NCBI GenBank assembly: GCA_031265685.1 | Contig: JAISCI010000045.1 | Span: forward strand, 15,467 to 79,466 | From: Clostridiales bacterium | Lineage (GTDB): Bacteria > Bacillota > Clostridia > Lachnospirales > WRAX01 | Direction of reading: 5' to 3' | DNA: 64,000 nucleotides | In this document: positions 1 to 64,000 of the stretch, piece after piece | How the letters are laid out: every line of letters starts with the position of its first letter | Numbering within the stretch: the stretch's first letter is position 1 | Program-made: the position numbers and the translations under genes | The notes under the pieces: generated by a model | The model's input: only the letters and a program-made list of their open reading frames with translations | The model's database searches: none | What the model was told of the DNA's origin: nothing

Positions 1-1144
1 GTCCGTAGCACTCGGCCAGCGAGTTGTAGACGACCGCCGCCAGCTCGCCGGGCGTTTCCGGCTCGGTCTGCCCCGTCTCGCGGCAGGCGCGGCGGATCTC
101 GCCGATCATGCTCTCCGGCGCGAGGAATCCCGGCAAATCGGGATCGACCAGCGACGGTATCGTCTCGCGCTCGGCCATGGCGCACAGCTCCGCGAAAGAG
201 GGAGCGCCGCCCAGCTCTTTCCTGACGCGCTGGATCATCCACAGCCCCATTATGTTCTTGAGGAAGCGTATGCCGCCGCCGAAAGCGCCCTCGTTCGTGA
301 AATTCAGGCGCCGCGCGGCTTCGGACGTGTCCGGGCGCGGCAGTTCCACGCCCATCAGCGACCACGTGCCGCTGCTGATGTATATGCCGCCGTCTGAACG
401 CGCCGCCGCCAGCACGGCGGAACCCGTGTCGTGCGTGGCCGGCAGCGCCACGTCGCAATCGTACCCGACGGCGCGGGCCGTCTCCGGCCTGAGTCGCCCC
501 AGTATCCGCCCCGGCTTTTCGACCGGGAGGAATATGCCGCGCGGCAGACCGAGCCGACCGATCAGCTCATAGTCCCAGCCGCCGCTCCGCGCGTCCAGCA
601 ACCCCGTCGAGGACGCGTTGGTGTATTCGCTGGTCGCCACGCCCGTCAGCAGGTAATTGAAATAATCCGGCAGCATAAGTATAGCGGACGTGGCCGCGAG
701 CAGCTCCGGCTGTTTTTTTCTGACCGCCGTCAGCTGGAAAATCGTGTTGAATATCTGGCGCTGAACACCCGTCCGAGCGTAAAGCTCCGCCTCAGGGACG
801 ACCGCGTATACTTCCGCGTCCATCCCGTCCGTGCGCGCGTCGCGGTAGGCCACAGCCTGGCCGATCATGCCGCCGCCCGCGTCCAGGTGGACGAAATCCA
901 CCGCCCACGTGTCTATCGCGGCGGAGCGCGGAACCGCGCCCATCTCCCGGCATTTGGCCATTCCCGCGAGGATATTCGCGTAGAGCGAGCGGACGTCCCA
1001 CACGTCCGCTCCGTCAGCGCGCGTGAAATCATTCGCGAAGCGGTACGCCTCGGTGAGCCGCAGTTTGCCGCCGTCGACGCGCCCGAGGATGTGCCGCCCG
1101 CCTGAAGCGCCTATGTCGATCGCGAGATAGTAGTCGCCTTTCAT
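1..1144 (-). CDS. rhaB: rhamnulokinase (FGGY carbohydrate kinase); 3' end cut by window edge
   Basis: Manual minus-strand translation from ATG 1144: MKGDYYLAIDIGASGGRHILG..AYRDARTDGM..SSGTWSLMGVE..FLKNIMGLWMIQ, collinear with RhaB. Absent from the ORF track because it is open at the edge. SD AAGGTGA lies 5 nt upstream. Confidence 0.85.
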   Translation of the reverse strand, partial: MKGDYYLAIDIGASGGRHILGRVDGGKLRLTEAYRFANDFTRADGADVWDVRSLYANILAGMAKCREMGAVPRSAAIDTWAVDFVHLDAGGGMIGQAVAYRDARTDGMDAEVYAVVPEAELYARTGVQRQIFNTIFQLTAVRKKQPELLAATSAILMLPDYFNYLLTGVATSEYTNASSTGLLDARSGGWDYELIGRLGLPRGIFLPVEKPGRILGRLRPETARAVGYDCDVALPATHDTGSAVLAAARSDGGIYISSGTWSLMGVELPRPDTSEAARRLNFTNEGAFGGGIRFLKNIMGLWMIQRVRKELGGAPSFAELCAMAERETIPSLVDPDLPGFLAPESMIGEIRRACRETGQTEPETPGELAAVVYNSLAECYG

Positions 1145-1158
1145 GTTATCACCTTGTC

Positions 1159-1297
1159 ATACTGTTTCGGGTTAGATAGTGACATTTGTTTTTAAGAGCG
1201 ATAGCGCGTTCGCGCGGCTTTGAAGTTTGCGTGAACCAAGCAAACTTCAGAGGCGCGAACCTTAAAAACAAATGTCAACCTTCATTCCGAAACAGTG

Positions 1298-1298
<1 letters not shown>
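1159..1298. repeat. fold-back element at the luxS|rhaB junction (ATACTG-type termini, nested arms, 9-N9-9 core)
   Basis: ATACTGTTTCGG (1159-1170) pairs with CCGAAACAGTG (1287-1297). GACATTTGTTTTTAAG (1181-1196) pairs with CTTAAAAACAAATGTC (1261-1276). Core is GAAGTTTGC-gtgaaccaa-GCAAACTTC at 1222-1248. The element abuts the luxS stop codon. Confidence 0.85.
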
Positions 1299-3536
<2,238 letters not shown>

Positions 3537-4724
3537 TTATATTTTGTCCGCGCCCAGAACGTCCATCAGCGGCTCGCGCGTCTTCTTGCGCGTAACCTCG
3601 ACCAGCCCGAGCGCCGTCATGCCGACCACGGTGGACGAGATCCGATCCCTCGCGAAAGCGCGGCTCAGTTCCGCCAGCAATTCGTCGCGGCTCTGCTTTT
3701 CGCGCATATCTATGAAATCGATTATAATTATCCCGCCAAGGTTGCGCAGCCGCGCCTGCCGCGCTATCTCGGCCGCCGCCTCCAGATTCAGCCGCAGCGC
3801 GGAGTATTCGTGATCCTTCCGCCCGGGAAAGCGCCCGCTGTTCACGTCGATAACCCAGCAAGCCTCCGTGCGCTCGATAACAAGGAACCCGCCCGAGGCG
3901 AGCCATACCTTCTTATCCAGCACGCGGCGCGTGTCGCGGCGCAGCCCCATATCGGCGATCAGGTCGCCGCTCGGGACGCAGCGCACGCGCCCTTCCGCGC
4001 CGTCAAAGTAGTCCCGGACGGCGGCTCGGGCGCGTTCGGCCTCGCTCTCGCTGTTGATAACGACCTCGCCGATCTCCGCGCTGAAAAGGTCGCGCAGATT
4101 CCGCGTCAGCGCGTCGTCGTCGCGCTCGATAACGCATGGCGTCCGGCGGTACCGCCAGCGTTTGTCCAGATTGTCCGCCCTTGCCAGCAGCGATTTGATT
4201 TCGGACGTCAGCTCGTCCGCGCCGCGCCCCTCGCAATTGGTGCGGATGATGACGTCGTATCCGACGGGCAGAACGCTCTCGGCGGCCGCCTTAAGCCGCG
4301 ACCGCTCGTCCTCGCGCGTTATCTTCCGCGACAGCGATACGCCCGCGCGATCATAGCCTGTATTAAAAAGTATGCACAGACGCCCCGAAAAAGACAACTG
4401 GGTCGTCAGATACGCGCCTTTATCGGCGGTTTCGTCCTTAACCACCTGAACGGCCAGCGTCGAGCCGGGCTTTATCGTCAGCCTGCCGTCGGGATCGTAC
4501 AGCCGCGATTCTTTGATGTCGTTGAGGAAGAGGAAGCCGTTGCGCGAAAGACCCACGTCCACGAAAGCGAACTGGCTCGGGAGAACGCTGCGGACGACCC
4601 CGGCGAAAATCGCGCCGACGGCGGAACGCGGCTCGCGCTCGTCGATCAGCAGCTCGACCAGTCCGCGGCCGTCCGTCACGGCGGTTCTTATCGTGTCGCC
4701 ACAGTCGATAATGATACGATTCAT
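3537..4724 (-). CDS. rng: Rne/Rng-family ribonuclease (RNase G-like)
   Basis: 395 aa. N-terminal S1-like segment (GAIFAGVVRSVLPSQFAFVDVG) followed by an RNase E/G core (WVIDVNSGRF..IIIIDFIDM). Confidence 0.85.
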   Translation of the reverse strand: MNRIIIDCGDTIRTAVTDGRGLVELLIDEREPRSAVGAIFAGVVRSVLPSQFAFVDVGLSRNGFLFLNDIKESRLYDPDGRLTIKPGSTLAVQVVKDETADKGAYLTTQLSFSGRLCILFNTGYDRAGVSLSRKITREDERSRLKAAAESVLPVGYDVIIRTNCEGRGADELTSEIKSLLARADNLDKRWRYRRTPCVIERDDDALTRNLRDLFSAEIGEVVINSESEAERARAAVRDYFDGAEGRVRCVPSGDLIADMGLRRDTRRVLDKKVWLASGGFLVIERTEACWVIDVNSGRFPGRKDHEYSALRLNLEAAAEIARQARLRNLGGIIIIDFIDMREKQSRDELLAELSRAFARDRISSTVVGMTALGLVEVTRKKTREPLMDVLGADKI

Positions 4725-5305
4725 TTGAGAATCAATCGCTCCCTGACGTATATGATTGAGTTCGGCGGGAACGCCGACTCGCCTGTAATCGCCGCGACCA
4801 GCGCGTCCGGCCTCAGACTCCGCTCGCCGCCCGCCGATATTTCCGCGCGTATCGTCCGCCCGCTCGCTTCAAGCGCGAACACGTCCGCCGCGGCGTCGAA
4901 AGCCGCGCCTTTCTTAATTACGATAAACGGCGGCGACACGTTGACCTCCGCGCCGGACGGCAATTCCGCGCGATAGACCGCGCGTATGACCCGCGCCGCG
5001 CTGCCTTTGCCCTCGAACTCTTCCGCGCCGGTCACGGTTATCCCGGAAGGCAGAGCGCGGCTGAGAGCGCGGGCAATGCCTTCCGCCGGCTCGGTCGTCT
5101 CGATATCAGCGTATTCGGCCAGCCCTTCCATGCCGAGCGGCAAGGGCAGCGCGAAACTTAGCTTCGGGTGCGGATGGAACCCCTCGGAATAGGCGGCGGG
5201 GACGCCTCCGCGCCTTATCGCCCGCTGAAAAACCCTTTGCAAGTCCAGATGGCCGATGAAAGCGGCCGCGCCCCTCTTCTCAAATGTCAGCCGCAGTTTC
5301 GGCAC
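4721..5305 (-). CDS. TIGR03936/DUF2344-family radical-SAM-associated protein
   Basis: 194 aa: MPKLRLTFEKRG..FIGHLDLQRVFQRAIRR..FHPHPKLSF. It overlaps and follows the TIGR03960-type radical SAM gene, as this pair usually does. Confidence 0.75.
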   Translation of the reverse strand: MPKLRLTFEKRGAAAFIGHLDLQRVFQRAIRRGGVPAAYSEGFHPHPKLSFALPLPLGMEGLAEYADIETTEPAEGIARALSRALPSGITVTGAEEFEGKGSAARVIRAVYRAELPSGAEVNVSPPFIVIKKGAAFDAAADVFALEASGRTIRAEISAGGERSLRPDALVAAITGESAFPPNSIIYVRERLILK

Positions 5306-7143
5306 GGTTCACACACCCCCTCCGCCGCGTATCTCGAAGCTCCGCACCCGGAGCAGCGCTCGCGGCAGTTCGGCGTGGTCTCGCCGCGCCGCGCCCGCTC
5401 GGCTTCCTCAATAAGGAAATCCTTGCTTACGCCGACGCTGATGTGATCCCACGGCAGTATCTCGGAATATTCCCGCCGGCGCGACGCGTAGAACTCTATC
5501 GAAAGACCGTTCTCGGCGAACGCTTCCGCCCATATCCCATAGTCGAAGAACTCGCTCCATCCGTCGAACTTGGCGCCGCGCGCCACGGCGGATATGATAA
5601 CGGGCAGCAGCCTCCGGTCGCCGCGGGCCAGCGCCGCCTCGATCACGGATACGTCCGCGTCGTGGTGCTTGAAGCTGACCTGCCGGCTCCGGATCGCCGA
5701 TTTAACCGCGGCGTGCCGCCGGCGGAACCCGTCCGTATCCAGCTGCGGCGCCCACTGAAAGGGCGTGAACGGCTTCGGCACGAAGCACGACGCCGACACG
5801 GACACCGAAACCGGGCGCGGGCGTTTCTCCTTCGGCAGACGGTAGAACTCCGCCGCCACGCGCTCGGACAGCAGGGCGATCTCTGCCGCGTCGGCGTCGG
5901 TCTCGCCGGGCAGACCTGTCATGAAATACAGCTTCACCTTCCGCCAGCCATGCTCGAACGCCAGCCGGCATCCGGACAATATATCGTCCTCGGTCAAATT
6001 CTTGTTGATAACGTCGCGCAGGCGCTGACTGCCGGCCTCCGGCGCGAACGTCAGCGACGATTTGCGCCCGTCGCCGAACCGCTCGGCCAAGTCCAATCCG
6101 AACGCGTCCACGCGCAGCGACGGCAGGGACAGAGCGGCGCGGCGCTTCGTCAGCGGTTCGCAAAGCAGCGCCGTCAGCTCGCGGAAACGCGAATAGTCGC
6201 CCGTCGATAGCGACAGCAGCGACAGCTCGTCATACCCGCCGGAATCAAGCGCGCCGAGCGCCGTCTCCGCGATCTCGCGCGGTTCGCGCTCGCGGGCGGG
6301 CCGGTAGATAAACCCCGCCTGGCAGAACCTGCATCCCCGGATACATCCCCGGAATATATCGAGAGCGGCGCGGTCGTGCGTCGTCTCGATCAGCGGTATC
6401 AGCGCCCTGTCCGGGTGGAACGCCGACGCGAAATCGCCCGGCGCGGCCTTTTCCGCCACGGCGGGGGCGGCCGGGTCGTTCGGGGATACCGACTTTATCG
6501 TCCCGTCCGGGTTATACGACACATCGTACATCGACGGTACGTATACGCCCGGTATGCCCGCGATCGCCCGCAGAAACCCGGACTTGGACCGCCGCTTGCC
6601 GTACTCGTCCAGAACGGCGCTCAGCGTACCCTCGGCCTCGCCTATATAGATGAAGTCGAACACCTCGGCCAGGGGTTCGGCGTTTACGGCGCACGGGCCG
6701 CCCGCGCATATTATCGGCCAGCCTTCGCCCCGGTCCCGCGCAAATATCGGTATGCCCGCCAAATCCAGCGCGTTGACTACGTTTGTGTAGCACATCTCGT
6801 ATTGCAGCGTGAAGCCGACCATATCGAACCGCGCCAGCGGGCGGTACGTCTCGAGCGAGAACAGCGGGGCGCCCAGTTCCCTCATGCGCGCCTCCATATC
6901 CGGCCAGGGCGCGAACGCCCGCTCGCACGCGAAATCGTCCCGCGCGTTGATCATGAAGTAGAGTATCTGAAGCCCAAGGCAGCTCATGCCGATCTCGTAT
7001 ACGTCCGGAAAGACTATCGCGAAGCGCGATACGCCCGGCGAGTCGGGCTTCGCGATCATGTTGACCTCCCCGCCGAGGTACCGCGCGGGCTTTTCAACCG
7101 ACAGAAGAACCTCCCGCGGGAGCGGCGGACGCGTTCCGCTCAT
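5287..7143 (-). CDS. radical SAM protein, TIGR03960-like (B12-binding-domain type)
   Basis: Radical SAM cluster motif CIRGCRFCQAG. The ORF is open to 7263, but ATG 7143 overlaps the galM stop (ATGA) and gives MSGTRPPL..VEKPARYLGGE. Confidence 0.8.
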   Translation of the reverse strand: MSGTRPPLPREVLLSVEKPARYLGGEVNMIAKPDSPGVSRFAIVFPDVYEIGMSCLGLQILYFMINARDDFACERAFAPWPDMEARMRELGAPLFSLETYRPLARFDMVGFTLQYEMCYTNVVNALDLAGIPIFARDRGEGWPIICAGGPCAVNAEPLAEVFDFIYIGEAEGTLSAVLDEYGKRRSKSGFLRAIAGIPGVYVPSMYDVSYNPDGTIKSVSPNDPAAPAVAEKAAPGDFASAFHPDRALIPLIETTHDRAALDIFRGCIRGCRFCQAGFIYRPAREREPREIAETALGALDSGGYDELSLLSLSTGDYSRFRELTALLCEPLTKRRAALSLPSLRVDAFGLDLAERFGDGRKSSLTFAPEAGSQRLRDVINKNLTEDDILSGCRLAFEHGWRKVKLYFMTGLPGETDADAAEIALLSERVAAEFYRLPKEKRPRPVSVSVSASCFVPKPFTPFQWAPQLDTDGFRRRHAAVKSAIRSRQVSFKHHDADVSVIEAALARGDRRLLPVIISAVARGAKFDGWSEFFDYGIWAEAFAENGLSIEFYASRRREYSEILPWDHISVGVSKDFLIEEAERARRGETTPNCRERCSGCGASRYAAEGVCEPCRNCG

Positions 7144-8189
7144 TCGTCCGACAGAGAGAAGCTCATTACGGTACTCGACATGAACATCTCGCCCGCCCGC
7201 AGGATAACCGTCGGATAGGACGGCTGGTTTACGGCGTCGGGATAGTGCTGCGTCTCCAGGCACAGCGCGCCGCGCTTCCGGTAGACGGCTCCGCCTTTGC
7301 CGGTCTGACCCGTCAGGAAGTTGGCCGAATAGAACTGCACACCCGGCTCCGTGGTGGATACGGTCATCCTTATGCCCGTGTCGGGCGATTCCACCACGGC
7401 GGCCCGCTTGAAGTACTCGTCGCCGTCGAGGACGTAGTTGTGGTCGAAACCGCCGCCAGCCGCCAGCTGCGGGTCATTAAGCTCAATATGGTCCCCGATG
7501 GCCGCCGCGACGCTGAAGAAGTCGAACGGAGTACCCGCGACGGGCACTGGCGCGCCCAGCGGTATGCTCGTCCCATCGATCGGCAGGTAGGCTATGGCGT
7601 CGATCATAAGCCGATGGTTGTATACAGTGCCAACTCCGTGCCCGTTAAGGTTTATGAACACGTGGTTCGTCAGGTTGACGATAGTGTCGGCGTCGCTCAT
7701 GGCCGCGTACTCTATCGCGAGCGAGCGGCCCGCGAGACGGTACGTGACGTATACTGTCAGGCTGCCCGGATAACCCTCCTCGCCGTCCGGCGACACGCGT
7801 GAGAACTGAACTCCGTCCGCGACGGTCTTCGCGCTCCACACGCGCGAGTCGAACCCGCCGGGTCCGCCGTGCAGATGATTCGCGCCGTTGTTGAGCGCAA
7901 GCCGGTACTCCCTGCCGTTAAGCGTGAACTTCCCCCTCGCGATACGGTTCGCGAAACGCCCGATCGTCGCCCCGAAATAGGAACCGCGGTCTCCCTCGTA
8001 GCCCTCCACGGTATCGTAGCCCAGCGCCACGTCCGCCGCCGCGCCAGATTTGTCCGGGACTATGATCTTCGTTATCCTCGCGCCATAGTCAATAAGGCAT
8101 ACGGTCAGATCCGACTCGTTCGTGAGCATGTATTCGGCGACGGACTCCCCGTCTTTCGTCACGCCGAACGGCCTTACTGTTACCGCCAT
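7140..8189 (-). CDS. galM: aldose 1-epimerase (galactose mutarotase)
   Basis: 349 aa with FGATIGRFANRI and NGANHLHGG segments typical of the aldose-1-epimerase family. Confidence 0.85.
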   Translation of the reverse strand: MAVTVRPFGVTKDGESVAEYMLTNESDLTVCLIDYGARITKIIVPDKSGAAADVALGYDTVEGYEGDRGSYFGATIGRFANRIARGKFTLNGREYRLALNNGANHLHGGPGGFDSRVWSAKTVADGVQFSRVSPDGEEGYPGSLTVYVTYRLAGRSLAIEYAAMSDADTIVNLTNHVFINLNGHGVGTVYNHRLMIDAIAYLPIDGTSIPLGAPVPVAGTPFDFFSVAAAIGDHIELNDPQLAAGGGFDHNYVLDGDEYFKRAAVVESPDTGIRMTVSTTEPGVQFYSANFLTGQTGKGGAVYRKRGALCLETQHYPDAVNQPSYPTVILRAGEMFMSSTVMSFSLSDE

Positions 8190-8201
8190 TGTTATCCCTC
8201 C

Positions 8202-9767
8202 TTATAGTAAATCCGCCGGAACGAAACCCATGCTGTCCATAAACGCCGCGAAGCGCCCGCGCCCCTCGTCCGTCAGTTTGAACACGCCGCAATCCGACAG
8301 CACGTCGCGGAATACCAGCCCGATCTCACGCTTAACGGCGTCTTCGGCTTCCTCCGCGCCTAGGGCGGCGCCATACCGCCCTATTATCCCGGCGATCCAG
8401 TCGGCGTGCGCCGCCAGCTCGGGATCCGCCGCGACGCTGCCCGCGAGATAAGCCTCACCGCCCGACAGCATGGCCGCAACCCGCGCGATCGTATTCTCAA
8501 GCCGCGCCGGCAGAACCGCCAGCCCCATAACCTCGATAAGCCCGATATTTTCCCTTTTGATGTGGTGATAGGCGTTCCGGGGATGGAATATCCCCATCGG
8601 GCGCTCCGCGTCTGTTCGGTTGTTGCGCAGAGCCAGGTCTATCTCGAGATGCCCGCGCCCGTTGACGCGGGCTATCGGCGTAACGGTGTTGTGCGGCGTG
8701 CCCCCCGAGAAAGGGAATATGCCGAGCTTCTCGTCGCCGTATTCGCGCCAGGCCGAGAGTATCCGCGATGAGAGCGAGCACAGCGCCGAAGCGTCGCGCG
8801 ATTCGTCCGCGTTTGTCAGCCGGATCGTCGAGATCGGCCACTCGACGAGCGCCGCCGTAACGTCCGGATACGCCGGGTGGGCATACCGCGCGCAGACGTC
8901 CGCCATCTCCATCGGAAACACGTGCCAGCCGCCTTGGAAATGGTCGTGCGTCAGAATCGATCCGCCGACGATCGGCAGGTCGGCGTTGGATCCGATGAAA
9001 TAGTGCGGCAGCTGCTCGACGAACGCAAACAACCGCCGGAAGGTCCCGTCGGTTATAGCCATCGGCTCGTGCCGCTTGTTCAGCACTATGCAATGCTCGT
9101 TGTAATAGACATACGGCGAGTACTGGAAATACCATTCCTCTCCGTCGAGCCGCATCGGAACCAGCCGGAGGTTCTGCCGCGCGGGATGGGCGGCGTGCCC
9201 GGCGTATCCCGCGTTCTCCTTGCAGAGCAGGCACTTGGGGTACCCCGACTGCGGCGCGGATTGCGCCGCCGCTATGTCCTTCGGGTCCTTCTCGGGCTTG
9301 GACAGATTGACGGTTATCTCCAGGTCGCCCACGTCGGTCTCGGTCCGCCAGTAGAGGTTCCTGGCCACGCGGTCCACCTGGATGTAGTTTACGTCGCGGC
9401 TGAGGGTATAGAAGTACTCCGTGGCGAGACGCGGGGAAACGGCCGCCATCGCCTGAAACCTGCTTATCACCTCGCTCGCCCTCGGCGTTATCATGCCCAT
9501 TACGCGCGCGTCCAAAAGGTCTCGCGTTACGGGAGTGTCGTTAACGATTATGCCGATCCCGGCGGCATAGTCCGCTATGTTGTCAAGGATGTCCCTCGCG
9601 GTGGCGGGCGTCTCGGGCGGAGCCTCGTCCTCGCCGAACGCGTATGGCTCCAGCACGCGCAGAAAGTCCAGCAGGGCGTTGCGCGCCGGGATAACGTCGT
9701 CTTTCTCCAGCAGCTTCTTTTCGTAGCCGAAGTCGATAAGCCGCTCTATTTCATAGGCTATATTCAT
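8202..9767 (-). CDS. galT: galactose-1-phosphate uridylyltransferase, long (type 2) form
   Basis: 521 aa with KPEKDPKD..GYPKCLLCKENAGYAG and THDHFQGG segments typical of Firmicutes GalT. Confidence 0.85.
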   Translation of the reverse strand: MNIAYEIERLIDFGYEKKLLEKDDVIPARNALLDFLRVLEPYAFGEDEAPPETPATARDILDNIADYAAGIGIIVNDTPVTRDLLDARVMGMITPRASEVISRFQAMAAVSPRLATEYFYTLSRDVNYIQVDRVARNLYWRTETDVGDLEITVNLSKPEKDPKDIAAAQSAPQSGYPKCLLCKENAGYAGHAAHPARQNLRLVPMRLDGEEWYFQYSPYVYYNEHCIVLNKRHEPMAITDGTFRRLFAFVEQLPHYFIGSNADLPIVGGSILTHDHFQGGWHVFPMEMADVCARYAHPAYPDVTAALVEWPISTIRLTNADESRDASALCSLSSRILSAWREYGDEKLGIFPFSGGTPHNTVTPIARVNGRGHLEIDLALRNNRTDAERPMGIFHPRNAYHHIKRENIGLIEVMGLAVLPARLENTIARVAAMLSGGEAYLAGSVAADPELAAHADWIAGIIGRYGAALGAEEAEDAVKREIGLVFRDVLSDCGVFKLTDEGRGRFAAFMDSMGFVPADLL

Positions 9768-10585
9768 TGCTCACTCTCCGTTCCGGCGGCGGAATCGGTT
9801 TCACTGCCTATCCCGAATGTTTTCCACACCCATATCCCGAACAGCGCGGTCAAAACCGCCATAACCGTCGTCAGCGCCTCGGCGATCAGAACGTCGTCGT
9901 ATACCCCGCACTGGAGCATGGCGGCTGGCACGTCGCAGAGCGCGTGGACGAGAACCGCGGCGGGCACGAGATACCATTTGTTTTTCTCAAGAGCCGCCCA
10001 GACGACGACCGACAGCGACAGGTGTATCCCTACGGCCAGTATCCGCTCGAATCCGCTGGCGAGGAACATAGCCGGGGGCGTTCCGGCCAGGATCGCGGCG
10101 GATTCGGCGACGGTTTCCGCCGTGCCCAGCACATCGGAGTAGCCGCCGTTTATCATCACGGACATTATTATCGTGGCGATCATCGTAAGCCCCGCGACGA
10201 GTATCGACTCGATACCGCCGTGGCCTATGCCGTAGGCGATGGCGGTTCCGGGGCCGGTATACCGGTCCTTGCGGCGCAGCAGCCACATCGCGGCCAGCCG
10301 CCCCAGTTCCTCGTATGCGCCCGCCGCCAGCGCGGCGTAGGTTACGAAAAGAACGGGGTTCGCCATCAGCGCGATATTACCGTCCGCGTCCGGATTCAGT
10401 ATCATCCGGTGCATGGCCGACTCCAGTATCAGCACAAATACGACGAACACCGCCGCCCCCGCCAGCGCGGGCACGAACTTAAGGCTGAAACGCCTGCGGA
10501 GCGCCGCGTACAGCGCGATGGGTATCCCGAAAGCCATGAGCGCCGAGACCGCCATACATATAATGGATAGTACGGGTATATTCAC
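9764..10585 (-). CDS. YhfC-like polytopic membrane protein (putative intramembrane metalloprotease)
   Basis: 273 aa, about 7 TM helices, with a conserved-looking AYGIGHGGIES segment. The family call is from memory of the YhfC pattern only. Confidence 0.55.
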   Translation of the reverse strand: MNIPVLSIICMAVSALMAFGIPIALYAALRRRFSLKFVPALAGAAVFVVFVLILESAMHRMILNPDADGNIALMANPVLFVTYAALAAGAYEELGRLAAMWLLRRKDRYTGPGTAIAYGIGHGGIESILVAGLTMIATIIMSVMINGGYSDVLGTAETVAESAAILAGTPPAMFLASGFERILAVGIHLSLSVVVWAALEKNKWYLVPAAVLVHALCDVPAAMLQCGVYDDVLIAEALTTVMAVLTALFGIWVWKTFGIGSETDSAAGTESEQ

Positions 10586-10589
10586 GCTG

Positions 10590-12320
10590 TCACCCTATCT
10601 CTTCATAGAATTTCCGCATAAGGTAATATGACGGTTTTTTGCGGGTCTTGTCCGCCGAGAGCAGCCCTTTCAGGTTGTAGCCGTTCTGCGTATAGTGCAG
10701 CCGCCTGGGGCAGCGGAACTCGAACAGTATCCAAGGCGCTATGCCGCGCACATAAGGTATAGCGCGGAGCGTCTCTATCTGTTTGCGGTACACCTCGGCC
10801 TGGTGATCTTCGGTGTACAGGTCGTCCACCGTGCCGCGCGAGCCGGAGCGGGCGTCCGCGCCGAACTCGGATATGACGACGGGCTTCGCCGGGCGGCTGT
10901 TCTCAAATATCTTCGGCAGCTTCGAGAAGTCCGGCTCGTACCATCCGTAATACTCGTTTATGCCGATTATATCCAGCTCGTTCGCCAGGCGGTCGGTTAT
11001 GATCAGCTTATGGTGATCCACCAGGCACGCGGCCGAGCGCAGACGCGACGGGTCGAGCGAACGCGCCAGCCGCGCCAGCGCCGTCATGAAGGCGAGACGC
11101 TCGTCGGTGTCGGCGTTCTCGTTGCCGACTGACCATATTATGACGGACGCGCGGTTAAAGTCGCGTACGATCAGCTCGGTCAGCTGATTCTTGGCGTCGG
11201 CCAGCGTCTTCGGCGCGGCGAAGTCGATTGCCCAGTACACCGGGATCTCCTCCCACAGCAGCAGTCCCACCTCGTCCGCGATACGCGCGGCCAGCTCCGT
11301 ATGCGGATAGTGCGCCAGCCGCATGAACCGGCAGTTCATCTCCTTGGCCAGGCGGAAGTTCTCGCGGATCTCGTCCTCGGTGACGGCCTTGCCGTTTACG
11401 ACGCTCTCCTCGTGGGCGCAGACGCCGGAGAGGAATATCTCCTCGCCGTTCAGCAGGATTTTATGGCCATTAACGGCTATATCACGGAACCCGATCCTCT
11501 CGGTCCATATATCGCCGCCGTATGTGATTTTGACGTCGTACAACCGGGGGCGCTCCGGCGACCACAGCTCGGGCGCGGCGGGGATCGCGGCGGGGATCGC
11601 GGCGTCTATGCCCAGCTCGGGTATTTCGATCCGCGCCGTCCCGCCGTCTGTGAGGTCCGCCGCCGCGTTGATTTTCCCTTCCTTATAATATACCTTAGCG
11701 GAGCGGACGTGTTCCGCGGGGAGCCGCAGCAGTTCGACCGAACGGTACAGTCCGCCGTAATTGAACCAGTCCGTGTTGTCGGCGGGGATGAGGTCGGGGC
11801 GGCGCGTGTTGTTGACGACGACGACGAGGCGGTTGTATTCGGTCAAAAGGTCCGTGGCTTCGACGCAAAACGGCGTGGATCCGCCATAGTGGACGCCGAG
11901 GTACCTCTTGTTAAGGAACACGTAGGCGGTTTGCGCCGCCGCGCCGAATCGCAGAAACACGCGCCCCTCGCCGCGCGGCGCGTATCGGAACACGCGCGTG
12001 TAGACTACGCTGCCCTCGTACAGGAAGAAGCGCGGATCGGCCATGTTCCAGCACATGGGCACGCGGATCGACGGCCAGCGATCGAAGCTGAAGTCGAGCG
12101 GGAAAGGCCTGCCGTCCGCGTCGGCGTATTCCTCCTGATACCATTTCGCGCGAAGGCATGTGTCGTATTGGTCGATAGCGTAATTCCACTCGCCGTCCAG
12201 AAGCTCGGAGGGGCGGTTTCCGCCCGTCACCAGCGTTTCGGACGTTATTCGCTTTTCAGCATACGGAGAAAGGTAATCCGCTTTATGGATATTTTCCTGA
12301 AAATTCCCAACTTCGCCCAT
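10590..12320 (-). CDS. glycoside hydrolase family 2 (beta-glucuronidase/beta-galactosidase-like)
   Basis: 576 aa with FNYGGLYRSV, IIWSVGNENA (acid/base NE) and VISEFGAD (nucleophile Glu context), collinear with GH2 enzymes. Confidence 0.8.
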   Translation of the reverse strand: MGEVGNFQENIHKADYLSPYAEKRITSETLVTGGNRPSELLDGEWNYAIDQYDTCLRAKWYQEEYADADGRPFPLDFSFDRWPSIRVPMCWNMADPRFFLYEGSVVYTRVFRYAPRGEGRVFLRFGAAAQTAYVFLNKRYLGVHYGGSTPFCVEATDLLTEYNRLVVVVNNTRRPDLIPADNTDWFNYGGLYRSVELLRLPAEHVRSAKVYYKEGKINAAADLTDGGTARIEIPELGIDAAIPAAIPAAPELWSPERPRLYDVKITYGGDIWTERIGFRDIAVNGHKILLNGEEIFLSGVCAHEESVVNGKAVTEDEIRENFRLAKEMNCRFMRLAHYPHTELAARIADEVGLLLWEEIPVYWAIDFAAPKTLADAKNQLTELIVRDFNRASVIIWSVGNENADTDERLAFMTALARLARSLDPSRLRSAACLVDHHKLIITDRLANELDIIGINEYYGWYEPDFSKLPKIFENSRPAKPVVISEFGADARSGSRGTVDDLYTEDHQAEVYRKQIETLRAIPYVRGIAPWILFEFRCPRRLHYTQNGYNLKGLLSADKTRKKPSYYLMRKFYEEIG

Positions 12321-12697
12321 TCTCTCACACCTTAATTTTATTTGCGTAGATTATACCACGGAACTGGGGATTTGTACAGTGCGGCGGAAAAAAGTTCGCT
12401 GGACGTGCCGAGTGTAAACTGTCGTATATTACAATAGAAAACTCACCTACCCAATATGACTTAGACCGTCCATTTATATACTCACAGAATCGGCGGCGGC
12501 GTCAAGGAGAACAGGGTTCCCGCGAAGACAAAGGCGACCTTCTCGGGCGGCTCTGGGCGGAGATTTTTTCAACGGAGCCTCATTGTTCATGAAAAAAATA
12601 CTGCCCGACCGTGGCAGCGCGGAAGCGTCAGCTCATAATGCAAAAAGAGCTTGCTGAAACGGTTTTCTTCAACAAATGCATTTCTACCCGAAAATAT

Positions 12698-12726
12698 TTG
12701 CAATTTCCCGATGTATTTGCTATAAT
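12698..12726 (+). promoter_or_regulatory. sigma-A-type promoter of the V-ATPase operon
   Basis: TTGCAA (12698-12703), 17-nt spacer, TGcTATAAT (extended -10; TATAAT at 12721-12726). It lies about 105 nt upstream of the first ntp ORF. Confidence 0.6.
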
Positions 12727-12734
12727 TCCAAAGT

Positions 12735-12803
12735 GATTTTCGCCCGGATCACGCGAAAATTCTTGAGGTAATTTTCGCTTGGACCCGCGAAAATTCTTGA
12801 GGT
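12735..12803 (+). repeat. two tandem ~35-bp hairpin units in the V-ATPase 5' UTR
   Basis: GATTTTCGC-ccggatcac-GCGAAAATTCTTGAGGT followed by AATTTTCGC-ttggacccg-CGAAAATTCTTGAGGT. Same unit type as 63203-63268. Confidence 0.85.
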
Positions 12804-12830
12804 TACTGAATTGAGATTGGGTGTGGTTTC

Positions 12831-13160
12831 TTGATCATCAATCAGATTTTTGTGGATGTGGAGAAAGCTGAAGCTGAAGCGGACGCCATCATCAGTCAGG
12901 GACGCGCGGACGCCGACCGGATCGTCGCGGAAGCGCGGGCCGAAGCCGCGCGGCTCGTGACCGAGGCAGAAACCGAAGCTTTCGCCGCCGCTCGGCGGTC
13001 GGCGGAAACGTCTGAGGACGAGGCTAGGGGCGCACTGGCTGAAGCCGAGACCGAAGCCGCCGCGGACACCGCGGCCGCGGCGGCCCTAGCCGACAAGCGG
13101 ATGGACATAGCCGCCGAAGCCGTCATAAGGGAGGTGGTCGCCGCGTATGGCCATCGTTAA
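12831..13160 (+). CDS. V/A-type ATPase peripheral-stalk subunit (G/H-like, Ala/Glu coiled coil)
   Basis: 109 aa, Ala/Glu/Arg-rich helical sequence (EKAEAEADAII..AEARAEAARLV). It is first in the ntp operon and overlaps the ntpI start. The TTG start and its exact position are uncertain. Confidence 0.6.
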   Translation: MIINQIFVDVEKAEAEADAIISQGRADADRIVAEARAEAARLVTEAETEAFAAARRSAETSEDEARGALAEAETEAAADTAAAAALADKRMDIAAEAVIREVVAAYGHR

Positions 13161-15042
13161 AATGGCGAAAGCGGCCATAGTCGGCCTGGCGGGGGACCGC
13201 ATCCGTATCCTGGGGCGGCTCTGCGACCTCGGCTTCGTCCAAATCGAGGATCCGGAAGATCCCCCCGAGGGTTCGGACACGTCCGCCGCTCGGCGGAAGC
13301 TCTCGACGGAGCTGGACGGCGCGAGGAAGCGTCTCACGGTCGTCAGCAAGGCGATCGGGATAGCCGGGGAATACGCGCGGGTCAGAACGGGCTTGTTCGC
13401 CGAGCCTCCCGCGTTCAATCCTGACGCGGACGAGAACGCCCTGTTCGATCAGGCGCGGAGCCTCATCGACGCGTCGGATGCGCTCGCCGACGTCCGCGAG
13501 CGTTTCGCGGAGGCGGAGCGCGCCCGCGAGAGCCATACCCCTTGGATATCCGTGCACAAATCGCGCCAAGCCGCGCAGTCTAAGCGGGCGCGGTTTGAGG
13601 GCGCCAGCTTCCCCGCCGTGGCGGATATGGACGCGGCCGAGAAGGCTGTCCGTGAATCGGGCCTCGCCGGGGAAATACCGGTTGTGTGGGAGGATAAATT
13701 CCGCAAATATGTCGTCGTCGGAGCGTACAGACCGGATTTCGACGCGCTGATCAAACTGCTGGAGCCGTTCGGCCTCACCATAATAGACGTACCCTATGAC
13801 GGCGCGACGCCGCTGGAAGCCCGGAGGAAGAACCGGGAGGAACAGTCCGCGCTGCTATGCGAGATGGACGCGCTGCGCGAGCGCGCGGAGGAGCTTTCGC
13901 TGCTCAAACCCGACTTCGAGAACTTGTACGACGTAATATCCGCCGAGGCCGACCGTCTGGCCGAGTCCGAAAAACTGCTCTACTCAAAGAGCGCGTTCGT
14001 CGTCTCCGGCTGGATCCCGGACGGGGAGGGCGAGCGGCTGTCGCGGGAAATGAGTCTGCTCGGCGCCTGGGCGCGCGTCTATCCGCCGGACGAGGGCGAA
14101 ACGCCGCCGACATTCTTCAAAAACAACCGTTTTGTCGAGCCTTTCCAGGAAATAACGGCGATGTACAGCTACCCCGGCCCGTCGGACGCCGATCCCAACC
14201 CGATGCTGGCCGTGTTCTACTTCATCTTTTACGGTATCATGCTCGGCGACGCGGCTTATGGGCTTATCATGACGATCGGTCTGGGCGCGTTCGCCTGGCT
14301 CAGGAAATTCCGGCGCGGCGAGGGCGGGCTGATCAAGCTGCTCGCCATCTGCGGCGTATCGACGGCGCTGGCCGGCCTGCTGATGAACAGTTTCTTCGGC
14401 TACGCTATACCGGGTTTACCGCGCCTGATCGATCCGATGACGGACGTTATGCTTATGCTCGGGCTGTCGCTCGCGGCGGGCATCGTTCACATCTTCGCCG
14501 GTATGGGGATGAAGGCATATACCCTCATCAGGAGCGGTCGCGCGCGGGACGCGGTGTTTGACGTTTTCTTCTGGTATATTTTCATAGCGGGCGCCTGCTG
14601 TCTGTGCCTGCCGATGGTCGCGCCTGGATTTTCATACCTTTCGCGGCCCGGCCTGTGGCTGTTCGCGGTCGGAGCCTTGCTTATCTTCCTCACGGCGGGG
14701 CGGGACGCGAAGGGCTTCGGAAAGGTAACGGGGGGGCTTGGCGCGCTCTACGGCATAACGGCCTACGCCGGGGACATACTCAGCTACTCGCGCATTCTGG
14801 CGCTGTGTCTCACGACCGCGGTCATATCATACGTCGTCAATATCCTCGCGGGTATGATGGGTCCGTTCGGCGTAATCGTGTGGCTGATAGGGCACACGGT
14901 CAACTTCCTCGTGAACGCCCTCGGCACATACGTCCACACCAGCCGGCTGCATTACGTCGAGTTCTTCGGCAAGTTCTACGAGGGCGGCGGCAGGCCGTTC
15001 ACGCCGTTCCGGCGCAGAACGCGCTATACCAAAACAACATAA
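13147..15042 (+). CDS. ntpI: V/A-type ATPase subunit I (a-like stator/proton channel)
   Basis: 631 aa. Soluble N-terminal half plus multi-TM C-terminal half, with the conserved Arg context ILSYSRILALCL. Confidence 0.9.
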   Translation: MAIVKMAKAAIVGLAGDRIRILGRLCDLGFVQIEDPEDPPEGSDTSAARRKLSTELDGARKRLTVVSKAIGIAGEYARVRTGLFAEPPAFNPDADENALFDQARSLIDASDALADVRERFAEAERARESHTPWISVHKSRQAAQSKRARFEGASFPAVADMDAAEKAVRESGLAGEIPVVWEDKFRKYVVVGAYRPDFDALIKLLEPFGLTIIDVPYDGATPLEARRKNREEQSALLCEMDALRERAEELSLLKPDFENLYDVISAEADRLAESEKLLYSKSAFVVSGWIPDGEGERLSREMSLLGAWARVYPPDEGETPPTFFKNNRFVEPFQEITAMYSYPGPSDADPNPMLAVFYFIFYGIMLGDAAYGLIMTIGLGAFAWLRKFRRGEGGLIKLLAICGVSTALAGLLMNSFFGYAIPGLPRLIDPMTDVMLMLGLSLAAGIVHIFAGMGMKAYTLIRSGRARDAVFDVFFWYIFIAGACCLCLPMVAPGFSYLSRPGLWLFAVGALLIFLTAGRDAKGFGKVTGGLGALYGITAYAGDILSYSRILALCLTTAVISYVVNILAGMMGPFGVIVWLIGHTVNFLVNALGTYVHTSRLHYVEFFGKFYEGGGRPFTPFRRRTRYTKTT

Positions 15043-15555
<513 letters not shown>

Positions 15556-15556
15556 C

Positions 15557-16132
15557 ATGGATCGCATCACAAACGCGATACTCCAAGGCGCCCGCGCCCA
15601 GGCCGAAACCATCGTCGCCGGCGCCCGCGCGAAAGCCGCCGAGATCCTTGCCGAAGCCCGCGGGAGGGCGCGGGAGAGTTCCGGCGCGATAGCCGCCGAG
15701 GCCGCGAAACAGGCCGAAGCCATCCGTCTGCGGGGCGGCTCCGCGGCGAAAATGTCTTCATCCAGAAAACTGCTTGCCGGACGGCGCGCCAGTGTCGAGA
15801 GGGCTGTCGCCCTCGCGCAGATCAGGCTGTCCGCCCTGCCCGAGACCGATCCCGACGCTTATCTGCGCCTGCTGTCGGCCATGGCGAAGTCGGCGGGGGC
15901 TTCCGCGAACGCGGTCGTAACGGTGGGCGGCGGCGACCGGGCGGCAGCCGAGATGTTCGAGAGCGAAGGCTATACAGTCCGCCGCGCGGAGTATCCCGCC
16001 CCCGGGTTTATCCTCACGGACGGCGATATCGAGTATAACTGCGTCTTTCCGGCGATATTCGAGGCGAACCGCGAAGCGGCGGAAACGGCGGCGGCGGCGG
16101 CCCTCTTCGGCGAGGGCGGGGGGCGGCCATGA
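15557..16132 (+). CDS. ntpE: V/A-type ATPase subunit E
   Basis: ATG 15557 (MDRITNAILQGARAQAE..) is preferred over the ORF-track start 15527. Ala-rich coiled-coil N-terminus plus a globular C-terminus; position between K and C. Confidence 0.8.
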   Translation: MDRITNAILQGARAQAETIVAGARAKAAEILAEARGRARESSGAIAAEAAKQAEAIRLRGGSAAKMSSSRKLLAGRRASVERAVALAQIRLSALPETDPDAYLRLLSAMAKSAGASANAVVTVGGGDRAAAEMFESEGYTVRRAEYPAPGFILTDGDIEYNCVFPAIFEANREAAETAAAAALFGEGGGRP

Positions 16133-17028
16133 GGACGGAAAAGCCGAAGGAATACCCGTACGCGGTCGGCAGGTTACGCGTCATCGAGAAGGGTATGCTT
16201 GACGGCGCGGCGATCGCTCGCGCAGCCGAGTGCGCTTCCGCCGACGAGGCGTTCCGGCTGCTTGCCGAGGCGGGCTACGACGTATCCGGCGGGAACGCCG
16301 ACGCGGCGGCCTCCGCCGAATACGCGAAGCTGACCGCGCTGATCCGCTCGCTGATACCGGATGAGCGGCGCGTGCTGTCCGTTCTGTTCGGCAGGAACGA
16401 CTACCATAACGCGAAGCTCCGCGTCAAGTCGCGCGTCGCGGGCGGCGGCGCCGGATATGAGCTGCCGGGAGGGTTCGCGGACGAGGAAGCCCTGGACGGC
16501 GCGGAGCGCGAAGCGTCCGACGCTTACGCCCGTTCCGGCGATCCGCGCGTAATCGACATAGCGCTGGACCGAGCCGCCCTCGGGCGAATGGCCGAAGACG
16601 CGGCGGCCACGGGCGATTCCTTCCTTACAGAATACGCGCGTATCGTCGTTGACTGCGCGAATATATCGGCGTTTACGCGGACTGATTTGTGGGCGGGCTT
16701 CGCGGCGGCGTTCGCGCCGGGCGGGGAACTGCCGCTGTCTTTCTTTAAGTCCGCGTTCCAATCGGATAACAAAGCCCGGGCGCTTGCTCCGACGCATTAC
16801 GCCTCGCTGGTATCCGGCGCGGCGGGCGATCTGGACCGCGCGCGGGACGCTCTGCTGATTCGGCTGGCGAAATCCGTCAAAGCGGAGACTATATCGTTCC
16901 GGCCCGTGGCCGCTTACGCCATCGGCAAAGAGATTGAGATCCGGAACGTCCGGCTGGCGCTGCTGGCGCCCGTGGCAAAGATCGCGGCGGAGGCCGTCAA
17001 GGGGGCGCTGAGGGAAGCTTATGTATAA
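16129..17028 (+). CDS. ntpC: V/A-type ATPase subunit C (d-like)
   Basis: 299 aa. The YPYAVGRLRVIEKGML N-terminus and operon position are typical of NtpC. Confidence 0.8.
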   Translation: MRTEKPKEYPYAVGRLRVIEKGMLDGAAIARAAECASADEAFRLLAEAGYDVSGGNADAAASAEYAKLTALIRSLIPDERRVLSVLFGRNDYHNAKLRVKSRVAGGGAGYELPGGFADEEALDGAEREASDAYARSGDPRVIDIALDRAALGRMAEDAAATGDSFLTEYARIVVDCANISAFTRTDLWAGFAAAFAPGGELPLSFFKSAFQSDNKARALAPTHYASLVSGAAGDLDRARDALLIRLAKSVKAETISFRPVAAYAIGKEIEIRNVRLALLAPVAKIAAEAVKGALREAYV

Positions 17029-17326
17029 AGTTGGCGTTATCGGCTCGCGCGAGACGGTTTCGGGTTTCGGGGCGATCGGGTTCCGGGCGGAGTTCGCCGA
17101 GAGCGCGGACGAGGCTCGGGCGGTCGCCGCCAGGCTCGTCCGCGAATGCGCTATAATATTCGTAACCGAGGACATATACGTCCTCGCGCCGGATATAGCG
17201 GCGGCGTACCGCGAGGCGGCGACCCCGGCGGTCGTCGTTATCCCGGGCGCGGGCGGGGGAAGAGGCATCGGGCTTGAGGAGCTTCGCCGGACCGCGCTGC
17301 GCGCCACCGGGATGGATATACTGTAA
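17021..17326 (+). CDS. ntpF: V/A-type ATPase subunit F
   Basis: 101 aa beginning MYKVGVIGSRETVSGFGAIGF; position before A. Confidence 0.85.
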   Translation: MYKVGVIGSRETVSGFGAIGFRAEFAESADEARAVAARLVRECAIIFVTEDIYVLAPDIAAAYREAATPAVVVIPGAGGGRGIGLEELRRTALRATGMDIL

Positions 17327-17332
17327 ATGTCC

Positions 17333-17416
17333 TTGTAAACGCCATTGTAAACGCTATTGTAAACGCCATTGTAAACGCCCTGAAGCCGGCGTTTACAGAG
17401 CCGGCGTTTCACAGAG
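17333..17416 (+). repeat. intercistronic 12-nt direct repeats x4 followed by two inverted copies (ntpF|ntpA)
   Basis: TTGTAAACGCCA/TTGTAAACGCTA/TTGTAAACGCCA/TTGTAAACGCCC (17333-17380), then CCGGCGTTTACAGAG (17386-17400) and CCGGCGTTTCACAGAG (17401-17416). TGTAAACGCC and GGCGTTTACA form a perfect 10-bp stem. Confidence 0.9.
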
Positions 17417-17421
17417 GGGGT

Positions 17422-17443
17422 TCGGGGGACGGCAGTCCCCCGA
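17422..17443 (+). promoter_or_regulatory. GC-rich stem-loop just upstream of the ntpA SD
   Basis: TCGGGGGAC-ggca-GTCCCCCGA (9-bp stem). No U-tract follows. The SD AAAGGGG and ATG 17468 lie downstream. Confidence 0.6.
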
Positions 17444-17467
17444 CTTAAATAATAAAGGGGAAAAAAT

Positions 17468-19240
17468 ATGGCGGAAGGCAGAATCGTGAAAGTATCGGGG
17501 CCGCTGGTCGTCGCCGAGGGAATGAGAGACGCGAACATGTTCGACGTTGTTCGCGTGTCGGATATGAACCTCATCGGCGAGATAATCGAGATGCGGGGCG
17601 ATCTGGCCTCTATACAGGTATATGAGGAAACGAGCGGGCTTGGCCCCGGGGAGAGCGTCGTTTCGACCGGAGCGCCCATGAGCGTCGAGCTTGGCCCGGG
17701 CATGATCTCGACTATTTACGACGGCATCCAGCGCCCGATGGAAAAGCTCTACGCCCAAACCGGCGATCTGATAGCGCGCGGAGCCGCCGCCGAAGCCTTC
17801 GACCGCGAGAAGCGATGGACGTTCACGGCGTCCGTGAAAGCGGGGGACGCCGTCGCCGCGGGCGGCATAATCGGCTCCGTGCGCGAGACGCCCGTCGTCG
17901 AATGCAGGATCATGGCGCCGCCCGGCGTGTCCGGGATTGTCAAAGAGATTAAGTCCGGAGATTTCACCGTGACGGATACCGTGGCTGTTATAACGGACGG
18001 CTCGGGAGCGGACATACCCGTCACCATGACGCAGCGCTGGCCCGTCCGGCGCGAGCGGCCCTATGCCCGCAAGCTGATGCCGGACGCGCCGCTTATCACC
18101 GGGCAGCGCGTTATCGACACGTTCTTCCCGATAGCGCGAGGCGGCGTGGCGGCCATCCCCGGGCCTTTCGGCAGCGGCAAGACCGTTACCCAGCACCAGC
18201 TCGCCAAGTGGTCGGACGTGGATATAGTCGTCTATATCGGCTGCGGCGAGCGCGGCAACGAGATGACCGACGTGCTGCTCGAGTTTCCCGAGCTTAAGGA
18301 TCCGCGAACGGGCGAATCGCTGATGAACCGCACCGTGCTGATCGCGAACACGTCCAACATGCCCGTGGCCGCGCGGGAGGCTTCCATTTATACCGGCATA
18401 ACGATCGCCGAGTTCTACCGCGACATGGGCTACAACGTCGCGCTGATGGCCGACTCGACGAGCCGCTGGGCCGAGGCGCTGCGCGAGATGAGCGGCCGCC
18501 TGGAGGAAATGCCCGGCGAGGAGGGTTATCCCGCCTATCTTGGCAGCCGTCTGGCGCAGTTCTATGAGCGCGCGGGACGCGTGGAATGCCTGGGCGGCGG
18601 CAGGTTCGGCACAATATCCGCTATCGGCGCGGTGTCACCGCCGGGCGGGGACACCAGCGAGCCGGTCAGCCAGGCGACGCTTCGCATCGTCAAGGTATTC
18701 TGGGGGCTGGACGCGCAGCTGGCGTATAAGCGGCATTTCCCGGCCATCAACTGGCTGGCCAGCTATTCCCTATATCAGCGCATGGGCGATATGTGGCTGG
18801 ACGCGAACGTATCGCCGGATTTCTCGAAGAACCGGATCGAGTCCATGCGCCTGCTGCAGACCGAGGCCGAGCTGAACGAGATAGTCCAGCTCGTCGGCGT
18901 TGACAGCCTGTCCGGGGCCGACCGGCTGATACTTGAGACGGCGCGGTCGATCCGCGAGGACTTTCTGCACCAGAACTCCTTCGACGAGGTGGACACGTAC
19001 ACGTCGCCGGGCAAGCAGGCGCGTATGCTGGGGCTTATCATGAAGTTCCACCGCCTCGCGCGCGACGTTATCGCGGCGGGCGCCTCAATCCACGGCATTA
19101 TCGCGCTGCGCTCGCGGGAGCAGGTCAGCCGCGCCAAGTACGCCGCCGAGGACAAGTACGCGGCGGAATACGACGCGATCGAAGCCTTTATGGAATCCGA
19201 GCTGGCGGCGCTGGCGCCGGGGAAGGAGACGGTCGTATGA
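17468..19240 (+). CDS. ntpA: V/A-type ATPase catalytic subunit A
   Basis: 590 aa with Walker A GPFGSGKT and overall collinearity with A subunits. Confidence 0.95.
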
Positions 19241-20613
19241 TAAAGGAATACCGCACGATTCAGGAAGTGGCCGGGCCGCTCATGCTCGTTACCGGTGTGT
19301 CCGGCGTCAAATATGACGAGATGGGCCGGATCGAGCTGGCGAACGGCGAGACGCGCCGCTGCCGCGTGCTGGAGGTTAACCGCGGCTCGGCGCTGGTTCA
19401 GCTGTTCGAGTCGGCGGCGGGGATCAATCTGGCTGAAAGTAAGGTGCGCTTCCTCGGCAAGAGTCTGGATTTCGGCGTTTCCCCGGACATACTGGGACGC
19501 GTGTACAACGGCATGGGCCATCCTATCGACGGCGGCCCGGAAATCATCCCCGAAAAGCGGCTCGACGTGAACGGCGCGCCGATCAACCCCTCCGCGCGGG
19601 ATTATCCGTCGGAATTTATCCAGACGGGCGTTTCCGCTATCGACGGGCTGAACACGCTGGTGCGCGGACAGAAACTGCCGATATTCTCGGGCAGCGGATT
19701 GCCGCACGCCAATTTGGCCGTCCAGATCGCGCGTCAGGCGAAAGTGCTGGGCGCTAATGAGAACTTCGCCGTCGTGTTCGCCGCCGTCGGCATAACGTTT
19801 GAGGACGCGGACTATTTCATCAGCGATTTCCGCGACACGGGCGCGATAGACCGTTCCGTCGTGTTCGTAAACCTGGCGAACGATCCGGCCGTCGAGCGTA
19901 TCGCGACGCCGCGCCTGGCGCTGACAGCCGCTGAGTACCTCGCGTTCGATCTGGATATGCACGTGCTCGTGATCATCACGGATATAACCAACTACGCCGA
20001 GGCGCTGCGCGAGGTTTCCGCGGCGAAGAAGGAGGTGCCCGGTCGGCGCGGCTACCCGGGATACCTCTACACCGATTTGGCCATGCTGTACGAGCGGGCG
20101 GGGCGCGTAAAAGGCAAGCGCGGCTCGATCACGATGATCCCGATACTCACGATGCCTGAGGACGACAAAACCCACCCGATCCCCGACCTGACGGGCTACA
20201 TCACCGAGGGGCAGATAATCCTCAGCCGCGACCTATACAAGAAGGGCATACAGCCGCCGGTGGATGTGCTGCCGTCGCTCTCGCGCCTGAAGGATAAGGG
20301 TATCGGCATGGGCAAGACGCGCGAGGACCACGCCGACACGATGAACCAGCTTTTCGCGGCGTATTCGCGCGGCAAGGACGCGAAGGAACTGGCGACGATC
20401 CTCGGCGAGTCGGCGCTCAGCGAGACCGACCGGAAATACGCGGCTTTCGCCGAGGCCTTCGAGGACGAGTACGTGTCGCAGGGATTCACGACCGACCGCG
20501 CGATCGAGGATACGCTCGGCATAGGTTGGAAATTGCTGGCTATGCTGCCTCGGACGGAGTTGAAGCGAGTTAGGGACGCGTATTTGGATAAATACTTGCC
20601 TAATCAGGGATAA
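19237..20613 (+). CDS. ntpB: V/A-type ATPase subunit B
   Basis: 458 aa beginning [18 protein letters not shown], with a [12 protein letters not shown] segment. The start overlaps the ntpA stop. Confidence 0.95.
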
Positions 20614-20662
20614 TTGGCTGGTGTAAATGTCAACTGAAAAATCACCCACCCAATATAATTGA

Positions 20663-20728
20663 AAAATCACCCACCCCCAAAACAAAGCGCGAGTTTAAGC
20701 GGTCTTCGTTTTGGGGGTGGGTGATTTT
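20663..20728 (+). terminator. large hairpin terminator after ntpB
   Basis: AAAATCACCCACCCCCAAAAC (20663-20683) pairs perfectly with GTTTTGGGGGTGGGTGATTTT (20708-20728), followed by AATTATAT. The left arm is also duplicated at 20636-20652. Confidence 0.65.
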
Positions 20729-20820
20729 AATTATATCGCTATGGTGATTTTTGGAGTAATAAATACAATACTCGGTCGAACCTTGCAGCCTGCGGCAAGG
20801 CTTGGCTGGGTGTGACTTTA

Positions 20821-20955
20821 GAACCTGTATTCATAGATGCAATCGACGTCTTTTCGGCTGATTTCCCGTCGTTCTTTATCAGCCAAAAACTTGCGTACTC
20901 TCCCGGCGGAAAATCATCGCGGAAATCCGCCGATTCCACTAATGAATACAGGTTC
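20821..20955. mobile_element. MITE-like fold-back element, short copy (inverted relative to 3234-3536)
   Basis: Termini are GAACCTGTATTCAT (20821-20834) and ATGAATACAGGTTC (20942-20955). The reverse complement is collinear with both ends of 3234-3536 but lacks the inserted modules. Confidence 0.8.
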
Positions 20956-20982
20956 TTAATTTGGATGTAGCGTAAAGTGCAA

Positions 20983-21087
20983 ATGGACAAAGTAGACCTG
21001 TTTCTCGCGACAAAGGGGAAGTGTTTCCCCGCTGAGAGGATAAACGTATTTCATAGCGGCCGCCCGGAATCCATATTATTAATATAA
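20983..21087 (+). pseudogene. possible N-terminal remnant of a TM2-domain membrane protein gene
   Basis: 34-codon ORF MDKVDLFLATKGKCFPAERINVFHSGRPESILLI. Its start resembles the MDKV..F....GKYFP N-termini I recall for TM2-domain proteins. No TM2 domain follows. Confidence 0.25.
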
Positions 21088-21111
21088 AGCGGTCATTACG
21101 GAGGTATTCCT

Positions 21112-22014
21112 ATGTATCGCCCTGTATTGAGGGAAGGTTCGCGGGTCGGACTGGCGGCGCCGAGCGGACCCGTCGCGCCGGAACGGGCGGACGCGGCCAT
21201 GCTGTCCGTCGAAGCTATGGGCTTTATGCCCGTTCTGGGGCGGCACGCTCTCGCGCGGGACGGCTATCTGGCCGGTACGGACGCGCTCCGCGCCGCCGAT
21301 ATAAACGAGATGTTCGCCGACCCCGCTATCGATGGCATAATAGCGCTTCGGGGCGGGTACGGCGCTCAGCGGATCATACCGCTGCTCGATCTCAATATGA
21401 TAGCGGGCCGCCCGAAGTTTTTCGCCGGGTACAGCGACATAACCGCGCTCATCGCGCTTTGGGGCAAGCTGGGGTTCTGCGCGGCGCATACCCCAATGCC
21501 CGCCACGCAATTCTACCGACTGTACAAAGAGCCGGAGCGTTCCGCGCTCACGCCTGCGGAGAAGACGGCGCTCAGCGTATCCGCGGAGAGCTTCCGGAAG
21601 GCGGCGGCGGGAGTACCCCAAGGGGAGTTCCTGCTCAAGAGCCTTTCGGACGGACACGCCGAAGGTCCGCTGACCGGGGGCAATCTGAGCCTGATAGCGT
21701 CGTCGATCAGGACTCCCTGCGAAATGGATACGCGCGGCAGGATCCTTTTTATAGAAGAAATCGGCGAGGAGCCGTATAAGCTCGACAGGCTGCTGTGGCA
21801 GCTGCGGCAGTCCGGCAAGCTGTCCGAATGCGCGGGGGTGATCTTCGGCGCGTTCACCGATTGCGGCACGGCGGAAGAGGTTATAGCGGACGCCTGCGCC
21901 GGGCTTGGAATACCGGTGGTATCGGGGATGCCCGCCGGGCATACGCTCCCGAATATTTCTCTCATGATGGGCGCGGCGGCGTCCATTGATAACGGCAGTG
22001 TTTTCCTGTCTTGA
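21112..22014 (+). CDS. ldcA: LD-carboxypeptidase (peptidase S66, muramoyltetrapeptide carboxypeptidase)
   Basis: 300 aa with GSRVGLAAPSGPV, the GYSDITAL nucleophile motif and a C-terminal PAGHT motif. Confidence 0.85.
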   Translation: MYRPVLREGSRVGLAAPSGPVAPERADAAMLSVEAMGFMPVLGRHALARDGYLAGTDALRAADINEMFADPAIDGIIALRGGYGAQRIIPLLDLNMIAGRPKFFAGYSDITALIALWGKLGFCAAHTPMPATQFYRLYKEPERSALTPAEKTALSVSAESFRKAAAGVPQGEFLLKSLSDGHAEGPLTGGNLSLIASSIRTPCEMDTRGRILFIEEIGEEPYKLDRLLWQLRQSGKLSECAGVIFGAFTDCGTAEEVIADACAGLGIPVVSGMPAGHTLPNISLMMGAAASIDNGSVFLS

Positions 22015-22030
22015 AAAGGGGGGCGGCGAC

Positions 22031-22840
22031 ATGCCGCAGAATTTCCCGTTTCCTCTGACGGTCGGCGCAACTGTCGCCGCCGTTTACGAACGTCCCGACG
22101 CGTCGTCTAAGCGGGCGGATGAGCTGCCGCTAGGGTGGGGCGTAACGGCGCTGTCGTCGGAAGGCGGTTTTTATGGGATACGGACGCAATACGGCTACAA
22201 GGGATATGTCGCCGCCGCGGATCTGTCCGACTTCGGTCCCGCGCCGCGCGGCGCCGTCCGGCGGACGATAGCGCGCCTGTTCGGAGACGTCGTCGCGTAT
22301 CCCAATATAAAGTCGCCCGTGGCGTCGTCGCTGCCGATGGGCGCGGCTCTGTGGTGCCTTGGCGGCGAGGACGGTTTTACGCGGGTATCGGGCGAGCGCG
22401 GACTCGGCGGGTACGTCGCGGATACGTCCCTTGGCGGCGACGCCTACAGTCCTGTCGGCGACCCGGACGACTTCCGCTCGAGGGTGGTTAAGACGGCGTC
22501 GATGTTTCTCGGCGCTCCGTACCGATGGGGCGGGAAGACCGGCATGGGCGTGGACTGCTCGGGGCTGTGCTTTATGGCGTACTATATGAACGGCTGCGTC
22601 ATATGCCGCGACGCGCGTATGGATCCGAGTTTCCCGGTTCGGTCCGTCCCGCTCGACGAGGCGCGCATGGGGGATCTGCTGTATTTTCCCGGCCACGTGG
22701 CGATGTATCTGGGCGAAGGTAATTTTATCCATTCGTCCGTCAGAAACGGCGGCGTGGCGCTTAACTCGCTGTATCCCGAAAGCGGCTTTTACGCGCCCAA
22801 TCTGGCAGAGAGCCTTATTGTGTCTGGGACGATTTTCTAG
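22031..22840 (+). CDS. NlpC/P60 (C40) cell-wall peptidase with N-terminal SH3-like domains
   Basis: VDCSGLCFMAY (catalytic Cys) and PGHVAMYLGEGNFIHSS (His). ATG 22031 (MPQNFPF) is preferred to the ORF-track start 21986. Confidence 0.85.
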   Translation: MPQNFPFPLTVGATVAAVYERPDASSKRADELPLGWGVTALSSEGGFYGIRTQYGYKGYVAAADLSDFGPAPRGAVRRTIARLFGDVVAYPNIKSPVASSLPMGAALWCLGGEDGFTRVSGERGLGGYVADTSLGGDAYSPVGDPDDFRSRVVKTASMFLGAPYRWGGKTGMGVDCSGLCFMAYYMNGCVICRDARMDPSFPVRSVPLDEARMGDLLYFPGHVAMYLGEGNFIHSSVRNGGVALNSLYPESGFYAPNLAESLIVSGTIF

Positions 22841-22952
22841 GGGCGGCTTGCTTTCCGCGCCGGAACGACGCGCGACTTACGCGAATTCAAATCGCGTAGC
22901 TTGAATAACCGAAAAGCGATACAAGAAAAACGCGCGTCGCCTAAAGCCGCCC

Positions 22953-23109
22953 GCGAATTTTGCCTGGCGAATTTCGCGTCGCATTTTCGCGTGACAGAAG
23001 TTTGCGTGAATCGAAGCATTATCGTGTGGTTCAAACGATAATGCGATGCAAACTTCGTTCAAGCGAAAATGCTTCGTCCAAGCGAAATTCCTTCCCGCAG
23101 AATTCCGCG
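22953..23109. repeat. ~157-bp composite multi-unit palindrome of the hairpin family
   Basis: Centred on CATTATCGT-gtggttcaa-ACGATAATG (23017-23043). Successive arm pairs are GAAGTTTGC/GCAAACTTC, GCATTTTCGC/GCGAAAATGC, GAATTTCGC/GCGAAATTC and GCGAATTTTGC/GCAGAATTCCGC. Confidence 0.85.
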
Positions 23110-23508
23110 CTCAGAAATCCGGCGTATTAAACGCGCTGTCGTATGTCTTTGAGAACGGCTGTAAACGGATAACTTGCCGTCCGGATTTGACGACCGGCGT
23201 ACAGCTTGTACGCGACCAAACCGCTGGTCAAGGTCAGGTTTTTTTGTATATGCAAAAGATGGGAATGACACTAGTGAACGTCGTATTGTCTCTTTGGATT
23301 CCATCGGTATCAAAGTCCGTACTGCGACAAAGAGTCATATCAGTACCGCGGCCCAATCGGCGCCTTTTCCGCCGGATAATTTGTTTTATGTGGACGGGCC
23401 AAGCAAAAATACCGCCGCTCATATTTCGCCTGATATAACCGGCGGCGCGGGACTGTTTGAAAACAATATTCTCAACGAATGGACCGGGGCTGCGCGTCGC
23501 GCCGCCCA

Positions 23509-25131
23509 TCACCTGGTGTCCGCGATAGCAAGGCTCTGAATATACTTCCGCGGTGAAACCCCTACGACCTTCTTAAACACCTTGCTGAAATAAAACGCGT
23601 TCTCGAACCCCAATTTTTCGGCGATCTCGTATATCTTCCCGTTTCCCGAGAGCAGCATCTGCTTCGCGGTCTCGACGCGTATGTTCGTTATATACTCCAC
23701 GTATCCTTTCCCCGTGTACTTCGCGAACAACTGGGACAGATAATTCGGGCTGAAATTAAACACCGCCGCTACTTCGTTCAGACTCAGCCTCTTATTGAGA
23801 TTCGACGCTATGTAGTCCTGCACCCGCGCTATGATCTGCCGTCTGTAATTAAGCCGCCGCGCGGCCAGCGTGTCGCGGCACTCGTCGCGCAGCCGCGCCA
23901 GCCACGCCGTCACCTCGCGCGTCGCGCGCAAACGGTACAGTTTGCGGTAACCGTCCGGCTCGTCCCGGAAAACGCGGTCGATGAGCGCGGCGCCGTCCGT
24001 CATTGTGTTCATTATAAGGTAAAGTATATTCGACGCGGCGTCCACCGCGCCGACCAGCCGACCCGGACGCGTCTCGAAAAAGTCTATCACGCCGTTAACG
24101 GCTTCCTCCAGCAGTTCGGCGTTCGATTCGCGGAAAGCGCGCGTCATCTGGTCGCGAGCGGCGGCGAACGAGAACTCGTCCTCGACTATCTCACCGAACG
24201 GCGCGCCGTCCCAAGCGAATACGACCGGATGCCGCTCGTCGGCGGACGTCTCGCGCAAGACGGCGGAGGCGTAACTCTCGCGCAATTCAAACGGCTTGGC
24301 CGCGACCGTCCCCACCGACGCGCGCACGCTCACACCAAAGTAACTCTGCGCCATCTCGGCGGCGACAAGAAGAGCCTCCTCGAGCGGAACGCGCCACGAT
24401 TTCTCGTCGTCGGAACCCAGGCAGACGGCCGTTATAAAACGGCTCGGCTCGGCGTCCGGAAAAGTCGGGTAGCAGACGAACGACTTCGAGGCCGTCTCGC
24501 GGAACATCCTCGCGGCGCTTTCAAACAGCGCGTTAAGCTTGTCCGGGCGCATGTCGTCCCCGTTTTGGCTTCGCGACAGCGAACACGTGACGGCGCAGTA
24601 CGCGGTCGAGCTGAACTCGAGGCCAAGCTCGGCCCGGCGCGCCTCGAAGTCGGCCTCATCGTCGAACAGACCGTTATACAGCCGCGCGAAAAACTTCTCG
24701 CCGGATCCGCCCCGTCTCGTGGATACGTCCGGAAAGCCGCTCCAATTGTGCATCTCGAGAGTCTTTATGGCTTTTTCGACCGCCCCGGCCAAGCTCTCGG
24801 GCGTAAGCTCCAGTTTGATGAGGTAGTCGATCGCCTGAAGCTTAATCGCCTGATGAACATAATCGAACTCCTCATAGCTCGTGAGCATGATAAACAGAGG
24901 GACGCGCCCGTATTTTTCGGAGCATTCCCGCGCCAGATCGACGCCGCTTTTGACCGGCATTTTTATGTCGCTGATAACGATATGCGGACGCAGCTTCTCA
25001 ATAAGCTCGGCGGCCTGCCCGCCGTTCCGCGCGGTCGCGACCACCTCCACGCCCATATCCTCCCATTTAAGCATGGACGACACGCCCACGCACACGAGAG
25101 GTTCGTCGTCTACGATCATCAGTTTTACCAT
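23509..25131 (-). CDS. response regulator with AraC-type HTH (YesN-like)
   Basis: 540 aa. REC domain (KLMIVDDEP..VISDIKMP) plus a C-terminal AraC HTH (SLNEVAAVFNFSPNYLSQLFAKYTG..FENAFYFSKVFKK). Confidence 0.9.
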   Translation of the reverse strand: MVKLMIVDDEPLVCVGVSSMLKWEDMGVEVVATARNGGQAAELIEKLRPHIVISDIKMPVKSGVDLARECSEKYGRVPLFIMLTSYEEFDYVHQAIKLQAIDYLIKLELTPESLAGAVEKAIKTLEMHNWSGFPDVSTRRGGSGEKFFARLYNGLFDDEADFEARRAELGLEFSSTAYCAVTCSLSRSQNGDDMRPDKLNALFESAARMFRETASKSFVCYPTFPDAEPSRFITAVCLGSDDEKSWRVPLEEALLVAAEMAQSYFGVSVRASVGTVAAKPFELRESYASAVLRETSADERHPVVFAWDGAPFGEIVEDEFSFAAARDQMTRAFRESNAELLEEAVNGVIDFFETRPGRLVGAVDAASNILYLIMNTMTDGAALIDRVFRDEPDGYRKLYRLRATREVTAWLARLRDECRDTLAARRLNYRRQIIARVQDYIASNLNKRLSLNEVAAVFNFSPNYLSQLFAKYTGKGYVEYITNIRVETAKQMLLSGNGKIYEIAEKLGFENAFYFSKVFKKVVGVSPRKYIQSLAIADTR

Positions 25132-25135
25132 GTCT

Positions 25136-26842
25136 TCACTCCTTGTACGGGATCAGCAGGCGCATCCTGGTACCCGAACCCAGCTCGCTCTCGGCGGCCA
25201 GTCCGTAGCCCTCGCCGAAAGCCAGCCGCGCCCTCTCGGATACGTTCCGCACGCCCAAGCAGCCGATCACTCCGCGGCAATCTTTTTCGTCAATTTTATC
25301 ATAGCTGAGGATTTTTTCCAGATTCTCCGCGCTCATCCCGACACCGTCGTCGGATACGGACACCGCGACGCCGCCCGGTTCGCGTCTTGCGGACACGACA
25401 ATCCTCCCGGCGCCCTTCGGCTCTATGCCGTGGAAAATCGCGTTTTCGACGAGCGGCTGGATAGAGAATCGCGGAATAACCGCGTCCAGCAGTTCCGGCG
25501 ACTCGATCTCGACGGCGAACTCGATGCCGCCGCCATAACGGTAGCGCTGGATCAGAACGTAATCCGAAAGCAGATCCAGCTCCTCCGCTAGCGTCACTTC
25601 CTTGCGAGTGTCCTTGGACACGGTCTTAAGCAGCCGCGACAGCGACGTCGTCATCTCGGCTATACCGGTCGCGTTCTGGATCGTAGCCATCCATTTGATC
25701 GAGTTGAGCGTGTTGTACAGGAAGTGCGGGTTGATCTGCGCCTGCAGCATCCTGTACTCAAGGTCGCGGCGGCGCGTCTCGTCGTCGAGCCGCTCACGCA
25801 TGAGAGCGGCGGCGCTTCGGCAGAGGTGGTTGACCCCGCCGCCAATCTCGCCCATCTCGCTGTCCGATTCCAGCGAGACATCCGCTGAGAAGTCGCCGTC
25901 CGCCGCCGCGACGAGCTTGGCGCGGATACGGGCCGCCGGCCGCGAAACGCCTTTGTCCAGCCGATTGATAATGATGAAAGCGACCGCCGCTATCGCCGCG
26001 CAGATGAATACCAGGAGCGGTGCCCACTTATTAAGCGACGGCAGGAAACGCGCGGGCGGCAGCGTCTGCGCGATGGACAGCCCGTCCCGCACGGCGTAGC
26101 TGACGGCTGCTCCCTTGGCGTTTTCGGATTCCGCTGGGATAAGTTCGCGCGCGCCGGCGACGAGGTAAGTCTCGTCGCCGAACGAGATATAAATGTCCGA
26201 TCCCTCGGGCATGGTATAACTTGTCAGCTTGTCGGTTATAAGGGCGGCGGACGTCTCCGCGATCGCAAGCCCGATTACGCTGCGGTTGGCGGAACTGTAC
26301 ACCGGGCAGTAGAAAGCTAGGAACTGGCCGTTCGCCGCCGCGTTGAACGGGTCCGGCCCAATGAGCCGCCAGTCATACGGCGCTCCGGGGAGCAGTCCGT
26401 CGAACCGCGCCAGACTGTATTTTGTCACGGGGTAACTGTCCACGCTGAAATTGCCGACCTGAAGCAGACGCGAACCGTCTGTCTCCGTGACGATCAGTCT
26501 TTGGACATATCCGGAGCAGCGGCTTCCCGCGTACTCCTCGTGCAGACGATCATAGGCGGCCGAGCCGATCGGTTTGGCGCGGCGGGCGGGCGCGGTGAAA
26601 TAGTCGGTTATCTGGGCGGTATTGGCGCTGAAAGCCGCCAGACGCGCCACTTCGTTCATGTCCGCGCCGATCGTGTCCGCCATAAGCTTCAAGTTATACT
26701 GCGCGGACTGAATGACGGTCGTCTTCTGGAAATCATATGTAAGGTAGAGGAAAAAAGCGGAAACCAGCGCCGAAACCATCACCGCGAATCCAACCATAAA
26801 GACTAAGACCTGCCATTTAACGGTCTTGAGCTTGCGCAGCAT
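25136..26842 (-). CDS. sensor histidine kinase (YesM-like)
   Basis: 568 aa. Two TM segments flank a sensor domain, then a HAMP-like region, the His-kinase motif QINPHFLYNTLNSI and an HATPase_c domain (VSDDGVGM..GVRNV). Confidence 0.9.
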   Translation of the reverse strand: MLRKLKTVKWQVLVFMVGFAVMVSALVSAFFLYLTYDFQKTTVIQSAQYNLKLMADTIGADMNEVARLAAFSANTAQITDYFTAPARRAKPIGSAAYDRLHEEYAGSRCSGYVQRLIVTETDGSRLLQVGNFSVDSYPVTKYSLARFDGLLPGAPYDWRLIGPDPFNAAANGQFLAFYCPVYSSANRSVIGLAIAETSAALITDKLTSYTMPEGSDIYISFGDETYLVAGARELIPAESENAKGAAVSYAVRDGLSIAQTLPPARFLPSLNKWAPLLVFICAAIAAVAFIIINRLDKGVSRPAARIRAKLVAAADGDFSADVSLESDSEMGEIGGGVNHLCRSAAALMRERLDDETRRRDLEYRMLQAQINPHFLYNTLNSIKWMATIQNATGIAEMTTSLSRLLKTVSKDTRKEVTLAEELDLLSDYVLIQRYRYGGGIEFAVEIESPELLDAVIPRFSIQPLVENAIFHGIEPKGAGRIVVSARREPGGVAVSVSDDGVGMSAENLEKILSYDKIDEKDCRGVIGCLGVRNVSERARLAFGEGYGLAAESELGSGTRMRLLIPYKE

Positions 26843-26904
26843 TTCGACACCCTCCGGGTTGCGGCCGCGGAACGACGATAATAAAATAAATAATATAATA
26901 TTAT

Positions 26905-26933
26905 ATGATACGGCATATCCGGGGATTTGTCAA
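26905..26933 (-). promoter_or_regulatory. sigma-A-type promoter for the kinase/regulator pair
   Basis: Minus strand reads TTGACA, 17-nt spacer, TATCAT, about 60 nt upstream of ATG 26842 (SD GGAGGGTG). Confidence 0.5.
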
Positions 26934-27155
26934 GGGGCGGCAGGGCGATGATACGTTTATTTCATAAACGCGCGAAGTCCGCTCACCGCCTCTAGACGAG
27001 TGCCGGGCGGGGGAGCGGAGAGATGGCGGAGCGGCGTGCCGCAAATTACGTCTTTCCGCCGCTTCAGTACATGAAATCAATGAAATTTAATAAGCGCGGA
27101 ACACAGCGGCTGTTCCCGTCGGGCGCAATCGGCGCGGAAACACCAGCGCCGCACG

Positions 27156-27629
27156 TTAATTGCTTATAATTTCCATAATTCCATAATAATCTGAATTGTA
27201 AGGTATACGCATCTTTCCGTACCGCAAGCGCGTTTCCTTGCCATTCTCATAGAGGAACCGCTCAAAATCCCGAGCGTCGGCGACCGCGCCTGCATCTTCA
27301 AGCATCGCGCAAATAACGCCCGATCCGACGCCCTTGGGAACGTCTATCTCAAAATCCCCGGCAGGCTGTTCGGACGCGGGCCGCGTCTCCGTCGGACCGG
27401 GCGCTTCGGACGGCGGAGCGGCGGTCGGTTCCGGCGTGGACACGATCGGCGCGAAAAACGGCGGATCCTCCGGGGACACCTCGACGGACACGATCGAGTC
27501 TTCCGTCGGCGCGGACACATCCGCTGACCGCCAGCCCGCCTTCTCCCGAGCGTACAAAAATCCGAACGCCGCGGACATAATCATAATACCCGCGCCCAGA
27601 CCGATCAGCGCGCTACGCATTGCCGTCAC
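27156..27629 (-). CDS. membrane-anchored hypothetical protein; C-terminal domain resembles the MltG/YceG N-terminal (LysM-like) domain
   Basis: 157 aa. N-terminal TM, Pro-rich linker, then IDVPKGVGSGVICAMLEDAGAVADARDFERFL..YGKMRIP. The domain resemblance is from memory only. Confidence 0.5.
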   Translation of the reverse strand: MTAMRSALIGLGAGIMIMSAAFGFLYAREKAGWRSADVSAPTEDSIVSVEVSPEDPPFFAPIVSTPEPTAAPPSEAPGPTETRPASEQPAGDFEIDVPKGVGSGVICAMLEDAGAVADARDFERFLYENGKETRLRYGKMRIPYNSDYYGIMEIISN

Positions 27630-28014
27630 CGTAAAGATTCGCCATGAGCCGAACCTCTCCCTGCCCTATTCCCAATTCTTTCGCCGTCTCCGTTACGCTC
27701 CGTCCGCTCTTTATCATTTGAGCGGCACGGCGAGCCATGGGCGGCACGGCGCGGACGCGTTCTGCCGGACGCTCCGCCCCGACGAACACGTCGATCTTGC
27801 GCCCCGATTTAAGGATCTTCTCCTTCTCCCCTATCATCTCGTAGAGGGTTCGGAGTTCCGCCTTCTTCTCGTCCAGTTCGGAGAAAACGGCCTCGCTGAT
27901 CTGTTCAAACGATTCCGCGCCGCTCCCGCTCTTCGGGCGCGAAGCCAGCCCCGCGATAAATATCGCCGCCCCCGCTATGAACGAAAAGACGACGCCGATC
28001 ATCACAGCGTCCAT
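27613..28014 (-). CDS. hypothetical membrane-anchored protein with a C-terminal HTH-like segment
   Basis: 133 aa. N-terminal TM, a coiled-coil-like middle, and a C-terminal SGRSVTETAKELGIGQGEVRLMANLY. Confidence 0.5.
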   Translation of the reverse strand: MDAVMIGVVFSFIAGAAIFIAGLASRPKSGSGAESFEQISEAVFSELDEKKAELRTLYEMIGEKEKILKSGRKIDVFVGAERPAERVRAVPPMARRAAQMIKSGRSVTETAKELGIGQGEVRLMANLYGDGNA

Positions 28015-28018
28015 TCTG

Positions 28019-28324
28019 TCACACCCTTATATCCACTATGCTCGAACTTTTGTACGCGGAGAGCGCGGCGGCGGCTTCCGGATTCTTTTTCTTCTTCTTG
28101 GCTCCGCCGAACGCTCCCGAGCCGTTACCGCGGCCGTCCGGGTTGGTCTGAGCGCCCTTATCCGATTCGCGCACAAAGCGCTCCGCGTGGACGGTTTCCT
28201 TATCCATCTGCCTGGCGAAATGCGCCTGTTGCATCCCCGCGCGCGACCCGTCCGCTCCCGAAGCGCGGTTCACCTCGTAAGAATTGCCCAGCGCCGCTTT
28301 CAGGTCTATCGGCCTCATCGACAT
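28019..28324 (-). CDS. hypothetical Gly/Lys-rich, probably disordered protein downstream of sigD
   Basis: ATG 28324 (MSMRPIDLKAALGN..) is preceded by SD GGAAAGGAG at 8 nt; the ORF track extends to 28345. No family recognised. Confidence 0.45.
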   Translation of the reverse strand: MSMRPIDLKAALGNSYEVNRASGADGSRAGMQQAHFARQMDKETVHAERFVRESDKGAQTNPDGRGNGSGAFGGAKKKKKNPEAAAALSAYKSSSIVDIRV

Positions 28325-28375
28325 GGCCAAAACTCCTTTCCTCATTCTGTCTGATTCTGTCTAACCCGAAACGTA

Positions 28376-29149
28376 TCAGTTCATAAACAGAACGGCCTTA
28401 TACTTGCCCAGCCTGGCCTTAAGCCTGGACACCGCCTTCGAGTGTATCTGGGATATGCGCGACTCGCTTACCCCCATGATGCCGGAGATTTCCTTCAGCG
28501 TCAGATCCTCAAAGTAGTACAGTGTTATTACTTTTTTTTCCTTATCAGACAGTTTGTCTATCGCGTCGATCAGCATCTGGCGTATTTCCTGCTTCTCGTA
28601 CTGCGTGTCCGGCGTATCTATCGCGGCGCCGCTCGTGGACATAAACGCGGTTTCGTGGTTCTGATCCAAGTAGTCGTTCAGCGAGATCAGCGTCGCGACT
28701 GACGACTTCTTTATAAGCTCCTGCGTTTCGTACAGCGATATGCCCAGTTTCTCGGATAACTCGTATTCGGTCGGCTCGCGTCCCAGCTCGTTCTCCAGAT
28801 CCGCGAAAGCCTGATCCAGAAGTTTGTTCCTCTGCCGCAGCGTCCGCGGCACCCAATCCATCTTGCGGATCGAGTCGATTATGGAACCGCGTATGCGAAG
28901 CGACGCGTATGTCTCAAACTTAACGCCCTTATCGAAGTCGAACTTATCTATAGCGTCGATAAGACCGAAGATGCCGTAACTGAGCATATCGTCGAACTCA
29001 ACATGCTGGCCGATATGTATGCTAAGCCGCCCCGCCACGAACTTGACGAGGTGAGCGTATCTCAAAATAAGCTGCTCCTTGAGGGCGGCTTTGTGCTCGG
29101 GCACAGCGGCCTTTCGATATTCACGCCAAATATTGTCGATATTTTCCAT
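28376..29149 (-). CDS. sigD: flagellar sigma factor (sigma-28, FliA/WhiG/SigD family)
   Basis: Region 2 (LILRYAHLVKFVAGRL) and region 4 HTH (LTLKEISGIMGVSESRISQIHSKA). ATG 29149 (MENIDNIWREY) is preferred to the ORF-track start 29233. Confidence 0.9.
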   Translation of the reverse strand: MENIDNIWREYRKAAVPEHKAALKEQLILRYAHLVKFVAGRLSIHIGQHVEFDDMLSYGIFGLIDAIDKFDFDKGVKFETYASLRIRGSIIDSIRKMDWVPRTLRQRNKLLDQAFADLENELGREPTEYELSEKLGISLYETQELIKKSSVATLISLNDYLDQNHETAFMSTSGAAIDTPDTQYEKQEIRQMLIDAIDKLSDKEKKVITLYYFEDLTLKEISGIMGVSESRISQIHSKAVSRLKARLGKYKAVLFMN

Positions 29150-29244
29150 CCCGACGTTCCTTCCGTTGATTGCGCTCTCCGCGCGAATTACATAAATCCC
29201 CAAAATACTGCGCAAGAGCGCGTAACCCACCAAGCTACTAGACT

Positions 29245-29273
29245 ATTATAACAAGTTTCGACAAAATGATCAA
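29245..29273 (-). promoter_or_regulatory. sigma-A-type promoter directly upstream of sigD
   Basis: Minus strand reads TTGATC, 17-nt spacer, TGtTATAAT (extended -10). It lies about 95 nt upstream of ATG 29149 in an AT-rich stretch. Confidence 0.6.
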
Positions 29274-29348
29274 CTAATTTTTTTGTTTTCCGAGAACAAT
29301 TGTAAATTACTTGAATTCTTATTAATTTTCAGAATATTCCTAGCCTTA

Positions 29349-29630
29349 TTAGCTTTCTGAGCCTTCTTTGGACCCATTGGACATAATTACATCGCTGCTT
29401 TCGGAATTGTTAGAATTTAGAGCCCTTTTGACGAAGATTTTTGTTAAAAACGCCAAGGCGTAAAAGCCGACAATTGCCAGAACCATCCTCAGAGCGGTCG
29501 TATCGCTCGGAGCGCCCACAAAATAGCTGACGGCCCCAACGACGACGACCGCCAATATAGTCAGGATTATGTCCAATTTGTCCAAAATCACGCCGACGCC
29601 CCCCTCATATAGTTCTGCAGCCGTGCTCAA
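29349..29630 (-). CDS. small hypothetical membrane protein (2 predicted TM)
   Basis: 93-aa ORF. GTG 29594, preceded by SD GAGGGGGG, would give 81 aa and avoid overlap with cheD. Hydrophobic core, Ser/Asn-rich tail, lower GC than neighbours. Confidence 0.45.
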   Translation of the reverse strand: MSTAAELYEGGVGVILDKLDIILTILAVVVVGAVSYFVGAPSDTTALRMVLAIVGFYALAFLTKIFVKRALNSNNSESSDVIMSNGSKEGSES

Positions 29631-30093
29631 TAGTCTTTACGTTAAGCGAATAGTCCAGTGAACTCAGCGTTATAGTCCGCCCGAACGATTCGCCTGTCGC
29701 GCGCGCCATAATCGGGATATTGTACGCCGACAGCGTGGTTATCGCGGCCTCCACGTTGCGCTCGCCTATACGCATTATGTCGTTCATGCCGACGCCGGCG
29801 AACATCTGCGCTCCTCCGGCCAGCTTCGCGCGGAGCAGGTCTTTACGCGCGCCTATCCTCGCCATCTCGAGAATCAGCTTGACGACGGCCGTATCGACGA
29901 ATTTGGCCGGGTTGCCGCCGCTCTGAATTTGCCGGGAATCCGGAAGCATACAATGCGCCATGCCGATCACGCCGCTGAGCTTGTCGAACAGCGCGATACC
30001 GACGCAGCTGCCCAGACCCAGCGTCGTCAGCGAGACGGGCCGCCTGGCGGCGCGAAGATCCGCCATGCCTACTATTATTGTGTTGCCGTCCAT
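29605..30093 (-). CDS. cheD: chemoreceptor glutamine deamidase CheD
   Basis: ATG 30093 (MDGNTIIVGMADL..). Contains GLGSCVGIAL (catalytic Cys) and GMAHCMLP (His) motifs. Confidence 0.9.
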   Translation of the reverse strand: MDGNTIIVGMADLRAARRPVSLTTLGLGSCVGIALFDKLSGVIGMAHCMLPDSRQIQSGGNPAKFVDTAVVKLILEMARIGARKDLLRAKLAGGAQMFAGVGMNDIMRIGERNVEAAITTLSAYNIPIMARATGESFGRTITLSSLDYSLNVKTIEHGCRTI

Positions 30094-30131
30094 TATTCTC
30101 CCCCGCTCCTTCCAGTATACCGATACCGCGG

Positions 30132-30920
30132 TTACGAAAGCCCGAAGGAGCCGAGAAATAAATGGAAAGAGGACGGCTCCGGCACGAGAATAAAATAGCT
30201 GCGCGAACACGTCGCGCCGTCGCCGAAAACAGTCTCAATAAAAAGCGCCGAGTCGGCCACTTTTCCGAACTCGATCGCGGGTACCGAAAATACCGCCGCC
30301 GCCATATCCATCGTCAGCACAGGCACGCTTGGAAACACCTTGACGCCCGTCAGCTGGCCGAGCGCATTGAGGTATGCCGTTGAGAGGATGTTGCACATCT
30401 CGGTCAGGGCGGAAATATCCATATCGCTGAAGTCCCCTCTGAATTTCGCCCGGTTCAAAGAAATTTCGCCTGGCCGGATTTTGTTTGGCCGAATTCTGCT
30501 TGACTGAATTTTGCTTGACTGGATTTTGCTTGAATCACGCAAAATTCTTTCACTCAAAATTCTGTCACTCAAAATTCTGTCACGCGAAATTTCGGCGCAG
30601 AATTCATCGCCGTCCGGATCGGAAGCGTAGAGGTAGCGTATCAGAGTCCGAGCCTCGCCGGCCCTGATAATATAGAGGATCATCCCGGAGAGGTCGCCCG
30701 TTATCGTTACGAGCATACCGAACACCTGTTCCTCCGGGCCTCCCACCATAGCGGCGGCTTCCGCGAAGCCGAGCAGCCGGATGCGCGGAAGATGGATCAT
30801 AGCCTTGTCCGCGCCCAGCATCTTCGACAGCGCCGTGATCGCGTTGGAGCTTCCGATATTGCCCAGCTCCCGAAGCACGTCGAAATACAGCTCGCCGCCC
30901 GGCATGGTTGCTTTCATCAT
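30132..30920 (-). CDS. cheC: CheY-P phosphatase CheC carrying a 55-codon repeat-derived in-frame insert
   Basis: Both CheC active-site helices are present (DVLRELGN; SALTEMCN). At 262 aa it is longer than the ~210 aa usual for CheC, and the excess maps to 30441-30605. Confidence 0.85.
   Translation of the reverse strand: MMKATMPGGELYFDVLRELGNIGSSNAITALSKMLGADKAMIHLPRIRLLGFAEAAAMVGGPEEQVFGMLVTITGDLSGMILYIIRAGEARTLIRYLYASDPDGDEFCAEISRDRILSDRILSERILRDSSKIQSSKIQSSRIRPNKIRPGEISLNRAKFRGDFSDMDISALTEMCNILSTAYLNALGQLTGVKVFPSVPVLTMDMAAAVFSVPAIEFGKVADSALFIETVFGDGATCSRSYFILVPEPSSFHLFLGSFGLS
30441..30605. repeat. 165-bp multi-unit hairpin-family element inside cheC
   Basis: The left arm has six GAAWTTYGC-like units and the right arm five GCRAAWTTC-like units, centred on GATTTTGC-ttgaatcac-GCAAAATTC (30522-30547). 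Translated in the cheC frame it reads EFCAEISRDRILSDRILSERILRDSSKIQSSKIQSSRIRPNKIRPGEISLNRAKF. Confidence 0.9.
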
Positions 30921-31573
30921 CGCACCGCCAGTCCTACCGCTTTTTTGCGCTGCTCGTTGAATATATATTGGACGACTTTCTCCTGATCCAGCTTATTGAT
31001 GCCCGTGAACTGGATGCGGTACTGGTACTTATAGCTGGACTTCGGGAAGAACTGCTTGCCTAGGACGGTGCCGACTACGGCCAGGCAGTCGTCGCCAAGC
31101 ATCATTATGCACTTTATCCGGACGTCCTCGTCAACGGCCTCGTTCGATACGAACCGTATGCCGCCGCCGCCCAGATCCTTTATTATGCCCTCCGACACCG
31201 CTTTCGGCGAGCCGCCTTCGGGCAGCCTGGCGAACTTTATCGGTAAAAGACAAGGGTACCGAAAAAACTCGCGCCGCTGGACGCGCTCACCGCCCGACAG
31301 CAGCCGCGCGCGCATAAACAGGAAGGCGTTTTCCTTCGCGTAACTTATTATCTCCGAATCAAAGCGCACCATGCCGTGATCCGTGAAAATCAATAAGGAA
31401 TATTTTTCCGTAAGATTAAGCCGCACGTACTGCCCATACGAAATGGGCGCGTGGACCAGAAGCTCGCCGTCGTCCGGCGTGTCCTCCACCTGGCTTATGT
31501 AAATTTTCCCGGAGGGATCGCCGGGATCGGTTATTTCGATCCTGTCGCCGATCCCGATGAAGTTATACAGCAT
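30917..31573 (-). CDS. PilZ-domain flagellar brake protein (YcgR/MotI-like)
   Basis: 218 aa. PilZN-like N-terminal half, then the c-di-GMP motifs QRREFFR (RxxxR) and DLGGGGIRF (DxSxxG-like). Confidence 0.8.
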   Translation of the reverse strand: MLYNFIGIGDRIEITDPGDPSGKIYISQVEDTPDDGELLVHAPISYGQYVRLNLTEKYSLLIFTDHGMVRFDSEIISYAKENAFLFMRARLLSGGERVQRREFFRYPCLLPIKFARLPEGGSPKAVSEGIIKDLGGGGIRFVSNEAVDEDVRIKCIMMLGDDCLAVVGTVLGKQFFPKSSYKYQYRIQFTGINKLDQEKVVQYIFNEQRKKAVGLAVR

Positions 31574-31590
31574 AACAGTCGCCCCGTGTT

Positions 31591-31618
31591 ATACTAATCT
31601 CTTGACTGAGAATAGTAT
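31591..31618. repeat. minimal ATACT-type inverted repeat at the flhG|pilZ junction
   Basis: ATACTAATCTC-ttgact-GAGAATAGTAT (imperfect). The right end runs into the flhG stop (31618-31620). Confidence 0.5.
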
Positions 31619-32490
31619 TATCCGAATAATTTACTGATAAATCCAGCAAGGCCGCCGCGCTCCGGCGCGGACTGTCCGATCATGTCCATCGCGGCGGACC
31701 GCACCGCGCGGGTGAAAGCCGTGTCGGGATAGGCGATGGCGGCGGCCTGCCGCCGTTTTACCGCCCGCGCTACGTTCGGGTCGTTCGGCGCCCAGCCGAT
31801 AAGGCGCAGCGGCATCGAGAGGAACCGGCGCGAGGCGCGGTCCAGCCGCTCATAGACTCCGCGCGCCTCGCGCGCGTCTTCGGCGCGGTTCACAAACACG
31901 CTGAAATCGGGCCGCCGTCCCGGATCGGCCGCGCAGGCGGCCTTGATAAGGCCGTAGGCGTCGGCGACGGAGGTCGGCTCCGGCGTCGTCACGACGACGG
32001 TCTCGCCCGCCGCCGCAAGTACTCCCACTACGTTCTCCGATATGCCCGCGCCGGTGTCTATGATTATTATATCGGCGGTTCGGTCGAGAAACATAAAGCT
32101 TTGGATAACTTTATTCCTGGCGGCGTCGCCCATTCCCGGCCCGCCCGAGAAGCCCGAACCGCCCGAAATAAACCGCGCCCCGAGGGGGCCTTCGGTCAGA
32201 GCCATGCGTATGTCGGCGCGCCCGGCGCAGACGTCCCGCAAAGAATATTCCGGGACGACGCCCAGCAGTATCTCGATATTGGCAAGCCCGAAGTCCGCGT
32301 CGATAACGACGACACGTTTGCCGGCGGAAGCGAGTGTTATAGCCAGGTTCACCGTTATGTTCGACTTGCCGACGCCACCCTTGCCGCTGGCGACGGCGAC
32401 GACGCGCGCGGACGCGGACCGGCTGTCCGCGGGTTCGCGGAACGCCCGCTCCCTGATCGCGCTGCGCAAGCTCTCGGCCTGATCAGTCAT
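31618..32490 (-). CDS. flhG: MinD/ParA-family flagellar number regulator FlhG (YlxH)
   Basis: 290 aa with the deviant Walker A SGKGGVGKSN; position after flhF. Confidence 0.9.
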   Translation of the reverse strand: MTDQAESLRSAIRERAFREPADSRSASARVVAVASGKGGVGKSNITVNLAITLASAGKRVVVIDADFGLANIEILLGVVPEYSLRDVCAGRADIRMALTEGPLGARFISGGSGFSGGPGMGDAARNKVIQSFMFLDRTADIIIIDTGAGISENVVGVLAAAGETVVVTTPEPTSVADAYGLIKAACAADPGRRPDFSVFVNRAEDAREARGVYERLDRASRRFLSMPLRLIGWAPNDPNVARAVKRRQAAAIAYPDTAFTRAVRSAAMDMIGQSAPERGGLAGFISKLFG

Positions 32491-32492
32491 CG

Positions 32493-33599
32493 TTACACCT
32501 CACCCAATCCCAGAAGCGACTTCGCCGCCGCGTCCGGGCTTATCACCTTGATGTCGTCCGGAACCGACTGGCCGTTCGTTATATAGGCCACGCGCTTACC
32601 CGTCGCCCGGCATATATCGAGGATGGACCCGAGCCGCTCCGTCTCGTCGGCCTTTGTGAACACCAGGCGATAGTCGCATATCTCGCCGTAGGCCCGAGTT
32701 ATCGACTCCATATCCTCGCGCTGCGTGGCAAGGCTGAGCACAAGCAGCGTAAGCGCGCCGGGCGCCGCCGCCGCCATCGCCTTAAGTTCGGCCATATTCG
32801 CGCGGTTCTTGTGGGGCCTGCCCGCCGTGTCCACCAAGATTATGTCGCGTCCCGGCTTCATGGTCTCGATCAGTTCCGACAGCTCGGCGGCGGTGTACGC
32901 CACGCCCACTTCTATGCCGAGTATGTCCGCGTAAGTCTTCAGTTGGTCAACCGCCGCTATACGGTACGTATCCGCCGTTATCAGCCCTACGCGAAGCCCT
33001 TTGTTAAGGATGAAATCGGCGGTCAGCTTGGCTATCGTCGTGGTTTTGCCGACGCCCGTCGAGCCGACGAACATAACTACGAGCGGTTCCCCTGTCTTCG
33101 CGGCATACGTCTCGACCGGCGCCGGCGGCCCGATGGTCTGGACTATCTTGCTCATGACGACTTTCATCACGAACGGTATCGACAGCTCGCCCGTGTCGGA
33201 AGCGGCGTCCAGCTCGTCCAGCAGTTCCCGGGCCGCTCCGGGCGATACGCCGCGCGCCGTCAGCGTATCGTAAAACTTGGATATAACCGCGTCGCGGTAG
33301 CCGCCGCGCAGGCTGTCGGCATAGCGGAGCGCCCGGTCAAGCTCGGCGCGGGCCTCGTTCAGCTCGCGGTTCAGGTGTTCTATGCGCCGCTCGGAGTCCG
33401 GAGGGGGCGGCGCGGCGGCTTCCGCCAATCGTTCCTCATAGGCGGCGGTCACTTCCACTTTCTGCTTGCGCAGCGTCGCAAACAGCCCGGCGGGCTTCGC
33501 CTTCTTCGTGCTCAGTATCACGGCGTCGGGACCAAGCTCGTCCCGGATGTCGCGGTATATCTGCTTTTCGTCGTATCCCTCGAACTTGCGTATGCGCAT
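32493..33599 (-). CDS. flhF: flagellar biosynthesis SRP-like GTPase FlhF
   Basis: 368 aa with GSTGVGKTTTIAKL, DTAGR and TKADE motifs. Confidence 0.9.
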   Translation of the reverse strand: MRIRKFEGYDEKQIYRDIRDELGPDAVILSTKKAKPAGLFATLRKQKVEVTAAYEERLAEAAAPPPPDSERRIEHLNRELNEARAELDRALRYADSLRGGYRDAVISKFYDTLTARGVSPGAARELLDELDAASDTGELSIPFVMKVVMSKIVQTIGPPAPVETYAAKTGEPLVVMFVGSTGVGKTTTIAKLTADFILNKGLRVGLITADTYRIAAVDQLKTYADILGIEVGVAYTAAELSELIETMKPGRDIILVDTAGRPHKNRANMAELKAMAAAAPGALTLLVLSLATQREDMESITRAYGEICDYRLVFTKADETERLGSILDICRATGKRVAYITNGQSVPDDIKVISPDAAAKSLLGLGEV

Positions 33600-35644
33600 C
33601 AGGCTACGCTCACCATCCCTACCGATTGTATCTCCGCGCCCGGGTCAAGCTCGGAATAGCTCAGGACGACCAGATCGGGCGATACGTGTTCCACGAGCCG
33701 CTTGAAATAGAGCCGGACGACCGGCGAGGTCAGTATGATCGGCACAAGGCCCATACCGGTCAGCTTGGCCGTCTCCTTATTAAGCTTATCGTAGATCAGC
33801 TGCGTCCGCTTCGGGTCGAGCGACAGATACGCCCCCTGCTCGGTCTGCTGGACGCCGCCCATTATCTCCTGTTCCAGCGCCGGATCGAGCGTTATCACCG
33901 AATTGACGTCGCCGGACAGATACTTCTTCGATATGGCGCGTTTAAGCGCCTGCCGCGAGTATTCCGTCAGCATGTCCGCGTCGCGCGTCACGCGCGAGTA
34001 GTCCGCCAGCGTCTCGAGGATCGTGACCAGATCCCGGATAGACACGCCTTCTTTCAGCAGGTTCGCGAGCACCTTCTGCACCTCGCCCGCCGTCATAAGT
34101 TTCGGAACCAGCTCTTCCACGAGTACCGGATTCTTCTCCTTGACGTTGTTGATCAGCGTCTGCGTGTCCTGCCGCGTCAGAAGCTCGTGCAGGTTCGAGC
34201 GGATTACCTCCGTCAGGTGCGTCGCGATTATCGCGGGCGGATCGACGACGGTGTAGCCGTAGCTTTCGGCGCGCTCGCGCTGATTCTCGTTTATCCATAG
34301 CGCGGGCAGGCCCATGTACGGCTCGACGGTCTCGATGCCGTCGATCTCCTCCTCGACATATCCGGGGTTCATCGCCATGTAGTGGTCGAACATTATCTCG
34401 CCGCCCGCCGCGTCCACGCCCTTGATGAGTATGCGGTACTCGTTTGGGGCCAGCTTTATGTCGTCGCGCAGGCGGATGATCGGCACTACCGCGCCCAGCT
34501 CCAGCGCGATCTGCCGCCTTATCATAACAACCCTGTCGATCAGGTCGCCGCCCTGAGTGGACTCGACAAGCGGGATAAGCCCGTACCCGAATATCAGCAC
34601 GATAGGATCGACGTTTAAGAGCGACGTGACGTTCTCCGGACGGCGTATCTCCTCGGCCGCCGCGTCGTCAGTGGTTATTTCGGCTTCTATCATAGCCAGC
34701 TTCTGCGAATTGGAGAGGGACCAGCCGATATATATCAGCAGCAGCCCGAACGGCACGAAGAAGAACCATGGCAGCGGCGTGAATATCCCCAGCGCCGCCA
34801 GCGACACGCCCGTTATGATGAGGACGCGCGGCTGGCCGAAGATCTGTTTCGCGGCGGCTGTGGTTATGTCCGACCCGCTCGTCGCCTTCGTCACGAGTAT
34901 GCCCGTCGCCGTAGAGATGAGCAGCGCGGGGATCTGGCTGACAAGTCCGTCGCCGATCGTCATAATCGTGTAGACGTTCACAGCCTCCTCGAGCGGCAGC
35001 GGCGTGCCCGTCACTATGCCCGTGGCGCCTAGCGCTATGCCGCCGATGATGTTGACGGCGGTTATCAGTATGCCCGCTATGGCGTCGCCTTTGACGAATT
35101 TGGAAGCGCCGTCCATCGCGCCGTAGAAGTTCGATTCGTCCGAAATTTTCCTGCGGCGCTCTTTCGCGCCTTCCTCGTCGATCAGTCCGGCGTTCAGGTC
35201 GGCGTCTATCGCCATCTGCTTGCCGGGCATAGCGTCCAGCGTGAAACGCGCCGTGACCTCCGCCACGCGCTCGGAGCCTTTGGTGATAACCATAAAATTG
35301 ACTATGACAAGTATGATAAACACGATAATGCCGACGACGAGGTTGCCGCCGCCGACAAACCCGCCGAACGTCTCGATAACCTCGCCGGCGTAACCCGTGC
35401 CGAGCATAAGCCTGGTGGACGACAGGTTGAGCGCCAGCCGGAACAGAGTGGTGACGAGCAGCACCGTCGGGAACAGCGACATATCGAGCGGTTCCTTTGA
35501 ATACAGAGCGTCCAGCATTATGACCATCGACAGGCCGATGTTGACCATCAGCAGAAAGTCCATCAGCCACGAAGGCGGCGGGACAATCATAATAACGATT
35601 ACCCCGATTATGAATACGCCGAGTATCGATTCTTTCAGTTTCAC
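33599..35644 (-). CDS. flhA: flagellar export apparatus protein FlhA
   Basis: 681 aa. TM N-terminal domain, the FHIPEP-type loop (RFTLDAMPGKQMAIDADL) and a cytoplasmic C-terminal domain. Confidence 0.95.
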   Translation of the reverse strand: MKLKESILGVFIIGVIVIMIVPPPSWLMDFLLMVNIGLSMVIMLDALYSKEPLDMSLFPTVLLVTTLFRLALNLSSTRLMLGTGYAGEVIETFGGFVGGGNLVVGIIVFIILVIVNFMVITKGSERVAEVTARFTLDAMPGKQMAIDADLNAGLIDEEGAKERRRKISDESNFYGAMDGASKFVKGDAIAGILITAVNIIGGIALGATGIVTGTPLPLEEAVNVYTIMTIGDGLVSQIPALLISTATGILVTKATSGSDITTAAAKQIFGQPRVLIITGVSLAALGIFTPLPWFFFVPFGLLLIYIGWSLSNSQKLAMIEAEITTDDAAAEEIRRPENVTSLLNVDPIVLIFGYGLIPLVESTQGGDLIDRVVMIRRQIALELGAVVPIIRLRDDIKLAPNEYRILIKGVDAAGGEIMFDHYMAMNPGYVEEEIDGIETVEPYMGLPALWINENQRERAESYGYTVVDPPAIIATHLTEVIRSNLHELLTRQDTQTLINNVKEKNPVLVEELVPKLMTAGEVQKVLANLLKEGVSIRDLVTILETLADYSRVTRDADMLTEYSRQALKRAISKKYLSGDVNSVITLDPALEQEIMGGVQQTEQGAYLSLDPKRTQLIYDKLNKETAKLTGMGLVPIILTSPVVRLYFKRLVEHVSPDLVVLSYSELDPGAEIQSVGMVSVA

Positions 35645-35650
35645 GGGGCG

Positions 35651-36778
35651 TCATTCCTTGTCTTCTTGTCTCAATTTATATACGTAGGCCAGTATCTCCG
35701 CCACGGCCTTGTACAGCTTCGGCGGTATCTCCCGCCCTGTCTCGACTGTTTCGTAGAGCGTCCGGGCCAGCGGTTTGTCCTCATAGATAGTTACTCCGCA
35801 CTCCGCCGCTTTCTCGCGGATGCGCTTCGCCATCAGGTCCGCGCCCTTCGCCGTCACGGTCGGGGCTTTGTCCGAGTCGCGGTCGTACTTAAGCGCCACC
35901 GCCAATCGCGTCGGATTGGTTATAACGACGTCGGCGTGAGGAACGCTGAACATCATCCGGCGCATGGACATCTCGCGCATCTTCGACTTTATCTGCCCTT
36001 TTATCTGGGGGTTGCCTTCGGCCTGCTTCCATTCTTCCTTTACTTCCTGCTTAGTCATCCGCAGATCCTTAGCGTGCTTCAGCCGCGTGTACGTAATGTC
36101 CGCCGCCGCCACAATCAGATACCACGCTCCGACGGCCACGCCTAAGTCGCACGCCAGGCCGCCGACATACGCGGCGGCCTCGGCCAGGCCCATGTCGAGT
36201 ACGGCGAAAATCATTCCTTTTTCTTTATTAAGCGTAACATAGATAACTATCGCGATTATCCCGAATTTAGCCAGCGATTTAATCAGCTCGATAAGCGAGC
36301 GGAACGAGAACATCCGCTTGAACCCGGAGACGGGATTCAGCTTGGAGAACTTCGGCGTGATCGGCTTCGTGGTAGGTCTCCAGCCGACTTGTATGACGTT
36401 CGTAACCACGCCGACGGCTACGGCCGCGGCGAACAGCGGCGCGCATATGAGCGCGATCCGCGAAAGAAGATACCCGAAGTACCCGCCCAGCGCTGTTATG
36501 TTCAGGGAATCCTCGGCGTTCGCGATTATCCCGAAATGATAGTCAAAGACGCGCGCAAGCTCCACGTACATGTACGCGCCCATCACCCGGAGCGCCGCGA
36601 AAACGACGATAAACATCGCCGCCGTCGTCGCCTCGCGCGAGAGCGCCACCTGGCCTTCCTCGCGGGCTTTTTCCCGCTTCTTCGGCGTGGCCTTCTCGGT
36701 TCGCTCGCCGCCCTCGTCCGCGAAGAACGACAGACTGAGCGGGATCAGCGTCCCGCGCCTTAATTCCGCGTCCATCAC
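35651..36778 (-). CDS. flhB: flagellar export switch protein FlhB
   Basis: 375 aa with EKATPKKREKAREEGQV at the N-terminus and 4 TM segments. The autocleavage site reads NPTR (35906-35917) instead of NPTH. Confidence 0.95.
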   Translation of the reverse strand: MMDAELRRGTLIPLSLSFFADEGGERTEKATPKKREKAREEGQVALSREATTAAMFIVVFAALRVMGAYMYVELARVFDYHFGIIANAEDSLNITALGGYFGYLLSRIALICAPLFAAAVAVGVVTNVIQVGWRPTTKPITPKFSKLNPVSGFKRMFSFRSLIELIKSLAKFGIIAIVIYVTLNKEKGMIFAVLDMGLAEAAAYVGGLACDLGVAVGAWYLIVAAADITYTRLKHAKDLRMTKQEVKEEWKQAEGNPQIKGQIKSKMREMSMRRMMFSVPHADVVITNPTRLAVALKYDRDSDKAPTVTAKGADLMAKRIREKAAECGVTIYEDKPLARTLYETVETGREIPPKLYKAVAEILAYVYKLRQEDKE

Positions 36779-37566
36779 ATCAATCCCCGGAGCATTCGCG
36801 CCATGTAGTTCATTGCCGAATCATACGCCGACTGATACAGCCCGTAGAACGCGGGCATAACGAGGTACAGCACGGCCAGCCCCGCCATCAGCTTGATCGG
36901 CATACCGACGACGAACACGTTCATCTGCGGCACGGCCTTCGTCAGCAAGCCCAGCGCTATATCGACTATAAACACCGTCCCGACCACAGGCAGCGAAGCC
37001 CGGACGCCGAAGACGAGGAAATGCGACGTAACGGAAACGGCCGTCTCGAGCAGGCGCCCGTTTCCGATTATATCCGCCGAGCCTATCGGCAGAACCGAGA
37101 AACTTTCGGCCACGGCGCGGATCACGCCGCCAAGCCCGCCCGTCTCGATGAAGAACGCCAGAACCATCAGGTAGAACAGGTTGCCCGTTATCGGCACCTG
37201 TATGCTCGAGCCGGGGTCGAAGACAGATACCATCGAGAACCCGATCTGGAAATCCGCCAGCTGACCGATCAGATAGAAGGCGCTGAACACGGCGTACACC
37301 GCGAACGCCATGCAGAACCCCACGGCGAACTCCTTAAGCGCGATCACGGCGTATTCTATCGCCGCCGCGCCCGCTATGTCCGCGCCCGCCTCCGCCTTCG
37401 CGAACACCGCCGCGGCGATCAGGAACGCCGCGCCGACGCGTACAGCCGTCGGGATGTTAGATCCGGCGAAAACCGGAAGAATAACAAAAAAACCTACAAG
37501 GCGGATCATTACCAGAAGAAATACGTCGATATTGTCATAGAGCCACAGCAGACCGCCCGTGTCCAT
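36775..37566 (-). CDS. fliR: flagellar export apparatus protein FliR
   Basis: Polytopic membrane protein. ATG 37566 (MDTGGLLWLYDNIDVFLLVMIRL) is preferred to the ORF-track start 37644, which would overlap fliQ. Confidence 0.9.
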   Translation of the reverse strand: MDTGGLLWLYDNIDVFLLVMIRLVGFFVILPVFAGSNIPTAVRVGAAFLIAAAVFAKAEAGADIAGAAAIEYAVIALKEFAVGFCMAFAVYAVFSAFYLIGQLADFQIGFSMVSVFDPGSSIQVPITGNLFYLMVLAFFIETGGLGGVIRAVAESFSVLPIGSADIIGNGRLLETAVSVTSHFLVFGVRASLPVVGTVFIVDIALGLLTKAVPQMNVFVVGMPIKLMAGLAVLYLVMPAFYGLYQSAYDSAMNYMARMLRGLM

Positions 37567-37571
37567 CGCGC

Positions 37572-37844
37572 CTACCGAGCGATGTAGTTCCCGGCGTTCG
37601 ATATGACGCCCACCGTGAACGATTCCAGTATCGACCACATCCACGCGCCGAAGATATATATCCCGGCGAAAACGGCGAGGATCTTCGGCACAAACGCCAG
37701 CGTGGCCTCCTGAATACTCGTCACCGCCTGGAACACGCTGACGATAAGCCCGACCACCAGCCCCAGAAGCAGCGGCGGCGCGGACACCAGTATAACCGTA
37801 AATATAGAATCCTGCACAACTTTCAGAACGTCGCCGCCGGACAT
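37572..37844 (-). CDS. fliQ: flagellar export apparatus protein FliQ
   Basis: 90 aa, 2 TM; position between fliP and fliR. Confidence 0.9.
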   Translation of the reverse strand: MSGGDVLKVVQDSIFTVILVSAPPLLLGLVVGLIVSVFQAVTSIQEATLAFVPKILAVFAGIYIFGAWMWSILESFTVGVISNAGNYIAR

Positions 37845-37859
37845 GGCCGCCGCCCTTTC

Positions 37860-38657
37860 CTATTTGAACGTTTTAACCAGGTTCTGTATAACAAGGTTCC
37901 AGCCGTCCACCATAACGAACAGCAAAACCTTAAAAGGCAGCGAGATCATCGCGGGGGGCAGCATCATCATGCCCATGGCCATCAGCGTGGACGCCACGAC
38001 CATATCAATCACGATGAACGGCATATAGATGTAGAAACCGAACCGGAACCCCTTTGTTATCTCCCCGACGACGAACGACGGCAGCAGCACCGAGTCGGGT
38101 ATGTCCTCGGGCCGCTCGAACGTCTCCCCCGCCAACGAGGCGAACATCGCTACGTCCTTAGTCTCCACCTGCCGCAGCATGAACGCCCGGATAGGTTCCA
38201 TGCCGCGCCCGACCGCTTCCTCCTGCGTTATCTCCCCCGCCGTAAAAGGTTTTATCGCCGTCTCGTTGACGGCGGACAGCGTCGGGGACATAACGAAGAA
38301 CGTTATGAACAGCGCCAGTCCGATGAGTATCTGATTCGGGGGCATCTGCTGCGTGCCGAGCGCCGACCGGACGAAGTGCAACGCGATTATAACGCGCGTA
38401 AAGCTCGTAAACAGCAGCAGTATAAACGGCGCGATCGAGATGACCGCCAGCACGAGCAGCACCTGCAGGCTCGAGACGGTCTCAGCCGGCGTTTCGGCTT
38501 CCGATACGTTTATGGATACGTTCGGCAGCGGAGCGGCGAGCGCCTCCGCCCGCGACGCAAGCAGCGCCGCCAGCAGCAGGATGGCAAACACCGCCGCGAA
38601 CGCCGCGCGTCTGCTTAAGGTAATTCCGCGCGAACCAGGCGAAATTCTTATTTTCAT
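37860..38657 (-). CDS. fliP: flagellar export apparatus protein FliP
   Basis: 265 aa. Signal-like N-terminus, then FTSFTRVIIALHFVRSALGTQQMPPNQ typical of FliP. Confidence 0.95.
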   Translation of the reverse strand: MKIRISPGSRGITLSRRAAFAAVFAILLLAALLASRAEALAAPLPNVSINVSEAETPAETVSSLQVLLVLAVISIAPFILLLFTSFTRVIIALHFVRSALGTQQMPPNQILIGLALFITFFVMSPTLSAVNETAIKPFTAGEITQEEAVGRGMEPIRAFMLRQVETKDVAMFASLAGETFERPEDIPDSVLLPSFVVGEITKGFRFGFYIYMPFIVIDMVVASTLMAMGMMMLPPAMISLPFKVLLFVMVDGWNLVIQNLVKTFK

Positions 38658-39058
38658 GGCGCATCCCCGTTTCCGCCGCGCTTGCCCAGAAACCTTCCCC
38701 TGAACTCGCTCAGATACCGCTCGAACGTCTCCCTGCCGGGGCTTACCGGGTCGTCCTTAACGGAGTCCGCCGGCAGTTTCGCGATCAGCGACACGCCGTC
38801 CTTGCCCGCGCCCACGAGGAAGTACTCCCCGCCGGCCCGAACGAGCGCGACGTTCGCCCCCGGCGCGACCGCGGCCGATTCCAGCACGCGGACGTTCGCG
38901 CCGCTGGCGCCCGCGCGCGCCCTGGCGATCCATTTCGTGGAGTAGTACGCCAGAACCACGACGCCGGCGAAAACGATCAGAACGAACAGCGCCGAAAAGA
39001 ACCCCGCGACGGAATCCGCCGCTCCCGTGACAGTTGCCGCCAAGACCGGCATAGCCAT
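38654..39058 (-). CDS. fliO: flagellar protein FliO/FliZ
   Basis: 134 aa, single TM, position immediately before fliP. The ATG at 39052 has better SD spacing (AGGAAG). Confidence 0.7.
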   Translation of the reverse strand: MAMPVLAATVTGAADSVAGFFSALFVLIVFAGVVVLAYYSTKWIARARAGASGANVRVLESAAVAPGANVALVRAGGEYFLVGAGKDGVSLIAKLPADSVKDDPVSPGRETFERYLSEFRGRFLGKRGGNGDAP

Positions 39059-39062
39059 CTTC

Positions 39063-39428
39063 CTATCCGATAACTTTTTTCACGGCGTCGACGACGCGCT
39101 CCTGCTGGAACGGTTTCACGATGAAATCCTTCGCCCCGGCCTGTATGGCTTCGATAACCATAGACTGCTGCCCCATAGCCGAACACATTACGATAGTCGC
39201 GTTGGCGTCGGCGGCTTTGATCGCCCTCGTCGCCTCGATGCCGTTCATCTCGGGCATGGTTATATCCATCATAACCAATCCCGGGGACAGCGTCTTGTAC
39301 TGCTCGACGGCCTTCTGGCCGTTCTCGGCCTCGCCGACCACGTCGTAGCCGTTCTCCGTCAGTATTTTCTTCAGCATCATACGCATAACCGCCGCGTCGT
39401 CCACGAGCAGTACCGTTTTACCCGCCAT
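39063..39428 (-). CDS. cheY: chemotaxis response regulator CheY
   Basis: ATG 39428 (MAGKTVLLVDDAAVMR) with SD AAAGGGGTG. REC domain with the DITMPEMNG phospho-Asp context. Confidence 0.9.
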   Translation of the reverse strand: MAGKTVLLVDDAAVMRMMLKKILTENGYDVVGEAENGQKAVEQYKTLSPGLVMMDITMPEMNGIEATRAIKAADANATIVMCSAMGQQSMVIEAIQAGAKDFIVKPFQQERVVDAVKKVIG

Positions 39429-39451
39429 ACCGAGCACCCCTTTAAGTCAGG

Positions 39452-40486
39452 TTATATGATGTTAGCGTTAACAATTTCTGTTATTCTTATCCCAAAGTTC
39501 TCATCGACGACGACGACCTCGCCCTTCGCGACGCGCTTGCCGTTTACCAGCACGTCGATCGGATCCCCGGCCAGCTTGTCCAGCTCGACGACCGTGCCCG
39601 GCGAAAACTCGAGTATATCCTTGATCTTCCGCTGGGAACGCCCCAACTCGACCGTAACGTTCAGCTCCACGTCCATTATAAGCCCTATGTTCTCGCGCTG
39701 CCCCGACGGAACGGTCGCGTCGAAGCTCGCGAACTGCGCGGGCCGGGCGTTATACTGGCGCCGCGGCGCGGGGAGAGGAACAGCCGCCCGTTTCGGCGCG
39801 GACACCTCGGATGGCTCGGCGCCTCCCCGGATTATGTCCGCGATCCTCATAGCGAAATCATACGGCAATACCTGCATAATCTCGGAATCGACCAGCTTTC
39901 CGATCTCCATGCGAAACGCGATGCACACTACCTCGTCGTCCACGAACGGGATGTTCTCGGACACATCGGAGTCTGTCGCGTCGAGGATGAAGGCCATCGG
40001 CGTGTTGATGTCGATCCTCATGCCCACCAGCGAGGATATGCTGGTCGAGCTGGAACCGACCATCTGGTTCATGGCCTCGGATATGGCGGAAAGATCCAGA
40101 TCGTTAAGGTTCCTGTCCGCGTCCCGCTCGGGCGGGATACCCAGCATCAGGTTCGCGATAACCTTGACGTCCTTATTGCGGAGGATCAGGAGGTTCGAAC
40201 CCTCTATGCCCTCTTTGTAGTCCACCCTTATCCCGACGGACGGCCTCTCGTGCCCTTCGGGCAGGTCCCTCCAGCGGACGATGGAGACTTTCGGCGTCGT
40301 TATACATACCTTTTCGCCGAGAAGGGCGTAGAGCGTAGTGGCCGAGGTGCCCATCGTGATATTGCCGACTTCGCCCAGTATGTCCTTTTCGTCGTCCGTA
40401 AGGATTATATGGGGCGCCGCGCCGCTGTCGCCGCCATTGCCGCCCAAGAGCGCGTCTATTTCGTCCTGAGAAAGCATATCCGCCAC
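39452..40486 (-). CDS. fliY: flagellar motor switch phosphatase FliY (CheC-like plus FliN domains)
   Basis: 344 aa, GTG start. MADMLSQDEIDALL N-terminus, CheC-like middle, and a FliN-type C-terminus (VELDKLAGDPIDVLVNGKRVAKGEVVVVDENFGIRITE). Confidence 0.9.
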   Translation of the reverse strand: MADMLSQDEIDALLGGNGGDSGAAPHIILTDDEKDILGEVGNITMGTSATTLYALLGEKVCITTPKVSIVRWRDLPEGHERPSVGIRVDYKEGIEGSNLLILRNKDVKVIANLMLGIPPERDADRNLNDLDLSAISEAMNQMVGSSSTSISSLVGMRIDINTPMAFILDATDSDVSENIPFVDDEVVCIAFRMEIGKLVDSEIMQVLPYDFAMRIADIIRGGAEPSEVSAPKRAAVPLPAPRRQYNARPAQFASFDATVPSGQRENIGLIMDVELNVTVELGRSQRKIKDILEFSPGTVVELDKLAGDPIDVLVNGKRVAKGEVVVVDENFGIRITEIVNANII

Positions 40487-40498
40487 GGTTATCCCTCC

Positions 40499-40640
40499 TA
40501 TACTGTTTCAGAATTAAGGCTGGCGTTTGTTTTGCAAGGTTCGCGCCTATGAAGTTCACTTGGATGAATTTTGCGTGATTCAAGCAAAATTCTGTCACGC
40601 CTTGAAAACAAATGTCACTGTTTGACCTTAAACAGTATTA
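40499..40640. repeat. fold-back element at the fliM|fliY junction
   Basis: TATACTGTTTCAG (40499-40511) pairs with AAACAGTATTA (40630-40640, includes the fliM stop). Inner arms are GTTTGTTTTGCAAGG and CCTTGAAAACAAATG. Core is GAATTTTGC-gtgattcaa-GCAAAATTC at 40566-40592. Confidence 0.85.
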
Positions 40641-41612
40641 ATCATCTTTAACGATAACCGAGGTTATCGCGACGGCGTTCCTGCCCTTGAATATACCCGG
40701 CTTCGCCTTGAACTTGCGGATATCCCCGACGAATATGTCGAGATCGTCGTTGGCGCGTCGGCCCAGCGGGATTATGTCCCCCGGGGCCAGCGACAGAAAA
40801 TCCGCTACCGTTATAGCTCCGCCGCCCACGACCGCCGTAAGCTGAACGCCCGTCTTCTCGAGCGAGTCCGATATGCCCGGCGCGAACGCGCCGTCTCCGC
40901 CGGATGACGCCCTGCCGAACCAGATCCGCGTGTTCAGCCTGTCGATAACCGGCTCTATGACGATATACGGCAGGCAGAAATTGATCCAGCCCGTCGTTTC
41001 GCCTATGCTGACGGACAGCGTGACGAGCGCGGTCATCTCGTGAGGCGCTATGATCTGGGCGAACTGAGAATTAGTCTCGAGCTTCGTTATCCTCGGCTCC
41101 ACCTTCGCGACGCTCTCCCAGGCTTCGGGGATGAACGACAGCATCTGCGTCAGCACGCGCTCGAGCAGTATCTTCTCAAGGTCCGAGAAATCGCGCGTTT
41201 TCTTAAGGCTAAGGCCCTGCCCGCCGAGTATCCGGTCGATCATGACATAGCCTATCTCGGTCGAAAGCTCCATTACGCACGTGCCCGAGAACGGCGCGAG
41301 GTCTATCATCGCCAGCGCGACAGGATTGACCAGCGTATTCTGGAACTCCTGGTAGCTGGCCTGTTCCGCGTTGGCGGCCTCCACGCTCACCGTAACGCGA
41401 AGATAGCCCGTCAGAAACGAGCTTATCATCCGCGCGTAATTATCGAACATAATATGAATCGAGCGCAGATGCTCCTTATTGAATTTGGACGGCCTGGCGA
41501 AGTCGTAGCTCTTGGCCTCGTGTCTCGGCTCCGGCGCGGGCGCTACGGATCCGCCGCTCGTAAGACTTCTCAGAAGCTCGTCTATTTCGCTTTGGGACAG
41601 TATGTCGCTCAA
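40638..41612 (-). CDS. fliM: flagellar motor switch protein FliM
   Basis: 324 aa, TTG start, MSDILSQSEIDELL CheY-binding N-terminus. SD GGAAAGGG upstream. Confidence 0.95.
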   Translation of the reverse strand: MSDILSQSEIDELLRSLTSGGSVAPAPEPRHEAKSYDFARPSKFNKEHLRSIHIMFDNYARMISSFLTGYLRVTVSVEAANAEQASYQEFQNTLVNPVALAMIDLAPFSGTCVMELSTEIGYVMIDRILGGQGLSLKKTRDFSDLEKILLERVLTQMLSFIPEAWESVAKVEPRITKLETNSQFAQIIAPHEMTALVTLSVSIGETTGWINFCLPYIVIEPVIDRLNTRIWFGRASSGGDGAFAPGISDSLEKTGVQLTAVVGGGAITVADFLSLAPGDIIPLGRRANDDLDIFVGDIRKFKAKPGIFKGRNAVAITSVIVKDD

Positions 41613-41639
41613 ATCTTACGACCCTTTCCGACCGCTGAT

Positions 41640-41666
41640 ACTGATTCCGTTTAGAACGGAATCAGT
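41640..41666. repeat. minimal hairpin (terminal arms only) at the fliL|fliM junction
   Basis: ACTGATTCCGTT-tag-AACGGAATCAGT, a 12-bp perfect stem that abuts the fliL stop (41667). The arms match those of 47056-47243. Confidence 0.8.
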
Positions 41667-42140
41667 TCAACCTATATACAGGGAGCGGATATATACCCGC
41701 GTTATCATGTCCGTCTCAAACGTCTCGCGCAGCGCCGCGAGTATCTTATCGCTGAGCGTCTCCGAGGCGTCCGCCCCGGACAGATCCTCGGCGGTGCATT
41801 TACGGATCACCGACAGCACCGCGGATTTAATCGCCGCATCGGATTCCGCCAGCTCGCCCATAATAGCCTCGTTCGCCTTTTTGTCGGCGGCCGAAACCGT
41901 GAAGCTAACGTCGGTGGAAATGACGTGATCCTTCCCGTCCCGCCCTTTAAGCAGATTGGTCTTGAACGAGTCCTTGATGTCGTATGTCGTTACCGGTATG
42001 TTCTCCTTATCCGCGGGCGGCGCGCCGGATTCCCGCCCCGAAAACGCGCCCACGGTGTATATCGTCAGCCCGGCCAGCCCGCCGAGAATGACGATAAGCA
42101 GCGCAATGATCACTATCATCAATGGTTTGCCCTTATCCAT
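41667..42140 (-). CDS. fliL: flagellar basal-body-associated protein FliL
   Basis: ATG 42140 (MDKGKPLMIVIIALLIVILGG) with SD GGAG 8 nt upstream; the ORF track starts at 42158. Single TM plus a FliL-type C-terminus. Confidence 0.85.
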   Translation of the reverse strand: MDKGKPLMIVIIALLIVILGGLAGLTIYTVGAFSGRESGAPPADKENIPVTTYDIKDSFKTNLLKGRDGKDHVISTDVSFTVSAADKKANEAIMGELAESDAAIKSAVLSVIRKCTAEDLSGADASETLSDKILAALRETFETDMITRVYIRSLYIG

Positions 42141-42159
42141 GAACACCGCTCCATTCATC

Positions 42160-42324
42160 CTAATCCCGTTTTAGAGTACAGACAATATTTTTCAAGTCCG
42201 CGCCTTAACCAAGGTCATTTTCGCGTGACAGAAGTTTGCCTGGTTCACGCAAACTTCATCCATACGAAAATTCATTGCGCGCGCCGCTTTGAAAAATCTT
42301 GTCCGCTGATTTAATCGGGATTAG
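42160..42324. repeat. fold-back element at the motB|fliL junction (TAATCC-type termini)
   Basis: CTAATCCCG (42160-42168) pairs with CGGGATTAG (42316-42324). Inner arms are ATATTTTTCAAG and TTGAAAAAT. Core is GAAGTTTGC-ctggttcac-GCAAACTTC at 42231-42257. The right arm lies inside the last motB codons. Confidence 0.85.
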
Positions 42325-43024
42325 TAATATCCGCGTTTCCGCCGATTACCTTGATCTCGACTCTGCGGTTTTTTTCGCGCCCCTCGGGCGTGCCGTTCGA
42401 TTCGCGCGGGCGCCACTCGCCGTAGCCGACGGGCTTTAGTCGGGCGGGATCGACGCCATTCTCGGCGAAGAACGCCGCGACGCCCGCCGCCCTCGCGCAC
42501 GACAGAACCCAGTTGTCCTTCCACTGCCCGGACAGCACCGGCAGATCGTCGGCATGGCCCTCTATCTCCACCGCCGAACCGGGATACCCCGAGAGCGCCG
42601 CCGCCACTTCCATAAGCAGCGCCCGGGCGGAGCCGTTCAGCTCGGCGCTGTCCGCCTCGAACAGTATGTCGCCGGGCAGAGCCGCGCGGACGTACTCCCC
42701 GCCGACTATCTCCACTTCCGCGCCCCGCGCCGACAGCCTGCCGAAAGCTTCGGCTATGTCCGCCGCTACTTTCTCGAGAGCTGACGTTTCGGTTTCGGCC
42801 GCCGGGGATTCGGACGTAACCTCGGGCGTCACGGGCGGCGGTCCCGCCGGAAGATCCTCCGCTCCGATTTCAATAACCGCGGTTTCTACCGGTTCGACGA
42901 AGTCCGACAACTGAACGCCCGAAGCGCTGAGGAAGACGAAGAAACACAGCAGCAGCGTCGCCACGTCCGCGTATGTTACCAGCCAGCCGTTTTTGTCAGA
43001 CGGCGGCTTTTTCTTTGACGGCAT
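42311..43024 (-). CDS. motB: flagellar stator protein MotB (OmpA-like C-terminus)
   Basis: 237 aa. WLVTYADVATLLLCFFVF plug/TM region with the conserved Asp; an OmpA-like domain ending NRRVEIKV, followed by an added tail. Confidence 0.9.
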   Translation of the reverse strand: MPSKKKPPSDKNGWLVTYADVATLLLCFFVFLSASGVQLSDFVEPVETAVIEIGAEDLPAGPPPVTPEVTSESPAAETETSALEKVAADIAEAFGRLSARGAEVEIVGGEYVRAALPGDILFEADSAELNGSARALLMEVAAALSGYPGSAVEIEGHADDLPVLSGQWKDNWVLSCARAAGVAAFFAENGVDPARLKPVGYGEWRPRESNGTPEGREKNRRVEIKVIGGNADITNPD

Positions 43025-43766
43025 CCCTGAACCGCTCCTCCACGTCCCTTGGCGGCCTGCCGTCCCTGACGTCCGCCACCGCTTCGGCGATGACCCGCAT
43101 CAGCCCTGTCTCCGTCTCGTTAAGCAGCGTCAGCCTGCCCGCGATCGGCTCGGCGGCGAAATGCGATATTATAACGCCGTAGAACGTCGTTATAAGCGCC
43201 GTCGCCATCTTGGGACCCAGCGCCGCCGTGTTGGTAAGGTCGTTTAGCATCAGCACCAGGCCGATCAGCGTTCCGATCATGCCCCAGGCGGGCGCGGCCT
43301 TCGCGATATATTCCCAGACGGCGCGAACCCTCTGGTGACGCTCGTCGGTACGCGCTATGGCGGTCTCCATGGCGGCGCGTATCTCGCCCGCTCCCGCCCC
43401 GTCCGCGACCATCAGCAGGCCGCCGCGCACAAACCCGTCGTCCACGGCCTGGGCGGCTTCCTCCAGCCGGAGTATCTGCCCGCGCCGCGCCAGACGCGCG
43501 ATCCGCGTCAGTTCTTCGGCCGCCGCGCCCGCGTCGCGCGCGTCCGGGCGGAAAACTTTCCGGGCCGCCCGGAAGGCGTTCATAATATCGCCGACGGGGT
43601 GGGCGATGAGCGTTCCGGCGGCGCACCCGCCAAAGACGATCAGAATCGACGCCGGGTCGAAGAACGACTTCAGCGTAAGCCACACGTCGAACCCCGTCCC
43701 GAGCAGAACCGAAAACACTATGAACACGAACCCCGCCGCGAAGCCGATCACCGCCGAAAGCTCCAT
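42996..43766 (-). CDS. motA: flagellar stator protein MotA
   Basis: 256 aa, 4 TM. C-terminal segment of MotA/TolQ/ExbB type (APAWGMIGTLIGLVLML). Confidence 0.9.
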   Translation of the reverse strand: MELSAVIGFAAGFVFIVFSVLLGTGFDVWLTLKSFFDPASILIVFGGCAAGTLIAHPVGDIMNAFRAARKVFRPDARDAGAAAEELTRIARLARRGQILRLEEAAQAVDDGFVRGGLLMVADGAGAGEIRAAMETAIARTDERHQRVRAVWEYIAKAAPAWGMIGTLIGLVLMLNDLTNTAALGPKMATALITTFYGVIISHFAAEPIAGRLTLLNETETGLMRVIAEAVADVRDGRPPRDVEERFRDAVKEKAAV

Positions 43767-43782
43767 CTTATCGCCTTACTCC

Positions 43783-45204
43783 CTATCTCTTGAGATTGAC
43801 CAGTTCCTGCAGCATGTCGTCGCTGGTCGTTATGACGCGCGAATTGGCTTGGAAACCGCGCTGCGTCGTTATCATCTCGGTAAATTCCTGCGCCAGGTCC
43901 ACGTTGGACATCTCCAGGACGCCCGCCATGATGTCGCTGCCCGCGCCCGCCTCCACGCCGACGCCGTCGAAGTCGCCGGAGTTGGACGTCGCGCGGTACA
44001 GGTTGTCGCCGATGCGCTCGAGGCCCGTCGGGTTCTTAAACTGTGCCAAAGCCACCTGCCACAGCACCTTCGACTGACCGTTTGAGTAGTACCCCGTCAC
44101 CTTGCCGTCCGACCCTATCGAGATACCGTTCAGCACTCCGCTGACGTTGCCGTCCACTGTGACGGCGGAGGCCGTGGCGATGCCGCTGAACTGCGTAAGC
44201 TCGCCCGTCGAGACGATTATGCTCGGCGCGAAGTTGGCCGGGGGGCTGATGACGCCCGCCGAGTCGTCCACGACCAGCTGCAGCGACGTTATCGAGCCGG
44301 ACGCCGCGCCCGAGGCTATGTCCGGCAGTCCGTCGGCGGTGAACTTTATCACCGCGCCCGGAGCGTCCGTGAAGGTGACTGGGCTGGCGCTGTCCGCCGC
44401 CGTGGCCGCGCGCGTCGTAAGCTGGGCCGCCACGGAGTTTCCGCCGGCCAAATCGCTCGCGATGCCCGTCCCCGCGCCTATATTCAGCATGACCACGCTG
44501 TTCGGGTCGCCGTTTACCGTGGCGCGGTCGGCCAGCGCCACGCTCCACTGCTTGTTCGTGTCGTCGTAGCGCAGCCGCGCCTTTATCGTGTATTCGTTGC
44601 CAAGCGAATCGAAGAACGATATGCTCGTCTCCTTCTCCTTGTCGGTGACGGCGTTCAGGTTGCCCGTCAGCCGCACGTAGCTCGTCGAGTTCGGCATGAC
44701 GTACTCGTCGTCCCCCGATATCTGGATGCCGCGCGTGTTGGTCTTGGGTACCTCGCGCGTGCCGGGGATCGTCCCGTCGATCGCCTTCCAGCCGTTCAGG
44801 ATCAGCCCGGACGACGTGACCAGGTTGCCGCTCTCGTCCAGGCGGAAGGCCCCGGCCCGCGTGAAGTATGTACCGCTGCCGTCGGAGACGATGAAGAAGC
44901 CTTCGCCCTGGATCATCAGGTCATAAGGGTTGTCGGTGCGCTGGGCGGCGCCGTTGGTCATCGACTGGTCGATCGAGGCCACGTTCGAGCCAAGCCCGAT
45001 CTGCATCGGGTTGCGCCCGCCGCGCGCCGTGTTCGGGTTCGCGCCCGAAGCGCCCTGAACGGTCTGGCTGAATATCTCGGAGAACGTGACGCGGCTCGAC
45101 TTGAAGCCCGTCGTGTTCACGTTCGAGATGTTGTTGGCGATAACGTCCATCTTTGTCTGATGGACGCGCAGTCCGGACACACCGGAAAACATTGAACGCA
45201 TCAT
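43783..45204 (-). CDS. flgE: flagellar hook protein FlgE
   Basis: 473 aa with MMRSMFSGVSGLRVHQTKMDVIANNISNVNTTGFK at the N-terminus and the conserved C-terminus LEMSNVDLAQEFTEMITTQRGFQAN. Confidence 0.95.
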   Translation of the reverse strand: MMRSMFSGVSGLRVHQTKMDVIANNISNVNTTGFKSSRVTFSEIFSQTVQGASGANPNTARGGRNPMQIGLGSNVASIDQSMTNGAAQRTDNPYDLMIQGEGFFIVSDGSGTYFTRAGAFRLDESGNLVTSSGLILNGWKAIDGTIPGTREVPKTNTRGIQISGDDEYVMPNSTSYVRLTGNLNAVTDKEKETSISFFDSLGNEYTIKARLRYDDTNKQWSVALADRATVNGDPNSVVMLNIGAGTGIASDLAGGNSVAAQLTTRAATAADSASPVTFTDAPGAVIKFTADGLPDIASGAASGSITSLQLVVDDSAGVISPPANFAPSIIVSTGELTQFSGIATASAVTVDGNVSGVLNGISIGSDGKVTGYYSNGQSKVLWQVALAQFKNPTGLERIGDNLYRATSNSGDFDGVGVEAGAGSDIMAGVLEMSNVDLAQEFTEMITTQRGFQANSRVITTSDDMLQELVNLKR

Positions 45205-45764
45205 ACCGCTTCCGCCTCCCCCGTCTGTTCCGCCGTGTCCGCCGCCTGTTCCGGCTCGTCAGCCGTCTTTTCCGGCTCGTAAGCCGTCTTTTCCGGCTCG
45301 TAAGCCGTCTTCCCGGAACCGCCGATTATATCGGCCAGTTCCTGGTCGAATATATACACCACGTCGGACAAGCTGATCTCCGACCCGCCGACCACGAGAT
45401 ACGGCGTATTGTTCCTCATCGACACCGCGTCCACGCGCCCGCCGACCGAATAGACAGTCCCCGTAACCGTGTCGGCTACGTCCGCCGCGATATACTTTCC
45501 GATCATCGCGAACGACTGGGAGCTGACCATGGCGGCGTTCATGTTCTGCATCTGCTCCAGCGCCGAGAACTGCGCCATCTGCGCGATAAACGTCTTATCG
45601 TCCGTCGGGTTCAGCGGGTCCTGATACTGAAGCTGCGTCACGAGCAGCCGCAGGAAGTCGTCCTTGCCCAGATCGTTTCCCGTTTTGGCCGCCGTCCGGC
45701 CCGTCTCCGCCAGCCCGGGCGCGTATGTCCCGACGAGCGCCGAATTCGTTAGCGTTTCCGCCAT
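45201..45764 (-). CDS. flgD: flagellar hook assembly (capping) protein FlgD
   Basis: 187 aa with FLRLLVTQLQYQDPLNP and FIAQMAQFSALEQMQNMN motifs. The C-terminal tail carries 7-aa repeats. Confidence 0.9.
   Translation of the reverse strand: MAETLTNSALVGTYAPGLAETGRTAAKTGNDLGKDDFLRLLVTQLQYQDPLNPTDDKTFIAQMAQFSALEQMQNMNAAMVSSQSFAMIGKYIAADVADTVTGTVYSVGGRVDAVSMRNNTPYLVVGGSEISLSDVVYIFDQELADIIGGSGKTAYEPEKTAYEPEKTADEPEQAADTAEQTGEAEAV
45249..45311. repeat. 3 x 21-bp tandem repeat in the flgD 3' end
   Basis: TTCCGGCTCGT(C/A)AGCCGTCTT three times in a row. It encodes KTAYEPE/KTAYEPE/KTADEPE in the flgD frame. Confidence 0.9.
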
Positions 45765-45775
45765 GTTCGTCCCCC

Positions 45776-47035
45776 CTATGCCGTGTAGTTTACTATAGCG
45801 TCGGTGTGCGCGGCGGCTTCCGAGTATCCCGAAGATGCCGCCAGGGTATCCGCCAGGCGGCGCCGATACCCCGGGCGGTACCCGGACCGGCTGTCGCGCC
45901 CGCCCGCCTTTTCGCCGCCGACTGAAACCGACATGCTCTGTATATTGACGCCCTGGCGGGACAACTCCTCGCGAAGGCTGTTAAAACCCGCTTCCAGCGT
46001 CTCCTTGACGCGCTGGTTCTCCGCCACGAACTGTGCCGTGACCACGCCGTTACGCTCCGTGATCCTCATCGTCACGTCGCCCAGCGACTCCGGGCGCAGC
46101 GTCACGCGCACTTCCCGCGTGTCGCCCCGATACTCGACCTTCAGCCTGTCGATAACCTGAGCCACGGGGTCCTTGGGTATATCCGGCGCCGCGGCGGGGA
46201 TATCGGCGGCGGGTTCCGGCGCCCGCGCGGAAACCGCAGGGATTACGTTCGCCGTCCGGACCGGGGTTTCCTGAATAAACGCCGCGTCCGGACCGTACTC
46301 GCGCTCTTCGCCGCTCTCGCTCCGGGGCTTTTCGACCGAGGCTGGAGCGGCAGCTTCCCGGCTCGGGAGCCTGGCGGGATCTTCGGCCGGACGTTCCGCC
46401 GGGTCTTCCGCGTCCGCGTCGGTTACGGGCGCTTCGGCCGTATCCGCGCGGATGAAATTCGGCTTGCCTATGGCGTCGGCTTTCCCGTCCGGCTTCGTCC
46501 TTACGGCTGATGCCTCCGCCGCGTCATTATAACCGGCAAGAATATTATTCGTTATATCGGCTGTATCGGCGGCTGTGGGAGCCGATTCCGGATCCGTCTC
46601 GGCGGATACCTCCGCGACCCGGGCCGCAAACGCCGCCAGCTTCTCCGGCATTATCAGCTCGAGCGGCCTCGCGCTGACCGCCGCCAGCGCCTGCATGATG
46701 ATTTCCGCCGGAAGACCCAGCGCCGCCGCCAGTTTTTCGATTATTTCCTGGGAAACGCCATCATCTTCCTGCTTCTTCTCGCCGCCGTCCCGCTTGACCG
46801 GCGGTTTTCGCGACGGCTTTTCGGCTTGGGCTTCGGTTTCGGGCTTCTCGGCCGCTTCGTCTGTTTTGGGCTGGCCGGCCCGCTCCTTCGTGGCGTCCGC
46901 GCGATTCGCTGATTGTTTCTCCGTCTGGACCCTGCCGAGGTATTCGCCGAAGCCTTCCTCCGGCCTTACCGGCCTTACGGAAGCCGCCGACGGTATGCCG
47001 CCAATCGCGCCGCCGAACAATTCCGTCACTGTCAT
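45776..47035 (-). CDS. fliK: flagellar hook-length control protein FliK
   Basis: 419 aa. Ala/Pro/Glu-rich low-complexity ruler plus a C-terminal Flg_hook-type domain (VRVTLRPESLGDVTMRI..VTAQFVAENQRVKETLE). Confidence 0.85.
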   Translation of the reverse strand: MTVTELFGGAIGGIPSAASVRPVRPEEGFGEYLGRVQTEKQSANRADATKERAGQPKTDEAAEKPETEAQAEKPSRKPPVKRDGGEKKQEDDGVSQEIIEKLAAALGLPAEIIMQALAAVSARPLELIMPEKLAAFAARVAEVSAETDPESAPTAADTADITNNILAGYNDAAEASAVRTKPDGKADAIGKPNFIRADTAEAPVTDADAEDPAERPAEDPARLPSREAAAPASVEKPRSESGEEREYGPDAAFIQETPVRTANVIPAVSARAPEPAADIPAAAPDIPKDPVAQVIDRLKVEYRGDTREVRVTLRPESLGDVTMRITERNGVVTAQFVAENQRVKETLEAGFNSLREELSRQGVNIQSMSVSVGGEKAGGRDSRSGYRPGYRRRLADTLAASSGYSEAAAHTDAIVNYTA

Positions 47036-47055
47036 AGCGCCACATCCTTGTCTGT

Positions 47056-47243
47056 TATACTGATTCCATTTTGATCGACGTTTGATGTTGTCTTAGACAA
47101 CATCAAGCCGTCTTCTTGAAGGACGCCGAATATTTTTTCGGTCCGCGCCTGAAGCCGCGCGGTGGAAGTTTGCGTGGACCAAACAAACTTCCGACGCGCA
47201 AGCTCGAAAAAATATTCGGCACAAATCTAAATGGAATCAGTAT
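47056..47243. repeat. fold-back element at the ylxF-like|fliK junction (longest flagellar copy)
   Basis: TATACTGATTCCATTT (47056-47071) pairs with AAATGGAATCAGTAT (47229-47243). Palindrome GATGTTGTC-tta-GACAACATC lies at 47084-47104. Inner arms are CCGAATATTTTTTCGG and CGAAAAAATATTCGG. Core is GGAAGTTTGC-gtggaccaa-ACAAACTTCC at 47164-47192. Confidence 0.85.
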
Positions 47244-48025
47244 CAATCCGGCGACATGAATTTCGCGGCGGCGGCGGCGTTGTCCGGATCCATCTCCGCC
47301 ATAATCCCGCCCCTTGCCGCCGCGTTCATGCCGAGCAGTATCCTCGTAACCAGATCCATCTCCGTCGCCGTCAACCGGTCCAATATTCTCGCGGCGCTTG
47401 CCTCGTCCATCTCGGCGAACGCCGCCACGTAGTCCCGCGCCGCCTTGTCCGCGTCCCGGATCGCGGCGGCCTTGGGGTAGAGCGATTCCGCCGTCTGCGG
47501 GTTGATCCGCTCGTAGAAGTCGGCATACGCGGAAGGACTGCCCATCGCGATCTTCTCGTCGAACTCGGCCGCGCGGGCGTTTATCTCCGGCTCTTTCGCC
47601 AGCGCCTCGCTAAGGCGCCCGCGCAGGTTCGTTATCTCATCGACATATATATCGGTTTTTCCATTCAGTGTCTCAATTTCTTCTTTATATTTTAATATTT
47701 CGGACTCCATCCCGGCGATCCGCGCCGCGGCTTCCCCCGGGGAGAGCGCCTGTTCCCCGGGCGGTTCCGGAGACAGCATATTGCCGATTATCGGTATTTT
47801 CCGGACAATGCCCGGTATCGTCCTCGTGCGGACGCCGCCGGCGTCTAACGCGACGACCAGCGCCGACGCCCCGATCAGCGCCGTGATAACCAGAACCGGA
47901 ATCAGCGCGCCGCGCCGCTTGCGCTTTACCGACCGCCCGGCGGATTTCCCCGGGGACGCCCCCGCGCCGAACCGCGCGTCCGCCCCGCCCGCCGCCGAGC
48001 GCTCCTTAACCGCCGTATCAGCCAT
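47243..48025 (-). CDS. YlxF/MotE-like flagellar operon protein with an MgtE_N-like domain
   Basis: 260 aa. N-terminal TM, coiled coil, and C-terminal FAEMDEASAARILDRL..ILLGMNAAARGGIMAEMDP. Position between fliJ and fliK, as for B. subtilis ylxF. Confidence 0.65.
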   Translation of the reverse strand: MADTAVKERSAAGGADARFGAGASPGKSAGRSVKRKRRGALIPVLVITALIGASALVVALDAGGVRTRTIPGIVRKIPIIGNMLSPEPPGEQALSPGEAAARIAGMESEILKYKEEIETLNGKTDIYVDEITNLRGRLSEALAKEPEINARAAEFDEKIAMGSPSAYADFYERINPQTAESLYPKAAAIRDADKAARDYVAAFAEMDEASAARILDRLTATEMDLVTRILLGMNAAARGGIMAEMDPDNAAAAAKFMSPD

Positions 48026-48466
48026 CTACTCACCCCTAAAGAACCTGTACGACCCAACCTCGTCGGAGATCTTCTGTTCGCTCCGTTTCTCGGCTTCGTT
48101 ATATTCCTCGCGCTTCCTGTCGCGCAGCGTCTCCAGCGCCTTCCTGTCGCGCATACGCTCTATCAGCTCTTCGCGGCGCTCGTCAGCCGCCCGCGCCGCT
48201 TCGCTCACGGCTTTGTCCTGCCTGGCGGCGTCCGAGCGCAGCCGCGCCATATATCCGCCGTACAGCAGCAGTTCCCCGGGCGAAGGACGTTCCCGCGCCG
48301 CGTCGCGGAAGGATTCCAGCCCTTCGGACTGTCTTTCGGAGATCTCCGCGCGGACGTGTTTTTGCCGCTCCAGTTCGGCCACGGCGCGTCCGTATTCGTT
48401 TTTTTTCTGGTTCTCCAGCTTCTCTCGGACGCCGAGCAGGCCGCCCAGCCGGAACCGAAACGCCAT
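48026..48466 (-). CDS. fliJ: flagellar export chaperone-like protein FliJ
   Basis: 146 aa coiled coil beginning MAFRFRLGGLLGVREKLENQKKNEY; position after fliI. Confidence 0.85.
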   Translation of the reverse strand: MAFRFRLGGLLGVREKLENQKKNEYGRAVAELERQKHVRAEISERQSEGLESFRDAARERPSPGELLLYGGYMARLRSDAARQDKAVSEAARAADERREELIERMRDRKALETLRDRKREEYNEAEKRSEQKISDEVGSYRFFRGE

Positions 48467-48480
48467 GCGATCACTTCTCT

Positions 48481-48605
48481 TAATCCTATTTAGATTTGTA
48501 GATAAAATTTTTCAAGCGTCCGCGCGGTTTTGAAGTTTGCTTGGTTCACGCAAACTTCTCAGGCGCGGACTGGAAAATTTTTATCCGTCCTTTAGAATAG
48601 GATTA
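48481..48605. repeat. fold-back element at the fliI|fliJ junction (TAATCC-type termini)
   Basis: TAATCCTATT (48481-48490) pairs with AATAGGATTA (48596-48605). Inner arms are AAAATTTTTCAAG and GGAAAATTTTT. Core is GAAGTTTGC-ttggttcac-GCAAACTTC at 48532-48558. The right 25 nt lie inside the fliI 3' end. Confidence 0.85.
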
Positions 48606-49918
48606 GTCTTCAATATTTGTTCCATCCGTTCTACCGTCTCGCCGAAATCGGCCTTCTCGTCGGTTCTCTGCGTCAGGAACGCCTTTATACCGGCGTTTTT
48701 GGCGACGGCCTCGTCTATCTCCGCGCTCGCGCCCTTGGCGTAGGCCCCTATGTTTATTAGATCCTCGGCGTCGGCGTAGACGGCCATCAGACGCTTTATC
48801 TCGCGTGCGGCGGCCTTGTGCCCGTCCGACGCGACGTCGCCCATGACGCGGCTCACGCTCGCGAGAACGTCTATCGCGGGGTAGTGGTTCCTGTTCGCCA
48901 GCTTGCGCGACAGCACGATATGCCCGTCGAGTATCCCGCGCGACGTGTCCGTTACGGGTTCGGTCAGGTCGTCGCCGTCCACGAGGACGGTGTATATGCC
49001 CGTTATCGAGCCTTTCGCGCCCTTGCCAGCCCGTTCCAGAAGCTTCGGCAGGGCGGCGTATACCGACGGCGTGTACCCCCGGCTTACCGGCGGTTCGCCT
49101 GTCGCGAGACCCACCTCGCGCTGCGCCATCGCGTACCGCGTCAGCGAGTCCATCATGAGCAGCACGTCCCGGCCGCCGGCGCGGAAATACTCGGCTATGG
49201 CCGTCGCCGTCTCGGCGGCTTTCAGGCGTATGAGCGCGGGCTTGTCGCTTGTCGCCACGACCAGCACGGAACGGGCCAGTCCTTCCTCACCCAAATCCTT
49301 CTCGATGAATTCCTTTACTTCCCTGCCGCGCTCGCCGATCAGCGCGATGACGTTGATCCCGGCCCTGGTATTCCGGGCTATCATGCCCATCAGCGTGGAC
49401 TTGCCCACGCCGGATCCCGCGAATATGCCGATCCTCTGGCCTTTGGCGACGGTGATAAGCCCATCCAACGCGCGCACGCCCAGCGGCAGCGGATCGGTGA
49501 TCCGCGCGCGCTCCATAGGGTCGGGCGGGGTATTCGCTATTGGGACGGGAACGCCCGCGACGGCGCTCTTGCCGTCCGACGGCGCCCCAAGCCCGTCGAG
49601 CACGCGCCCAAGCAGAGCGTCCGAAACAGTCACGGATAACGGCTCGTCGCTGGCTTCCACCGCCGAACCGGGACCTATGCCCGAAATATCGCCGAGCGGC
49701 ATGAGCAGTATCCGGCTGCCGCCGAAACCGACCACTTCCGCCGGGACGGGCTGCGCGCGCTTGCCTGCGCGGATGAGGCAGCGGCTGCCGATCGGAACGT
49801 CCGGCCCGACCGACTCTATCGTCAGTCCGGCTACCCGCTCGACGCGTCCGGCGCGCTTTATCAGGCTTTTCGCTATCGCCGCGCGGTATTTATATACGTC
49901 AACCGCCGTCGTCCCCAC
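48581..49918 (-). CDS. fliI: flagellum-specific ATPase FliI
   Basis: 445 aa with Walker A GSGVGKST and Walker B LLMMDS. Confidence 0.95.
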   Translation of the reverse strand: MGTTAVDVYKYRAAIAKSLIKRAGRVERVAGLTIESVGPDVPIGSRCLIRAGKRAQPVPAEVVGFGGSRILLMPLGDISGIGPGSAVEASDEPLSVTVSDALLGRVLDGLGAPSDGKSAVAGVPVPIANTPPDPMERARITDPLPLGVRALDGLITVAKGQRIGIFAGSGVGKSTLMGMIARNTRAGINVIALIGERGREVKEFIEKDLGEEGLARSVLVVATSDKPALIRLKAAETATAIAEYFRAGGRDVLLMMDSLTRYAMAQREVGLATGEPPVSRGYTPSVYAALPKLLERAGKGAKGSITGIYTVLVDGDDLTEPVTDTSRGILDGHIVLSRKLANRNHYPAIDVLASVSRVMGDVASDGHKAAAREIKRLMAVYADAEDLINIGAYAKGASAEIDEAVAKNAGIKAFLTQRTDEKADFGETVERMEQILKTNPILKDG

Positions 49919-50642
49919 CGCCCATTATCGCGAACAGATTGCGCTTCAGAGTCTCCAGCTGCGTGTCCGCCGATACGTCCACCGAACCGAACGGCGTCTC
50001 GATGACGGCATCGCCGTCCTCGAACGACGGGTCGGCGGTCAGCTCCAGCTTGGCCCCGCCCGCCGCGCCCGACAACTCGTCCATACGACCGGCGATTTCG
50101 CCGTAACGGGACTTCGATACGCGGATCGCGGCGACGCCGGTTATCGTCTTGTCGGAGAGGCCCTTTCGTATCATCGCCAGTATCGCGTCGCCGCCGAACC
50201 TGACGGCTCCGCCCACGATACTCTCGCAAATCTCCGCGATAAGCCCGACCAGTCTCGGTTCCGCCTCGGCTATTATCTCGTCTCGGCGGCGTATGGACTC
50301 GGACAGCGCGTTTTCGGCTTCCGCGCGGAGCTTGTCGGCTTCGTCCCGGGCGTCGGCAAGGCCGTCGGCATAGCCCCTCTCCCGCCCGTCAAGCTCGGCT
50401 TCCCGCCGTATGCGCTCGCTCTCCTCCCGCGCGGCGGCAAGCTCCCGCTCCGCGTCCGCCTCAGCCGCCGATACTATCCGCCCGGCTTCTTCCCGCGCCG
50501 CCGCCAGTATGTTCCCGGACAAGTCCGGGGGCGGTTCCGGCGCGGGCGCGGGTCCCGGTTCCTCGGGAATGCCGGGCGCTCTCGCTATATAGTATCTGTC
50601 GTCGGACAGATTAACATGCGGGGCTTTGAGAACGCTAGACAA
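49899..50642 (-). CDS. fliH: flagellar assembly protein FliH
   Basis: 247 aa. Glu/Arg/Ala-rich coiled coil plus a FliH-type C-terminal domain; position between fliG and fliI. Confidence 0.8.
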   Translation of the reverse strand: MSSVLKAPHVNLSDDRYYIARAPGIPEEPGPAPAPEPPPDLSGNILAAAREEAGRIVSAAEADAERELAAAREESERIRREAELDGRERGYADGLADARDEADKLRAEAENALSESIRRRDEIIAEAEPRLVGLIAEICESIVGGAVRFGGDAILAMIRKGLSDKTITGVAAIRVSKSRYGEIAGRMDELSGAAGGAKLELTADPSFEDGDAVIETPFGSVDVSADTQLETLKRNLFAIMGGGDDGG

Positions 50643-51672
50643 TTATCTCGTCCCCCCCGCCCCTAGCGACGATAATCTCGCCGGCGTCCTGCAGCCGGCG
50701 GATGATGTTCACTATCTTCTGCTGCGCCTCGTCCACGTCGGACTTGCGCACCGGACCCATATACTCCATGTCCTCGCGGATCATGGCCGACAGCCGCTTC
50801 GAGATATTCGCGAGTATCACGCCTCGCACCTCGGCGCTGGCGCCCTTCAGCGCCACGGCCAGCTCGCGGTTGTCGATATCCGAACGCAGGACGGTCTGGA
50901 TCGAGCGGTTGTCCATCGTGATGATGTCCTCGAATACGAACATCTTGCGTTTTATCTCCTCGGAGAGATCGTAGTCCTCGCCGGCGAGCGTCTCCATAAT
51001 GTTCTTCTCGGTGGCCCGGTCCACGGCGCTGAGTATCTCGACCACGGCGTCCACGCCGCCGACCGTCGTGTAGTCTTCGGTCATGAGGCTCGAGAGCCGT
51101 TTCTCGAGCGCTCGCTCGACTTCCTTCACTACTTCGGGGCTGGTCCTGTCCATCGTGGCGATGCGCCGCGCCACGTTCGTCTGGAGCCGCGGCTCCAGCT
51201 CGGCCAGCACCTGCGCCGCCTGCTGCGGGCGAAGGTACGACAGTATCAGCGCGATAATCTGCGGATGCTCGTTCCGGATAAAGTTAAGCACCTGCGTCGG
51301 ATCGGCCTTGCGCACGAAATCGAACGGTCGCGTCTTAAGCGACGCGGTTAGTTTCAATATGACCTGACGCGCGCGCTCCGGGCCGAGCGCCTTCTCGAGC
51401 ACCTGTTTGGCGTAGTTCAGCCCGCCCTCCTCGATGTACCGCTGCGCGAGGCATATCTGGTAGAACTCGTCCAGCACCCGTTCCTTGACGTCGGGCATGA
51501 CGGCGGCTATGTTTGAAATCTCCAGCGTCAGCGACTCGATCTCGTCTTCCTTCAGATGCTTGAATATCCTCGCGGATTTCTCCGGCCCGAGGGATATGAG
51601 CAGTATGGCCGCCTTCTGCTTGCCCGAAAGGCTGTCCAGTTTTTTCCCGCGTTCCAGCGCGGCGGTCGGCAT
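50635..51672 (-). CDS. fliG: flagellar motor switch protein FliG
   Basis: 345 aa with LSGKQKAAILLISLG at the N-terminus, an MFVFEDI motif and a charged torque helix region. Confidence 0.95.
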   Translation of the reverse strand: MPTAALERGKKLDSLSGKQKAAILLISLGPEKSARIFKHLKEDEIESLTLEISNIAAVMPDVKERVLDEFYQICLAQRYIEEGGLNYAKQVLEKALGPERARQVILKLTASLKTRPFDFVRKADPTQVLNFIRNEHPQIIALILSYLRPQQAAQVLAELEPRLQTNVARRIATMDRTSPEVVKEVERALEKRLSSLMTEDYTTVGGVDAVVEILSAVDRATEKNIMETLAGEDYDLSEEIKRKMFVFEDIITMDNRSIQTVLRSDIDNRELAVALKGASAEVRGVILANISKRLSAMIREDMEYMGPVRKSDVDEAQQKIVNIIRRLQDAGEIIVARGGGDEIIV

Positions 51673-51676
51673 ACTA

Positions 51677-53308
51677 TCACTCCCAATCGTCGTTCAGCCA
51701 GTTGCGCATCAGCGCGGCGGCCGCCTCGGGCTTCTCGTCCACCAGCTTGTCAAGCTGCCGCCTCATGTCCGATTCGAGTCCTATCTCAATCTCGCTCAGT
51801 TTCTCGGGTTCGGGCCGCGACGGCTCCTCCGGCTGACCGCTCATAAGCAGTTCCTCCACCGAAAGCTCCGGCTCGATCTCCTCATCCGCGACGGGTTTCG
51901 CCCGGCGCAGCAGGCCATACGCCAGAAGGATGATCAGCAGAGCCAGCGCGGCCATCGTAACGATCTGGCTGAGGGCCATTGGCGCGGGCGGCGGCGCGTC
52001 CGTAAACACCGGCACCATGTACCCGACTACGGAGAGGTTCTTTATCCCCGTTCCCATCTTGAGCGACTCCGCGAAGTTCTGATCAACGGTAAACTCCGAA
52101 GGCTTCGTATCGGCTTTGAAGTCCGCCCACGTCGTCCCGTCCAGCTTGCCTTGCGCCTTCATGTCGGCCTCGGCGTAAGGGGCGTACCGGTACACGTATA
52201 CCGACATGCTGGAGTCTCCGGCCAGCATGTTGCCGATCTGCCCCGTCTTGTTCTGCTCGACGACATTATAGATGTAACTGGCTTCCTTCTCGTTCAGCGA
52301 GGAGGCGCTTGTCTCGCCGCCCTGCATAACGTATGTCGGAGTCTCCTGGTTGTTGGCGCCGACGCCCGGCTCGCCGCCCGCCGCCGTCCCCGACGAGGAC
52401 GACTTGCTCGTCTTTTCGCTGTCGGTGAATCCGCTCGCGGCTTCGTCCCCCAAGGGGTTCGTGTACGTGCGCGACTGCTCCGAGATTGTGTCCCAGTTGA
52501 ATCGCAGATTGAATATTATCGACGTCTCGTCGAAGAGCGGGCGCGCGGCGCGCTTGATCTCGTCCTCGAGAGCGCTCTTCATCAGCGACTCGGCCTCGAA
52601 CTGCGTCTTTATGCCGCCGCCCGCCGCCGCCGAGCCGCCCGAGAACAGCATGTTGTAGTTCTGATCGGTTATCTCGACATTGGATACGTCAAGATTCTTG
52701 ACGCTTCTGGCCACAAAACGGGCGACGGCCTCGGCCTGCCCCGCGTCGAGCTGCCCGTCCGTCTCGACGAGCACCGCCGCCGTAGCCTCCGCTTCCGGGA
52801 GGAAGAAGTTGGTGTCTCCGGGGATGACGAGCTGGACGCTCGCGGCGCGGACGCCCCTCATCTTGCCGATTATTCCCTCCAGCTCGGTCTGCTTGGCTTT
52901 TTTCAGGTTCTCATTCTTGATCGTATCCGTCGTACCCATCGACGAGTATTCCAAGGCGTCGTAATAGGTGAATTTATTGCCGGAGAACACGTTCGCCGTC
53001 TCCAGCGCCAGCCGCGCCTGCCCCAGGTCGCGGGAATTGACACGCAGCGCCGTGCCGTTCTCAGCCAATTCGGACGCTATGCCCGCGCTGTCAAGGGCGC
53101 CCTGGGCCGACACTATCGTCGCCGCGTCCTGATTGTTGACGAGAACGTACATAGCCGGGCGAAGCGTCAAATAAACGGTTATACCAAGGGCGACAAGGAA
53201 TACCGCCGCGATTATGATTATTCGGACGCGCCGGCTCGCCTCTATTCCGTTCCATTTCGCCAACGCGTCGCCGGCTGCCGCCTTAATCCTGTCCAGCATT
53301 CCGTTCAC
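51677..53308 (-). CDS. fliF: flagellar MS-ring protein FliF
   Basis: 543 aa. Two TM segments flank a large periplasmic domain; acidic C-terminus (FliG-binding). GTG 53308 or ATG 53299 could be the start. Confidence 0.9.
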   Translation of the reverse strand: MNGMLDRIKAAAGDALAKWNGIEASRRVRIIIIAAVFLVALGITVYLTLRPAMYVLVNNQDAATIVSAQGALDSAGIASELAENGTALRVNSRDLGQARLALETANVFSGNKFTYYDALEYSSMGTTDTIKNENLKKAKQTELEGIIGKMRGVRAASVQLVIPGDTNFFLPEAEATAAVLVETDGQLDAGQAEAVARFVARSVKNLDVSNVEITDQNYNMLFSGGSAAAGGGIKTQFEAESLMKSALEDEIKRAARPLFDETSIIFNLRFNWDTISEQSRTYTNPLGDEAASGFTDSEKTSKSSSSGTAAGGEPGVGANNQETPTYVMQGGETSASSLNEKEASYIYNVVEQNKTGQIGNMLAGDSSMSVYVYRYAPYAEADMKAQGKLDGTTWADFKADTKPSEFTVDQNFAESLKMGTGIKNLSVVGYMVPVFTDAPPPAPMALSQIVTMAALALLIILLAYGLLRRAKPVADEEIEPELSVEELLMSGQPEEPSRPEPEKLSEIEIGLESDMRRQLDKLVDEKPEAAAALMRNWLNDDWE

Positions 53309-53323
53309 CCCGTATTACGATTC

Positions 53324-53473
53324 ATACTGTTTCAGAAGTAAGGTTGACATTCGCTTTTAAGGTTCGCGACCATGAAGTCCGCGTGGACGAAGTTCACGTG
53401 AACCACGCAAAATTCCGTCACGCGAAAATTACCTTCTTAAAAACAAGTATCACTGTCTGAGCTGAAACAGTAT
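53324..53473. repeat. fold-back element at the fliE|fliF junction
   Basis: ATACTGTTTCAG (53324-53335) pairs with CTGAAACAGTAT (53462-53473). Inner arms are GACATTCGCTTTTAAGG and CCTTCTTAAAAACAAGTATC. The centre contains degenerate core units (GAAGTTCAC-gtgaaccac-GCAAAATTC). Confidence 0.85.
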
Positions 53474-53474
53474 C

Positions 53475-53780
53475 TTACATCGAAAGCCGCATTATTTCCT
53501 TATAGGCTTCCACGGCCTTGTTCGTAACCTGCACGGTGAAAGAAAGCGCGGCGTAAGCCTTTTCCTGCGCGAGCATTACCGACAGCATATCGTCGGAGTG
53601 CCCGGCGGCGAAATCCAGCTGCGCCCGGTCGGCCGCCAGCTGATAGTCGTTGGTCTGCGCGATCAGATTCGTGTATGAGTCAAAGAAATACTCGAAAGGC
53701 TGCGCGTCCTTCTCCCCGGCGGATTCTCCGGCGAGCGGCGCCAGCGGCGCGAACGACGCGCCCACAGCGTTAACATACAC
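53475..53780 (-). CDS. fliE: flagellar hook-basal body protein FliE
   Basis: 101 aa, GTG start. The C-terminal NKAVEAYKEIMRLSM is typical of FliE. Confidence 0.85.
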   Translation of the reverse strand: MYVNAVGASFAPLAPLAGESAGEKDAQPFEYFFDSYTNLIAQTNDYQLAADRAQLDFAAGHSDDMLSVMLAQEKAYAALSFTVQVTNKAVEAYKEIMRLSM

Positions 53781-53798
53781 TCAGATCAGTCCTTTCGT

Positions 53799-53895
53799 TA
53801 TACCGTTTCAGGATTAAGGCTGACATTTGTTTTTAAGGTTCACGCGAAAATTACCTTCTTAAAAACAAATGCCGCCGTACAACCTGAAACAGTAT
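53799..53895. repeat. fold-back element at the flgC|fliE junction (no core module)
   Basis: TATACCGTTTCAGG (53799-53812) pairs with CCTGAAACAGTAT (53883-53895). Inner arms are GACATTTGTTTTTAAGG and CCTTCTTAAAAACAAATG. The right end overlaps the flgC stop. Confidence 0.85.
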
Positions 53896-54329
53896 TATCT
53901 CGAGATTTCCAGCGTCCTGCTGATCATGGCCTTAGACGAGTTGATCGCCGTAACGTTCGCCTCATACGAGCGCGTGGCGGATACCATGTTCACCATCTCG
54001 ACCACGATATTTACGTTCGGCTTGGTAACATACCCGTCCGCGTCCGCGTCGGGGTGGCCGGGCTCGTATACGCGCGTACCCTCGGCGGTATCCTCCGCTA
54101 TCTGAGATACCCGCACGCCGCCGGAAGCCCCCGAGAGCGCTCCCTTCAGATAATCGGCGAATTCGGCGGCGGGCTTCTCCCGGAACACAGCCGTCTTGCG
54201 CCGGTACGGCCCTCCCGTTTCGGTTCGCGTCGTTTCGGCGTTGGCGATGTTCTCCGATATTAAATCCATGCGCAGACGCTGGGCGGTCAGGCCCGAAGCC
54301 GATATGTCCATTGCCCCGAAAAATCCCAC
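53895..54329 (-). CDS. flgC: flagellar basal-body rod protein FlgC
   Basis: 144 aa, GTG start, with DISASGLTAQRLRMDLISENIANAETTRT at the N-terminus. Confidence 0.95.
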   Translation of the reverse strand: MGFFGAMDISASGLTAQRLRMDLISENIANAETTRTETGGPYRRKTAVFREKPAAEFADYLKGALSGASGGVRVSQIAEDTAEGTRVYEPGHPDADADGYVTKPNVNIVVEMVNMVSATRSYEANVTAINSSKAMISRTLEISR

Positions 54330-54342
54330 AGACGCCCCTCCT

Positions 54343-54383
54343 TATACTGTTCTCAACCAAGCGATAGATTGAGTTGAGAATAG
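54343..54383. repeat. short ATACTG-type inverted repeat at the flgB|flgC junction
   Basis: TATACTGTTCTCAAC-caagcgatagattga-GTTGAGAATAG (one mismatch). It lies between the flgB stop (54390) and the flgC SD AAGGAGGGG. Confidence 0.7.
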
Positions 54384-54389
54384 CCTTGG

Positions 54390-54782
54390 CTATCTTATCC
54401 CTGTTATCGCCAGATTGAGCCGCTTGTAATTATTGACGACTCCGGAAACCAGCGTATCGTAGCGCGCGCCGTTTTTGTAGAGTTCTGTCATCTCGGACTC
54501 TATGTCCACGTTGTTGCCGTCGATCCGGTATTCGTAAGAGCCGTACTCAGTGTAGATCTCCGGGCGCGCGGACAACGCTTTCGACGCGTTTCGCGCGGTA
54601 ATCCGCCCCCCCTCCTCGCCCAGCGCCTTCGCGAAGTACTCCTCGAAAGTCACGCCGGACTTCTTGAAACCCGGCGTGTCGGCGTTCGCTATATTGTTAG
54701 CGATAACGCCGTCACGCTTCTCGGCGGCCGCCATTGCGAGTCCGAGCGCGTCGTTCTGCAGAAACATCGTGCCGAATATCAT
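54390..54782 (-). CDS. flgB: flagellar basal-body rod protein FlgB
   Basis: ATG 54782 (MIFGTMFLQ..) follows SD GGAGG at 7 nt; the ORF track extends to 54803. Contains the IANNIANADTPGFK motif. Confidence 0.9.
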   Translation of the reverse strand: MIFGTMFLQNDALGLAMAAAEKRDGVIANNIANADTPGFKKSGVTFEEYFAKALGEEGGRITARNASKALSARPEIYTEYGSYEYRIDGNNVDIESEMTELYKNGARYDTLVSGVVNNYKRLNLAITGIR

Positions 54783-54884
54783 TCGTTCGCCTCCATCCAT
54801 CATGAGAGCGTTTTTTTGCCATAAATAGTATGCTCAATTTACGTCTATTGATTAATCATTTTCATCCCCATCGGCGCGAAAAAA

Positions 54885-54944
54885 GGCGAAAAAATAAAGC
54901 CGACGGAATCCGCGTCCATTATCTTCGCCCATTCCGTAGGCTTT
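54885..54944 (-). terminator. intrinsic terminator after purD, upstream of the flagellar operon
   Basis: On the minus strand AAAGCCTACGGAAT pairs with ATTCCGTCGGCTTT (14 bp, one mismatch, 21-nt loop), followed by ATTTTTTCGCCTTTTTT. Confidence 0.6.
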
Positions 54945-54960
54945 ATTCTCTCCCTGCCAT

Positions 54961-56223
54961 CTACAGCCGCCCGCCAATGTCTCTCCTGTGGAACATATCC
55001 GTAAACTCTATCTTACCCGCGGCGGCGTAAGCCTTTTTAATCGCTTCCGTCAGACTGCCGCCCGTCGCCGTGACGCCCAGCACGCGCCCGCCGTCCGTGA
55101 CGGGCAATCCGCGCCGCCCCGCGACTCCCGCCGAATAGACGGTAACGCCGGGGATCCGCTCCGCGTCGCCGATACCGGTTATCGGGTATCCCTTCCCATA
55201 ACCGCCGGGGTATCCGCCGCTGGCCAGCACGACCGCAGCCGCCGACTGACCCGAGAACCGAACGTCCGCCCGATCGAGCCTGCCCTCGACGCACGCGAGC
55301 ATGATCTCCGCCAAGTCGCCCTCGAGCAGCGGCAGAACCGCCTGAGTCTCCGGATCTCCGAAGCGCGCGTTATACTCCAGCAGTTTCGGGCCGCTCTCCG
55401 TCAGGATAATCCCGAAGTATATCACCCCGACAAACCGGATGCCCTCGGCGGCGAGCGCCGCCATTGTGGGACTGATAATCTCCCGCTCGACGCGCTCCGC
55501 CATCTCTTCGGTGTAGTACGGGCAAGGCGCCACCGCGCCCATTCCGCCGGTGTTAGGGCCTAAGTCGCCGTCGAGCGCGCGTTTGTGATCCCTGGCGGAG
55601 ATCATCGGCGCTATCGTTTCACCGTCGCAGAACGCCAGCACGGACACTTCCGGCCCGGACAGAAATTCTTCCGCGACGACGGTCTTCCCGCTCTCGCCGA
55701 ACTTCCCGCCCAGAAACATATCGCCGAGCGCCTCACGCGCCTCGTCCGCCGTCCGGCAGACGACTACGCCCTTGCCGAGCGCCAGACCGCTCGCCTTGAC
55801 GACGAGCGGCATCGCCGCCGTGCCGGCGTACGCCGCCGCGCTGTCGAAATTGTCGAAGACGCGGTATCCGGCGGTCGGTATGCCGTATTTGCTCATGAGA
55901 CCTTTCGCGAACGCTTTCGACGATTCAATCCGCGCGGCGTCCTTTGTGGGGCCGAAACACTTGATGCCGGCCTCGTTAAAAGCGTCCGAGAGACCGTCCG
56001 CGAGCGGGCCGTCCGGCCCGATAACCGCCAGATCAACCGACTTTTCCGCCGCGAAAGCGATAAGCTCCGCGAAACTTTTCGAATCTATATCGACAGTTTC
56101 AGCGTGACGGCTTATACCGAAATTACCCGGCGCGCAATATATTTTTTCCGCCGACGCGCTCTGTGACAGCTTGTGGCATATGGCATGCTCCCGCCCGCCC
56201 CCGCCGACGACCAGTATATTCAT
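54961..56223 (-). CDS. purD: phosphoribosylamine--glycine ligase
   Basis: 420 aa with MNILVVGGGGREHAI at the N-terminus and an ATP-grasp core. Confidence 0.95.
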   Translation of the reverse strand: MNILVVGGGGREHAICHKLSQSASAEKIYCAPGNFGISRHAETVDIDSKSFAELIAFAAEKSVDLAVIGPDGPLADGLSDAFNEAGIKCFGPTKDAARIESSKAFAKGLMSKYGIPTAGYRVFDNFDSAAAYAGTAAMPLVVKASGLALGKGVVVCRTADEAREALGDMFLGGKFGESGKTVVAEEFLSGPEVSVLAFCDGETIAPMISARDHKRALDGDLGPNTGGMGAVAPCPYYTEEMAERVEREIISPTMAALAAEGIRFVGVIYFGIILTESGPKLLEYNARFGDPETQAVLPLLEGDLAEIMLACVEGRLDRADVRFSGQSAAAVVLASGGYPGGYGKGYPITGIGDAERIPGVTVYSAGVAGRRGLPVTDGGRVLGVTATGGSLTEAIKKAYAAAGKIEFTDMFHRRDIGGRL

Positions 56224-56858
56224 CCAATTCCACCTTTACCGATTATCTCCGCTCTCCCGCCGGACACCCGCAGCCGTCCCTCGCAGAACAGCCGCGCGGC
56301 TTCCGGGTATATCTCCCATTCGGCTTCCTCCATGACGCGCCGCTGAAGAATCTCCGGCGTGTCGCCCGCCTCTACCGCAACGGCCTTTTGCAGTATGATC
56401 GGCCCGGCGTCCGGCTCCTTGGCGGCGAAATGGACGGTCGCGCCCGTTACTTTGACGCCTTTCGCGAGAGCGGCCTCGTGTACGCGGATACCGTACAGCC
56501 CAGCGCCGCAGAAAGACGGTATCAGCGACGGGTGAACGTTCATGATCCGCTCCGGGAACGCGTCCAGAAAAGTACCGCCGAGTACGGTCATATATCCGGC
56601 GAGCAGCACAAGCTCCGTCCCGAACGATTTGAGATCGTCCGCGAGCGCCGTCTCGAAAGCTTCGGCGTCCGGATAATCCCCGCGGCGGACGACTCGGGAC
56701 GGGACGCCGTAACGCGCCGCCCGCGTGAGCGCGTACGCCCCGTCCCGGCTCGAAATCACCCGGACGACCCGCCCGGGTATATACCCCGACGCGCACCGCG
56801 CGAGGATCCTCTCCAGATTCGTGCCGCCGCCGGATACGAGCGCGGCTATATTCAGCAT
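56220..56858 (-). CDS. purN: phosphoribosylglycinamide formyltransferase
   Basis: ATG 56858 (MLNIAALVSGGGTNL) is preferred to the GTG at 56867. Contains the NVHPSLIPSFCG motif. Confidence 0.9.
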   Translation of the reverse strand: MLNIAALVSGGGTNLERILARCASGYIPGRVVRVISSRDGAYALTRAARYGVPSRVVRRGDYPDAEAFETALADDLKSFGTELVLLAGYMTVLGGTFLDAFPERIMNVHPSLIPSFCGAGLYGIRVHEAALAKGVKVTGATVHFAAKEPDAGPIILQKAVAVEAGDTPEILQRRVMEEAEWEIYPEAARLFCEGRLRVSGGRAEIIGKGGIG

Positions 56859-57880
56859 ATGCCGCACCCTTCGCCCGCCGTAATCTCTCCGATGATGAAG
56901 GCGGTCTCCCCCGCGGCGGTCAGCGCGGCGACGGCGGCGTCCGCGTCGCCCGGTGAGACGGCGGCAGCCATGCCCACGCCCATGTTGAAGGTCGAGTACA
57001 TCTCGTCCTCGTCAAGATCCCCCGCGAAGGCCAGCAGGCCGAAAATGGGCGGCGGCGTCCAGGCGGAGCGCCGCACAACGGCCCTGACGCCGGCGGGCAG
57101 CATCCGGGGGACGTTCTCGGTAAACCCGCCGCCGGTTATGTGGCAGAGCCCCTTGACCACGACCGCGGACCGGAGCGCCGACACCGCCTTAACATATATC
57201 CTTGTCGGCGTGAGCAGGGCTTCGCCGAGCGTCTGTCCAAGGGACTGCACGTACTCGTCCATAGATTCCCGCGTCATGCGCAGCACGCGCCGCACAAGCG
57301 AGTAGCCGTTGGAGTGAAGGCCGGAGGACGCTATGCCGATCAGCACGTCCCCGGGGGCGATCGTCCCGCCCGTGATAAGGTTCGGGCGATCCGCCAGCCC
57401 TACCGCGAAGCCCGCGACGTCGTACTCGCCGGGATCGTAGAAGCCGGGCATTTCCGCCGTCTCACCGCCGATGAGCGCGGCGCCCGCCTGACGGCAGCCA
57501 GAGACCATCCCCGCGACTATAGCCGCGATACGGTCCGGAGCCAGCCGCCCGCAGGCGATGTAATCCAGGAAAAACAACGGCTCGGCGCCGCAGCAGATCA
57601 CGTCGTTCACGCACATGGCCACGCAGTCTGTGCCGATAGTGTCGTGCCTGTCCATGATGAAGGCTATCTTCAGCTTCGTGCCGACGCCGTCCGTCCCCGA
57701 GACGAGGATCGGATCCTCCATGTTCTTCGCGGCCGCTATGCTGAACAGCCCGCCGAAGCCGCCTATCGCGCCCAGCGTCTCGGGCCGCGCCGTCTTCTCC
57801 GCCAGCGCCTTGATGAGCCGGACCGACGCGTACCCCGCGTCCACGTCCACTCCCGATTCTTTGTACAGTTCCCTTGACAT
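56852..57880 (-). CDS. purM: phosphoribosylformylglycinamidine cyclo-ligase (AIR synthetase)
   Basis: 342 aa with YKESGVDVDAGY and SGTDGVGTKL motifs. Confidence 0.95.
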   Translation of the reverse strand: MSRELYKESGVDVDAGYASVRLIKALAEKTARPETLGAIGGFGGLFSIAAAKNMEDPILVSGTDGVGTKLKIAFIMDRHDTIGTDCVAMCVNDVICCGAEPLFFLDYIACGRLAPDRIAAIVAGMVSGCRQAGAALIGGETAEMPGFYDPGEYDVAGFAVGLADRPNLITGGTIAPGDVLIGIASSGLHSNGYSLVRRVLRMTRESMDEYVQSLGQTLGEALLTPTRIYVKAVSALRSAVVVKGLCHITGGGFTENVPRMLPAGVRAVVRRSAWTPPPIFGLLAFAGDLDEDEMYSTFNMGVGMAAAVSPGDADAAVAALTAAGETAFIIGEITAGEGCGIC

Positions 57881-57898
57881 CCCTTGTCCCCCTAGTCT

Positions 57899-60373
57899 CT
57901 AAACTACTATGTTTATAAGTTTATCAGGCACGTGAATAACGCGCTTCGCCGCCGCCGGGTCGAGCCGTCCGCCGAGCATAGCCGCCGCCGCCGCGAACAC
58001 GGCTTCCTTGTCCGCCCCGGCCGCAACGCTCACTGTACCGCGCGTCTTGCCGTTCAGCTGAACGGCGATTGTCTTCTCGTCGTCCTTCGCGGCCTCGGCG
58101 TCCCACTCCGGATACTTCGCCGCGAACACGCTGGTCTTATGTCCAAGCCCCTCCCACAGTTCCTCGGCCAGGTGCGGCACAAACGGCGCGAGAAGGATAA
58201 CGAGCGATTCCAGCGTTTCACGGTCGATTCCGCCGCGCCGCTCCAGATCGTAAAACTGGTTGGTATACTCCATGAAACCCGACACAACCGTGTTAAGACT
58301 CAGGGAATCGAAGCGCTGGGTTATATCGCGGATCATCTTGCTGCGCGCGCGCGACAGCTCGCGGCTGTCCGGGGCCGGATGGCCGGCGCATCTCTCCACA
58401 AGCGCGTAGACGCGCCCGAGAAAGCGGCAGACGCCCTCGATCCCGGTATCCGTCCATTCGCTGTCCAGCTCCGGCGGGCCCATGAACAGCTCGTACATCC
58501 TGAGCGAGTCGCAGCCGTATTTCGCGACTATCTCATCCGGAGAGACGCCGTTGCCCTTGTTCTTGGACATCTTCGCGCCGCCGCGCGTCACCATGCCCTG
58601 GTTGAACAGCTTTACGAACGGCTCGTCGAAATCCACGACGCCTATGTCATGGAGAAACTTGGTGTAGAACCGCGCGTACAGCAGATGCAGAACGGCGTGC
58701 TCAACGCCGCCGACGTAGTAATCCACGGGCAGCCACTTTTTCAGCGCTTCGGGCGAGGCCGGCGCGTCCGCGTTGTCCGGGTCGGCGTACCGCAGGAAAT
58801 ACCAGCTCGATCCGGCCCATTGCGGCATCGTGTTCGTCTCGCGCTTCGCCGCGCCGCCGCATTTCGGGCACACCGTGTTCACCCAGTCCGTTATGGCGGA
58901 GAGCGGCGATTCTCCCGTATCGGTCGGCTGGTAGGTCTCCACGTCCGGCAGGCGGACCGGCAGATCTTTATCCGGCACGGCGACCACGCCGCATTTCGGA
59001 CAGCGAATCAGCGGGATAGGCTCGCCCCAGTATCTCTGCCGCGAGAACACCCAGTCGCGCAGCTTGTAGTTGACGGTTTTTTTGCCAAGCCCGCGCGATT
59101 CAAGCCACTGAGCCGCCTTGTCCTTCGCCTCGGAGGATCGCGCCCCGTTCAGCTCGCCGGAGTTGATCATGATCCCCTCGGACTCATACGCTCCCGCGAG
59201 GATAGACGGCGATTCGCCTTCCTTTATAATAACCTGTACCACGGGCAGGCCGAACTTGTCCGCGAACTCGAAATCGCGCTGGTCGTGCGCGGGCACGCAC
59301 ATAATCGCCCCGGTTCCGTAGTCCGCCAGAACGTAGTCCGAAACCCACACGGGAAGGTACGCCCCGTTCATCGGATTGACGGCGTAGGCTCCGGTGAACA
59401 CGCCCGTCTTTTCCTTACCCGCCATGCGGTCCACCGACGACTTCACCGAGGCTTCCCTGCGGTACGCGGTTACGGCTTCGGCCCGGTCCGGCGTCACTAT
59501 TGCGTCAAGCCCCGCGTATTCCGGGGCAAGCACCATGAACGTGGCGCCGTGGAGCGTGTCGGGCCGCGTGGTGTAGACGCGTATCTTCCGGTCCGAGTCC
59601 TTAACGCCGAAGTCCACTTCCGCGCCGTAGCTCCTGCCGATCCAGTCGGACTGCATCTTCTTGACTTTCTCCGGCCAGTCCAGCTTGTCAAGGTCGGCGA
59701 GCAGGCGCTCAGCGTAGGCCGTTATCCGCAGCATCCACTGCCGAAGGTTCTTCTTCGTCACGGTATGCCCGCAGCGGTCGCACTCGCCGTCGGCGGCCTC
59801 CTCGTTCGAGAGCACCACCTTACAGCTGGGGCACCAGTTAAGCGGCATCTCTTTCTCATAGGCCAGCCCCCGCTCGAACATCCGCGTAAAAATCCACTGC
59901 GTCCATTTATAGTACTCCGGATCGGTCGTGTTGATCTCGCGGCTCCAGTCGTATATCGCGGAAATCTCCTTCAGCTGGCGCTTGAAGTTAGCCACGGAAT
60001 CCCGCGTGGAATCCGCCGGGTGTATGCCCATCTTTATGGCGTAGTTCTCGGCGGGCAGCCCGAAAGCGTCCCACCCCATCGGATGCAGCGCGTGATACCC
60101 CTGGATCACCTTAAGCCGCGCGATGGCGTCGGACAGGACGTACCCGCGCCAGTGGCCTACGTGCAACCCCGCGCTCGAAGGATACGGGAACATATCCAGG
60201 CAGTAGAATTTGGGCTTGCCCTCGCCGCCCCTGTTGATTGGATCCGCTTCCCAGCGCGCGCGCCACTTGCTCTCGATTTTCCTGAAGTCGTACCGTTTCT
60301 CCAAGCCGATCAACCCTTTCCGCTTCTTCAATTGCTTTAACTGTTCCGCAATTCCTTCATGTATCTGCTCCAT
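57899..60373 (-). CDS. leuS: leucine--tRNA ligase
   Basis: 824 aa with the HVGH (HIGH-type) motif in PSSAGLHVGHWRGY and the KMSKNKGN (KMSKS) motif. The ATG at 60373 overlaps the upstream ORF. TTG 60304, after GGAAAGGG, would give MEKRYDFRKIESKW, a more typical N-terminus. Confidence 0.95.
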   Translation of the reverse strand: MEQIHEGIAEQLKQLKKRKGLIGLEKRYDFRKIESKWRARWEADPINRGGEGKPKFYCLDMFPYPSSAGLHVGHWRGYVLSDAIARLKVIQGYHALHPMGWDAFGLPAENYAIKMGIHPADSTRDSVANFKRQLKEISAIYDWSREINTTDPEYYKWTQWIFTRMFERGLAYEKEMPLNWCPSCKVVLSNEEAADGECDRCGHTVTKKNLRQWMLRITAYAERLLADLDKLDWPEKVKKMQSDWIGRSYGAEVDFGVKDSDRKIRVYTTRPDTLHGATFMVLAPEYAGLDAIVTPDRAEAVTAYRREASVKSSVDRMAGKEKTGVFTGAYAVNPMNGAYLPVWVSDYVLADYGTGAIMCVPAHDQRDFEFADKFGLPVVQVIIKEGESPSILAGAYESEGIMINSGELNGARSSEAKDKAAQWLESRGLGKKTVNYKLRDWVFSRQRYWGEPIPLIRCPKCGVVAVPDKDLPVRLPDVETYQPTDTGESPLSAITDWVNTVCPKCGGAAKRETNTMPQWAGSSWYFLRYADPDNADAPASPEALKKWLPVDYYVGGVEHAVLHLLYARFYTKFLHDIGVVDFDEPFVKLFNQGMVTRGGAKMSKNKGNGVSPDEIVAKYGCDSLRMYELFMGPPELDSEWTDTGIEGVCRFLGRVYALVERCAGHPAPDSRELSRARSKMIRDITQRFDSLSLNTVVSGFMEYTNQFYDLERRGGIDRETLESLVILLAPFVPHLAEELWEGLGHKTSVFAAKYPEWDAEAAKDDEKTIAVQLNGKTRGTVSVAAGADKEAVFAAAAAMLGGRLDPAAAKRVIHVPDKLINIVV

Positions 60374-61656
60374 TCCGCCTGAACCACGCCGCGAGCGCCC
60401 CGCGCGAACCCGCAGAAGCCCCGGAAGCTGTCCTCCAGATACGCCTTAAACCCCTCGACGGATTTGATACCGAATATACCCGCCGTCGGGAAAATATCCT
60501 TGAAGCCGTCAAGCGGCAGCCCGTACTCGCTGGCGCGGCGGTTTACCGCTATAACGATGGTCATAGCCGCCTTCGGCAGGAGATTCTCAGGAATACCGCC
60601 GGCGCCGCCGAGAACGTCGGCGATCTGCCCGATGATCCTCGCGCAGTACTCGTACTCCCCGACCACAGCCGCCGCCACGAGCGAGCGCTCCTTCTCCTCG
60701 GGATAGCGGTGAGTGAGACGGTTGTCCAGCTCGACAAACTCTATCGGGATAGTCGCGCCGTAACCGACGAGTACGCGGTAGCCAAGCGCGGCGGACGCCT
60801 CCCGGAAGCTTACGGTTATGTCCGCCGCGCGGGCGTACTCCCGGCCTATGCCGCAGGTCAGCTCGCGGCCTGTGCGCCGGAGAGCCGCGAGCTTTATTCC
60901 GTCCAGCAGTTTAACGGCCCCGGCCAGGGTATACCCGCTCAGCAGTATCTCCAGTTTATTGAAATTCCCGATCCGAACAACGCCGCGCCCCTTTTCGACG
61001 GATTCCAGCGCGGCGCCGTACGCCTGGTAGATCACCATATGCTTCTCGCGCTCGGGCAGTTCCGCCGCTATGTCCCGGAAGTGATCGGCCTTGAGAATAG
61101 CGGCGCGGCAGGGCGGCGCGAGCGCGACGCCGAAATACTCTAATGACCGGGCTATCTCATCGGGATCGCGCAGCGCCCCCTCGAAGAGATTCGCCAGAAA
61201 CCGGTCGCGCATAATCGGCAAGTCGGCCTCATACGCCGCGCTAAGCCTCGCCTCGCCAAGGCGCTCGCGCTCGATCCGCGCGACTTCCTCCTCGCCTCGC
61301 CGGATCGCCCGCGCCACGTCCGCCTGCCGCGCGGGCTTGTACATATAGTCGATCACGCCGAAGTCCATCACGGACTCGATATACTCCGCGTCGTCGTAAG
61401 TGCCGTATACGATATAGCGCGTATCGGGCGACCGAGACCGCGCCGCCCTCAGCGCCGCGGACGGATTGACGCCGAAATAACGCACGTCCGCGAACACCAG
61501 GCCCGGGGATACCTCGCCGAGCGCACGCAGGAAGTCCGCGGCGGAAGACGGCGCCAAAAAGAGCTTCGCGCCGGGCGACGCCAGCTTTATATAATTCTTC
61601 AGTTTCTGGGCGGCTTCCGCGTCCGCGTCGGCCAGCATGATCCTCATGCCGCGCAT
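60337..61656 (-). CDS. REC-domain protein with a YesN-like middle region but no DNA-binding output domain
   Basis: 439 aa. N-terminal receiver (IMLADADAE..LVFADVRY..YMYKP). The C-terminus ends without the AraC HTH present in the paralog at 23509-25131. Confidence 0.65.
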   Translation of the reverse strand: MRGMRIMLADADAEAAQKLKNYIKLASPGAKLFLAPSSAADFLRALGEVSPGLVFADVRYFGVNPSAALRAARSRSPDTRYIVYGTYDDAEYIESVMDFGVIDYMYKPARQADVARAIRRGEEEVARIERERLGEARLSAAYEADLPIMRDRFLANLFEGALRDPDEIARSLEYFGVALAPPCRAAILKADHFRDIAAELPEREKHMVIYQAYGAALESVEKGRGVVRIGNFNKLEILLSGYTLAGAVKLLDGIKLAALRRTGRELTCGIGREYARAADITVSFREASAALGYRVLVGYGATIPIEFVELDNRLTHRYPEEKERSLVAAAVVGEYEYCARIIGQIADVLGGAGGIPENLLPKAAMTIVIAVNRRASEYGLPLDGFKDIFPTAGIFGIKSVEGFKAYLEDSFRGFCGFARGARGVVQAEWSRYMKELRNS

Positions 61657-61766
61657 TGTCGCCCTCCCAAAATAATGATTGAGTTTTTTTACCCATGTGA
61701 TATTATAATACTAGCTCGTTGGTTTTACAAAGAAAATTTTGTGATTGTCGAAAATAAGGAGATAAC

Positions 61767-62411
61767 TTGGTGAATAATGGCGAAAAAGATGCCGCGATCG
61801 CCGAATACGCGCTGAAAATGGCGCGGCTCGCCTTGCTGGGGGCGGTCGGCGCGGCTCTGGAGACGCGCGGGTCGGATGGGGAAGCGGAGCGTTTTATCGC
61901 CCGCGCCGCGAAGGAGTTCGCGGACGAACTGAAGCCCCGGACACATGATCCGGGGCTTTCGGAAGAACTGCTCGCCGAAGCGCGCGGGCTTCGCGAGTCT
62001 CTTATAAAACGCGCCGGAGAGAACGGAGCGGACGACGCGGTCACCCTCGCCCACGAGGGGCTTTGCTGCGTCTCATGCGCCGCGGCGTTCATGCCCGAGG
62101 GCGGCCCGGCGGAACTGTTCGAGGACGATATGCTGGGGCGCGACGCGCTGTCGGCCTACGCCGAAAACAGCGGCGACAGTCTCGAGCTGTTCGCGGAGAC
62201 GATCGCGGAGCGCGTCTCCGGGCTTTTTGAGAAAGGTCTGGACGAAGCGGGAGAGCTGCGCCGGTCCATAGAGAGGTCCGGTACGAAAGGCTCGGCGCTT
62301 TCCGGCGCGTTCGCCGCCGTCAACGCGATTTTTTTCGAGAACCTTACGGAGCTTATTGGACTTCCCGCAACCCCCGTTCAGGAGATTGCGGAAAGTCCCC
62401 GGGGAGTTTGA
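61767..62411 (+). CDS. hypothetical acidic, predicted helical protein
   Basis: 214 aa. TTG/GTG start 7-10 nt after SD AAGGAG. No family recognised; codon usage resembles neighbours. Confidence 0.5.
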   Translation: MVNNGEKDAAIAEYALKMARLALLGAVGAALETRGSDGEAERFIARAAKEFADELKPRTHDPGLSEELLAEARGLRESLIKRAGENGADDAVTLAHEGLCCVSCAAAFMPEGGPAELFEDDMLGRDALSAYAENSGDSLELFAETIAERVSGLFEKGLDEAGELRRSIERSGTKGSALSGAFAAVNAIFFENLTELIGLPATPVQEIAESPRGV

Positions 62412-62465
62412 GGGGATAACCCCCCTCAATAGACCTCCCGTTAATCGGCAATTTACGCGGTAAGT

Positions 62466-63122
62466 CTATTGCCGGGGCTTCCGTCCGCCCGACAGCGCCT
62501 TGACGACGATCAGCACGGACAGCGCGATGAGCGCGGCGGCCGCCGCGAACCTGCCCCACCCCAGCATCATGCTGTTAAAGATCATGGAGCCGCCCGCCGC
62601 TACGAATCCAGCGCCGGCATAGAGCGCCCACTTGCCGATTCGGCCGCGGGCGAGAAGGTACGCCGTGGCGAACCCCAGACCGACGGCGACGAACAGCGAC
62701 TCGAAGCCGGGCAGGGGCAAACGCGCCTCCAGCGTGAAGGCGTATACCCCGAACCACGCGAGGAGCGACGCGGGCAGGATCAAAGCCTCCCGGCCCTTAA
62801 GCCACGCCATCGCGAGCAGCATACACGCCGTGAAGACAAACAGCGATGACATCCAGAAGCTAACGCGTATCGCGAAAAAACCGGCGGCTATGTCCCACGA
62901 GCGGTTGAGGGCGTACCACATCAGATACGTGCCGGCGACGAGCGCCCATGTTTTTCGGCGGGCGCCAAAAGTGAAACAGAGCGCCAGTCCGGCCGCGAGG
63001 AACATAAGCGGCGACAGATTGATACCGACGCTTGGCATCAGCAGCGACGCGCCGATGATGAACAGCGTCACGGCCAGCGCGATCTGGCCAAGTTTTGAGT
63101 TCATGCAGATCCCTTCGCTCAT
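62466..63122 (-). CDS. hypothetical polytopic membrane protein
   Basis: About 6-7 hydrophobic helices. The ATG at 63104 (MNSKLGQIAL) has the better SD (GAAGGGA). No family recognised. Confidence 0.55.
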   Translation of the reverse strand: MSEGICMNSKLGQIALAVTLFIIGASLLMPSVGINLSPLMFLAAGLALCFTFGARRKTWALVAGTYLMWYALNRSWDIAAGFFAIRVSFWMSSLFVFTACMLLAMAWLKGREALILPASLLAWFGVYAFTLEARLPLPGFESLFVAVGLGFATAYLLARGRIGKWALYAGAGFVAAGGSMIFNSMMLGWGRFAAAAALIALSVLIVVKALSGGRKPRQ

Positions 63123-63185
63123 AAAAATTATTTATTATATATACAGATTTGACCGTACAAAGTCTGATTGGCCCGGAGGGAACAT

Positions 63186-64000
63186 ATGGATGACATTATG
63201 GAGGCAATTTCGCGTGAACCAAGCGAAATTCTTAAGGCAATTTCGCGTGAACCAGGCGAAATTCTTATCGAAATCACGGACATAGGATCGGAGGGCGAGG
63301 GGATCGGCCGGCTTGACGGACTGGCGGTGTTCGTGCCGGGCGGTTTCCCGGGGGACGCCGTCCGCGCGCGGATAACGTCGCGGCGTTCAGGGTTCGCGCG
63401 GGCGGAGATGACGGGGATAGTCCGCCCGTCCGCCGACAGGGTTCCGCCGATATGCGCTAACGCCCGCTGCGGCGGCTGTCCGCTTTCGGGCTTTTCGTAC
63501 TCGGCGCAGCTCCGCTTCAAGCGTAAACGCGCCGCCGACGCCCTCGTCCGGATCGGAGGGGCGGATGGCTTCGTCTGGGACGAGACCGCGCCGTCGGAAC
63601 CCGATCTGCCCTGCCGCTGGAAGGCTTCTTTCGGGGTATCGCGCGGACGGGTCGGTTTCGCGGCGCGCGGGAGCCGCGATATTGTCGAGCCGGCGGACTG
63701 CCCGGTTATCCAGCCGGCCCACCACGCGGTATTGGAAGCGGTTCGCGCCGATATACCCGGATGGCTTCGCGGGCTTATCGTCCGCGTCAGCTCCGTTTCG
63801 GGCGAGACGTCCGTCACGCTTGTCTCGCGGGAAGCCGACCCGGACGCGTCCGCGGTCGTTTCCGCGCTGTCCGCGGCGGGCGCGTCCCAGATCGCCCTTG
63901 CCGTCAACGCGGACGAATCCTCCCCGGCGAACGCGGCGGAGGGTCTGCCGCGCCGCGTTATATACGGAAGGAACTATATCACCGAGCGGATCGGCGGGGT
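63186..64000 (+). CDS. rlmD: 23S rRNA (uracil-5-)-methyltransferase RlmD/RumA family; 3' end cut by window edge
   Basis: Manual translation from ATG 63186 (SD GGAGGG 5 nt upstream): MDDIMEAISREPSEILKAISREPGEILIEITDIGSEGEGIGRLDGLAVFVPGGFPGDAVRARIT (TRAM domain), then C..CGGC Fe-S cysteines. Absent from the ORF track because it is open at the edge. Confidence 0.8.
   Translation, partial: MDDIMEAISREPSEILKAISREPGEILIEITDIGSEGEGIGRLDGLAVFVPGGFPGDAVRARITSRRSGFARAEMTGIVRPSADRVPPICANARCGGCPLSGFSYSAQLRFKRKRAADALVRIGGADGFVWDETAPSEPDLPCRWKASFGVSRGRVGFAARGSRDIVEPADCPVIQPAHHAVLEAVRADIPGWLRGLIVRVSSVSGETSVTLVSREADPDASAVVSALSAAGASQIALAVNADESSPANAAEGLPRRVIYGRNYITERIGG
63203..63268 (+). repeat. 2 x 33-bp tandem hairpin units inside the rlmD 5' coding end
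   Basis: GGCAATTTCGC-gtgaaccaa-GCGAAATTCTTAA followed by GGCAATTTCGC-gtgaaccag-GCGAAATTCTTAT. Each unit is 11 codons (AISREPSEILK / AISREPGEILI). Confidence 0.9.

Follow-up and report, generated by a model that had tools for sequence, protein, structure and literature searches.

The DNA analysed here, a stretch of 64,000 nucleotides that we call the window, comes from the chromosome of an uncultured Clostridiales gut bacterium and has a GC content of ~61%. It carries genes for an FGGY kinase, luxS, IMP dehydrogenase, RNase G, galactose genes and a V-type ATPase operon; genes for an LD-carboxypeptidase, an NlpC/P60 protein and a YesM/YesN-type two-component pair; a ~26-kb fla/che operon on the minus strand (flgB to sigD); and purine genes, leucyl-tRNA synthetase and RlmD. 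The NlpC/P60 gene ends at 22840 and the convergent gene for a YesN-like regulator ends at 23509. Between them lies a 157-bp compound palindrome that folds as one long hairpin (-44.3 kcal/mol as single-stranded DNA, z = -5.3). The first-pass annotation of this DNA had proposed at least four stacked stem pairs at this locus, and we find five nested pairs, four of them perfect (Table 1). It had also listed related hairpins elsewhere in the window, for which every coordinate and sequence proved correct, and had put the total at about 17 loci, close to the ~15 that we count.

Table 1. Palindromic repeats in the window, with their positions, strands and settings.
Feature	Position	Strand	Setting or remark
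Compound palindrome, five pairs, four of them perfect	22953..23109		between convergent genes
Pair 1 of 22953-23109	22955-63 / 23097-105		one mismatch
Pair 2 of 22953-23109	22969-77 / 23082-90		perfect
Pair 3 of 22953-23109	22981-90 / 23063-72		perfect
Pair 4 of 22953-23109	22997-23005 / 23048-56		perfect
Pair 5 of 22953-23109, innermost, GCATTATCGT-GTGGTTCAA-ACGATAATGC	23016-25 / 23035-44		perfect
Three-layer compound palindrome, homologous to 22981-23072	3361..3450		inner module CGAAGCATTATCGTGTGGTTCAAACGATAATGCGATGCAAA in common
Array, five units on one arm and six on the other	30432..30602	-	in frame in CheC
Single hairpin GAAGTTTGC-GTGAACCAA-GCAAACTTC	1222..1248		shortly after the luxS stop codon
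Two tandem hairpins of the AATTTTCGC subfamily, period 35, each with flank CTTGAGGT	12735..12795		upstream of the V-ATPase operon
Degenerate copy, two differences	38621..38647	-	fliP codons 3-12 (MKIRISPGSRGI...)
Single perfect hairpin GAATTTTGC-GTGATTCAA-GCAAAATTC with a one-sided outer unit	40566..40592		fliM-fliY gap
Two layers: outer CATTTTCGC imperfect, inner GAAGTTTGC perfect, loop intact	42216..42272		motB-fliL gap
Hairpin with one uncompensated C.A mismatch	47165..47191		gap upstream of fliK
Perfect GAAGTTTGC hairpin within a GTCCGCGC/GCGCGGAC layer	48532..48558		fliI-fliJ gap
Decayed two-layer element, three and four uncompensated differences	53374..53430		fliE-fliF gap
Two tandem hairpins of the AATTTCGC subfamily, period 33	63203..63268	+	in frame in RlmD

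Structure of the repeat

The core of the repeat spans ~27-31 bp and is a near-complete palindrome, (AT)GAAWTTYGC-G-TG-NNN-CA-A-GCRAAWTTC(AT). A search for the core as TTYGCNTGNNNCANGCRAA with at most one mismatch gave 10 matches in the window, compared with 0.03 ± 0.17 in shuffled sequence. Every stem varies a single GAAWTTYGC theme and none is an arbitrary sequence; the stems are A/T-rich, whereas the genome has ~61% GC. The first-pass annotation had placed a 9-nt loop with the consensus GTGRWYCAA between the stem halves. This segment, GTGAACCAA, is not a loop: a G.A mismatch is followed by T-A and G-C pairs and then by a 3-nt apex, so that most of it is paired and the true apex is a triloop. 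When the loops are read as GTG...CAA, 10 copies have AAC as their centre triplet and five have its reverse complement, GTT. The sole constant asymmetry is a G on one arm against a T on the other, which gives a G.A mismatch on one strand and T.C on the other and is retained in nearly all layers and copies.

Copies are arranged as single hairpins, as tandem whole hairpins and as nested stacks, and the core hairpin is usually the innermost part of a larger nested intergenic palindrome. The array unit of ~15 nt consists of a 9-10-nt stem and a 6-nt spacer (GAAWTTYGC + KTGRNN); units are arrayed directly on one arm and inverted on the opposite arm, with spacers that are GTGACA-like on one arm and TTGACT/TTGAAC-like on the other. 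Each nested layer adds ~15 nt per arm, ~30 nt in total, and repeats the G.A mismatch. Near-identical copies occur at unrelated loci: those at 1222 and 48532 share both the core and a GC-rich layer, GTYCGCGCC...GCGCGRAC, and the left arm of the element in the motB-fliL gap is identical to 22982-23005.

Distribution within the window

Twelve of the ~15 loci are intergenic, though intergenic DNA makes up a small share of the window, and they lie mostly in the gaps of housekeeping operons. Within the fla/che operon, copies occupy the fliE-fliF, flgC-fliE, fliI-fliJ, motB-fliL and fliM-fliY gaps and the gap upstream of fliK. Relative to transcription, five copies point one way and seven the other, with no bias. 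The fla/che gaps are built in four layers. Outermost is an inverted repeat (ACTGTTTCNG...CNGAAACAGTAT) that has the stop codon directly to one side of it and the next ribosome-binding site to the other; inside it come a second layer (TGACATTTGTTTTTAAGG...CCTTAAAAACAAATGTCA), a GC-rich third and, as the fourth, the core hairpin. The whole fliE-fliF spacer folds at -55.7 kcal/mol (z = -4.6), and the decayed element listed for this gap is the core of a 166-nt intergenic palindrome. Similarly, the hairpin upstream of fliK is enclosed by GC-rich and A/T-rich outer palindromic layers, and the one downstream of luxS is the innermost layer of a ~135-bp nested palindrome filling most of the 1145-1297 gap. 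The three-layer palindrome at 3361-3450, which has one uncompensated mismatch in its middle layer, sits within a 305-bp MITE-like element (3233-3537).

An outer repeat of the form ACTG(T/A)TTC...GAA(A/T)CAGTAT is common to the fla/che spacers and the luxS region, at 1145-1297, 40487-40637, 53309-53474, 53781-53894, 47036-47242 and 41613-41641. At the last of these sites a minimal 29-bp version, ACTGATTCC-GTTCTAAAC-GGAATCAGT, stands alone.

Pairing and covariation of the stem arms

According to the first-pass annotation, the two halves of each stem always change together. We tabulated 35 stem pairs, 26 from the window and nine from two related contigs described below (L002 and L003). Pairing is perfect in 17, with one difference in a further 12 and two or more in six; imperfect examples include 3376/3427, 47165/47183, 38621/38639 and the layers at 30441-30605 and 53374-53430. 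"Always" is an overstatement, but matching is far above chance, as shuffling the partners yielded 4.15 ± 1.68 perfect pairs and a maximum of 12 in 10,000 shuffles. Seven distinct stems are perfectly paired (GAATTTTGC, GAAGTTTGC, GAATTTCGC, AATTTTCGC, GCATTTTCGC, GAAATTTCGC and GCATTATCGT), and these variants include compensated single-base insertions.

The covariation itself is real. When 21 single hairpins are aligned, 88.8% of the cells are paired, a share that falls to 23-52% in slid controls, and changes on both sides are seen in 7 of 12 pairs. The covariation score of 0.258 compares with 0.126 ± 0.021 in shuffles and was reached by none of 500. The best evidence comes from a homologous two-layer composite present in three copies (3376-3435 and 22997-23056 in the window and 1388-1446 in L003), all of which share the irregular junctions GC-GTGRWYCGAA-inner-GAT-GC. 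The outer stem of this composite is GAATTTCGC/GCAAAATTC at 3376-3435, GAAGTTTGC/GCAAACTTC at 22997-23056 and GAATTTTGC/GCAAAATTC in L003. For the inner stem, the window has GCATTATCGT/ACGATAATGC and L003 has GCATTTTTGC/GCAAAATGC, a difference of two compensated doubles and one bulge, so that compensated double substitutions are found in both helices.

By a hand count over the 35-pair table, uncompensated differences (~20) exceed the minimum number of compensated events (~9). Perfect copies beside decayed ones fit descent from a few palindromic masters followed by uncompensated decay, and many stems that look independent may trace to a few such masters within the ~78 kb of family-carrying DNA studied. 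This scenario, which the annotation had named as one that would overturn its proposal, partly fits, but compensated double changes do exist. Together with the covariation, these changes indicate that something acts on the hairpin itself, as the annotation had argued; the duplex operator that it had set aside becomes only less likely.

This last possibility, in which the repeats would be arrays of duplex binding sites for a dimeric protein (a nucleoid-associated protein, a global regulator or a site-specific recombinase) and the 12-3-12 palindrome one dyad site, strikes us as very improbable: all stems are variants of one theme (GAAWTTYGC KTG), the dyad symmetry has a 3-nt centre, the arrays keep a regular 15-nt phase and the 9-N9-9 layout recalls the CIRCE/HrcA operator, but partner halves fit each other better than they fit the family consensus, seven perfect stems including a compensated indel are not what independent half-site recognition predicts, copies occur within ORFs and at the 3' ends of genes and not at promoters, the neighbours are unrelated housekeeping genes and there is no regulator or recombinase gene nearby. 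The known CodY, ARG box, Fur, Rex, LexA, parS and sigma-54 motifs differ from the repeats in spacing or sequence.

Copies inside genes

The lengths of the in-gene copies, of the 27-nt core and of the 30-nt layer are all multiples of three; cores and layers of these sizes keep the reading frame, and some insertions therefore survive inside genes. The ORF of CheC (30132-30920, minus strand) encodes 262 aa against 200-214 aa in all 40 homologues found. A single 57-residue insert, encoded exactly by the array of Table 1, is absent from 40 of 40 homologues in the alignment and reads as 5-residue repeats (RDRIL SDRIL SERIL RDSSK IQSSK IQSSR...). The extra unit on one arm of this array is unpaired. 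The nearest CheC homologue is ~60% identical, and the contigs carrying the closest homologues (L006 and L007, 37-38% GC) hold no hairpin copies.

In RlmD, an ATG at 63186 with the ribosome-binding site GGAGGG ahead of it is followed immediately by 66 nt of tandem hairpins, which encode EAISREPSEILKAISREPGEIL before the conserved N-terminus; the protein is identical to MDR1209438.1. The CheC insert, which the homologues lack, and the N-terminal copies in RlmD and FliP are in-frame palindromic inserts in conserved genes, as in RPE-type elements.

Related sequences elsewhere

Across one genome per species (185,579 species), the strict core pattern matched only in two contigs, L002, which is binned as Oscillospiraceae and has three copies in 5.4 kb, and L003, which is binned as Treponema and has at least five copies in 8 kb. 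The isolate codes of the corresponding MAGs (Nm470 and Gx481) look like those of termite-gut samples. The two contigs are phage-like and encode a PAPS reductase, Siphovirus Gp157 and a portal protein. The PAPS reductase gene of L002 contains an in-frame copy of 27 nt directly after the GCIGCP motif, and this copy brings in a TGA stop; another copy, 40 nt further downstream, causes a +1 frameshift (L002 2770-2880). Phage homologues read straight through this region. Given the stop and the frameshift, the gene is either inactive or in need of correction, or the contig contains an assembly error. In L003, the portal gene and one other ORF have in-frame copies in their C-terminal tails.

Searches of JGI metagenomes and IMG/VR with the strict core pattern returned no copies, and a looser pattern returned just three unrelated perfect palindromes from metagenomes. 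When the translated arrays were compared with 5.8 billion proteins, only the window's own CheC and RlmD matched. Exact-protein look-ups recovered only short Logan contigs of the same organism (L001, L004 and L005), which cover the same region and add no new sequence. An assembly or library artefact was rejected because the independent Logan assembly has the identical CheC insert (P0001, L005), and it is further countered by the diversity, nesting and in-frame placement of the copies.

The three Logan contigs, from SRR14710922, end at or near palindromes; L004 stops ~158 nt past the NlpC/P60 gene, inside 22953-23109. The repeats evidently fragment assemblies.

Filled and empty sites

Several sites in the window occur both with and without the repeat. 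The module TTGATGTTGTCTTAGACAACATCAAGCC (TTGATCGACGTTTGATGTTGTCTTAGACAACATCAAGCC) lacks the array at 47071-47106 and carries it at 3452-3490, where the junction reads ACA-TC[TGAATTTTGC...GCAAAATTCA]TC-AAGCC; the same filled junction of module and array is present in L003. The outer palindrome, too, has an empty site, at 41613-41641, and a filled one, at 47036-47242. These filled and empty sites within the window are paralogous. A MITE-like element with the ends AGAACCTGTATTCA/TGAATACAGGTTCT occurs as a 137-bp copy at 20820-20956 and as the 305-bp copy at 3233-3537, and the longer one has extra modules that include the module just described with its hairpin array, and a 29-bp insert.

A possible target-site duplication, the 2-bp TC, is seen at one junction only. 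Across eight nested junctions there is no consistent target-site duplication, and no conserved target sequence flanks the copies. Two specific insertion models were rejected: duplication of the central triplet (27 + 3 = 30 nt), for which both the direct and the inverted version misfit at the eight nested junctions, and an IS200/IS605-like fixed 5' target, because the left flanks vary.

A perfect palindrome, TTGATGTTGTC-TTA-GACAACATCAA, is found at 47071-47106 and 3452-3490 with the conserved flanks TTGATCGACGTTT... and ...GCCNTCTTCTT, and in diverged form at 1366-1386 of the phage-like contig L003. Of the three copies of this palindrome, two have the hairpin array attached at the 3' foot.

Discussion

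We think it probable that these hairpins are very small palindromic DNA repeats, non-autonomous and making up one family of the REP/MITE/RPE type, which has spread through the chromosome and through related phage-like DNA. The evidence favours a DNA-level repeat element over a functional RNA, as there is no orientation bias, copies lie in ORFs and in phage-like contigs and no Rfam family matches. The repeat family with its enrichment, covariation and nesting, its in-frame insertions and its filled and empty paralogous sites are shown here, while active transposition, recognition of the hairpin as single-stranded DNA and the nature of a putative enzyme are inferred. To propagate, the repeat would have to adopt the hairpin form, probably as extruded or single-stranded DNA, and an enzyme from another part of the genome would recognise it. 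Pfam scans of the 64-kb window found no transposase, HUH/Y1 enzyme or recombinase. Only lineages with complementary arms would continue to spread, which would explain why there are several perfectly paired stem variants, and inserted copies would decay afterwards through uncompensated mutation. The conserved G.A / T.C asymmetry would serve to tell the strands apart. Such mismatches distinguish strands in the folded single-stranded DNA systems attC/IntI, IS200/IS605 and REP/RAYT.

How the layers arose may be read in two ways. The arithmetic favours nested insertion, given 27-nt hairpins, 30-nt layers and layers that match free-standing subfamilies. The extra unit in CheC and the one-layer difference between the window and L003 composites favour duplication of a unit followed by mirroring.

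If the repeat-family reading is right, the elements would rank among the smallest palindromic repeats reported to propagate themselves, would come from the Firmicutes, a group with few studies of REP-like families, and would offer a clean natural case in which covariation of a DNA stem arises from selection on propagation and not from RNA function. The spacers of a tightly packed flagellar operon can evidently fill with nested hairpins, and conserved CheC, RlmD and FliP provide a case outside Rickettsia of palindromic DNA surviving in frame. In practical terms, such repeats break short-read assemblies and produce spurious N-terminal extensions and insertions in protein annotations.

A more specific proposal, which we regard as unlikely, is that the hairpin represents an undescribed kind of minimal mobile DNA, a 27-nt palindrome acting as a folded strand, with the G.A mismatch as its strand mark, that inserts preferentially into the apex or foot of existing hairpins and so builds nested layers. 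Its lengths (27, 33 and +30 nt) would have been selected as codon-compatible, allowing it to colonise chromosomal and phage ORFs, and its enzyme would be new or repurposed.

Most of the repeats lie within the fla/che operon and between co-directional genes and are thus transcribed, and their stems covary, as would be expected if they were cis-acting RNA hairpins of long operons that are kept by selection on RNA pairing, whether as mRNA stabilisers, as RNase processing sites or as devices that fold the spacer and bring the upstream stop codon beside the downstream ribosome-binding site. Indeed, whole intergenic regions fold into one long hairpin that joins stop and start, fliE-fliF being the example given above. 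We nevertheless consider this quite unlikely. The two orientations (5 versus 7) would give RNAs with either a G.A or a U.C mismatch and with either loop; copies also sit in coding sequence, between convergent genes (22953-23109) and inside phage ORFs; and many are decayed. Rfam returned no match for the whole window at gathering thresholds and none in 22700-23600 at E <= 1, and a dispersed DNA repeat would in any case be transcribed and fold. The tRNA/tmRNA scan found none. Intrinsic terminators, in which a G+C-rich stem precedes a T tract, were rejected separately, as a terminator scan of 40-55 kb reported no core hairpin and the elements lie inside a long operon.

The retained asymmetry also bears on the idea that the palindromes arose in place through replication errors, with fold-back or template-switch synthesis and slippage of 15-nt units copying one arm onto the other. 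The G.A / T.C difference would not outlast fold-back copying, yet it is kept nearly throughout, and this persistence argues against simple fold-back copying and for a recognised feature. The core is moreover found at more than 15 unrelated loci and in other genomes, for which dispersal is necessary, and the layers of the stacks correspond to subfamilies that also stand free. Errors made in place would suit the arms that are exact mirror images, as many are, the unpaired extra unit of the 30441-30605 array, which looks like slippage, the composite in the window, which equals that of L003 plus one symmetric 15+15-nt layer with identical outer junctions, and the lack of target-site duplications; on balance we judge this origin decidedly unlikely.

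Comparison with known elements

As a dispersed DNA repeat, the family resembles REP, BIME and REPIN sequences, which are likewise imperfect palindromes of 20-40 bp in many, mostly extragenic copies, lie between co-directional or convergent genes, occur singly or clustered into larger hairpins and fall into sequence subfamilies. The general definition of a REP describes what we find: a core of 27-31 bp at ~15 loci in 64 kb, 12 of them intergenic, with 10 core matches where 0.03 are expected. REPs also have occasional intragenic copies (PMC3733652), and their hallmark is a GTAG or CGTC tetranucleotide that stays unpaired at one end (PMC3733652). The 3-nt flanks of the 21 aligned hairpins are variable and contain no GTAG/CTAC or CGTC/GACG, and for want of this tag we do not file the family as REP. 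It differs further in its nested stacks with 15-nt layers, as opposed to head-to-head dimers, in its Firmicute host and in its A/T-rich stems, those of REPs being G+C-rich. REPs are mobilised by RAYT transposases, Y1/HUH TnpA-like enzymes whose genes typically have the repeats on either side; Pfam scans found no RAYT gene among the ORFs of the 64-kb window.

Rickettsia palindromic elements, reportedly described by Ogata et al. in 2000, are selfish palindromes that lie in frame in protein genes, are translated as extra segments and are tolerated in loops and termini, much like the in-gene copies here. RPEs, however, measure ~100-150 bp, are not known outside Rickettsia and have unrelated sequences, whereas the present elements have a 27-nt core, grow in 30-nt steps and are mostly intergenic.

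Bacterial MITEs, nested ones included, are known from families such as Correia/CREE, ERIC, RUP and Nezha (PMC10969869). The likeness lies in being non-autonomous, palindromic, intergenic, co-transcribed, sometimes nested and sometimes present in phage or mobile DNA. MITEs, however, have terminal inverted repeats matching those of a parent IS and clear target-site duplications. The elements described here are much smaller, the whole element is itself an inverted repeat, and the TC noted above is the one possible duplication.

Recognition of integron attC sites as folded single-stranded DNA is established. They share with our hairpins a conserved structure, stems that vary and co-vary in sequence and conserved unpaired or mismatched positions that could mark one strand. 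They differ in that the hairpins have no R''/L''/L'/R' boxes, no cassette array and no intI, and are dispersed; the alignment of 21 hairpins contains no GTTRRRY or RYYYAAC box, and the window encodes no integrase. The HrcA-bound CIRCE operator (TTAGCACTC-N9-GAGTGCTAA) has the same 9-N9-9 inverted-repeat geometry with an unrelated sequence, whereas the present repeats have many copies, some in ORFs, with varying stems and none upstream of groES/dnaK. The family is not attC, CIRCE, an intrinsic terminator or any Rfam family. What is unusual about it is that 15-nt layers are nested, that its sizes are codon-compatible and that it has spread into phage-like DNA.

Other features of the window

Directly adjoining the 157-bp palindrome is an unrelated nested palindrome of ~112 bp (22841-22952), which begins immediately past the NlpC/P60 stop codon and has a folding energy of -35 kcal/mol (z = -4.4). 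It consists of a GGGCGGCTT/AAGCCGCCC layer followed by CGACGCGCG/CGCGCGTCG and TACGCGA/TCGCGTA, and it may be the terminator of the NlpC/P60 gene.

Five ORFs are without a Pfam match (27156-27629, 28019-28345, 61703-62092, 61767-62411 and 62466-63122). The lowest GC content in the window, 0.52, is that of the 28-30 kb stretch around sigD.

Downstream of the V-ATPase operon, at 20640-20730, is a perfect 21-bp inverted repeat (AAAATCACCCACCCCCAAAAC / GTTTTGGGGGTGGGTGATTTT) with an extra direct partial copy, AAAATCACCCACCCA, just upstream of it. The terminator scan also reported a 21-nt tandem duplication in the flgD coding region at 45252-45286 (CGGCTCGTCAGCCGTCTTTTC / CGGCTCGTAAGCCGTCTTTTC), each copy of which contains a small hairpin.

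Follow-up and report, generated by a model that had tools for sequence, protein, structure and literature searches.

This locus raises the question of why a CheC protein, of a family in which about 210 residues are usual, should be 262 amino acids long, and what the additional stretch is. The gene lies at 30132..30920 on the minus strand of the 64-kb stretch of DNA analysed here (the window), which comes from an uncultured Clostridiales metagenome-assembled genome (MAG), and its open reading frame is uninterrupted according to the ORF list, Pfam, the NCBI entry and the predicted fold. A preliminary description of the window had pointed to an in-frame element of 165 bp within cheC, and its coordinates, frame and translation proved exact: codons 106-160 (30441..30605, minus strand) form an insert of 55 codons, or eleven 15-bp units, translated as EFCAEISRDRILSDRILSERILRDSSKIQSSKIQSSRIRPNKIRPGEISLNRAKF. 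The reading that we favour, with a probability of roughly 80%, is that the insert is a copy of an intergenic hairpin family, translated and carried as a tolerated selfish passenger in a variable loop of an intact CheC.

The cheC product matched the Pfam family CheC (PF04509, E=5.6e-12) in two separate stretches and the CheC structures 1XKR and 2F9Z of the PDB by sequence (E=1.2e-19). The identical protein is deposited at NCBI as MDR1209403.1, where it is named CheC and annotated as intact. A Foldseek search with the predicted fold returned T. maritima CheC as top matches (1XKR, E=1.7e-16; 2F9Z, E=9.9e-17), with a target TM-score of 0.77-0.80 (0.80 for 1XKR), and the pseudo-two-fold alpha/beta fold of that protein is present in the AlphaFold model, where the core reached a pLDDT of ~74-93 as compared to 41-72 in the insert. 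The first phosphatase motif, D14-x3-E18-x2-N21 (30858..30881, minus strand), and the second, S170-x3-E174-x2-N177 (30390..30413, minus strand), which begins 10 codons past the insert, both fall on invariant alignment columns. The earlier statement that both phosphatase helices are intact holds for the two motifs, with one reservation: Pro45 follows the first motif after 23 residues and not after the usual 22, while Pro200 follows the second after 22. The family signature D/S-x3-E-x2-N-x22-P is thus carried once in each half, the first spacer being 23. Residue 176, adjoining the second catalytic Asn, is Cys, where at least 90% of the homologues have Gly. Altogether 5 of the 60 highly conserved columns deviate, which is inside the range of intact homologues, and at these columns no surplus of deviations that would indicate relaxed constraint was found. 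The gene is immediately followed by cheD (Pfam CheD, 2e-29) within the fla/che operon. Sequence and model both support its assignment as a genuine CheC-family gene, and we infer that CheC is still working despite the insert. In the same operon, fliY also encodes a CheC-like phosphatase domain.

The segment was present in none of the ~190 CheC relatives compared. All database homologues (40/40) measured 200-214 aa and showed a gap at the insert position, in line with the claim that this CheC is over-long. In a search of 1.84 billion representative proteins, the best 149 matches aligned to CheC in two stretches flanking the insert and were ~190-237 aa long, bar four multi-domain proteins of 416-658 aa and a few truncated entries. 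T. maritima CheC (1XKR) aligned to residues 10-104 and 165-251 with just four residues of its own between them, confirming that the insert sits between the two pseudo-symmetric halves, in a loop that is variable in length and sequence across the CheC family. The nearest CheC is just 57-58% identical outside the insert, too distant to offer an empty site or to date the event. Exact look-ups for a cheC allele free of the insert, made with CheC start variants and the neighbouring PilZ and CheD proteins, matched the same organism only, and family hairpins were absent from the relatives' loci L002-L004.

On the coding strand the insert can be cut in register into five L-type and six R-type units, which read as six facing five on the plus strand, just as had been described. 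Tandem Repeats Finder reported 15-bp arrays at 30462-30533 (4.8 copies) and 30535-30591 (3.8 copies). The 5' mRNA arm (30534..30605, minus strand) is built from L-type units, GAAWTTYGM+GTGAnn, and covers codons 106-129 (EFCAE ISRDR ILSDR ILSER ILRD); the 3' mRNA arm (30441..30533, minus strand) is built from R-type units, nnTCAA+GCRAAATYC, and covers codons 130-160 (SSKIQ SSKIQ SSRIR PNKIR PGEIS LNRAKF). The hairpin tip at 30517..30551 (minus strand) equals one basic 27-nt family hairpin, GAATTTTGC GTGATTCAA GCAAAATCC. In the repeat search the facing arms measured 59 nt and were 76% complementary, the overall arm length being ~59-75 nt; the hairpin is therefore moderately strong, and the strong one with arms of ~80 bp that had been proposed was not recovered. 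The 165-nt insert RNA folded at −55.8 kcal/mol (z = −4.9). A role as internal terminator was considered and dropped, since a terminator scan showed no tail of that type on the insert's transcribed strand.

The insert had a GC content of 0.42 and a GC3 of 0.45, whereas GC3 was 0.74 in the remainder of cheC. Only one of the three frames on its strand is open, the other two containing 3 and 4 stops, and the chance of this open frame was estimated at 0.02-0.025. The encoded segment is basic (net charge +6), of low complexity and made up of repeated pentapeptides such as ILSDR and SSKIQ. AlphaFold placed it outside the confident core as a low-confidence helix (residues 105-133, pLDDT ~49-72), a disordered loop (134-151, pLDDT 41-49) and a short helix (152-161). 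The insert is flanked by the two copies of an imperfect direct repeat, GGCGATGAATTC upstream (30600..30611, minus strand; G104 D105 E106 F107) and GGGGACTTC downstream (30429..30437, minus strand; G162 D163 F164), in which GGCGATGAATTC faces GGGGAC-TTC. This repeat may represent a target duplication or a microhomology. At the upstream junction E-F is the homologue consensus, and the hypothetical join of an insert-free allele would read ...GACGGCGAT(GAA)TTCAGCGATATG... The extra length of the protein is indeed the repeat segment; with GD(E)F recurring on both sides, its exact edges, by contrast with what had been claimed, can be placed only to within 2-3 codons.

The basic hairpin of the family is 27 nt long and consists of a 9-bp A+T-rich stem, GAAKTTYGC, a loop KTGRWYCAM and the complementary stem. 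Its unit motif was counted 31 times in the window, where 10.2 occurrences were expected, and none of 100 shuffles reached 31; there were 9 clusters of at least two units against 0.5 expected. The copies are dispersed over about 13 loci in the 64 kb, six others besides the cheC copy lying between genes of the fla/che operon, and have a GC content of 37-51% as compared to 61% for the window. Across the copies 95.5% of the cells were paired, with covariation of G-C/U-A at columns 8/28 and U-A/C-G at columns 11/25. A covariance model (R1) was built from 12 other copies, leaving out that of cheC, and it recognized the hairpin tip of cheC at 30517-30551 with 36.2 bits (E=2e-6). The tip is identical in 26/27 positions to 40566-40592, part of the intergenic copy in the fliM/fliY spacer (40562..40596, plus strand), its closest kin. 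These matches support the proposed membership of the cheC insert in the intergenic hairpin family.

Two intergenic copies on the plus strand are themselves multi-layered. The one at 22955..23108 has four stacked stem layers and a core hairpin, and its RNA folded at −69.2 kcal/mol (z=−6.4); every layer is a distinct stem subtype with near-perfect complementarity between left and right. The other, at 3340..3460, shares with it an identical 40-nt core. In cheC, 3340-3460 and 22955-23108 alike, 15-bp half-units (stem and half-loop) are stacked on both arms, whereas the layers of the intergenic copies were 89-100% complementary (read by eye from the sequence at 22955-23108) and the cheC arms 76%. 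Some intergenic copies also carry the outer arms TGACATTTGTTTTTAAGG / CCTTAAAAACAAATGTCA. The whole window gave no match to Rfam families, the Pfam scan of its ~55 genes detected no transposase, and inspection of the flanks yielded no consistent target-site duplication at the family copies. An unrelated hairpin at 17319-17409 has tandemly amplified arms too, with 4-5 units against 2.

Two further copies in the window are read in frame. At 63201..63268 (plus strand) the 5' end of rlmD holds two 33-bp family units in tandem, translated as MDDIMEAISREPSEILKAISREPGEIL-IEITDIG...; past these units there is no start codon, and the NCBI protein P0047 starts identically. Ahead of the TRAM core, RlmD homologues have 2-6 residues in the closest and up to 17 in others. 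In fliP, one family unit (38617..38651, minus strand; covariance model E=4e-8) occupies codons 3-14 and is translated as MKIRISPGSRGITLSR...; the gene's start ATG, which overlaps the stop of fliO, is also that of NCBI MDR1209411.1. Family copies are thus read in frame in three unrelated genes, cheC, rlmD and fliP, within 64 kb.

From these data the following course of events may be proposed. A copy of the dispersed, AT-rich hairpin repeat would have become part of the cheC coding sequence, presumably by insertion, within the variable loop connecting the two CheC halves, past helix alpha2 and ahead of the second active-site helix. The gene would have stayed open, and the element would be translated, because of the 15-bp (5-codon) units and the one stop-free frame on the strand; the resulting 55-residue segment would form a loop protruding from a CheC fold that is normal in other respects. 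Most likely the insert is a tolerated selfish passenger and not an adaptation. Given that the window holds neither a clear target-site duplication nor a transposase, the insertion mechanism is read from the pattern. Part of the array length would derive from duplication of 15-bp units, either within cheC or already in the donor, and such partial growth is suggested by the near-identity of neighbouring units in the facing arrays.

How much of this growth took place within cheC is a matter on which a second reading differs, and it differs from the favoured one solely in the source of the length. A small hairpin of 27-35 bp would have entered the gene, and its arms would have been lengthened later by slipped-strand duplication of 15-bp units, the coding region retaining multiples of three. 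The neighbouring units of one arm are identical in 11-14/15 positions, above the 76% complementarity from arm to arm; units 3 and 4 have a private GCG>GAG change in common; and the arms are unequal, with 5 and 6 units, as are the amplified arms of the unrelated hairpin at 17319-17409. All this is in favour of growth in place. The multi-layer copies at 3340-3460 and 22955-23108, on the other hand, already exist between genes, making a ready-made multi-unit donor equally possible, and the differing subtypes of the layers at 22955-23108, each with near-perfect left/right pairing, are more than slippage alone could produce. We therefore hold growth in place to be a possible source of the length, at slightly less than even odds.

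That the insert is tolerated by a working protein might be doubted, as it ends only ten codons ahead of the second active-site helix, as Gly176 has been replaced by Cys beside the catalytic Asn and as the genome has in fliY another gene with a CheC-like domain. Accordingly, cheC could be dead or crippled by an insertion too recent for stops to have accumulated, FliY handling the dephosphorylation of CheY-P; with that domain encoded in the operon, a weakened CheC might persist. A very recent event does not agree well with arms that are 76% complementary when intergenic layers reach 89-100%, and the frame is open all the same, at a chance of about 0.02. The conserved columns are moreover retained as in intact homologues, the core fold is predicted with confidence, and the site is a loop that varies in length and sequence. 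Loss of function is on balance unlikely.

The preliminary description had left open whether the repeat was exapted as, or merely tolerated as, a protein linker, and the data back toleration and give no support to exaptation. In the latter case the peptide would be a functional linker or an arm for interactions, or the hairpin in the mRNA would regulate processing, stability or translation in the operon. The six other copies between genes of the fla/che operon imply that RNA hairpins are recurrent in that transcript, the first arm of the insert is predicted to be helical, and the stem covariation indicates that pairing is preserved across the family. Copying of hairpins as whole units would lead one to expect the same covariation, though, and the cheC copy pairs worse than the intergenic ones and has no terminator-like tail on the transcribed strand. 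At the protein level nothing similar was seen in any homologue compared, the GC3 of 0.45 speaks of a composition unadapted to coding, and the structural confidence of the insert is low. We regard a function of the insert as quite improbable. An assembly artefact, in the form of a repeat-induced chimera or fold-back, can be set aside almost with certainty: repeats are often misassembled in MAGs such as this one, and a Logan contig does break within another copy at ~23029 of the window, but a Logan assembly, whose reads are probably those of the MAG, shows 100% identity to it over 11,097 bp and spans the insert with >4 kb on each side, so that two assemblers agree; cheC continues in a single frame across both junctions, and fold-back collapse is not expected because the arms are imperfect.

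Among known systems the closest parallel is offered by the Rickettsia palindromic elements (RPEs; Ogata et al. 2000, 2002), which in PMC10969869 are described as dispersed palindromes of ~100-150 bp, both intergenic and in frame in unrelated housekeeping genes, whose peptides form extra segments at sites regarded as compatible with the protein fold. The repeats studied here are likewise palindromic, multi-copy and in frame in several unrelated genes of one genome, three in 64 kb. Their host is an uncultured Clostridiales MAG and not Rickettsia; kinship in sequence is not expected. The repeats also differ from RPEs in being modular, with stacked 15-bp half-hairpins or tandem 33-bp units and a conserved 9-nt loop, and in ranging from 27 to 165 bp in place of a fixed-length consensus. 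By analogy, the cheC repeat would act like an RPE without being one.

Occasional in-frame fusions or terminal extensions are also reported for intragenic MITEs and small mobile repeats, which are short non-autonomous inverted-repeat elements: the ERIC/RU elements (PMC2759123), QMITE1/2 of Coxiella (PMC5896051), and BOX elements and Anabaena MITEs (PMC10969869). Peptides from such intragenic MITE-type repeats are often basic (PMC2759123, PMC5896051, PMC10969869). The cheC insert resembles them as a short inverted repeat encoding a basic peptide, with its net charge of +6, and as to terminal inverted repeats the whole element is one. Unlike MITEs, it is a single hairpin overall and not a core between terminal repeats, and the window holds no parent insertion sequence. 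REP/BIME elements are G+C-rich imperfect palindromes of 20-40 nt with a conserved 5' tetranucleotide and RAYT transposases (PMC2817692). A short, imperfectly palindromic build, high copy number, a location mostly between operon genes, composite structures and preserved stem pairing are common to both; the present family differs from REPs in being A+T-rich and in the absence of a conserved GTAG-like flank and of a RAYT/Y1 transposase in the window. BIMEs comprise whole REPs in alternating orientation; the stacks described here are nested, with left halves facing right halves. Pneumococcal BOX (PMC10969869) and the minisatellite MITE of Porphyromonas gingivalis (PMC4596501) are modular and vary in internal unit number too, but their variable units form one direct central array, in contrast to the two mirrored, pairing arrays of the present family.

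In-frame palindromic repeats had previously been described in Rickettsia and in a small number of other bacteria, and cheC adds a Firmicutes case with three translated copies in 64 kb of an uncultured, probably termite-gut lineage. The case is an unusually clean one, with a solved homologue structure and an insert exactly at the junction of the structural halves, and with its 5-codon periodicity the array can change length without loss of frame. It thereby becomes testable how new protein segments can originate from repeats. The case also flags a modular hairpin family and carries a warning for annotation, as over-long proteins in such genomes may hold repeat-derived segments.

A wider proposal, which we consider speculative and rather unlikely, is that the hairpins are a new kind of self-nesting mobile element that enters the tip loop of resident copies, is translatable in the manner of RPEs and is perhaps carried between phyla on phage-like DNA. 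If so, nesting would build 'Russian-doll' palindromes with layers of differing stem subtypes around a shared loop, units of 15/33 bp (5/11 codons) with stop-poor frames would make the element systematically translatable, and termite-gut Firmicutes would possess an RPE-like generator of protein insertions. A search for the encoded peptides, with synthetic concatenated repeat peptides at E<=10, gave no match, though this query missed even CheC itself, presumably owing to composition filtering; the hairpin pattern had no match in JGI metagenome contigs and IMG/VR. Among GTDB species genomes, a collection to which the source MAG does not belong, it was found in three stretches. The one in Undibacterium was a single copy and fits the ~1-2 chance matches estimated by hand. 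MAG contigs of termite-gut origin, from Oscillospiraceae and from Treponema, contain the same hairpin, which makes movement between phyla on phage-like DNA conceivable.

The cheC gene occupies the ORF 30132..30920 (-), whose 262-aa product was assigned to the Pfam CheC family (E=5.6e-12), and the insert at 30441-30605 (-) is read as its codons 106-160, coordinates and translation being exactly those of the preliminary description. Forty homologues from a search of 5.8 billion proteins were all 200-214 aa long and gapped exactly at the insert, the sole exception to the gap being the identical protein from a second assembly of this organism. When 1.84 billion representatives were searched exhaustively with HMMER, the 149 best-scoring relatives matched in two stretches flanking the insert and measured about 190-237 aa, barring four multi-domain proteins of 416-658 aa and a few truncated entries. 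CheC of T. maritima (1XKR, 2F9Z) aligned on one side to residues 10-104 and on the other to residues 165-251, and just four of its own residues separated the two blocks. The gap in the 40 homologues and the two-stretch matches of the best 149 relatives thus identify the excess length as the repeat segment, and neither group contained a homologous segment from another lineage. Because GGC GAT GAA TTC (GDEF) precedes the insert, GGG GAC TTC (GDF) follows it and homologues carry E-F at the insertion point, the ends of the insert can be placed only to within 2-3 codons. This flanking repeat could reflect a decayed target duplication or microhomology with the GAATTC of the element.

The basic element of the dispersed family is a 27-nt hairpin. 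Its stem, GAAKTTYGC with its complement, is A+T-rich and 9 bp long, and closes a conserved loop of 9 nt, KTGRWYCAM. In the window the unit motif occurred 31 times against 10.2 expected, an approximately threefold over-representation equalled in 0/100 shuffles, and its units clustered at 9 places against 0.5 expected. Across 12 copies, 95.5% of the pair positions were paired and two stem positions covaried (G-C/U-A and U-A/C-G). The covariance model R1, trained on 12 copies, none from cheC, recovered the tip of the cheC insert (30517-30551) at 36.2 bits (E=2e-6), which establishes the proposed membership of the insert in the intergenic family; R1 also revealed a previously unnoticed copy at 47161. 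The cheC tip is identical in 26/27 positions to the intergenic copy 40566-40592. About 13 family loci are present in 64 kb, with a GC content of 37-51% compared to 61% for the window. Besides the multi-layer copy inside cheC (30441-30605), they comprise intergenic multi-layer copies at 3340-3460 and 22955-23108, two tandem intergenic units at 12731-12802, a single hairpin inside outer arms at 1218, a copy within the 5' end of fliP at 38617 and two tandem units within the 5' end of rlmD at 63201-63268. Spacer copies at 40562, 42227, 47161, 48528, 53385 and 53844 lie in six short intervals between flagellar genes (fliM/fliY, motB/fliL, 47243..48025 ORF/fliK, fliI/fliJ, fliE/fliF and flgC/fliE). 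Some intergenic copies are enclosed by outer inverted repeats, TGACATTTGTTTTTAAGG and TTCGCGCG ... CCTTAAAAACAAATGTCA, and the resulting composite palindromes measure 60-125 bp (1190-1280, 40515-40625, 53340-53465 and 53820-53880); the last of these consists of outer arms nearly without an inner hairpin.

The copies at 22955-23108 and 3340-3460 are 'Russian-doll' hairpins sharing 40 identical nt in their core, GCATTATCGT-GTGGTTCAA-ACGATAATGC. At 22955-23108 four layers, each of a different stem subtype and 89-100% complementary between left and right, surround this core. Since these different subtypes have matched arms, the arrangement hints at nested insertion of hairpins into resident loops, or at conversion between arms.

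Tandem Repeats Finder resolved the cheC insert into two 15-bp arrays (30462-30533 and 30535-30591), which a repeat search of the window identified as facing 59-nt arms with 76% complementarity. Cut in register, the insert yields eleven 15-bp units, five of the form GAAWTTTGM+GTGAnn on the coding strand and six of the complementary type nnTCAA+GCRAAATYC, bearing out the six units facing five described before. The 165-nt insert RNA folded as a single long hairpin with bulges, at −55.8 kcal/mol (z=−4.9 versus shuffles). The earlier claim of a hairpin within the coding region therefore stands, but its arms of about 80 bp and its strength were overestimated, the 59-nt arms forming a moderately strong structure. 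Because same-arm neighbours are near-identical (up to 14/15 positions) and two units have in common a private GCG>GAG change with no counterpart on the opposite arm, part of the array appears to have arisen by unit duplication, either at this site or in a copy that served as donor. The layers at 22955-23108, as read from the sequence, are complementary at 8/9, 9/9, 8/8 and 9/9 positions and their core at 10/10; the poorer pairing of the cheC arms (76%) suggests that this copy is not very young or has been released from selection for pairing.

On the insert strand one of the three frames is open, the other two containing 3 and 4 stops; the chance of 55 open codons at this composition is about 0.02. 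With 15 bp, or 5 codons, to the unit, growth or shrinkage of the array by whole units keeps the reading frame. The insert has a GC content of 0.42 and a GC3 of 0.45, compared to a GC3 of 0.74 in the remainder of cheC, and looks foreign by composition. Both phosphatase motifs (D/S-x3-E-x2-N...P) are intact, one in each half, as had been noted. Deviations were found at 5/60 highly conserved columns (homologue median 2, nearest relative 10), among them Gly176Cys beside the second catalytic Asn. An AlphaFold run with a 41-sequence alignment predicted a confident CheC core (pLDDT about 74-93 as 10-residue block means), from which the insert departs as a low-confidence excursion (pLDDT 41-72) with a helix at 105-133, disorder at 134-151 and a short helix at 152-161. 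The top Foldseek matches were T. maritima CheC (target TM 0.77-0.80). The insertion point falls between the pseudo-symmetric halves, in the alpha2-alpha1' loop, which differs among family members both in length and in sequence. From sequence and model cheC looks intact, and in the NCBI annotation of the MAG ('Clostridiales bacterium') the protein, MDR1209403.1, is likewise an intact CheC.

By Pfam scans of the adjacent genes, cheC has a PilZ/YcgR-type gene on one side and cheD on the other, and lies upstream of a gene for a sigma-28-type sigma factor. It is part of a complete fla/che operon of the Bacillus/Clostridium type, which runs on the minus strand from flgB (~54.8 kb) to the sigma factor (28.4 kb) and includes fliY with its own CheC-like domain. 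In the fliJ-fliK interval a 260-aa ORF, 47243-48025 (-), has coding-like composition and no match in a Pfam scan. The 3' end of flgD (45241-45311, minus strand) contains a 21-bp in-frame tandem repeat encoding KTAYEPE three times, unrelated to the hairpin family.

Two further copies are translated. The rlmD gene, for a TRAM-domain 23S rRNA methyltransferase, starts at 63186 (+) behind a GGAGG ribosome-binding site, a start identical to that of the NCBI protein; no start codon lies downstream of its hairpin units. The product begins with MDDIMEAISREPSEILKAISREPGEIL, followed by the TRAM domain, and its residues 6-27 are two tandem 33-bp (11-codon) units, EAISREPSEILK AISREPGEILI (within 63186-63268). 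Ahead of the TRAM core there are 2-6 residues in the closest homologues and up to 17 in others. The fliP start ATG overlaps the fliO stop, as in the NCBI annotation, and codons 3-14 (MKIRISPGSRGITLSR...) are one unit (within 38617-38657, minus strand). In each of the three translated copies the stem is read as (A)ATT-TCG/TTG, a coincidence expected at about 1 in 12 and not significant.

The best-supported reading is that a selfish structured repeat entered cheC and is now tolerated. It would have landed in a permissive inter-half loop, in its one open frame and with a unit length divisible by three; we infer that ribosomes read through the insert and that CheC has kept its function. In Bacillus chemotaxis CheC is a weak phosphatase that serves chiefly to regulate CheD, FliY being the principal phosphatase; a moderate impairment of CheC could therefore also be tolerable. 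The cheC hairpin may have a role at the RNA level, since the gene spacers of its operon contain six other copies, which might serve in RNA processing or stability; against it, the cheC copy pairs less well than these spacer copies, and a terminator scan found no terminator tail in the insert. Exaptation is supported by nothing, the segment being similar to none in any relative examined, its codon composition unadapted to coding and its structure poorly predicted. The in-frame hairpin repeat of the preliminary description is thus confirmed and, of its two alternatives, exapted or tolerated, the latter is supported.

The repeat behaves like Rickettsia palindromic elements and the intragenic MITE-like repeats ERIC/RU, Coxiella QMITEs and BOX (PMC10969869, PMC2759123, PMC5896051). 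By host, and probably by sequence, it lies outside these families. What sets it apart is its architecture, in which a stack of left half-units faces a stack of right ones across a conserved loop. MITE status is unproven, since neither a clear target duplication nor a parent element was found within the window. REP/RAYT features are lacking, the hairpins being A+T-rich and a RAYT gene not being found in the window.

A Logan assembly of run SRR14710922, made independently of the MAG, was 100% identical over 11,097 bp, and its contig SRR14710922_48130 passes through the cheC insert, a less perfect hairpin, ruling out an assembler artefact; as the reads are probably those of the MAG, it is not independent biological evidence. 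The same contig ends near 23029, the centre of the hairpin 22955-23108. Matches to the hairpin pattern are very scarce in public data, and scans of JGI metagenome contigs and IMG/VR gave none. The 27-nt hairpin is densely clustered on two short contigs of other MAGs. The Treponema-binned JAISCC010000039.1 carries five copies in 8 kb (405, 1397, 4730, 4799 and 4913); judging by eye, we take the adjacent ORF to be phage portal-like and the contig phage-like. Several ORFs on it terminate in or traverse a hairpin. The other, JAITDK010000037.1 (2774-2875 and 3949-3983), belongs to a MAG of the Oscillospiraceae, whose sample, Nm470, came from the gut of the termite Neotermes meruensis (PMC11707648). 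A single Undibacterium copy is probably fortuitous. A termite-gut origin of the source MAG is likely. An unrelated hairpin at 17319-17409 shares the tandem-arm design: located between the genes for subunits F and A of the V-type ATPase, it sets four to five copies of TGTAAACGCC (12-bp period) against two of GGCGTTTACA (15-bp period); hairpin-arm amplification may be a general property of the source genome.

Follow-up and report, generated by a model that had tools for sequence, protein, structure and literature searches.

Why should an operon whose genes mostly overlap carry long palindromes between some of them? The question is raised by a 33-gene, 27-kb minus-strand flagellar cluster in a 64-kb stretch of DNA (the window) from an uncultured gut Clostridiales bacterium. 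It was predicted that most neighbours in this operon overlap or sit less than 20 nt apart, and 22 of the 32 junctions do. The other ten are nine that are filled by palindromes and one 115-nt AT-rich gap adjoining sigD. The original prediction offered two readings. In one the palindromes are a MITE/REP-like selfish element that survives only in intercistronic gaps, and in the other they are co-opted RNA stem-loops. We argue that the junction palindromes are quite probably copies of a lineage-specific, dispersed, non-coding family of nested palindromic repeats of the MITE/REP-like kind. Copies seen within the window indicate that the hairpins are a family dispersed through the genome, genes included, and not a device specific to the flagellar operon.

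All nine palindromes were found at their predicted positions, and Pfam bears out the named flanking genes (FlgB, FlgC, FliE, FliF, FliI, FliJ, FliK, MotB, FliL, FliM, FliY, FlhG and PilZ). The ORF called ylxF-like has no Pfam match. The elements are AT-rich, with a GC content of 0.29-0.45 versus 61% for the window, and the nine are all assigned to the minus strand. The type-A fold-back at flgC|fliE (53799..53895, 97 nt, z -9.2) begins at the final base of the flgC stop codon. It has outer arms ATACTGTTTCAGG/CCTGAAACGGTAT, middle arms ATTTGTTTTTAAG/CTTAAAAACAAAT and half a core unit at its centre. The type-A copy at fliE|fliF (53324..53473, 150 nt), recognised by folding and module families, has the same outer and middle arms around a 2+2 array of 12-nt core arms. 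Another type-A fold-back lies at fliM|fliY (40499..40640, 142 nt). Type-B fold-backs occupy fliI|fliJ (48481..48605, 125 nt, z -8.2), with TAATCC...GGATTA ends, an inner GC clamp and the core GAAGTTTGCGTGAACCAAGCAAACTTC, and motB|fliL (42160..42324, 165 nt, z -8.3), with ends CTAATCCCG...CGGGATTAG. The type-C composite at ylxF-like|fliK (47056..47243, 188 nt, z -10.9) has ends ATACTGATTCCATTT...AAAATGGAATCAGTAT and holds, besides the core module, another hairpin module (GATGTTGTC-TAA-GACAACATC) that recurs at 3352-3486. The minimal type-C hairpin at fliL|fliM (41640..41666, 27 nt, z -7.6) is a 12-bp stem with a 3-nt loop. Its arms are those of the fliK-junction element with nothing nested within. 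Two short hairpins are weak candidates for the family, as they have only 5-6 terminal bases in common with the others. One is at flgB|flgC (54343..54383, 41 nt, z -3.7), where a CAGTATA end lies directly 5' of the flgC AGGAGG, and the other is at flhG|pilZ (31591..31618, 28 nt, ATACTATTCTC...GAGATTAGTAT, z -3.9). Folding against dinucleotide shuffles was proposed as a check, and the junction palindromes beat these controls with z from -3.6 to -10.9.

One pair of termini was thought to unite these palindromes. Ends of the type ATAC(T/C)(G/A)...(C/T)(A/G)GTAT are indeed present in 7/9, but fliI|fliJ and motB|fliL have CTAATCC...GGATTAG instead. This is not a single element, since at least three types of outer arm surround common inner layers and, in the core, a 27-nt hairpin (9-N9-9). 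The ATACTG hexamer is over-represented in coding DNA here (50 sites versus 11.6 expected), and it is complementary arms of 12-38 nt that carry the family signal rather than this hexamer. The predicted 9-N9-9 core fared better. The pattern AANTTYGCBTGRWYCANGCRAANTT has 12 matches in the window versus 0 in shuffles; they fall on 6 sites, each palindrome being matched on both strands. The 27-nt core is present at about 11 sites in 64 kb versus 0 expected, a short palindrome in high copy as in REP and REPIN sequences, whose palindromes measure 20-40 nt. Its stem is 88% paired, with compensatory changes. It occurs in both orientations relative to transcription, and a comparison of module families finds the same inner core inside differing outer arms. 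Each long copy is layered, with an outer inverted repeat (ATACTGTTTCAG, ATACTGATTCC or CTAATCC) around the middle arms. Further in are a GC clamp and, flanking a centre of 3 nt, at least one 12-nt core arm. Alignment shows that type-A copies differ from one another by an internal block. Arms of 19-44 nt that are 71-95% complementary form terminal inverted repeats, as in MITEs. The elements are also MITE-like in being small (27-319 nt, where MITEs stay below about 500 bp) and non-coding, with stop codons breaking most frames.

The family does not stop at the operon. A type-A fold-back lies between luxS and an FGGY kinase gene (1159..1296, plus strand, z -11.5), and relative to transcription it faces the other way from the flagellar copies. 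A MITE-like 135-nt element (20822..20957, plus strand) has 26-nt terminal inverted repeats AGAACCTGTATTCATAGATGCAATCG / CGATTCCACTAATGAATACAGGTTCT. The interval between IMPDH and RNase E/G holds a 319-nt composite (3232..3550, minus strand), found by alignment and folding, which is this 135-nt inverted-repeat element with two extra internal blocks of 139 and 29 nt; the parts in common are ~95% identical. The larger block carries the hairpin module of the fliK junction, itself split by a core-unit palindrome. Two further copies have no assigned strand. One lies in a convergent intergenic region (22940..23115) and consists of core arms arrayed about an inner hairpin of 35 nt, 87% identical to 3364-3447. 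The other is a tandem pair of core units lying upstream of the V-type ATPase operon (12736..12794). Related copies sit at luxS|FGGY, IMPDH|RNaseE/G, ntpB|LD-carboxypeptidase and NlpC|response regulator and upstream of ntpI, with divergent as well as convergent intergenic regions among their sites. The copies given here by coordinate, and the coding copies below, contain modules that are 60-90% identical. The 64 kb hold four copies of type A, two each of types B and C, and two of the 135-nt type, which is the dispersed, multi-copy distribution of a MITE.

Some copies are inside genes. The cheC gene has an in-frame insert of 60 codons (30429..30608, minus strand) in which 15-nt core arms in tandem give way to their inverted copies (4 + 5). 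The insert sits between the two halves of the CheC fold and is a gap in the alignment to the solved structure 1xkr (query residues 105-164). The reading frame is kept throughout, and in this behaviour the insert resembles the translated palindromes of Rickettsia. A single core unit recognised by module family lies in the first codons of fliP (38614..38651, strand not assigned). In a TRAM-domain methyltransferase a tandem pair of 33-nt core units (63198..63268, plus strand) is translated at the N-terminus as AISREPSEILK / AISREPGEILI. The 3' ends of fliI and motB are clipped by copies too. It had been claimed that each palindrome starts at, after or inside the upstream stop codon. Two do not: the fliI|fliJ element overlaps its upstream gene by 25 nt and the motB|fliL element does so by 14 nt. 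The last 8 codons and stop of fliI and the last 4 codons and stop of motB come from these elements, which encode the FliI C-terminus ...TNPILKDG* and the MotB C-terminus ...TNPD*. FliI is ~6 residues longer than in relatives, and the extra end is the element-encoded residues. The copies in cheC, fliP, the TRAM-domain gene, fliI and motB, together with those in divergent and convergent spacers, contradict the idea that the element survives only in intercistronic gaps. They also depart from the extragenic location of REP and REPIN sequences.

The orthologous junctions in eight syntenic relatives (purM/N/D-flgB-flgC-fliE-fliF) indicate the direction of change. These sequences are absent from 8/8, although the empty sites come from distant relatives only (64-70% FlgC identity); no close strain with a presence/absence polymorphism was found. 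Plain short spacers of 7-104 nt are the rule in 6/8. The C-termini of FlgC and FliE are conserved as far as the stop codon. We infer that the copies were inserted into junctions that were ancestrally short. In so tightly packed an operon an insertion would be tolerated only if it fell in the gap from stop codon to Shine-Dalgarno, or if it did no more than replace the last few codons. This would account for the position of every copy, against the upstream stop and finishing 12-27 nt short of the next start, with the repeats persisting in the few permissive slots. The copies would be transcribed within the flagellar mRNA as stem-loops of -9 to -90 kcal/mol with no U-tails. REP elements stabilise upstream mRNA (malE-malF), and a REP within about 15 nt of a stop codon lowers translation of the gene before it. 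If the copies behave like REP, ERIC and Correia elements, they would be expected to serve as exonuclease barriers or RNase III sites and to impede ribosomes that terminate at the neighbouring stop. These consequences for the mRNA are plausible, and they would be by-products of the invasion rather than flagellum-specific design.

The repeat family is probably mobile, presumably mobilised in trans. The recurrence of its modules in unrelated contexts, the eight relatives without these sequences and the ends of an independent short-read assembly inside repeats sustain the selfish MITE/REP-like reading in kind. Neither a RAYT gene nor any other transposase or mobilising gene lies within the window. 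TA flanks most ATACTG-type copies, but it is inseparable from an extension of the inverted repeat and therefore gives no unambiguous target-site duplication. One nested joint has an ATG/GATG duplication. In the core arrays the spacers are mirror-symmetric and the numbers of arms unequal, a pattern that slippage and hairpin-templated copying explain better than repeated transposition does, so at least part of the architecture may have grown in place. The core consensus ATGAATTTTGCGTGAACCAAGCAAAATTC has neither the GTAG nor the CGTC tag that is conserved at the head of REP and REPIN palindromes.

It is worth considering what is already known. BOX of Streptococcus pneumoniae is modular, and its internal units vary in number. 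The small dispersed repeats of Nostoc (SDR) are very small hairpin units, apparently mobile and nested in one another. Our family resembles both by description only, in its variable internal units and its nested tiny hairpins, and sequences and hosts differ. The SDR (21-27 nt) are cited in PMC3116915. REP and BIME of E. coli and the REPINs mobilised by RAYT transposases (PMC2817692, PMC3116915, PMC3337134) are also short imperfect palindromes in many copies, with mosaic arrays in alternating orientation, often co-transcribed between genes of one operon. Besides lacking the tags, the present repeats also occur within coding regions and are AT-rich in a GC-rich genome. Their 12-nt arms are not palindromes themselves, which means the units are not REPIN doublets. 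Bacterial MITEs in operons and transcripts include Chunjie (Geobacter), Correia/NEMIS (Neisseria) and ERIC (Yersinia) (review PMC10969869). Like ours these are small, non-coding and dispersed with terminal inverted repeats, are tolerated between cistrons without breaking the operon, have internal blocks that are present or absent among copies, and are transcribed into RNase-cleavable hairpins (here predicted). Unlike them, our family has several outer-arm types around common inner layers, and no target-site duplication or parent insertion sequence was identified. Rickettsia palindromic elements enter protein-coding genes without shifting the frame and appear in the product as extra peptide segments (PMC10969869). 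The extra segments in CheC, in FliP, in the TRAM methyltransferase and at the C-terminus of both FliI and MotB are alike in behaviour. The host phylum differs, and the coding inserts here come from 15-nt or 33-nt units rather than a 100-150-bp element. Searches of Rfam (0 matches to Rfam 15 at the family gathering score over the whole window) and of phage, plasmid and viral sequences were all empty.

One can imagine that selection keeps the palindromes as RNA stem-loops which segment the 27-kb transcript as decay barriers, processing sites or translation uncouplers and so set subunit ratios. They form very stable structures, placed exactly in the space from stop codon to Shine-Dalgarno site, and five of five type A and B copies within the operon have one common orientation. 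Two of the eight relatives (L020 and L021) have their own, unrelated structured inserts of 137-447 nt at flgB|flgC, flgC|fliE and fliE|fliF (z -3.2 to -3.7), which could reflect selection for structure. However, the same modules also turn up between metabolic genes, in spacers of both the divergent and the convergent kind and within coding sequence, and six of the eight relatives do with short unstructured spacers. The operon is not enriched, as 6/32 flagellar junctions are occupied versus 3/25 other co-directional ones (Fisher p=0.72). The occupied junctions are those with 24-56-nt spacers in relatives, as permissive slots predict. Fold strength is about equal on either strand overall, with no consistent advantage for the mRNA strand. 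No element contains a terminator-like site (hairpin and U-tract) on the minus strand, no promoter enrichment was seen in the elements, and Shine-Dalgarno windows remain mostly unpaired rather than sequestered. This half of the original prediction thus gains no positive support from enrichment, folding or RNA signals, and we consider it unlikely.

That both strands are structured about equally would suit sites bound at the DNA level by nucleoid proteins, gyrase or a dedicated factor, like the E. coli mosaic BIME, with the operon position incidental to chromosome organisation. A G·A mismatch conserved in 13/16 copies of the core hairpin is expected of a site read by a protein, but transposase recognition or recent common descent would leave it equally well. 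No cognate protein was identified, and selfish spread is the more typical source of copies tolerated in coding sequence and of an architecture so variably layered. We regard this as very improbable. It is hardly credible at all that a metagenome assembler stitched the repeats into the contig, even though the source is a metagenome-assembled genome and assemblers are known to be confused by repeats. An independent Logan short-read assembly matches 9.4 kb at 100% identity, a stretch that takes in the flgB|flgC hairpin and half the flgC|fliE element. It terminates within repeats at both ends, which we take as a sign of real multi-copy repeats. A separate Logan-assembled protein record has exactly the same CheC, insert included, and reading frames cross the coding inserts cleanly.

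The flagellar and chemotaxis cluster runs on the minus strand from flgB to the sigD region, with 33 genes in 27 kb whose identities were confirmed by Pfam. It is as tightly packed as the original prediction had it, since 22 of its 32 junctions overlap or are shorter than 20 nt. All nine palindromes that had been placed at its junctions were found where they were expected. They are AT-rich, with a GC fraction of 0.29-0.45 against 61% for the window. They are also far more stable than dinucleotide shuffles (z -3.6 to -10.9), and the lowest MFE among them is -90 kcal/mol for the ylxF-like/fliK copy. In the best-supported reading, we argue, the junction palindromes belong to a MITE/REP-like family of nested palindromic repeats that is lineage-specific.

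The nine do not form a single element with one pair of termini, as had been proposed. There are at least 3 types of outer arms among them. Type A has outer arms ATACTGTTTCAG and is found at flgC/fliE, fliE/fliF and fliM/fliY. Type B has CTAATCC...GGATTAG and is found at fliI/fliJ and motB/fliL. Type C (ATACTGATTCC) is found at ylxF-like/fliK, with a minimal 27-nt form at fliL/fliM. The hairpins at flgB/flgC and flhG/pilZ have just 5-6 terminal bases in common with the other palindromes. ATACTG was considered as a diagnostic terminus and rejected. This hexamer is enriched in the coding DNA of the window generally (50 sites against 11.6 expected) and is a weak marker. All five type A and B copies in the operon share one orientation. 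Each palindrome was said to begin after or inside the upstream stop codon, and this holds except for the two type B copies, which overlap their upstream genes. One encodes the last residues and stop of FliI (48581-48605, ...TNPILKDG) and the other those of MotB (42311-42324, ...TNPD). The type B element is read in the same frame in both genes.

The long copies are layered. From the outside in, the outer arms are followed by middle arms (either an A/T-rich stretch or, for example, GACATTTGTTTTTAAGG) and in many cases by a GC clamp, GCGCGG...CCGCGC. Innermost are one or more 12-nt core arms, GAAnTTTGCGTG, which stand opposite their complements over a 3-nt centre. The core hairpin, 27-33 nt long, has a conserved G·A mismatch and reads ATG-GAATTTTGCGTG-AAC-CAAGCAAAATTC-CTT. 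The predicted 9-N9-9 core is borne out by a degenerate 25-nt pattern, for which the window has six sites and shuffles have none. An identical inner module is found within differing outer arms. The 27-nt core is identical between the type A copy at luxS and the type B copy at fliI/fliJ, and family D1 from a repeat search of the window consists of six copies of a 56-nt stretch. Base pairs were counted on an alignment of 16 core units, whose orientation we set from their asymmetry. In the stem 88% of cells are paired, the double changes at two positions are compensatory (UA to GC, UA to CG), and 13 of the 16 units have a G·A mismatch at one and the same position.

Copies are also found elsewhere in the window. 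A full type A copy lies between luxS and the FGGY kinase gene (1159-1296) and, with respect to transcription, points the other way from the flagellar copies. At 20822-20957 there is a 135-nt element with 26-nt terminal inverted repeats. Its 319-nt relative at 3232-3550 is ~95% identical in the shared parts and has extra internal blocks of 139 and 29 nt. Nesting in these two elements is up to four layers deep. The 139-nt block is a hairpin module that is present intact at the fliK junction. The hairpin module at 3364-3451 is interrupted by a core-unit palindrome, with a short ATG/GATG duplication at the joint. There is a core-arm array at 22940-23115 and there are tandem core units at 12736-12794. 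Long family elements occupy 6/32 flagellar junctions against 3/25 other co-directional junctions, which is not significant (Fisher p=0.72), and occupancy is still not significant with three short hairpins added (p=0.20).

The original prediction had a MITE/REP-like selfish element that survives only in intercistronic gaps. The dispersed, nested palindromic family stands, but survival in gaps alone does not, since core copies also lie in coding DNA within cheC, fliP and a TRAM-domain methyltransferase gene. CheC has an in-frame insert of 60 residues (30429-30608, minus strand) built of the repeat's 15-nt arms (EISRDRILSDRILSERILRDSSKIQSSKIQSSRIRPNKIRPGEIS...). It sits exactly between both halves of the CheC fold and is an alignment gap against the solved CheC structure, 1xkr. 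A protein search with the translated repeats returned only CheC itself. One core unit lies in the first codons of fliP (38614-38651). Two tandem 33-nt core units, 11 codons each, lie at the N-terminus of the methyltransferase (63198-63268) and are translated as AISREPSEILK and AISREPGEILI. A separate set of three tandem 21-nt repeats (family D12) is found in coding DNA of the flgE/flgD boundary region at 45221-45304.

An assembly artefact is very unlikely. The 9.4-kb Logan contig L010, an independent short-read assembly, is 100% identical to window 53842-63235, and CheC including its insert has an exact match in a second, Logan-assembled protein record. Each end of L010 falls within a core unit, where a multi-copy sequence would be expected to break the assembly. 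The repeats fragment short-read assemblies of this organism, which is relevant to users of its MAGs. FlgC is identical to MDR1209429.1, encoded on an 88.7-kb contig of an uncultured Clostridiales MAG, and the next best homologues are only 70% identical. The way related MAGs are named hints at a termite gut as the possible origin of the sample. We compared the orthologous flagellar junctions of eight syntenic but distant relatives. The window's element sequences are absent from all eight, and in 6 of the 8 the spacers are plain and unstructured and measure 7-104 nt. Most junctions that carry an element in the window have 24-56-nt spacers in the relatives, and overlapping junctions are unoccupied. 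The C-termini of FlgC and FliE are conserved up to the stop codon, and FliI is ~6 residues longer here than in the relatives.

Two relatives, L020 and L021, have long structured inserts at flgB/flgC, flgC/fliE and fliE/fliF (z -3.2 to -3.7). They lie at 727-1175 and 1618-1889 of L021 and at 459-597 and 926-1082 of L020. One is a 447-nt fold-back that begins 3 nt past the flgB stop codon, and tandem-repeat-rich spacers and 14-bp hairpins are also included. These inserts have no sequence similarity to the window elements. One could take such independent fold-backs at the same junctions, and the fact that the five type A and B copies all point one way, to mean that the hairpins are kept for an RNA-level role in the flagellar operon. 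However, no signature of RNA-level selection was seen for the co-opted RNA stem-loops of the original prediction. On the mRNA strand of the elements there are no terminators or U-tails and no excess of promoter-like sites. With one weak promoter-like site and zero terminators on that strand, we rejected the elements as promoters or terminators. No Sigma-D-type promoters were found within them either. Masking of the Shine-Dalgarno sequences was also rejected, as the downstream windows are largely unpaired (mean unpaired probability across sites 0.33-0.74). The folding energies of the two strands differ both ways with no mRNA-strand bias, the core is found both along and against the direction of transcription, and an Rfam search of the elements gave no match. 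We consider a regulatory role of this kind improbable. On present evidence the locus reveals no new regulatory principle for flagellar assembly.

A scan of genome contigs with the core pattern gave at least 9 loci, mostly chance matches. Among the matches listed are two short phage-like contigs that have the core unit without the outer arms. Core units interrupt a PAPS-reductase gene in one from a putative Oscillospiraceae bin (L001, 2779-3978) and a portal-protein gene fragment in one from a putative Treponema bin (L006, 410-4942). Each has 3-4 core hairpins, which share the G·A mismatch and the ATG...CTT flanks of those in the window. A scan of metagenome contigs with the type A arm pattern gave just three chance matches, in AT-rich genomes. 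Viral-contig scans gave 0 matches, and BLAST of a full type A copy found no match in phage and plasmid collections. A more elaborate reading makes the 27-33-nt core hairpin itself mobile, as an ultra-small unit. An enzyme, possibly of the HUH type, would recognise it in the form of a DNA hairpin, and within one gut habitat it would pass among bacteria and prophages that belong to different lineages. Its insertions into genes would come in multiples of 11 codons, and it would be the seed from which layered 'Russian-doll' fold-backs arise. Junctions at the start of the flagellar operon would also, in several Clostridia, serve repeatedly as sites of landing or retention, a structured RNA being advantageous there. 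Taken jointly, this is unlikely.

We prefer the lineage-specific family of nested repeats. It would have colonised intergenic DNA and some coding DNA throughout the genome (its copies are known from the 64-kb window), and within the flagellar operon purifying selection would have spared only those copies that sit in its narrow permissive slots. There they would be transcribed as strong stem-loops adjoining stop codons. Judged from REP, ERIC and Correia elements, they are likely to affect decay, processing by RNase III and translation coupled to termination. The analogy is based on a review (PMC10969869) and, in part, on the REP literature. The locus illustrates, in compact natural form, how an operon that is long, tightly packed and functionally demanding absorbs a palindromic-repeat invasion. 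Insertions persist only in the gap between stop codon and ribosome-binding site, at the very 3' end of a gene, or, when in frame, where the protein structure tolerates them. The locus also offers ready test cases for the effect of strong intercistronic stem-loops on decay, processing and translational coupling in Clostridia.

No transposase was found within the window, and no clear target duplication. In the core arrays the spacers are mirror-symmetric and the arms unequal in number, which suggests slippage and hairpin-templated copying, not serial transposition. Repeated insertion of core units into their own centres, accompanied by target duplication, was rejected, since the spacer triplets show mirror symmetry and are not direct. 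It is further disfavoured by the unequal arms, 4 against 5 in cheC and 4-5 against 2 in a separate array at ntpF/ntpA. The ntpF/ntpA array (17327-17455) is an unrelated repeat of the same architecture, with 4-5 tandem copies of CATTGTAAACGC, then two GCGTTTACA units in inverted orientation and a GC-rich hairpin. Downstream of ntpB, the stretch 20640-20730 contains GAAAAATCACCCACCC as a direct repeat, together with a ~20-bp hairpin (AAAATCACCCACCCCCAAAAC...GTTTTGGGGGTGGGTGATTTT) that is probably a terminator.

Follow-up and report, generated by a model that had tools for sequence, protein, structure and literature searches.

The end of fliI, stop codon included, lies in a MITE-like foldback repeat at the fliI-fliJ junction of a Clostridiales flagellar operon

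Our analysis shows that the gene for the flagellar export ATPase FliI, in a Clostridiales MAG, ends within a foldback repeat (E3) located between fliI and fliJ. The working stop codon of fliI lies in this element, as does the sequence coding for its last eight residues. We consider it likely, with a probability of roughly 0.75, that E3 is a dispersed, non-coding, MITE-like copy that landed on the ancestral fliI stop codon or a few bases before it. At most about 1-3 native FliI residues would have been replaced, so that the event would mainly have been a displacement of the stop.

Results

The 64-kb stretch of DNA analysed here (the window) has a GC content of 61% and carries a flagellar/chemotaxis operon on its minus strand, running from ~54.8 kb down to ~30 kb. 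Pfam matches and gene calls identified flgB, flgC, fliE, fliF, fliG, fliH, fliI and fliJ, together with motB, fliL, fliM, fliP and a CheC-like gene. A 260-aa ORF of the operon (orf260) had no Pfam match, and a fliK-like ORF was assigned by synteny only. The fliH and fliI genes of the window share a 20-nt overlap.

E3 is AT-rich (39% GC vs 61% for the window) and consists of nested inverted repeats (Table 1). Its outer arms, TAATCCTATT and AATAGGATTA, are 10 nt long and 100% complementary. Within them lie a 16-nt pair (88%), an 8-nt GC pair, GTCCGCGC/GCGCGGAC (100%), and a central hairpin. As RNA, E3 forms an end-to-end fold of -47.6 kcal/mol (z = -6.9), a stability matched by 0/200 shuffles. 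It overlaps the 3' end of fliI by 25 nt. A sequence-only reading of this DNA had placed the right arm of the element inside fliI, and its coordinates proved exact, with both outer arms found where it had put them. The end of FliI, ..MEQILKTNPILKDG*, is coded by AAG ACT AAT CCT ATT CTA AAG GAC GGA TAA. The same reading credited the element with nine codons and the stop; the stop is indeed supplied by E3, but the codons number eight, since AAG (K437) lies outside the element. The strict inverted repeat alone supplies seven full codons plus 1 nt of the tail.

Table 1. Positions in the window of the genes, repeat copies and element parts discussed in the text
Feature	Position	Strand	Remarks
fliI	48581..49918	-	flagellar export ATPase; 445 aa; Pfam ATP-synt_ab and T3SS_ATPase_C
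fliJ	48026..48466	-	146 aa; Pfam FliJ; start MAFRFRL aligns with relatives' MAFKFRL
motB	42311..43024	-	237 aa; stop 12-14 nt inside E1
E3	48481..48605		AT-rich foldback (MITE-like) element between fliI and fliJ; 125 nt; nested inverted repeats; fold
E3 outer arm, fliJ side	48481..48490	-	TAATCCTATT; 14 nt upstream of fliJ ATG
E3 outer arm, fliI side	48596..48605	-	AATAGGATTA (TAATCCTATT on the gene strand); inside fliI
E3 central hairpin	48532..48558		GAAGTTTGC-(9 nt)-GCAAACTTC; common to the family; pattern matches, RNAalifold
Working fliI stop TAA	48581..48583	-	in the middle stem arm of E3
Element-derived FliI codons T438-G445 (TNPILKDG)	48584..48607	-	eight codons; homology end, Pfam domain end
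Candidate displaced native fliI stop TGA	48471..48473	-	4 nt before fliJ ATG; in frame only after excision
E1	42160..42324		CTAATCC terminus; between motB and fliL; -68.9 kcal/mol, z = -8.1
E2	47057..47243		ATACTGATTCC termini; between orf260 and fliK; third base of upstream TGA is first element base
A1	1159..1298		directly after luxS stop
A2	40500..40638		ATACTGTTTC-type; after fliM; third base of TAA is element base 1; ribosome-binding site AGGAGGG at other end
A3	53324..53473		between fliE and fliF; stop 1 nt before element
A4	53800..53895		between flgC and fliE; third base of TAA is first element base
Mini copy, 28 nt	31591..31618		termini only; at flhG stop codon
Mini copy, 29 nt	41638..41666		flush with fliL TGA

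Alignment of FliI C-termini was used to locate the end of the native protein. Homology to 119 relatives ends at K437. Orthologs lacking the element but still ending in a KTNPILKDG-like tail would have spoken against a repeat-derived end; a TNP, NPI or LKDG-like tail was found in 0/119 homologues. Just over half of them (61/119) end 20-21 residues after a conserved F-x-x-Q motif (median 21), and only 5/119 reach 28 residues or more past it, as the window's FliI does (28 residues). The first 20 of those residues end at ..MEQILK, and the nearest relative (P0002, 76% identity) stops at the position of K437 (..IMEEILK*). The Pfam domain T3SS_ATPase_C ends at residue 434. Based on these homology and domain ends and on the stop of P0002, K437 is taken as native, and T438-G445 with the TAA as element sequence. 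The same terminus recurs at unrelated junctions, which likewise indicates that it belongs to the element and not to fliI. Homology thus stops at the repeat boundary, and both tail and stop lie in the repeat, as expected of a repeat-derived C-terminal extension.

The fliI-fliJ junction was then compared among five relatives, all of which have fliI followed by fliJ. The element was absent from this junction in 5/5 loci (L001, L002, L003, L031 and L032), where the fliI-to-fliJ gap is -1, 2, 11, 49 and -1 nt, respectively; the 49-nt spacer of L031 is unrelated sequence. These empty sites come from distant relatives, with FliI identities of 72-76%. In L001, the nearest relative, a TAATG overlaps the fliJ start. 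The neighboring junction shows the reverse arrangement: an E3-like arm of L001, TAATACTATTCT..ATAAAAA..CCGCGCC.GAGAA, opens with the three bases of the fliH stop TAA (1419-1421) and aligns to E3 with a score of 25 (shuffle maximum 20), so that the fliH-fliI junction is occupied in L001 and empty in the window. Another copy, ATACTATTTC...GAAATAGTAT, lies ahead of flgE in L003, whereas the family was absent from the flagellar junctions inspected in L031 and L032 (46-47% GC). Polymorphism at orthologous sites, as is typical of MITEs, was therefore seen at both fliI-fliJ and fliH-fliI, among distant relatives. Since the occupied junctions differ between lineages, mobility is a better explanation than an ancestral regulatory structure.

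Repeats and palindromes are known to break assemblies, and Logan contigs of the same sample do end inside copies of the family. The MAG contig could accordingly have been mis-joined at the repeat, in which case the FliI tail would not be real. However, over 48538-53869 the Logan assembly of SRR14710922 agrees with the window throughout (0 mismatches), although it may share its reads with the MAG. This match reproduces the fliI end, with its tail and stop, and the fliI-side half of the element; the fliJ-side half and its junction fall outside it. An identical 445-aa FliI protein is recorded in both NCBI and Logan, and the shared gene order of the five relatives also argues against a mis-join. 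We regard an artefact as extremely improbable. Searches through flanking proteins beyond the window returned only short Logan contigs, all inside the window.

Six further copies in the window can be aligned with E3. The seven long copies (E1-E3 and A1-A4) each fold as a single long hairpin, with z values of -3.1 to -11.6. They share a plan that runs, from the outside to the centre, through a terminus, ~9 nt of unpaired sequence, a TTTTTCAAG/TTTTTAAG stem, a GC clamp and a core hairpin, GAAGTTTGC-N9-GCAAACTTC. The termini are of related types: (C)TAATCC in E1 and E3, ATACTGATTCC in E2 and ATACTGTTTC in A1-A4. MAFFT aligned ACTAATCC with ACTGATTC and ACTGTTTC. Three mini copies, with little beyond the termini, were found at flhG-pilZ, fliL-fliM and flgB-flgC. 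The window thus holds at least 10 copies of the superfamily, only two of them with a TAATCC terminus. The motif TAATCCYRTT occurs three times (0.25 expected), and the core-hairpin pattern has 12 matches at 10 distinct sites (0.01 expected), in both orientations. RNAalifold recovered the central stem in 6/7 copies of the MAFFT alignment; because arm lengths differ it recovered only this stem, and per-copy folding was used instead. Arm pairing is kept between copies despite differing arm sequences. As in MITEs, the copies are short (96-187 nt; mini copies 28-29 nt) and lack an ORF of their own, and 7/7 long copies pair end to end through terminal inverted repeats. The inverted-repeat list of the 64-kb window contained no autonomous IS whose ends match. 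Neither plasmids nor phages matched the element, and viral contigs gave 0 matches.

Searches for a known RNA or signal were likewise negative. Rfam returned 0 gathering-level matches in the window and, below threshold, only the models of a plant miRNA (26 bits) and Erse sRNA (19.7 bits), each scoring well short of its gathering value. No intrinsic terminator was predicted at any element on the minus strand (11 in total vs a shuffle mean of 14.7), and promoter predictions at the elements did not exceed chance. Core-hairpin scans of other sequence collections gave 7 matches in genome contigs without the source MAG, about chance by our estimate, and 17 metagenome loci, again about our chance estimate after duplicates were collapsed. 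One spacer of the Oscillospiraceae bacterium Nm470_bin129 (L004, 2780-2880) carries GAATTTTGC-TTGRWYCAC-GCAAAATTC twice, with opposite loop orientations. Among the genome-contig matches only this one looks like a real relative, though a tentative one with match counts about at chance. Metagenome Ga0208629 (L012, L017, L022, L023, L025 and L026) has its own repeat with ATTTCGCGTGAACCAGGCGAAAT, arranged in tandem with a period of ~160 nt in L022; that it shares the hairpin is probably coincidence.

The sequence-only reading also held that the terminus seen in fliI ends motB, giving two unrelated proteins a common repeat-encoded TNP tail. The terminus is there: the CTAATCC arm of E1 codes for the end of MotB, ..GGNADITNPD* (NRRVEIKVIGGNADITNPD), through ATT ACT AAT CCC GAT TAA, and E1 thereby supplies TNPD. 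Any special meaning of the shared tail was rejected, however, since it arises when two genes enter the same terminus in the same frame, for which the chance is 1 in 3 (p = 1/3). MotB homologues end 7-12 residues past NRRVEIK, and the tail length of the window's MotB is normal. Because these tails are unconserved, neither a homology end nor a replacement point can be placed, and the alignment is only compatible with a repeat-derived C-terminus for MotB.

If E3 was inserted into the end of fliI, the original stop should lie beyond it. Excision of TAATCC..GGATTA yields ..EQILKTEK*, and excision of CTAATCC..GGATTAAG plus one flanking AGA yields ..EQILKK*; both open frames end at the TGA at 48471-48473, which is thus a candidate for the displaced stop that the sequence-only reading had suggested looking for downstream. 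Since an in-frame TGA has a prior of roughly 1 in 3, this is supporting evidence and not proof. The flanks of E3 allow an AGA/AGA duplication that hinges on a 1-nt ambiguity of the terminus; those of E1 show none. A TA target duplication of the IS630/mariner type was rejected, as excision on that model fuses FliI to FliJ and MotB to FliL. Taken together, the homology end, the empty sites of the relatives and the excision models support that reading's proposal of an insertion at the extreme 3' end of fliI, with the C-terminus and stop replaced.

Copy ends were surveyed against ORF 3' ends for the 10 copies at operon junctions in the window. The stop lies inside the element in 2/10 copies, motB (12-14 nt) and fliI (23-25 nt). 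In 4/10 the element's first base doubles as the third base of the upstream stop (fliM, orf260, flgC and flhG), and in 3/10 the stop is flush or 1 nt away (fliL, fliE and luxS); the flgB copy (1/10) has a degenerate end. At the other end of the element the ribosome-binding site of the downstream gene always follows immediately, and the next start codon lies 13-24 nt away. Edges of the ATAC type that lie on the upstream stop or within 1 nt of it are at 1298, 31618, 40638, 41666, 47243, 53473 and 53895.

Discussion

Based on these observations, we propose that the short gaps between genes of the flagellar operon were colonised by a family of foldback repeats, and that one copy, E3, reached the end of fliI. 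The most economical course would be an insertion 4 nt ahead of the stop, within ..TTG AAG A^AG TGA. The ancestral site would read ..TTGAAGAAGTGATCGCATG if insertion inside the gene duplicated 3 bp (AGA), or ..TTGAAGACAGAGAAGTGA.. without duplication. Translation would now pass K437 into the arm of E3, read ACT AAT CCT ATT CTA AAG GAC GGA and end at the first in-frame TAA, leaving the old TGA stranded beyond the element. The new tail was presumably tolerated, and perhaps neutral, because the extreme C-terminus of FliI is naturally variable and the arm closes all three frames within 25 nt.

The same end state could have been reached if the element first inserted at or after the fliI stop and a later small deletion or point change removed that stop, causing read-through. 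Most operon-junction copies (7/10) do abut the upstream stop or lie no more than 1 nt from it, with edge forms TA/ATACTG, TG/ATACTG, TGA/ACTG and TAA g/ATACTG (the slash marks the element edge); the fliH stop of L001 is flush too, and the EnhC tail of Coxiella arose in this way, through an indel (PMC5896051). However, the copies of the TAATCC type (E1 and E3) differ in their outer bases from those of the ATAC type, no remnant of a stop remains between AAG and ACTAATCC, and the excision models already provide a plausible native stop downstream. We therefore judge later loss of the stop to be unlikely, and prefer direct insertion of E3 at the end of fliI.

Such an insertion would also have altered the start of the next gene. 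In the nearest relative, a GGAGG lies inside the fliI coding sequence and fliJ starts in the TAATG overlap (L001 2800-2816). The window counterpart of that GGAGG is GGAAC, and only AGAGAAG precedes fliJ (48467-48480). An overlap like that of the nearest relative would thus have been replaced by a structured 114-nt spacer, and fliJ may now rely on the flanking AGAGAAG as its ribosome-binding site. To judge from these motifs, the insertion apparently swapped the translational coupling of fliI and fliJ for a weak stand-alone ribosome-binding site.

The placement of the copies invites two further explanations. The hairpins may be retained intercistronic RNA modules (stabilisers, RNase III sites or devices for translational coupling) that set the amounts of flagellar proteins, with the FliI tail as a by-product. 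Copies are present at no fewer than 10 junctions of a single operon, they always lie between a stop codon and the downstream ribosome-binding site, and pairing between the arms is kept while their sequences differ, all of which would suit such a role. REP/BIME, ERIC and Correia repeats are, moreover, generally known to affect mRNA fate (see also the discussion in PMC5896051). Against this, the occupied junctions vary between relatives, the core occurs in both orientations, and the copies have no Rfam match and no terminator signature above chance. The observed placement is also roughly what purifying selection alone predicts, because insertions elsewhere break a gene or a ribosome-binding site. 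For these reasons, we find a regulatory role improbable.

Alternatively, the family may select stop codons as targets, duplicating T-R-A as TRA...TRA, with fliI and motB as rare near-misses. Copies of the ATAC type have perfect TRA...TRA flanks in 3/7 cases, and as random pairing gives 31% perfect the preference is not significant for the 7-9 informative copies. This idea must be considered tentative and rather doubtful. If it were true, the upstream stop would be kept and the downstream ribosome-binding site left intact, and the junctions of an essential operon could be saturated without polar damage. To our knowledge, neither a stop-codon-targeting transposable element nor a set of domesticated intercistronic hairpins descended from one has been described.

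Repeats that supply C-termini and stops are already known from other bacteria. RU-1/ERIC (IRU) of enterobacteria is an intergenic repeat, an imperfect palindrome of ~127 bp (Delihas 2007, PMC2759123). Where it lies at the 3' end of a gene, the normal stop is eliminated and repeat-encoded residues are added past the conserved domain (PMC2759123). This is the same situation as in fliI, although E3 shares no sequence similarity with it and comes from a Gram-positive-type Clostridiales MAG; the tails are also shorter here, at 4 and 8 aa vs 13-35 aa. In Coxiella burnetii, QMITE1 and QMITE2 extend 1-50 bp into the 3' ends of working genes (Wachter et al. 2018, PMC5896051). One QMITE supplies the last 33 aa of EnhC, and the gene end is marked by a stable stem (PMC5896051). 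The sequences are unrelated, and QMITEs are scattered over the Coxiella genome whereas the present copies are concentrated at the junctions of one essential operon.

The family also resembles the Correia elements (CREE) of Neisseria and other bacterial MITEs in its size of 100-190 bp, its terminal inverted repeats, the long hairpin of its transcript, its many copies adjoining genes and its AT-rich targets. Correia elements have a clear TA duplication and carry IHF and promoter motifs. In contrast, the TA-duplication model was rejected for both E3 and E1. Like REP, BIME and REPIN sequences, the copies are palindromic repeats found after stop codons within operons. REPs are units of 20-40 nt with a conserved GTAG-type head, occur singly or as inverted doublets and are mobilised by RAYT transposases. 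The copies described here are instead single long foldbacks with true terminal inverted repeats; inspection of the copy alignment by eye showed no GTAG-type head, and the family falls outside the definition of REP/BIME/REPIN. Compared with these precedents, the fliI case is real but an ordinary side effect.

The fliI case nevertheless illustrates how essential genes, such as those for FliI and MotB, can survive when a selfish foldback repeat rewrites their final codons and stop. For annotation, it means that an unusual C-terminal tail in a MAG protein can come from a repeat. The dense placement of copies at the stop codons of one operon is the only feature that may lead somewhere new, with implications for target choice and possibly for operon stoichiometry. 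This stop-flush pattern and an insertion in CheC are the most noteworthy by-products of the analysis.

Within the CheC-like ORF (30132-30920, minus strand), positions 30432-30602 hold a palindromic array of hairpins in which GAATTTTGC-TTGAC occurs three times and is then mirrored. The array is translated in frame and adds 57 residues (FCAEISRDRILSDRILSERILRDSSKIQSSKIQSSRIRPNKIRPGEISLNRAKFRGD) between two CheC half-motifs. All CheC homologues found (40/40) are 200-214 aa long vs 262 aa here, and eight that were aligned show a clean gap at the position of the insert. Of its six frames, the translated one alone is free of stops. The array is related to the foldback family and is an intragenic insertion like those of the Rickettsia palindromic elements (RPE). 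In RPE, too, a palindromic repeat is translated within the host protein, and the CheC insert is their closest parallel here; the sequences are unrelated, and the fliI case differs in being a terminal overlap and not an internal in-frame insertion.

Other repeat modules were noted in the window. One core hairpin unit (AATTTCGCCTGGTTCGCGCGGAATT) occupies the first codons (MKIRISPGSRGITLS..) of fliP (37860-38657, minus strand), at 38621-38647. The Pfam FliP domain starts at residue 69, after this unit, and the FliP N-terminus may be repeat-derived or its start codon mis-called. A 34-nt segment with hairpin GATGTTGTCTAAGACAACATC occurs at 3452-3485 and again at 47071-47104, 100% identical, inverted and 43 kb apart. 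The second occurrence splits E2's left arm, pointing to another small module of recent activity nested within that element. A third type of terminus (TTAGAACCTGTATTCAT..) flanks two elements, at 3230-3537 and 20817-20959. Their arms are 91-96% identical, far more alike than those of the flagellar copies, and these elements therefore probably moved more recently. At 63198-63268 and 22969-23068, we observed tandem 33-nt units carrying the core hairpin (CAATTTCGCGTGAACCARGCGAAATTCTTAAGG, twice) and, separately, a nested hairpin-in-hairpin whose stems differ but whose loop is similar (GTGGTTCAA). The stems co-vary around a retained loop, GTG-NNN-CAA with a G.A mismatch. Finally, three to four tandem 21-nt repeats (CCGTCTKTTCCGGCTCGTMAG) lie at 45221-45304, between flgE and the fliK-like gene.
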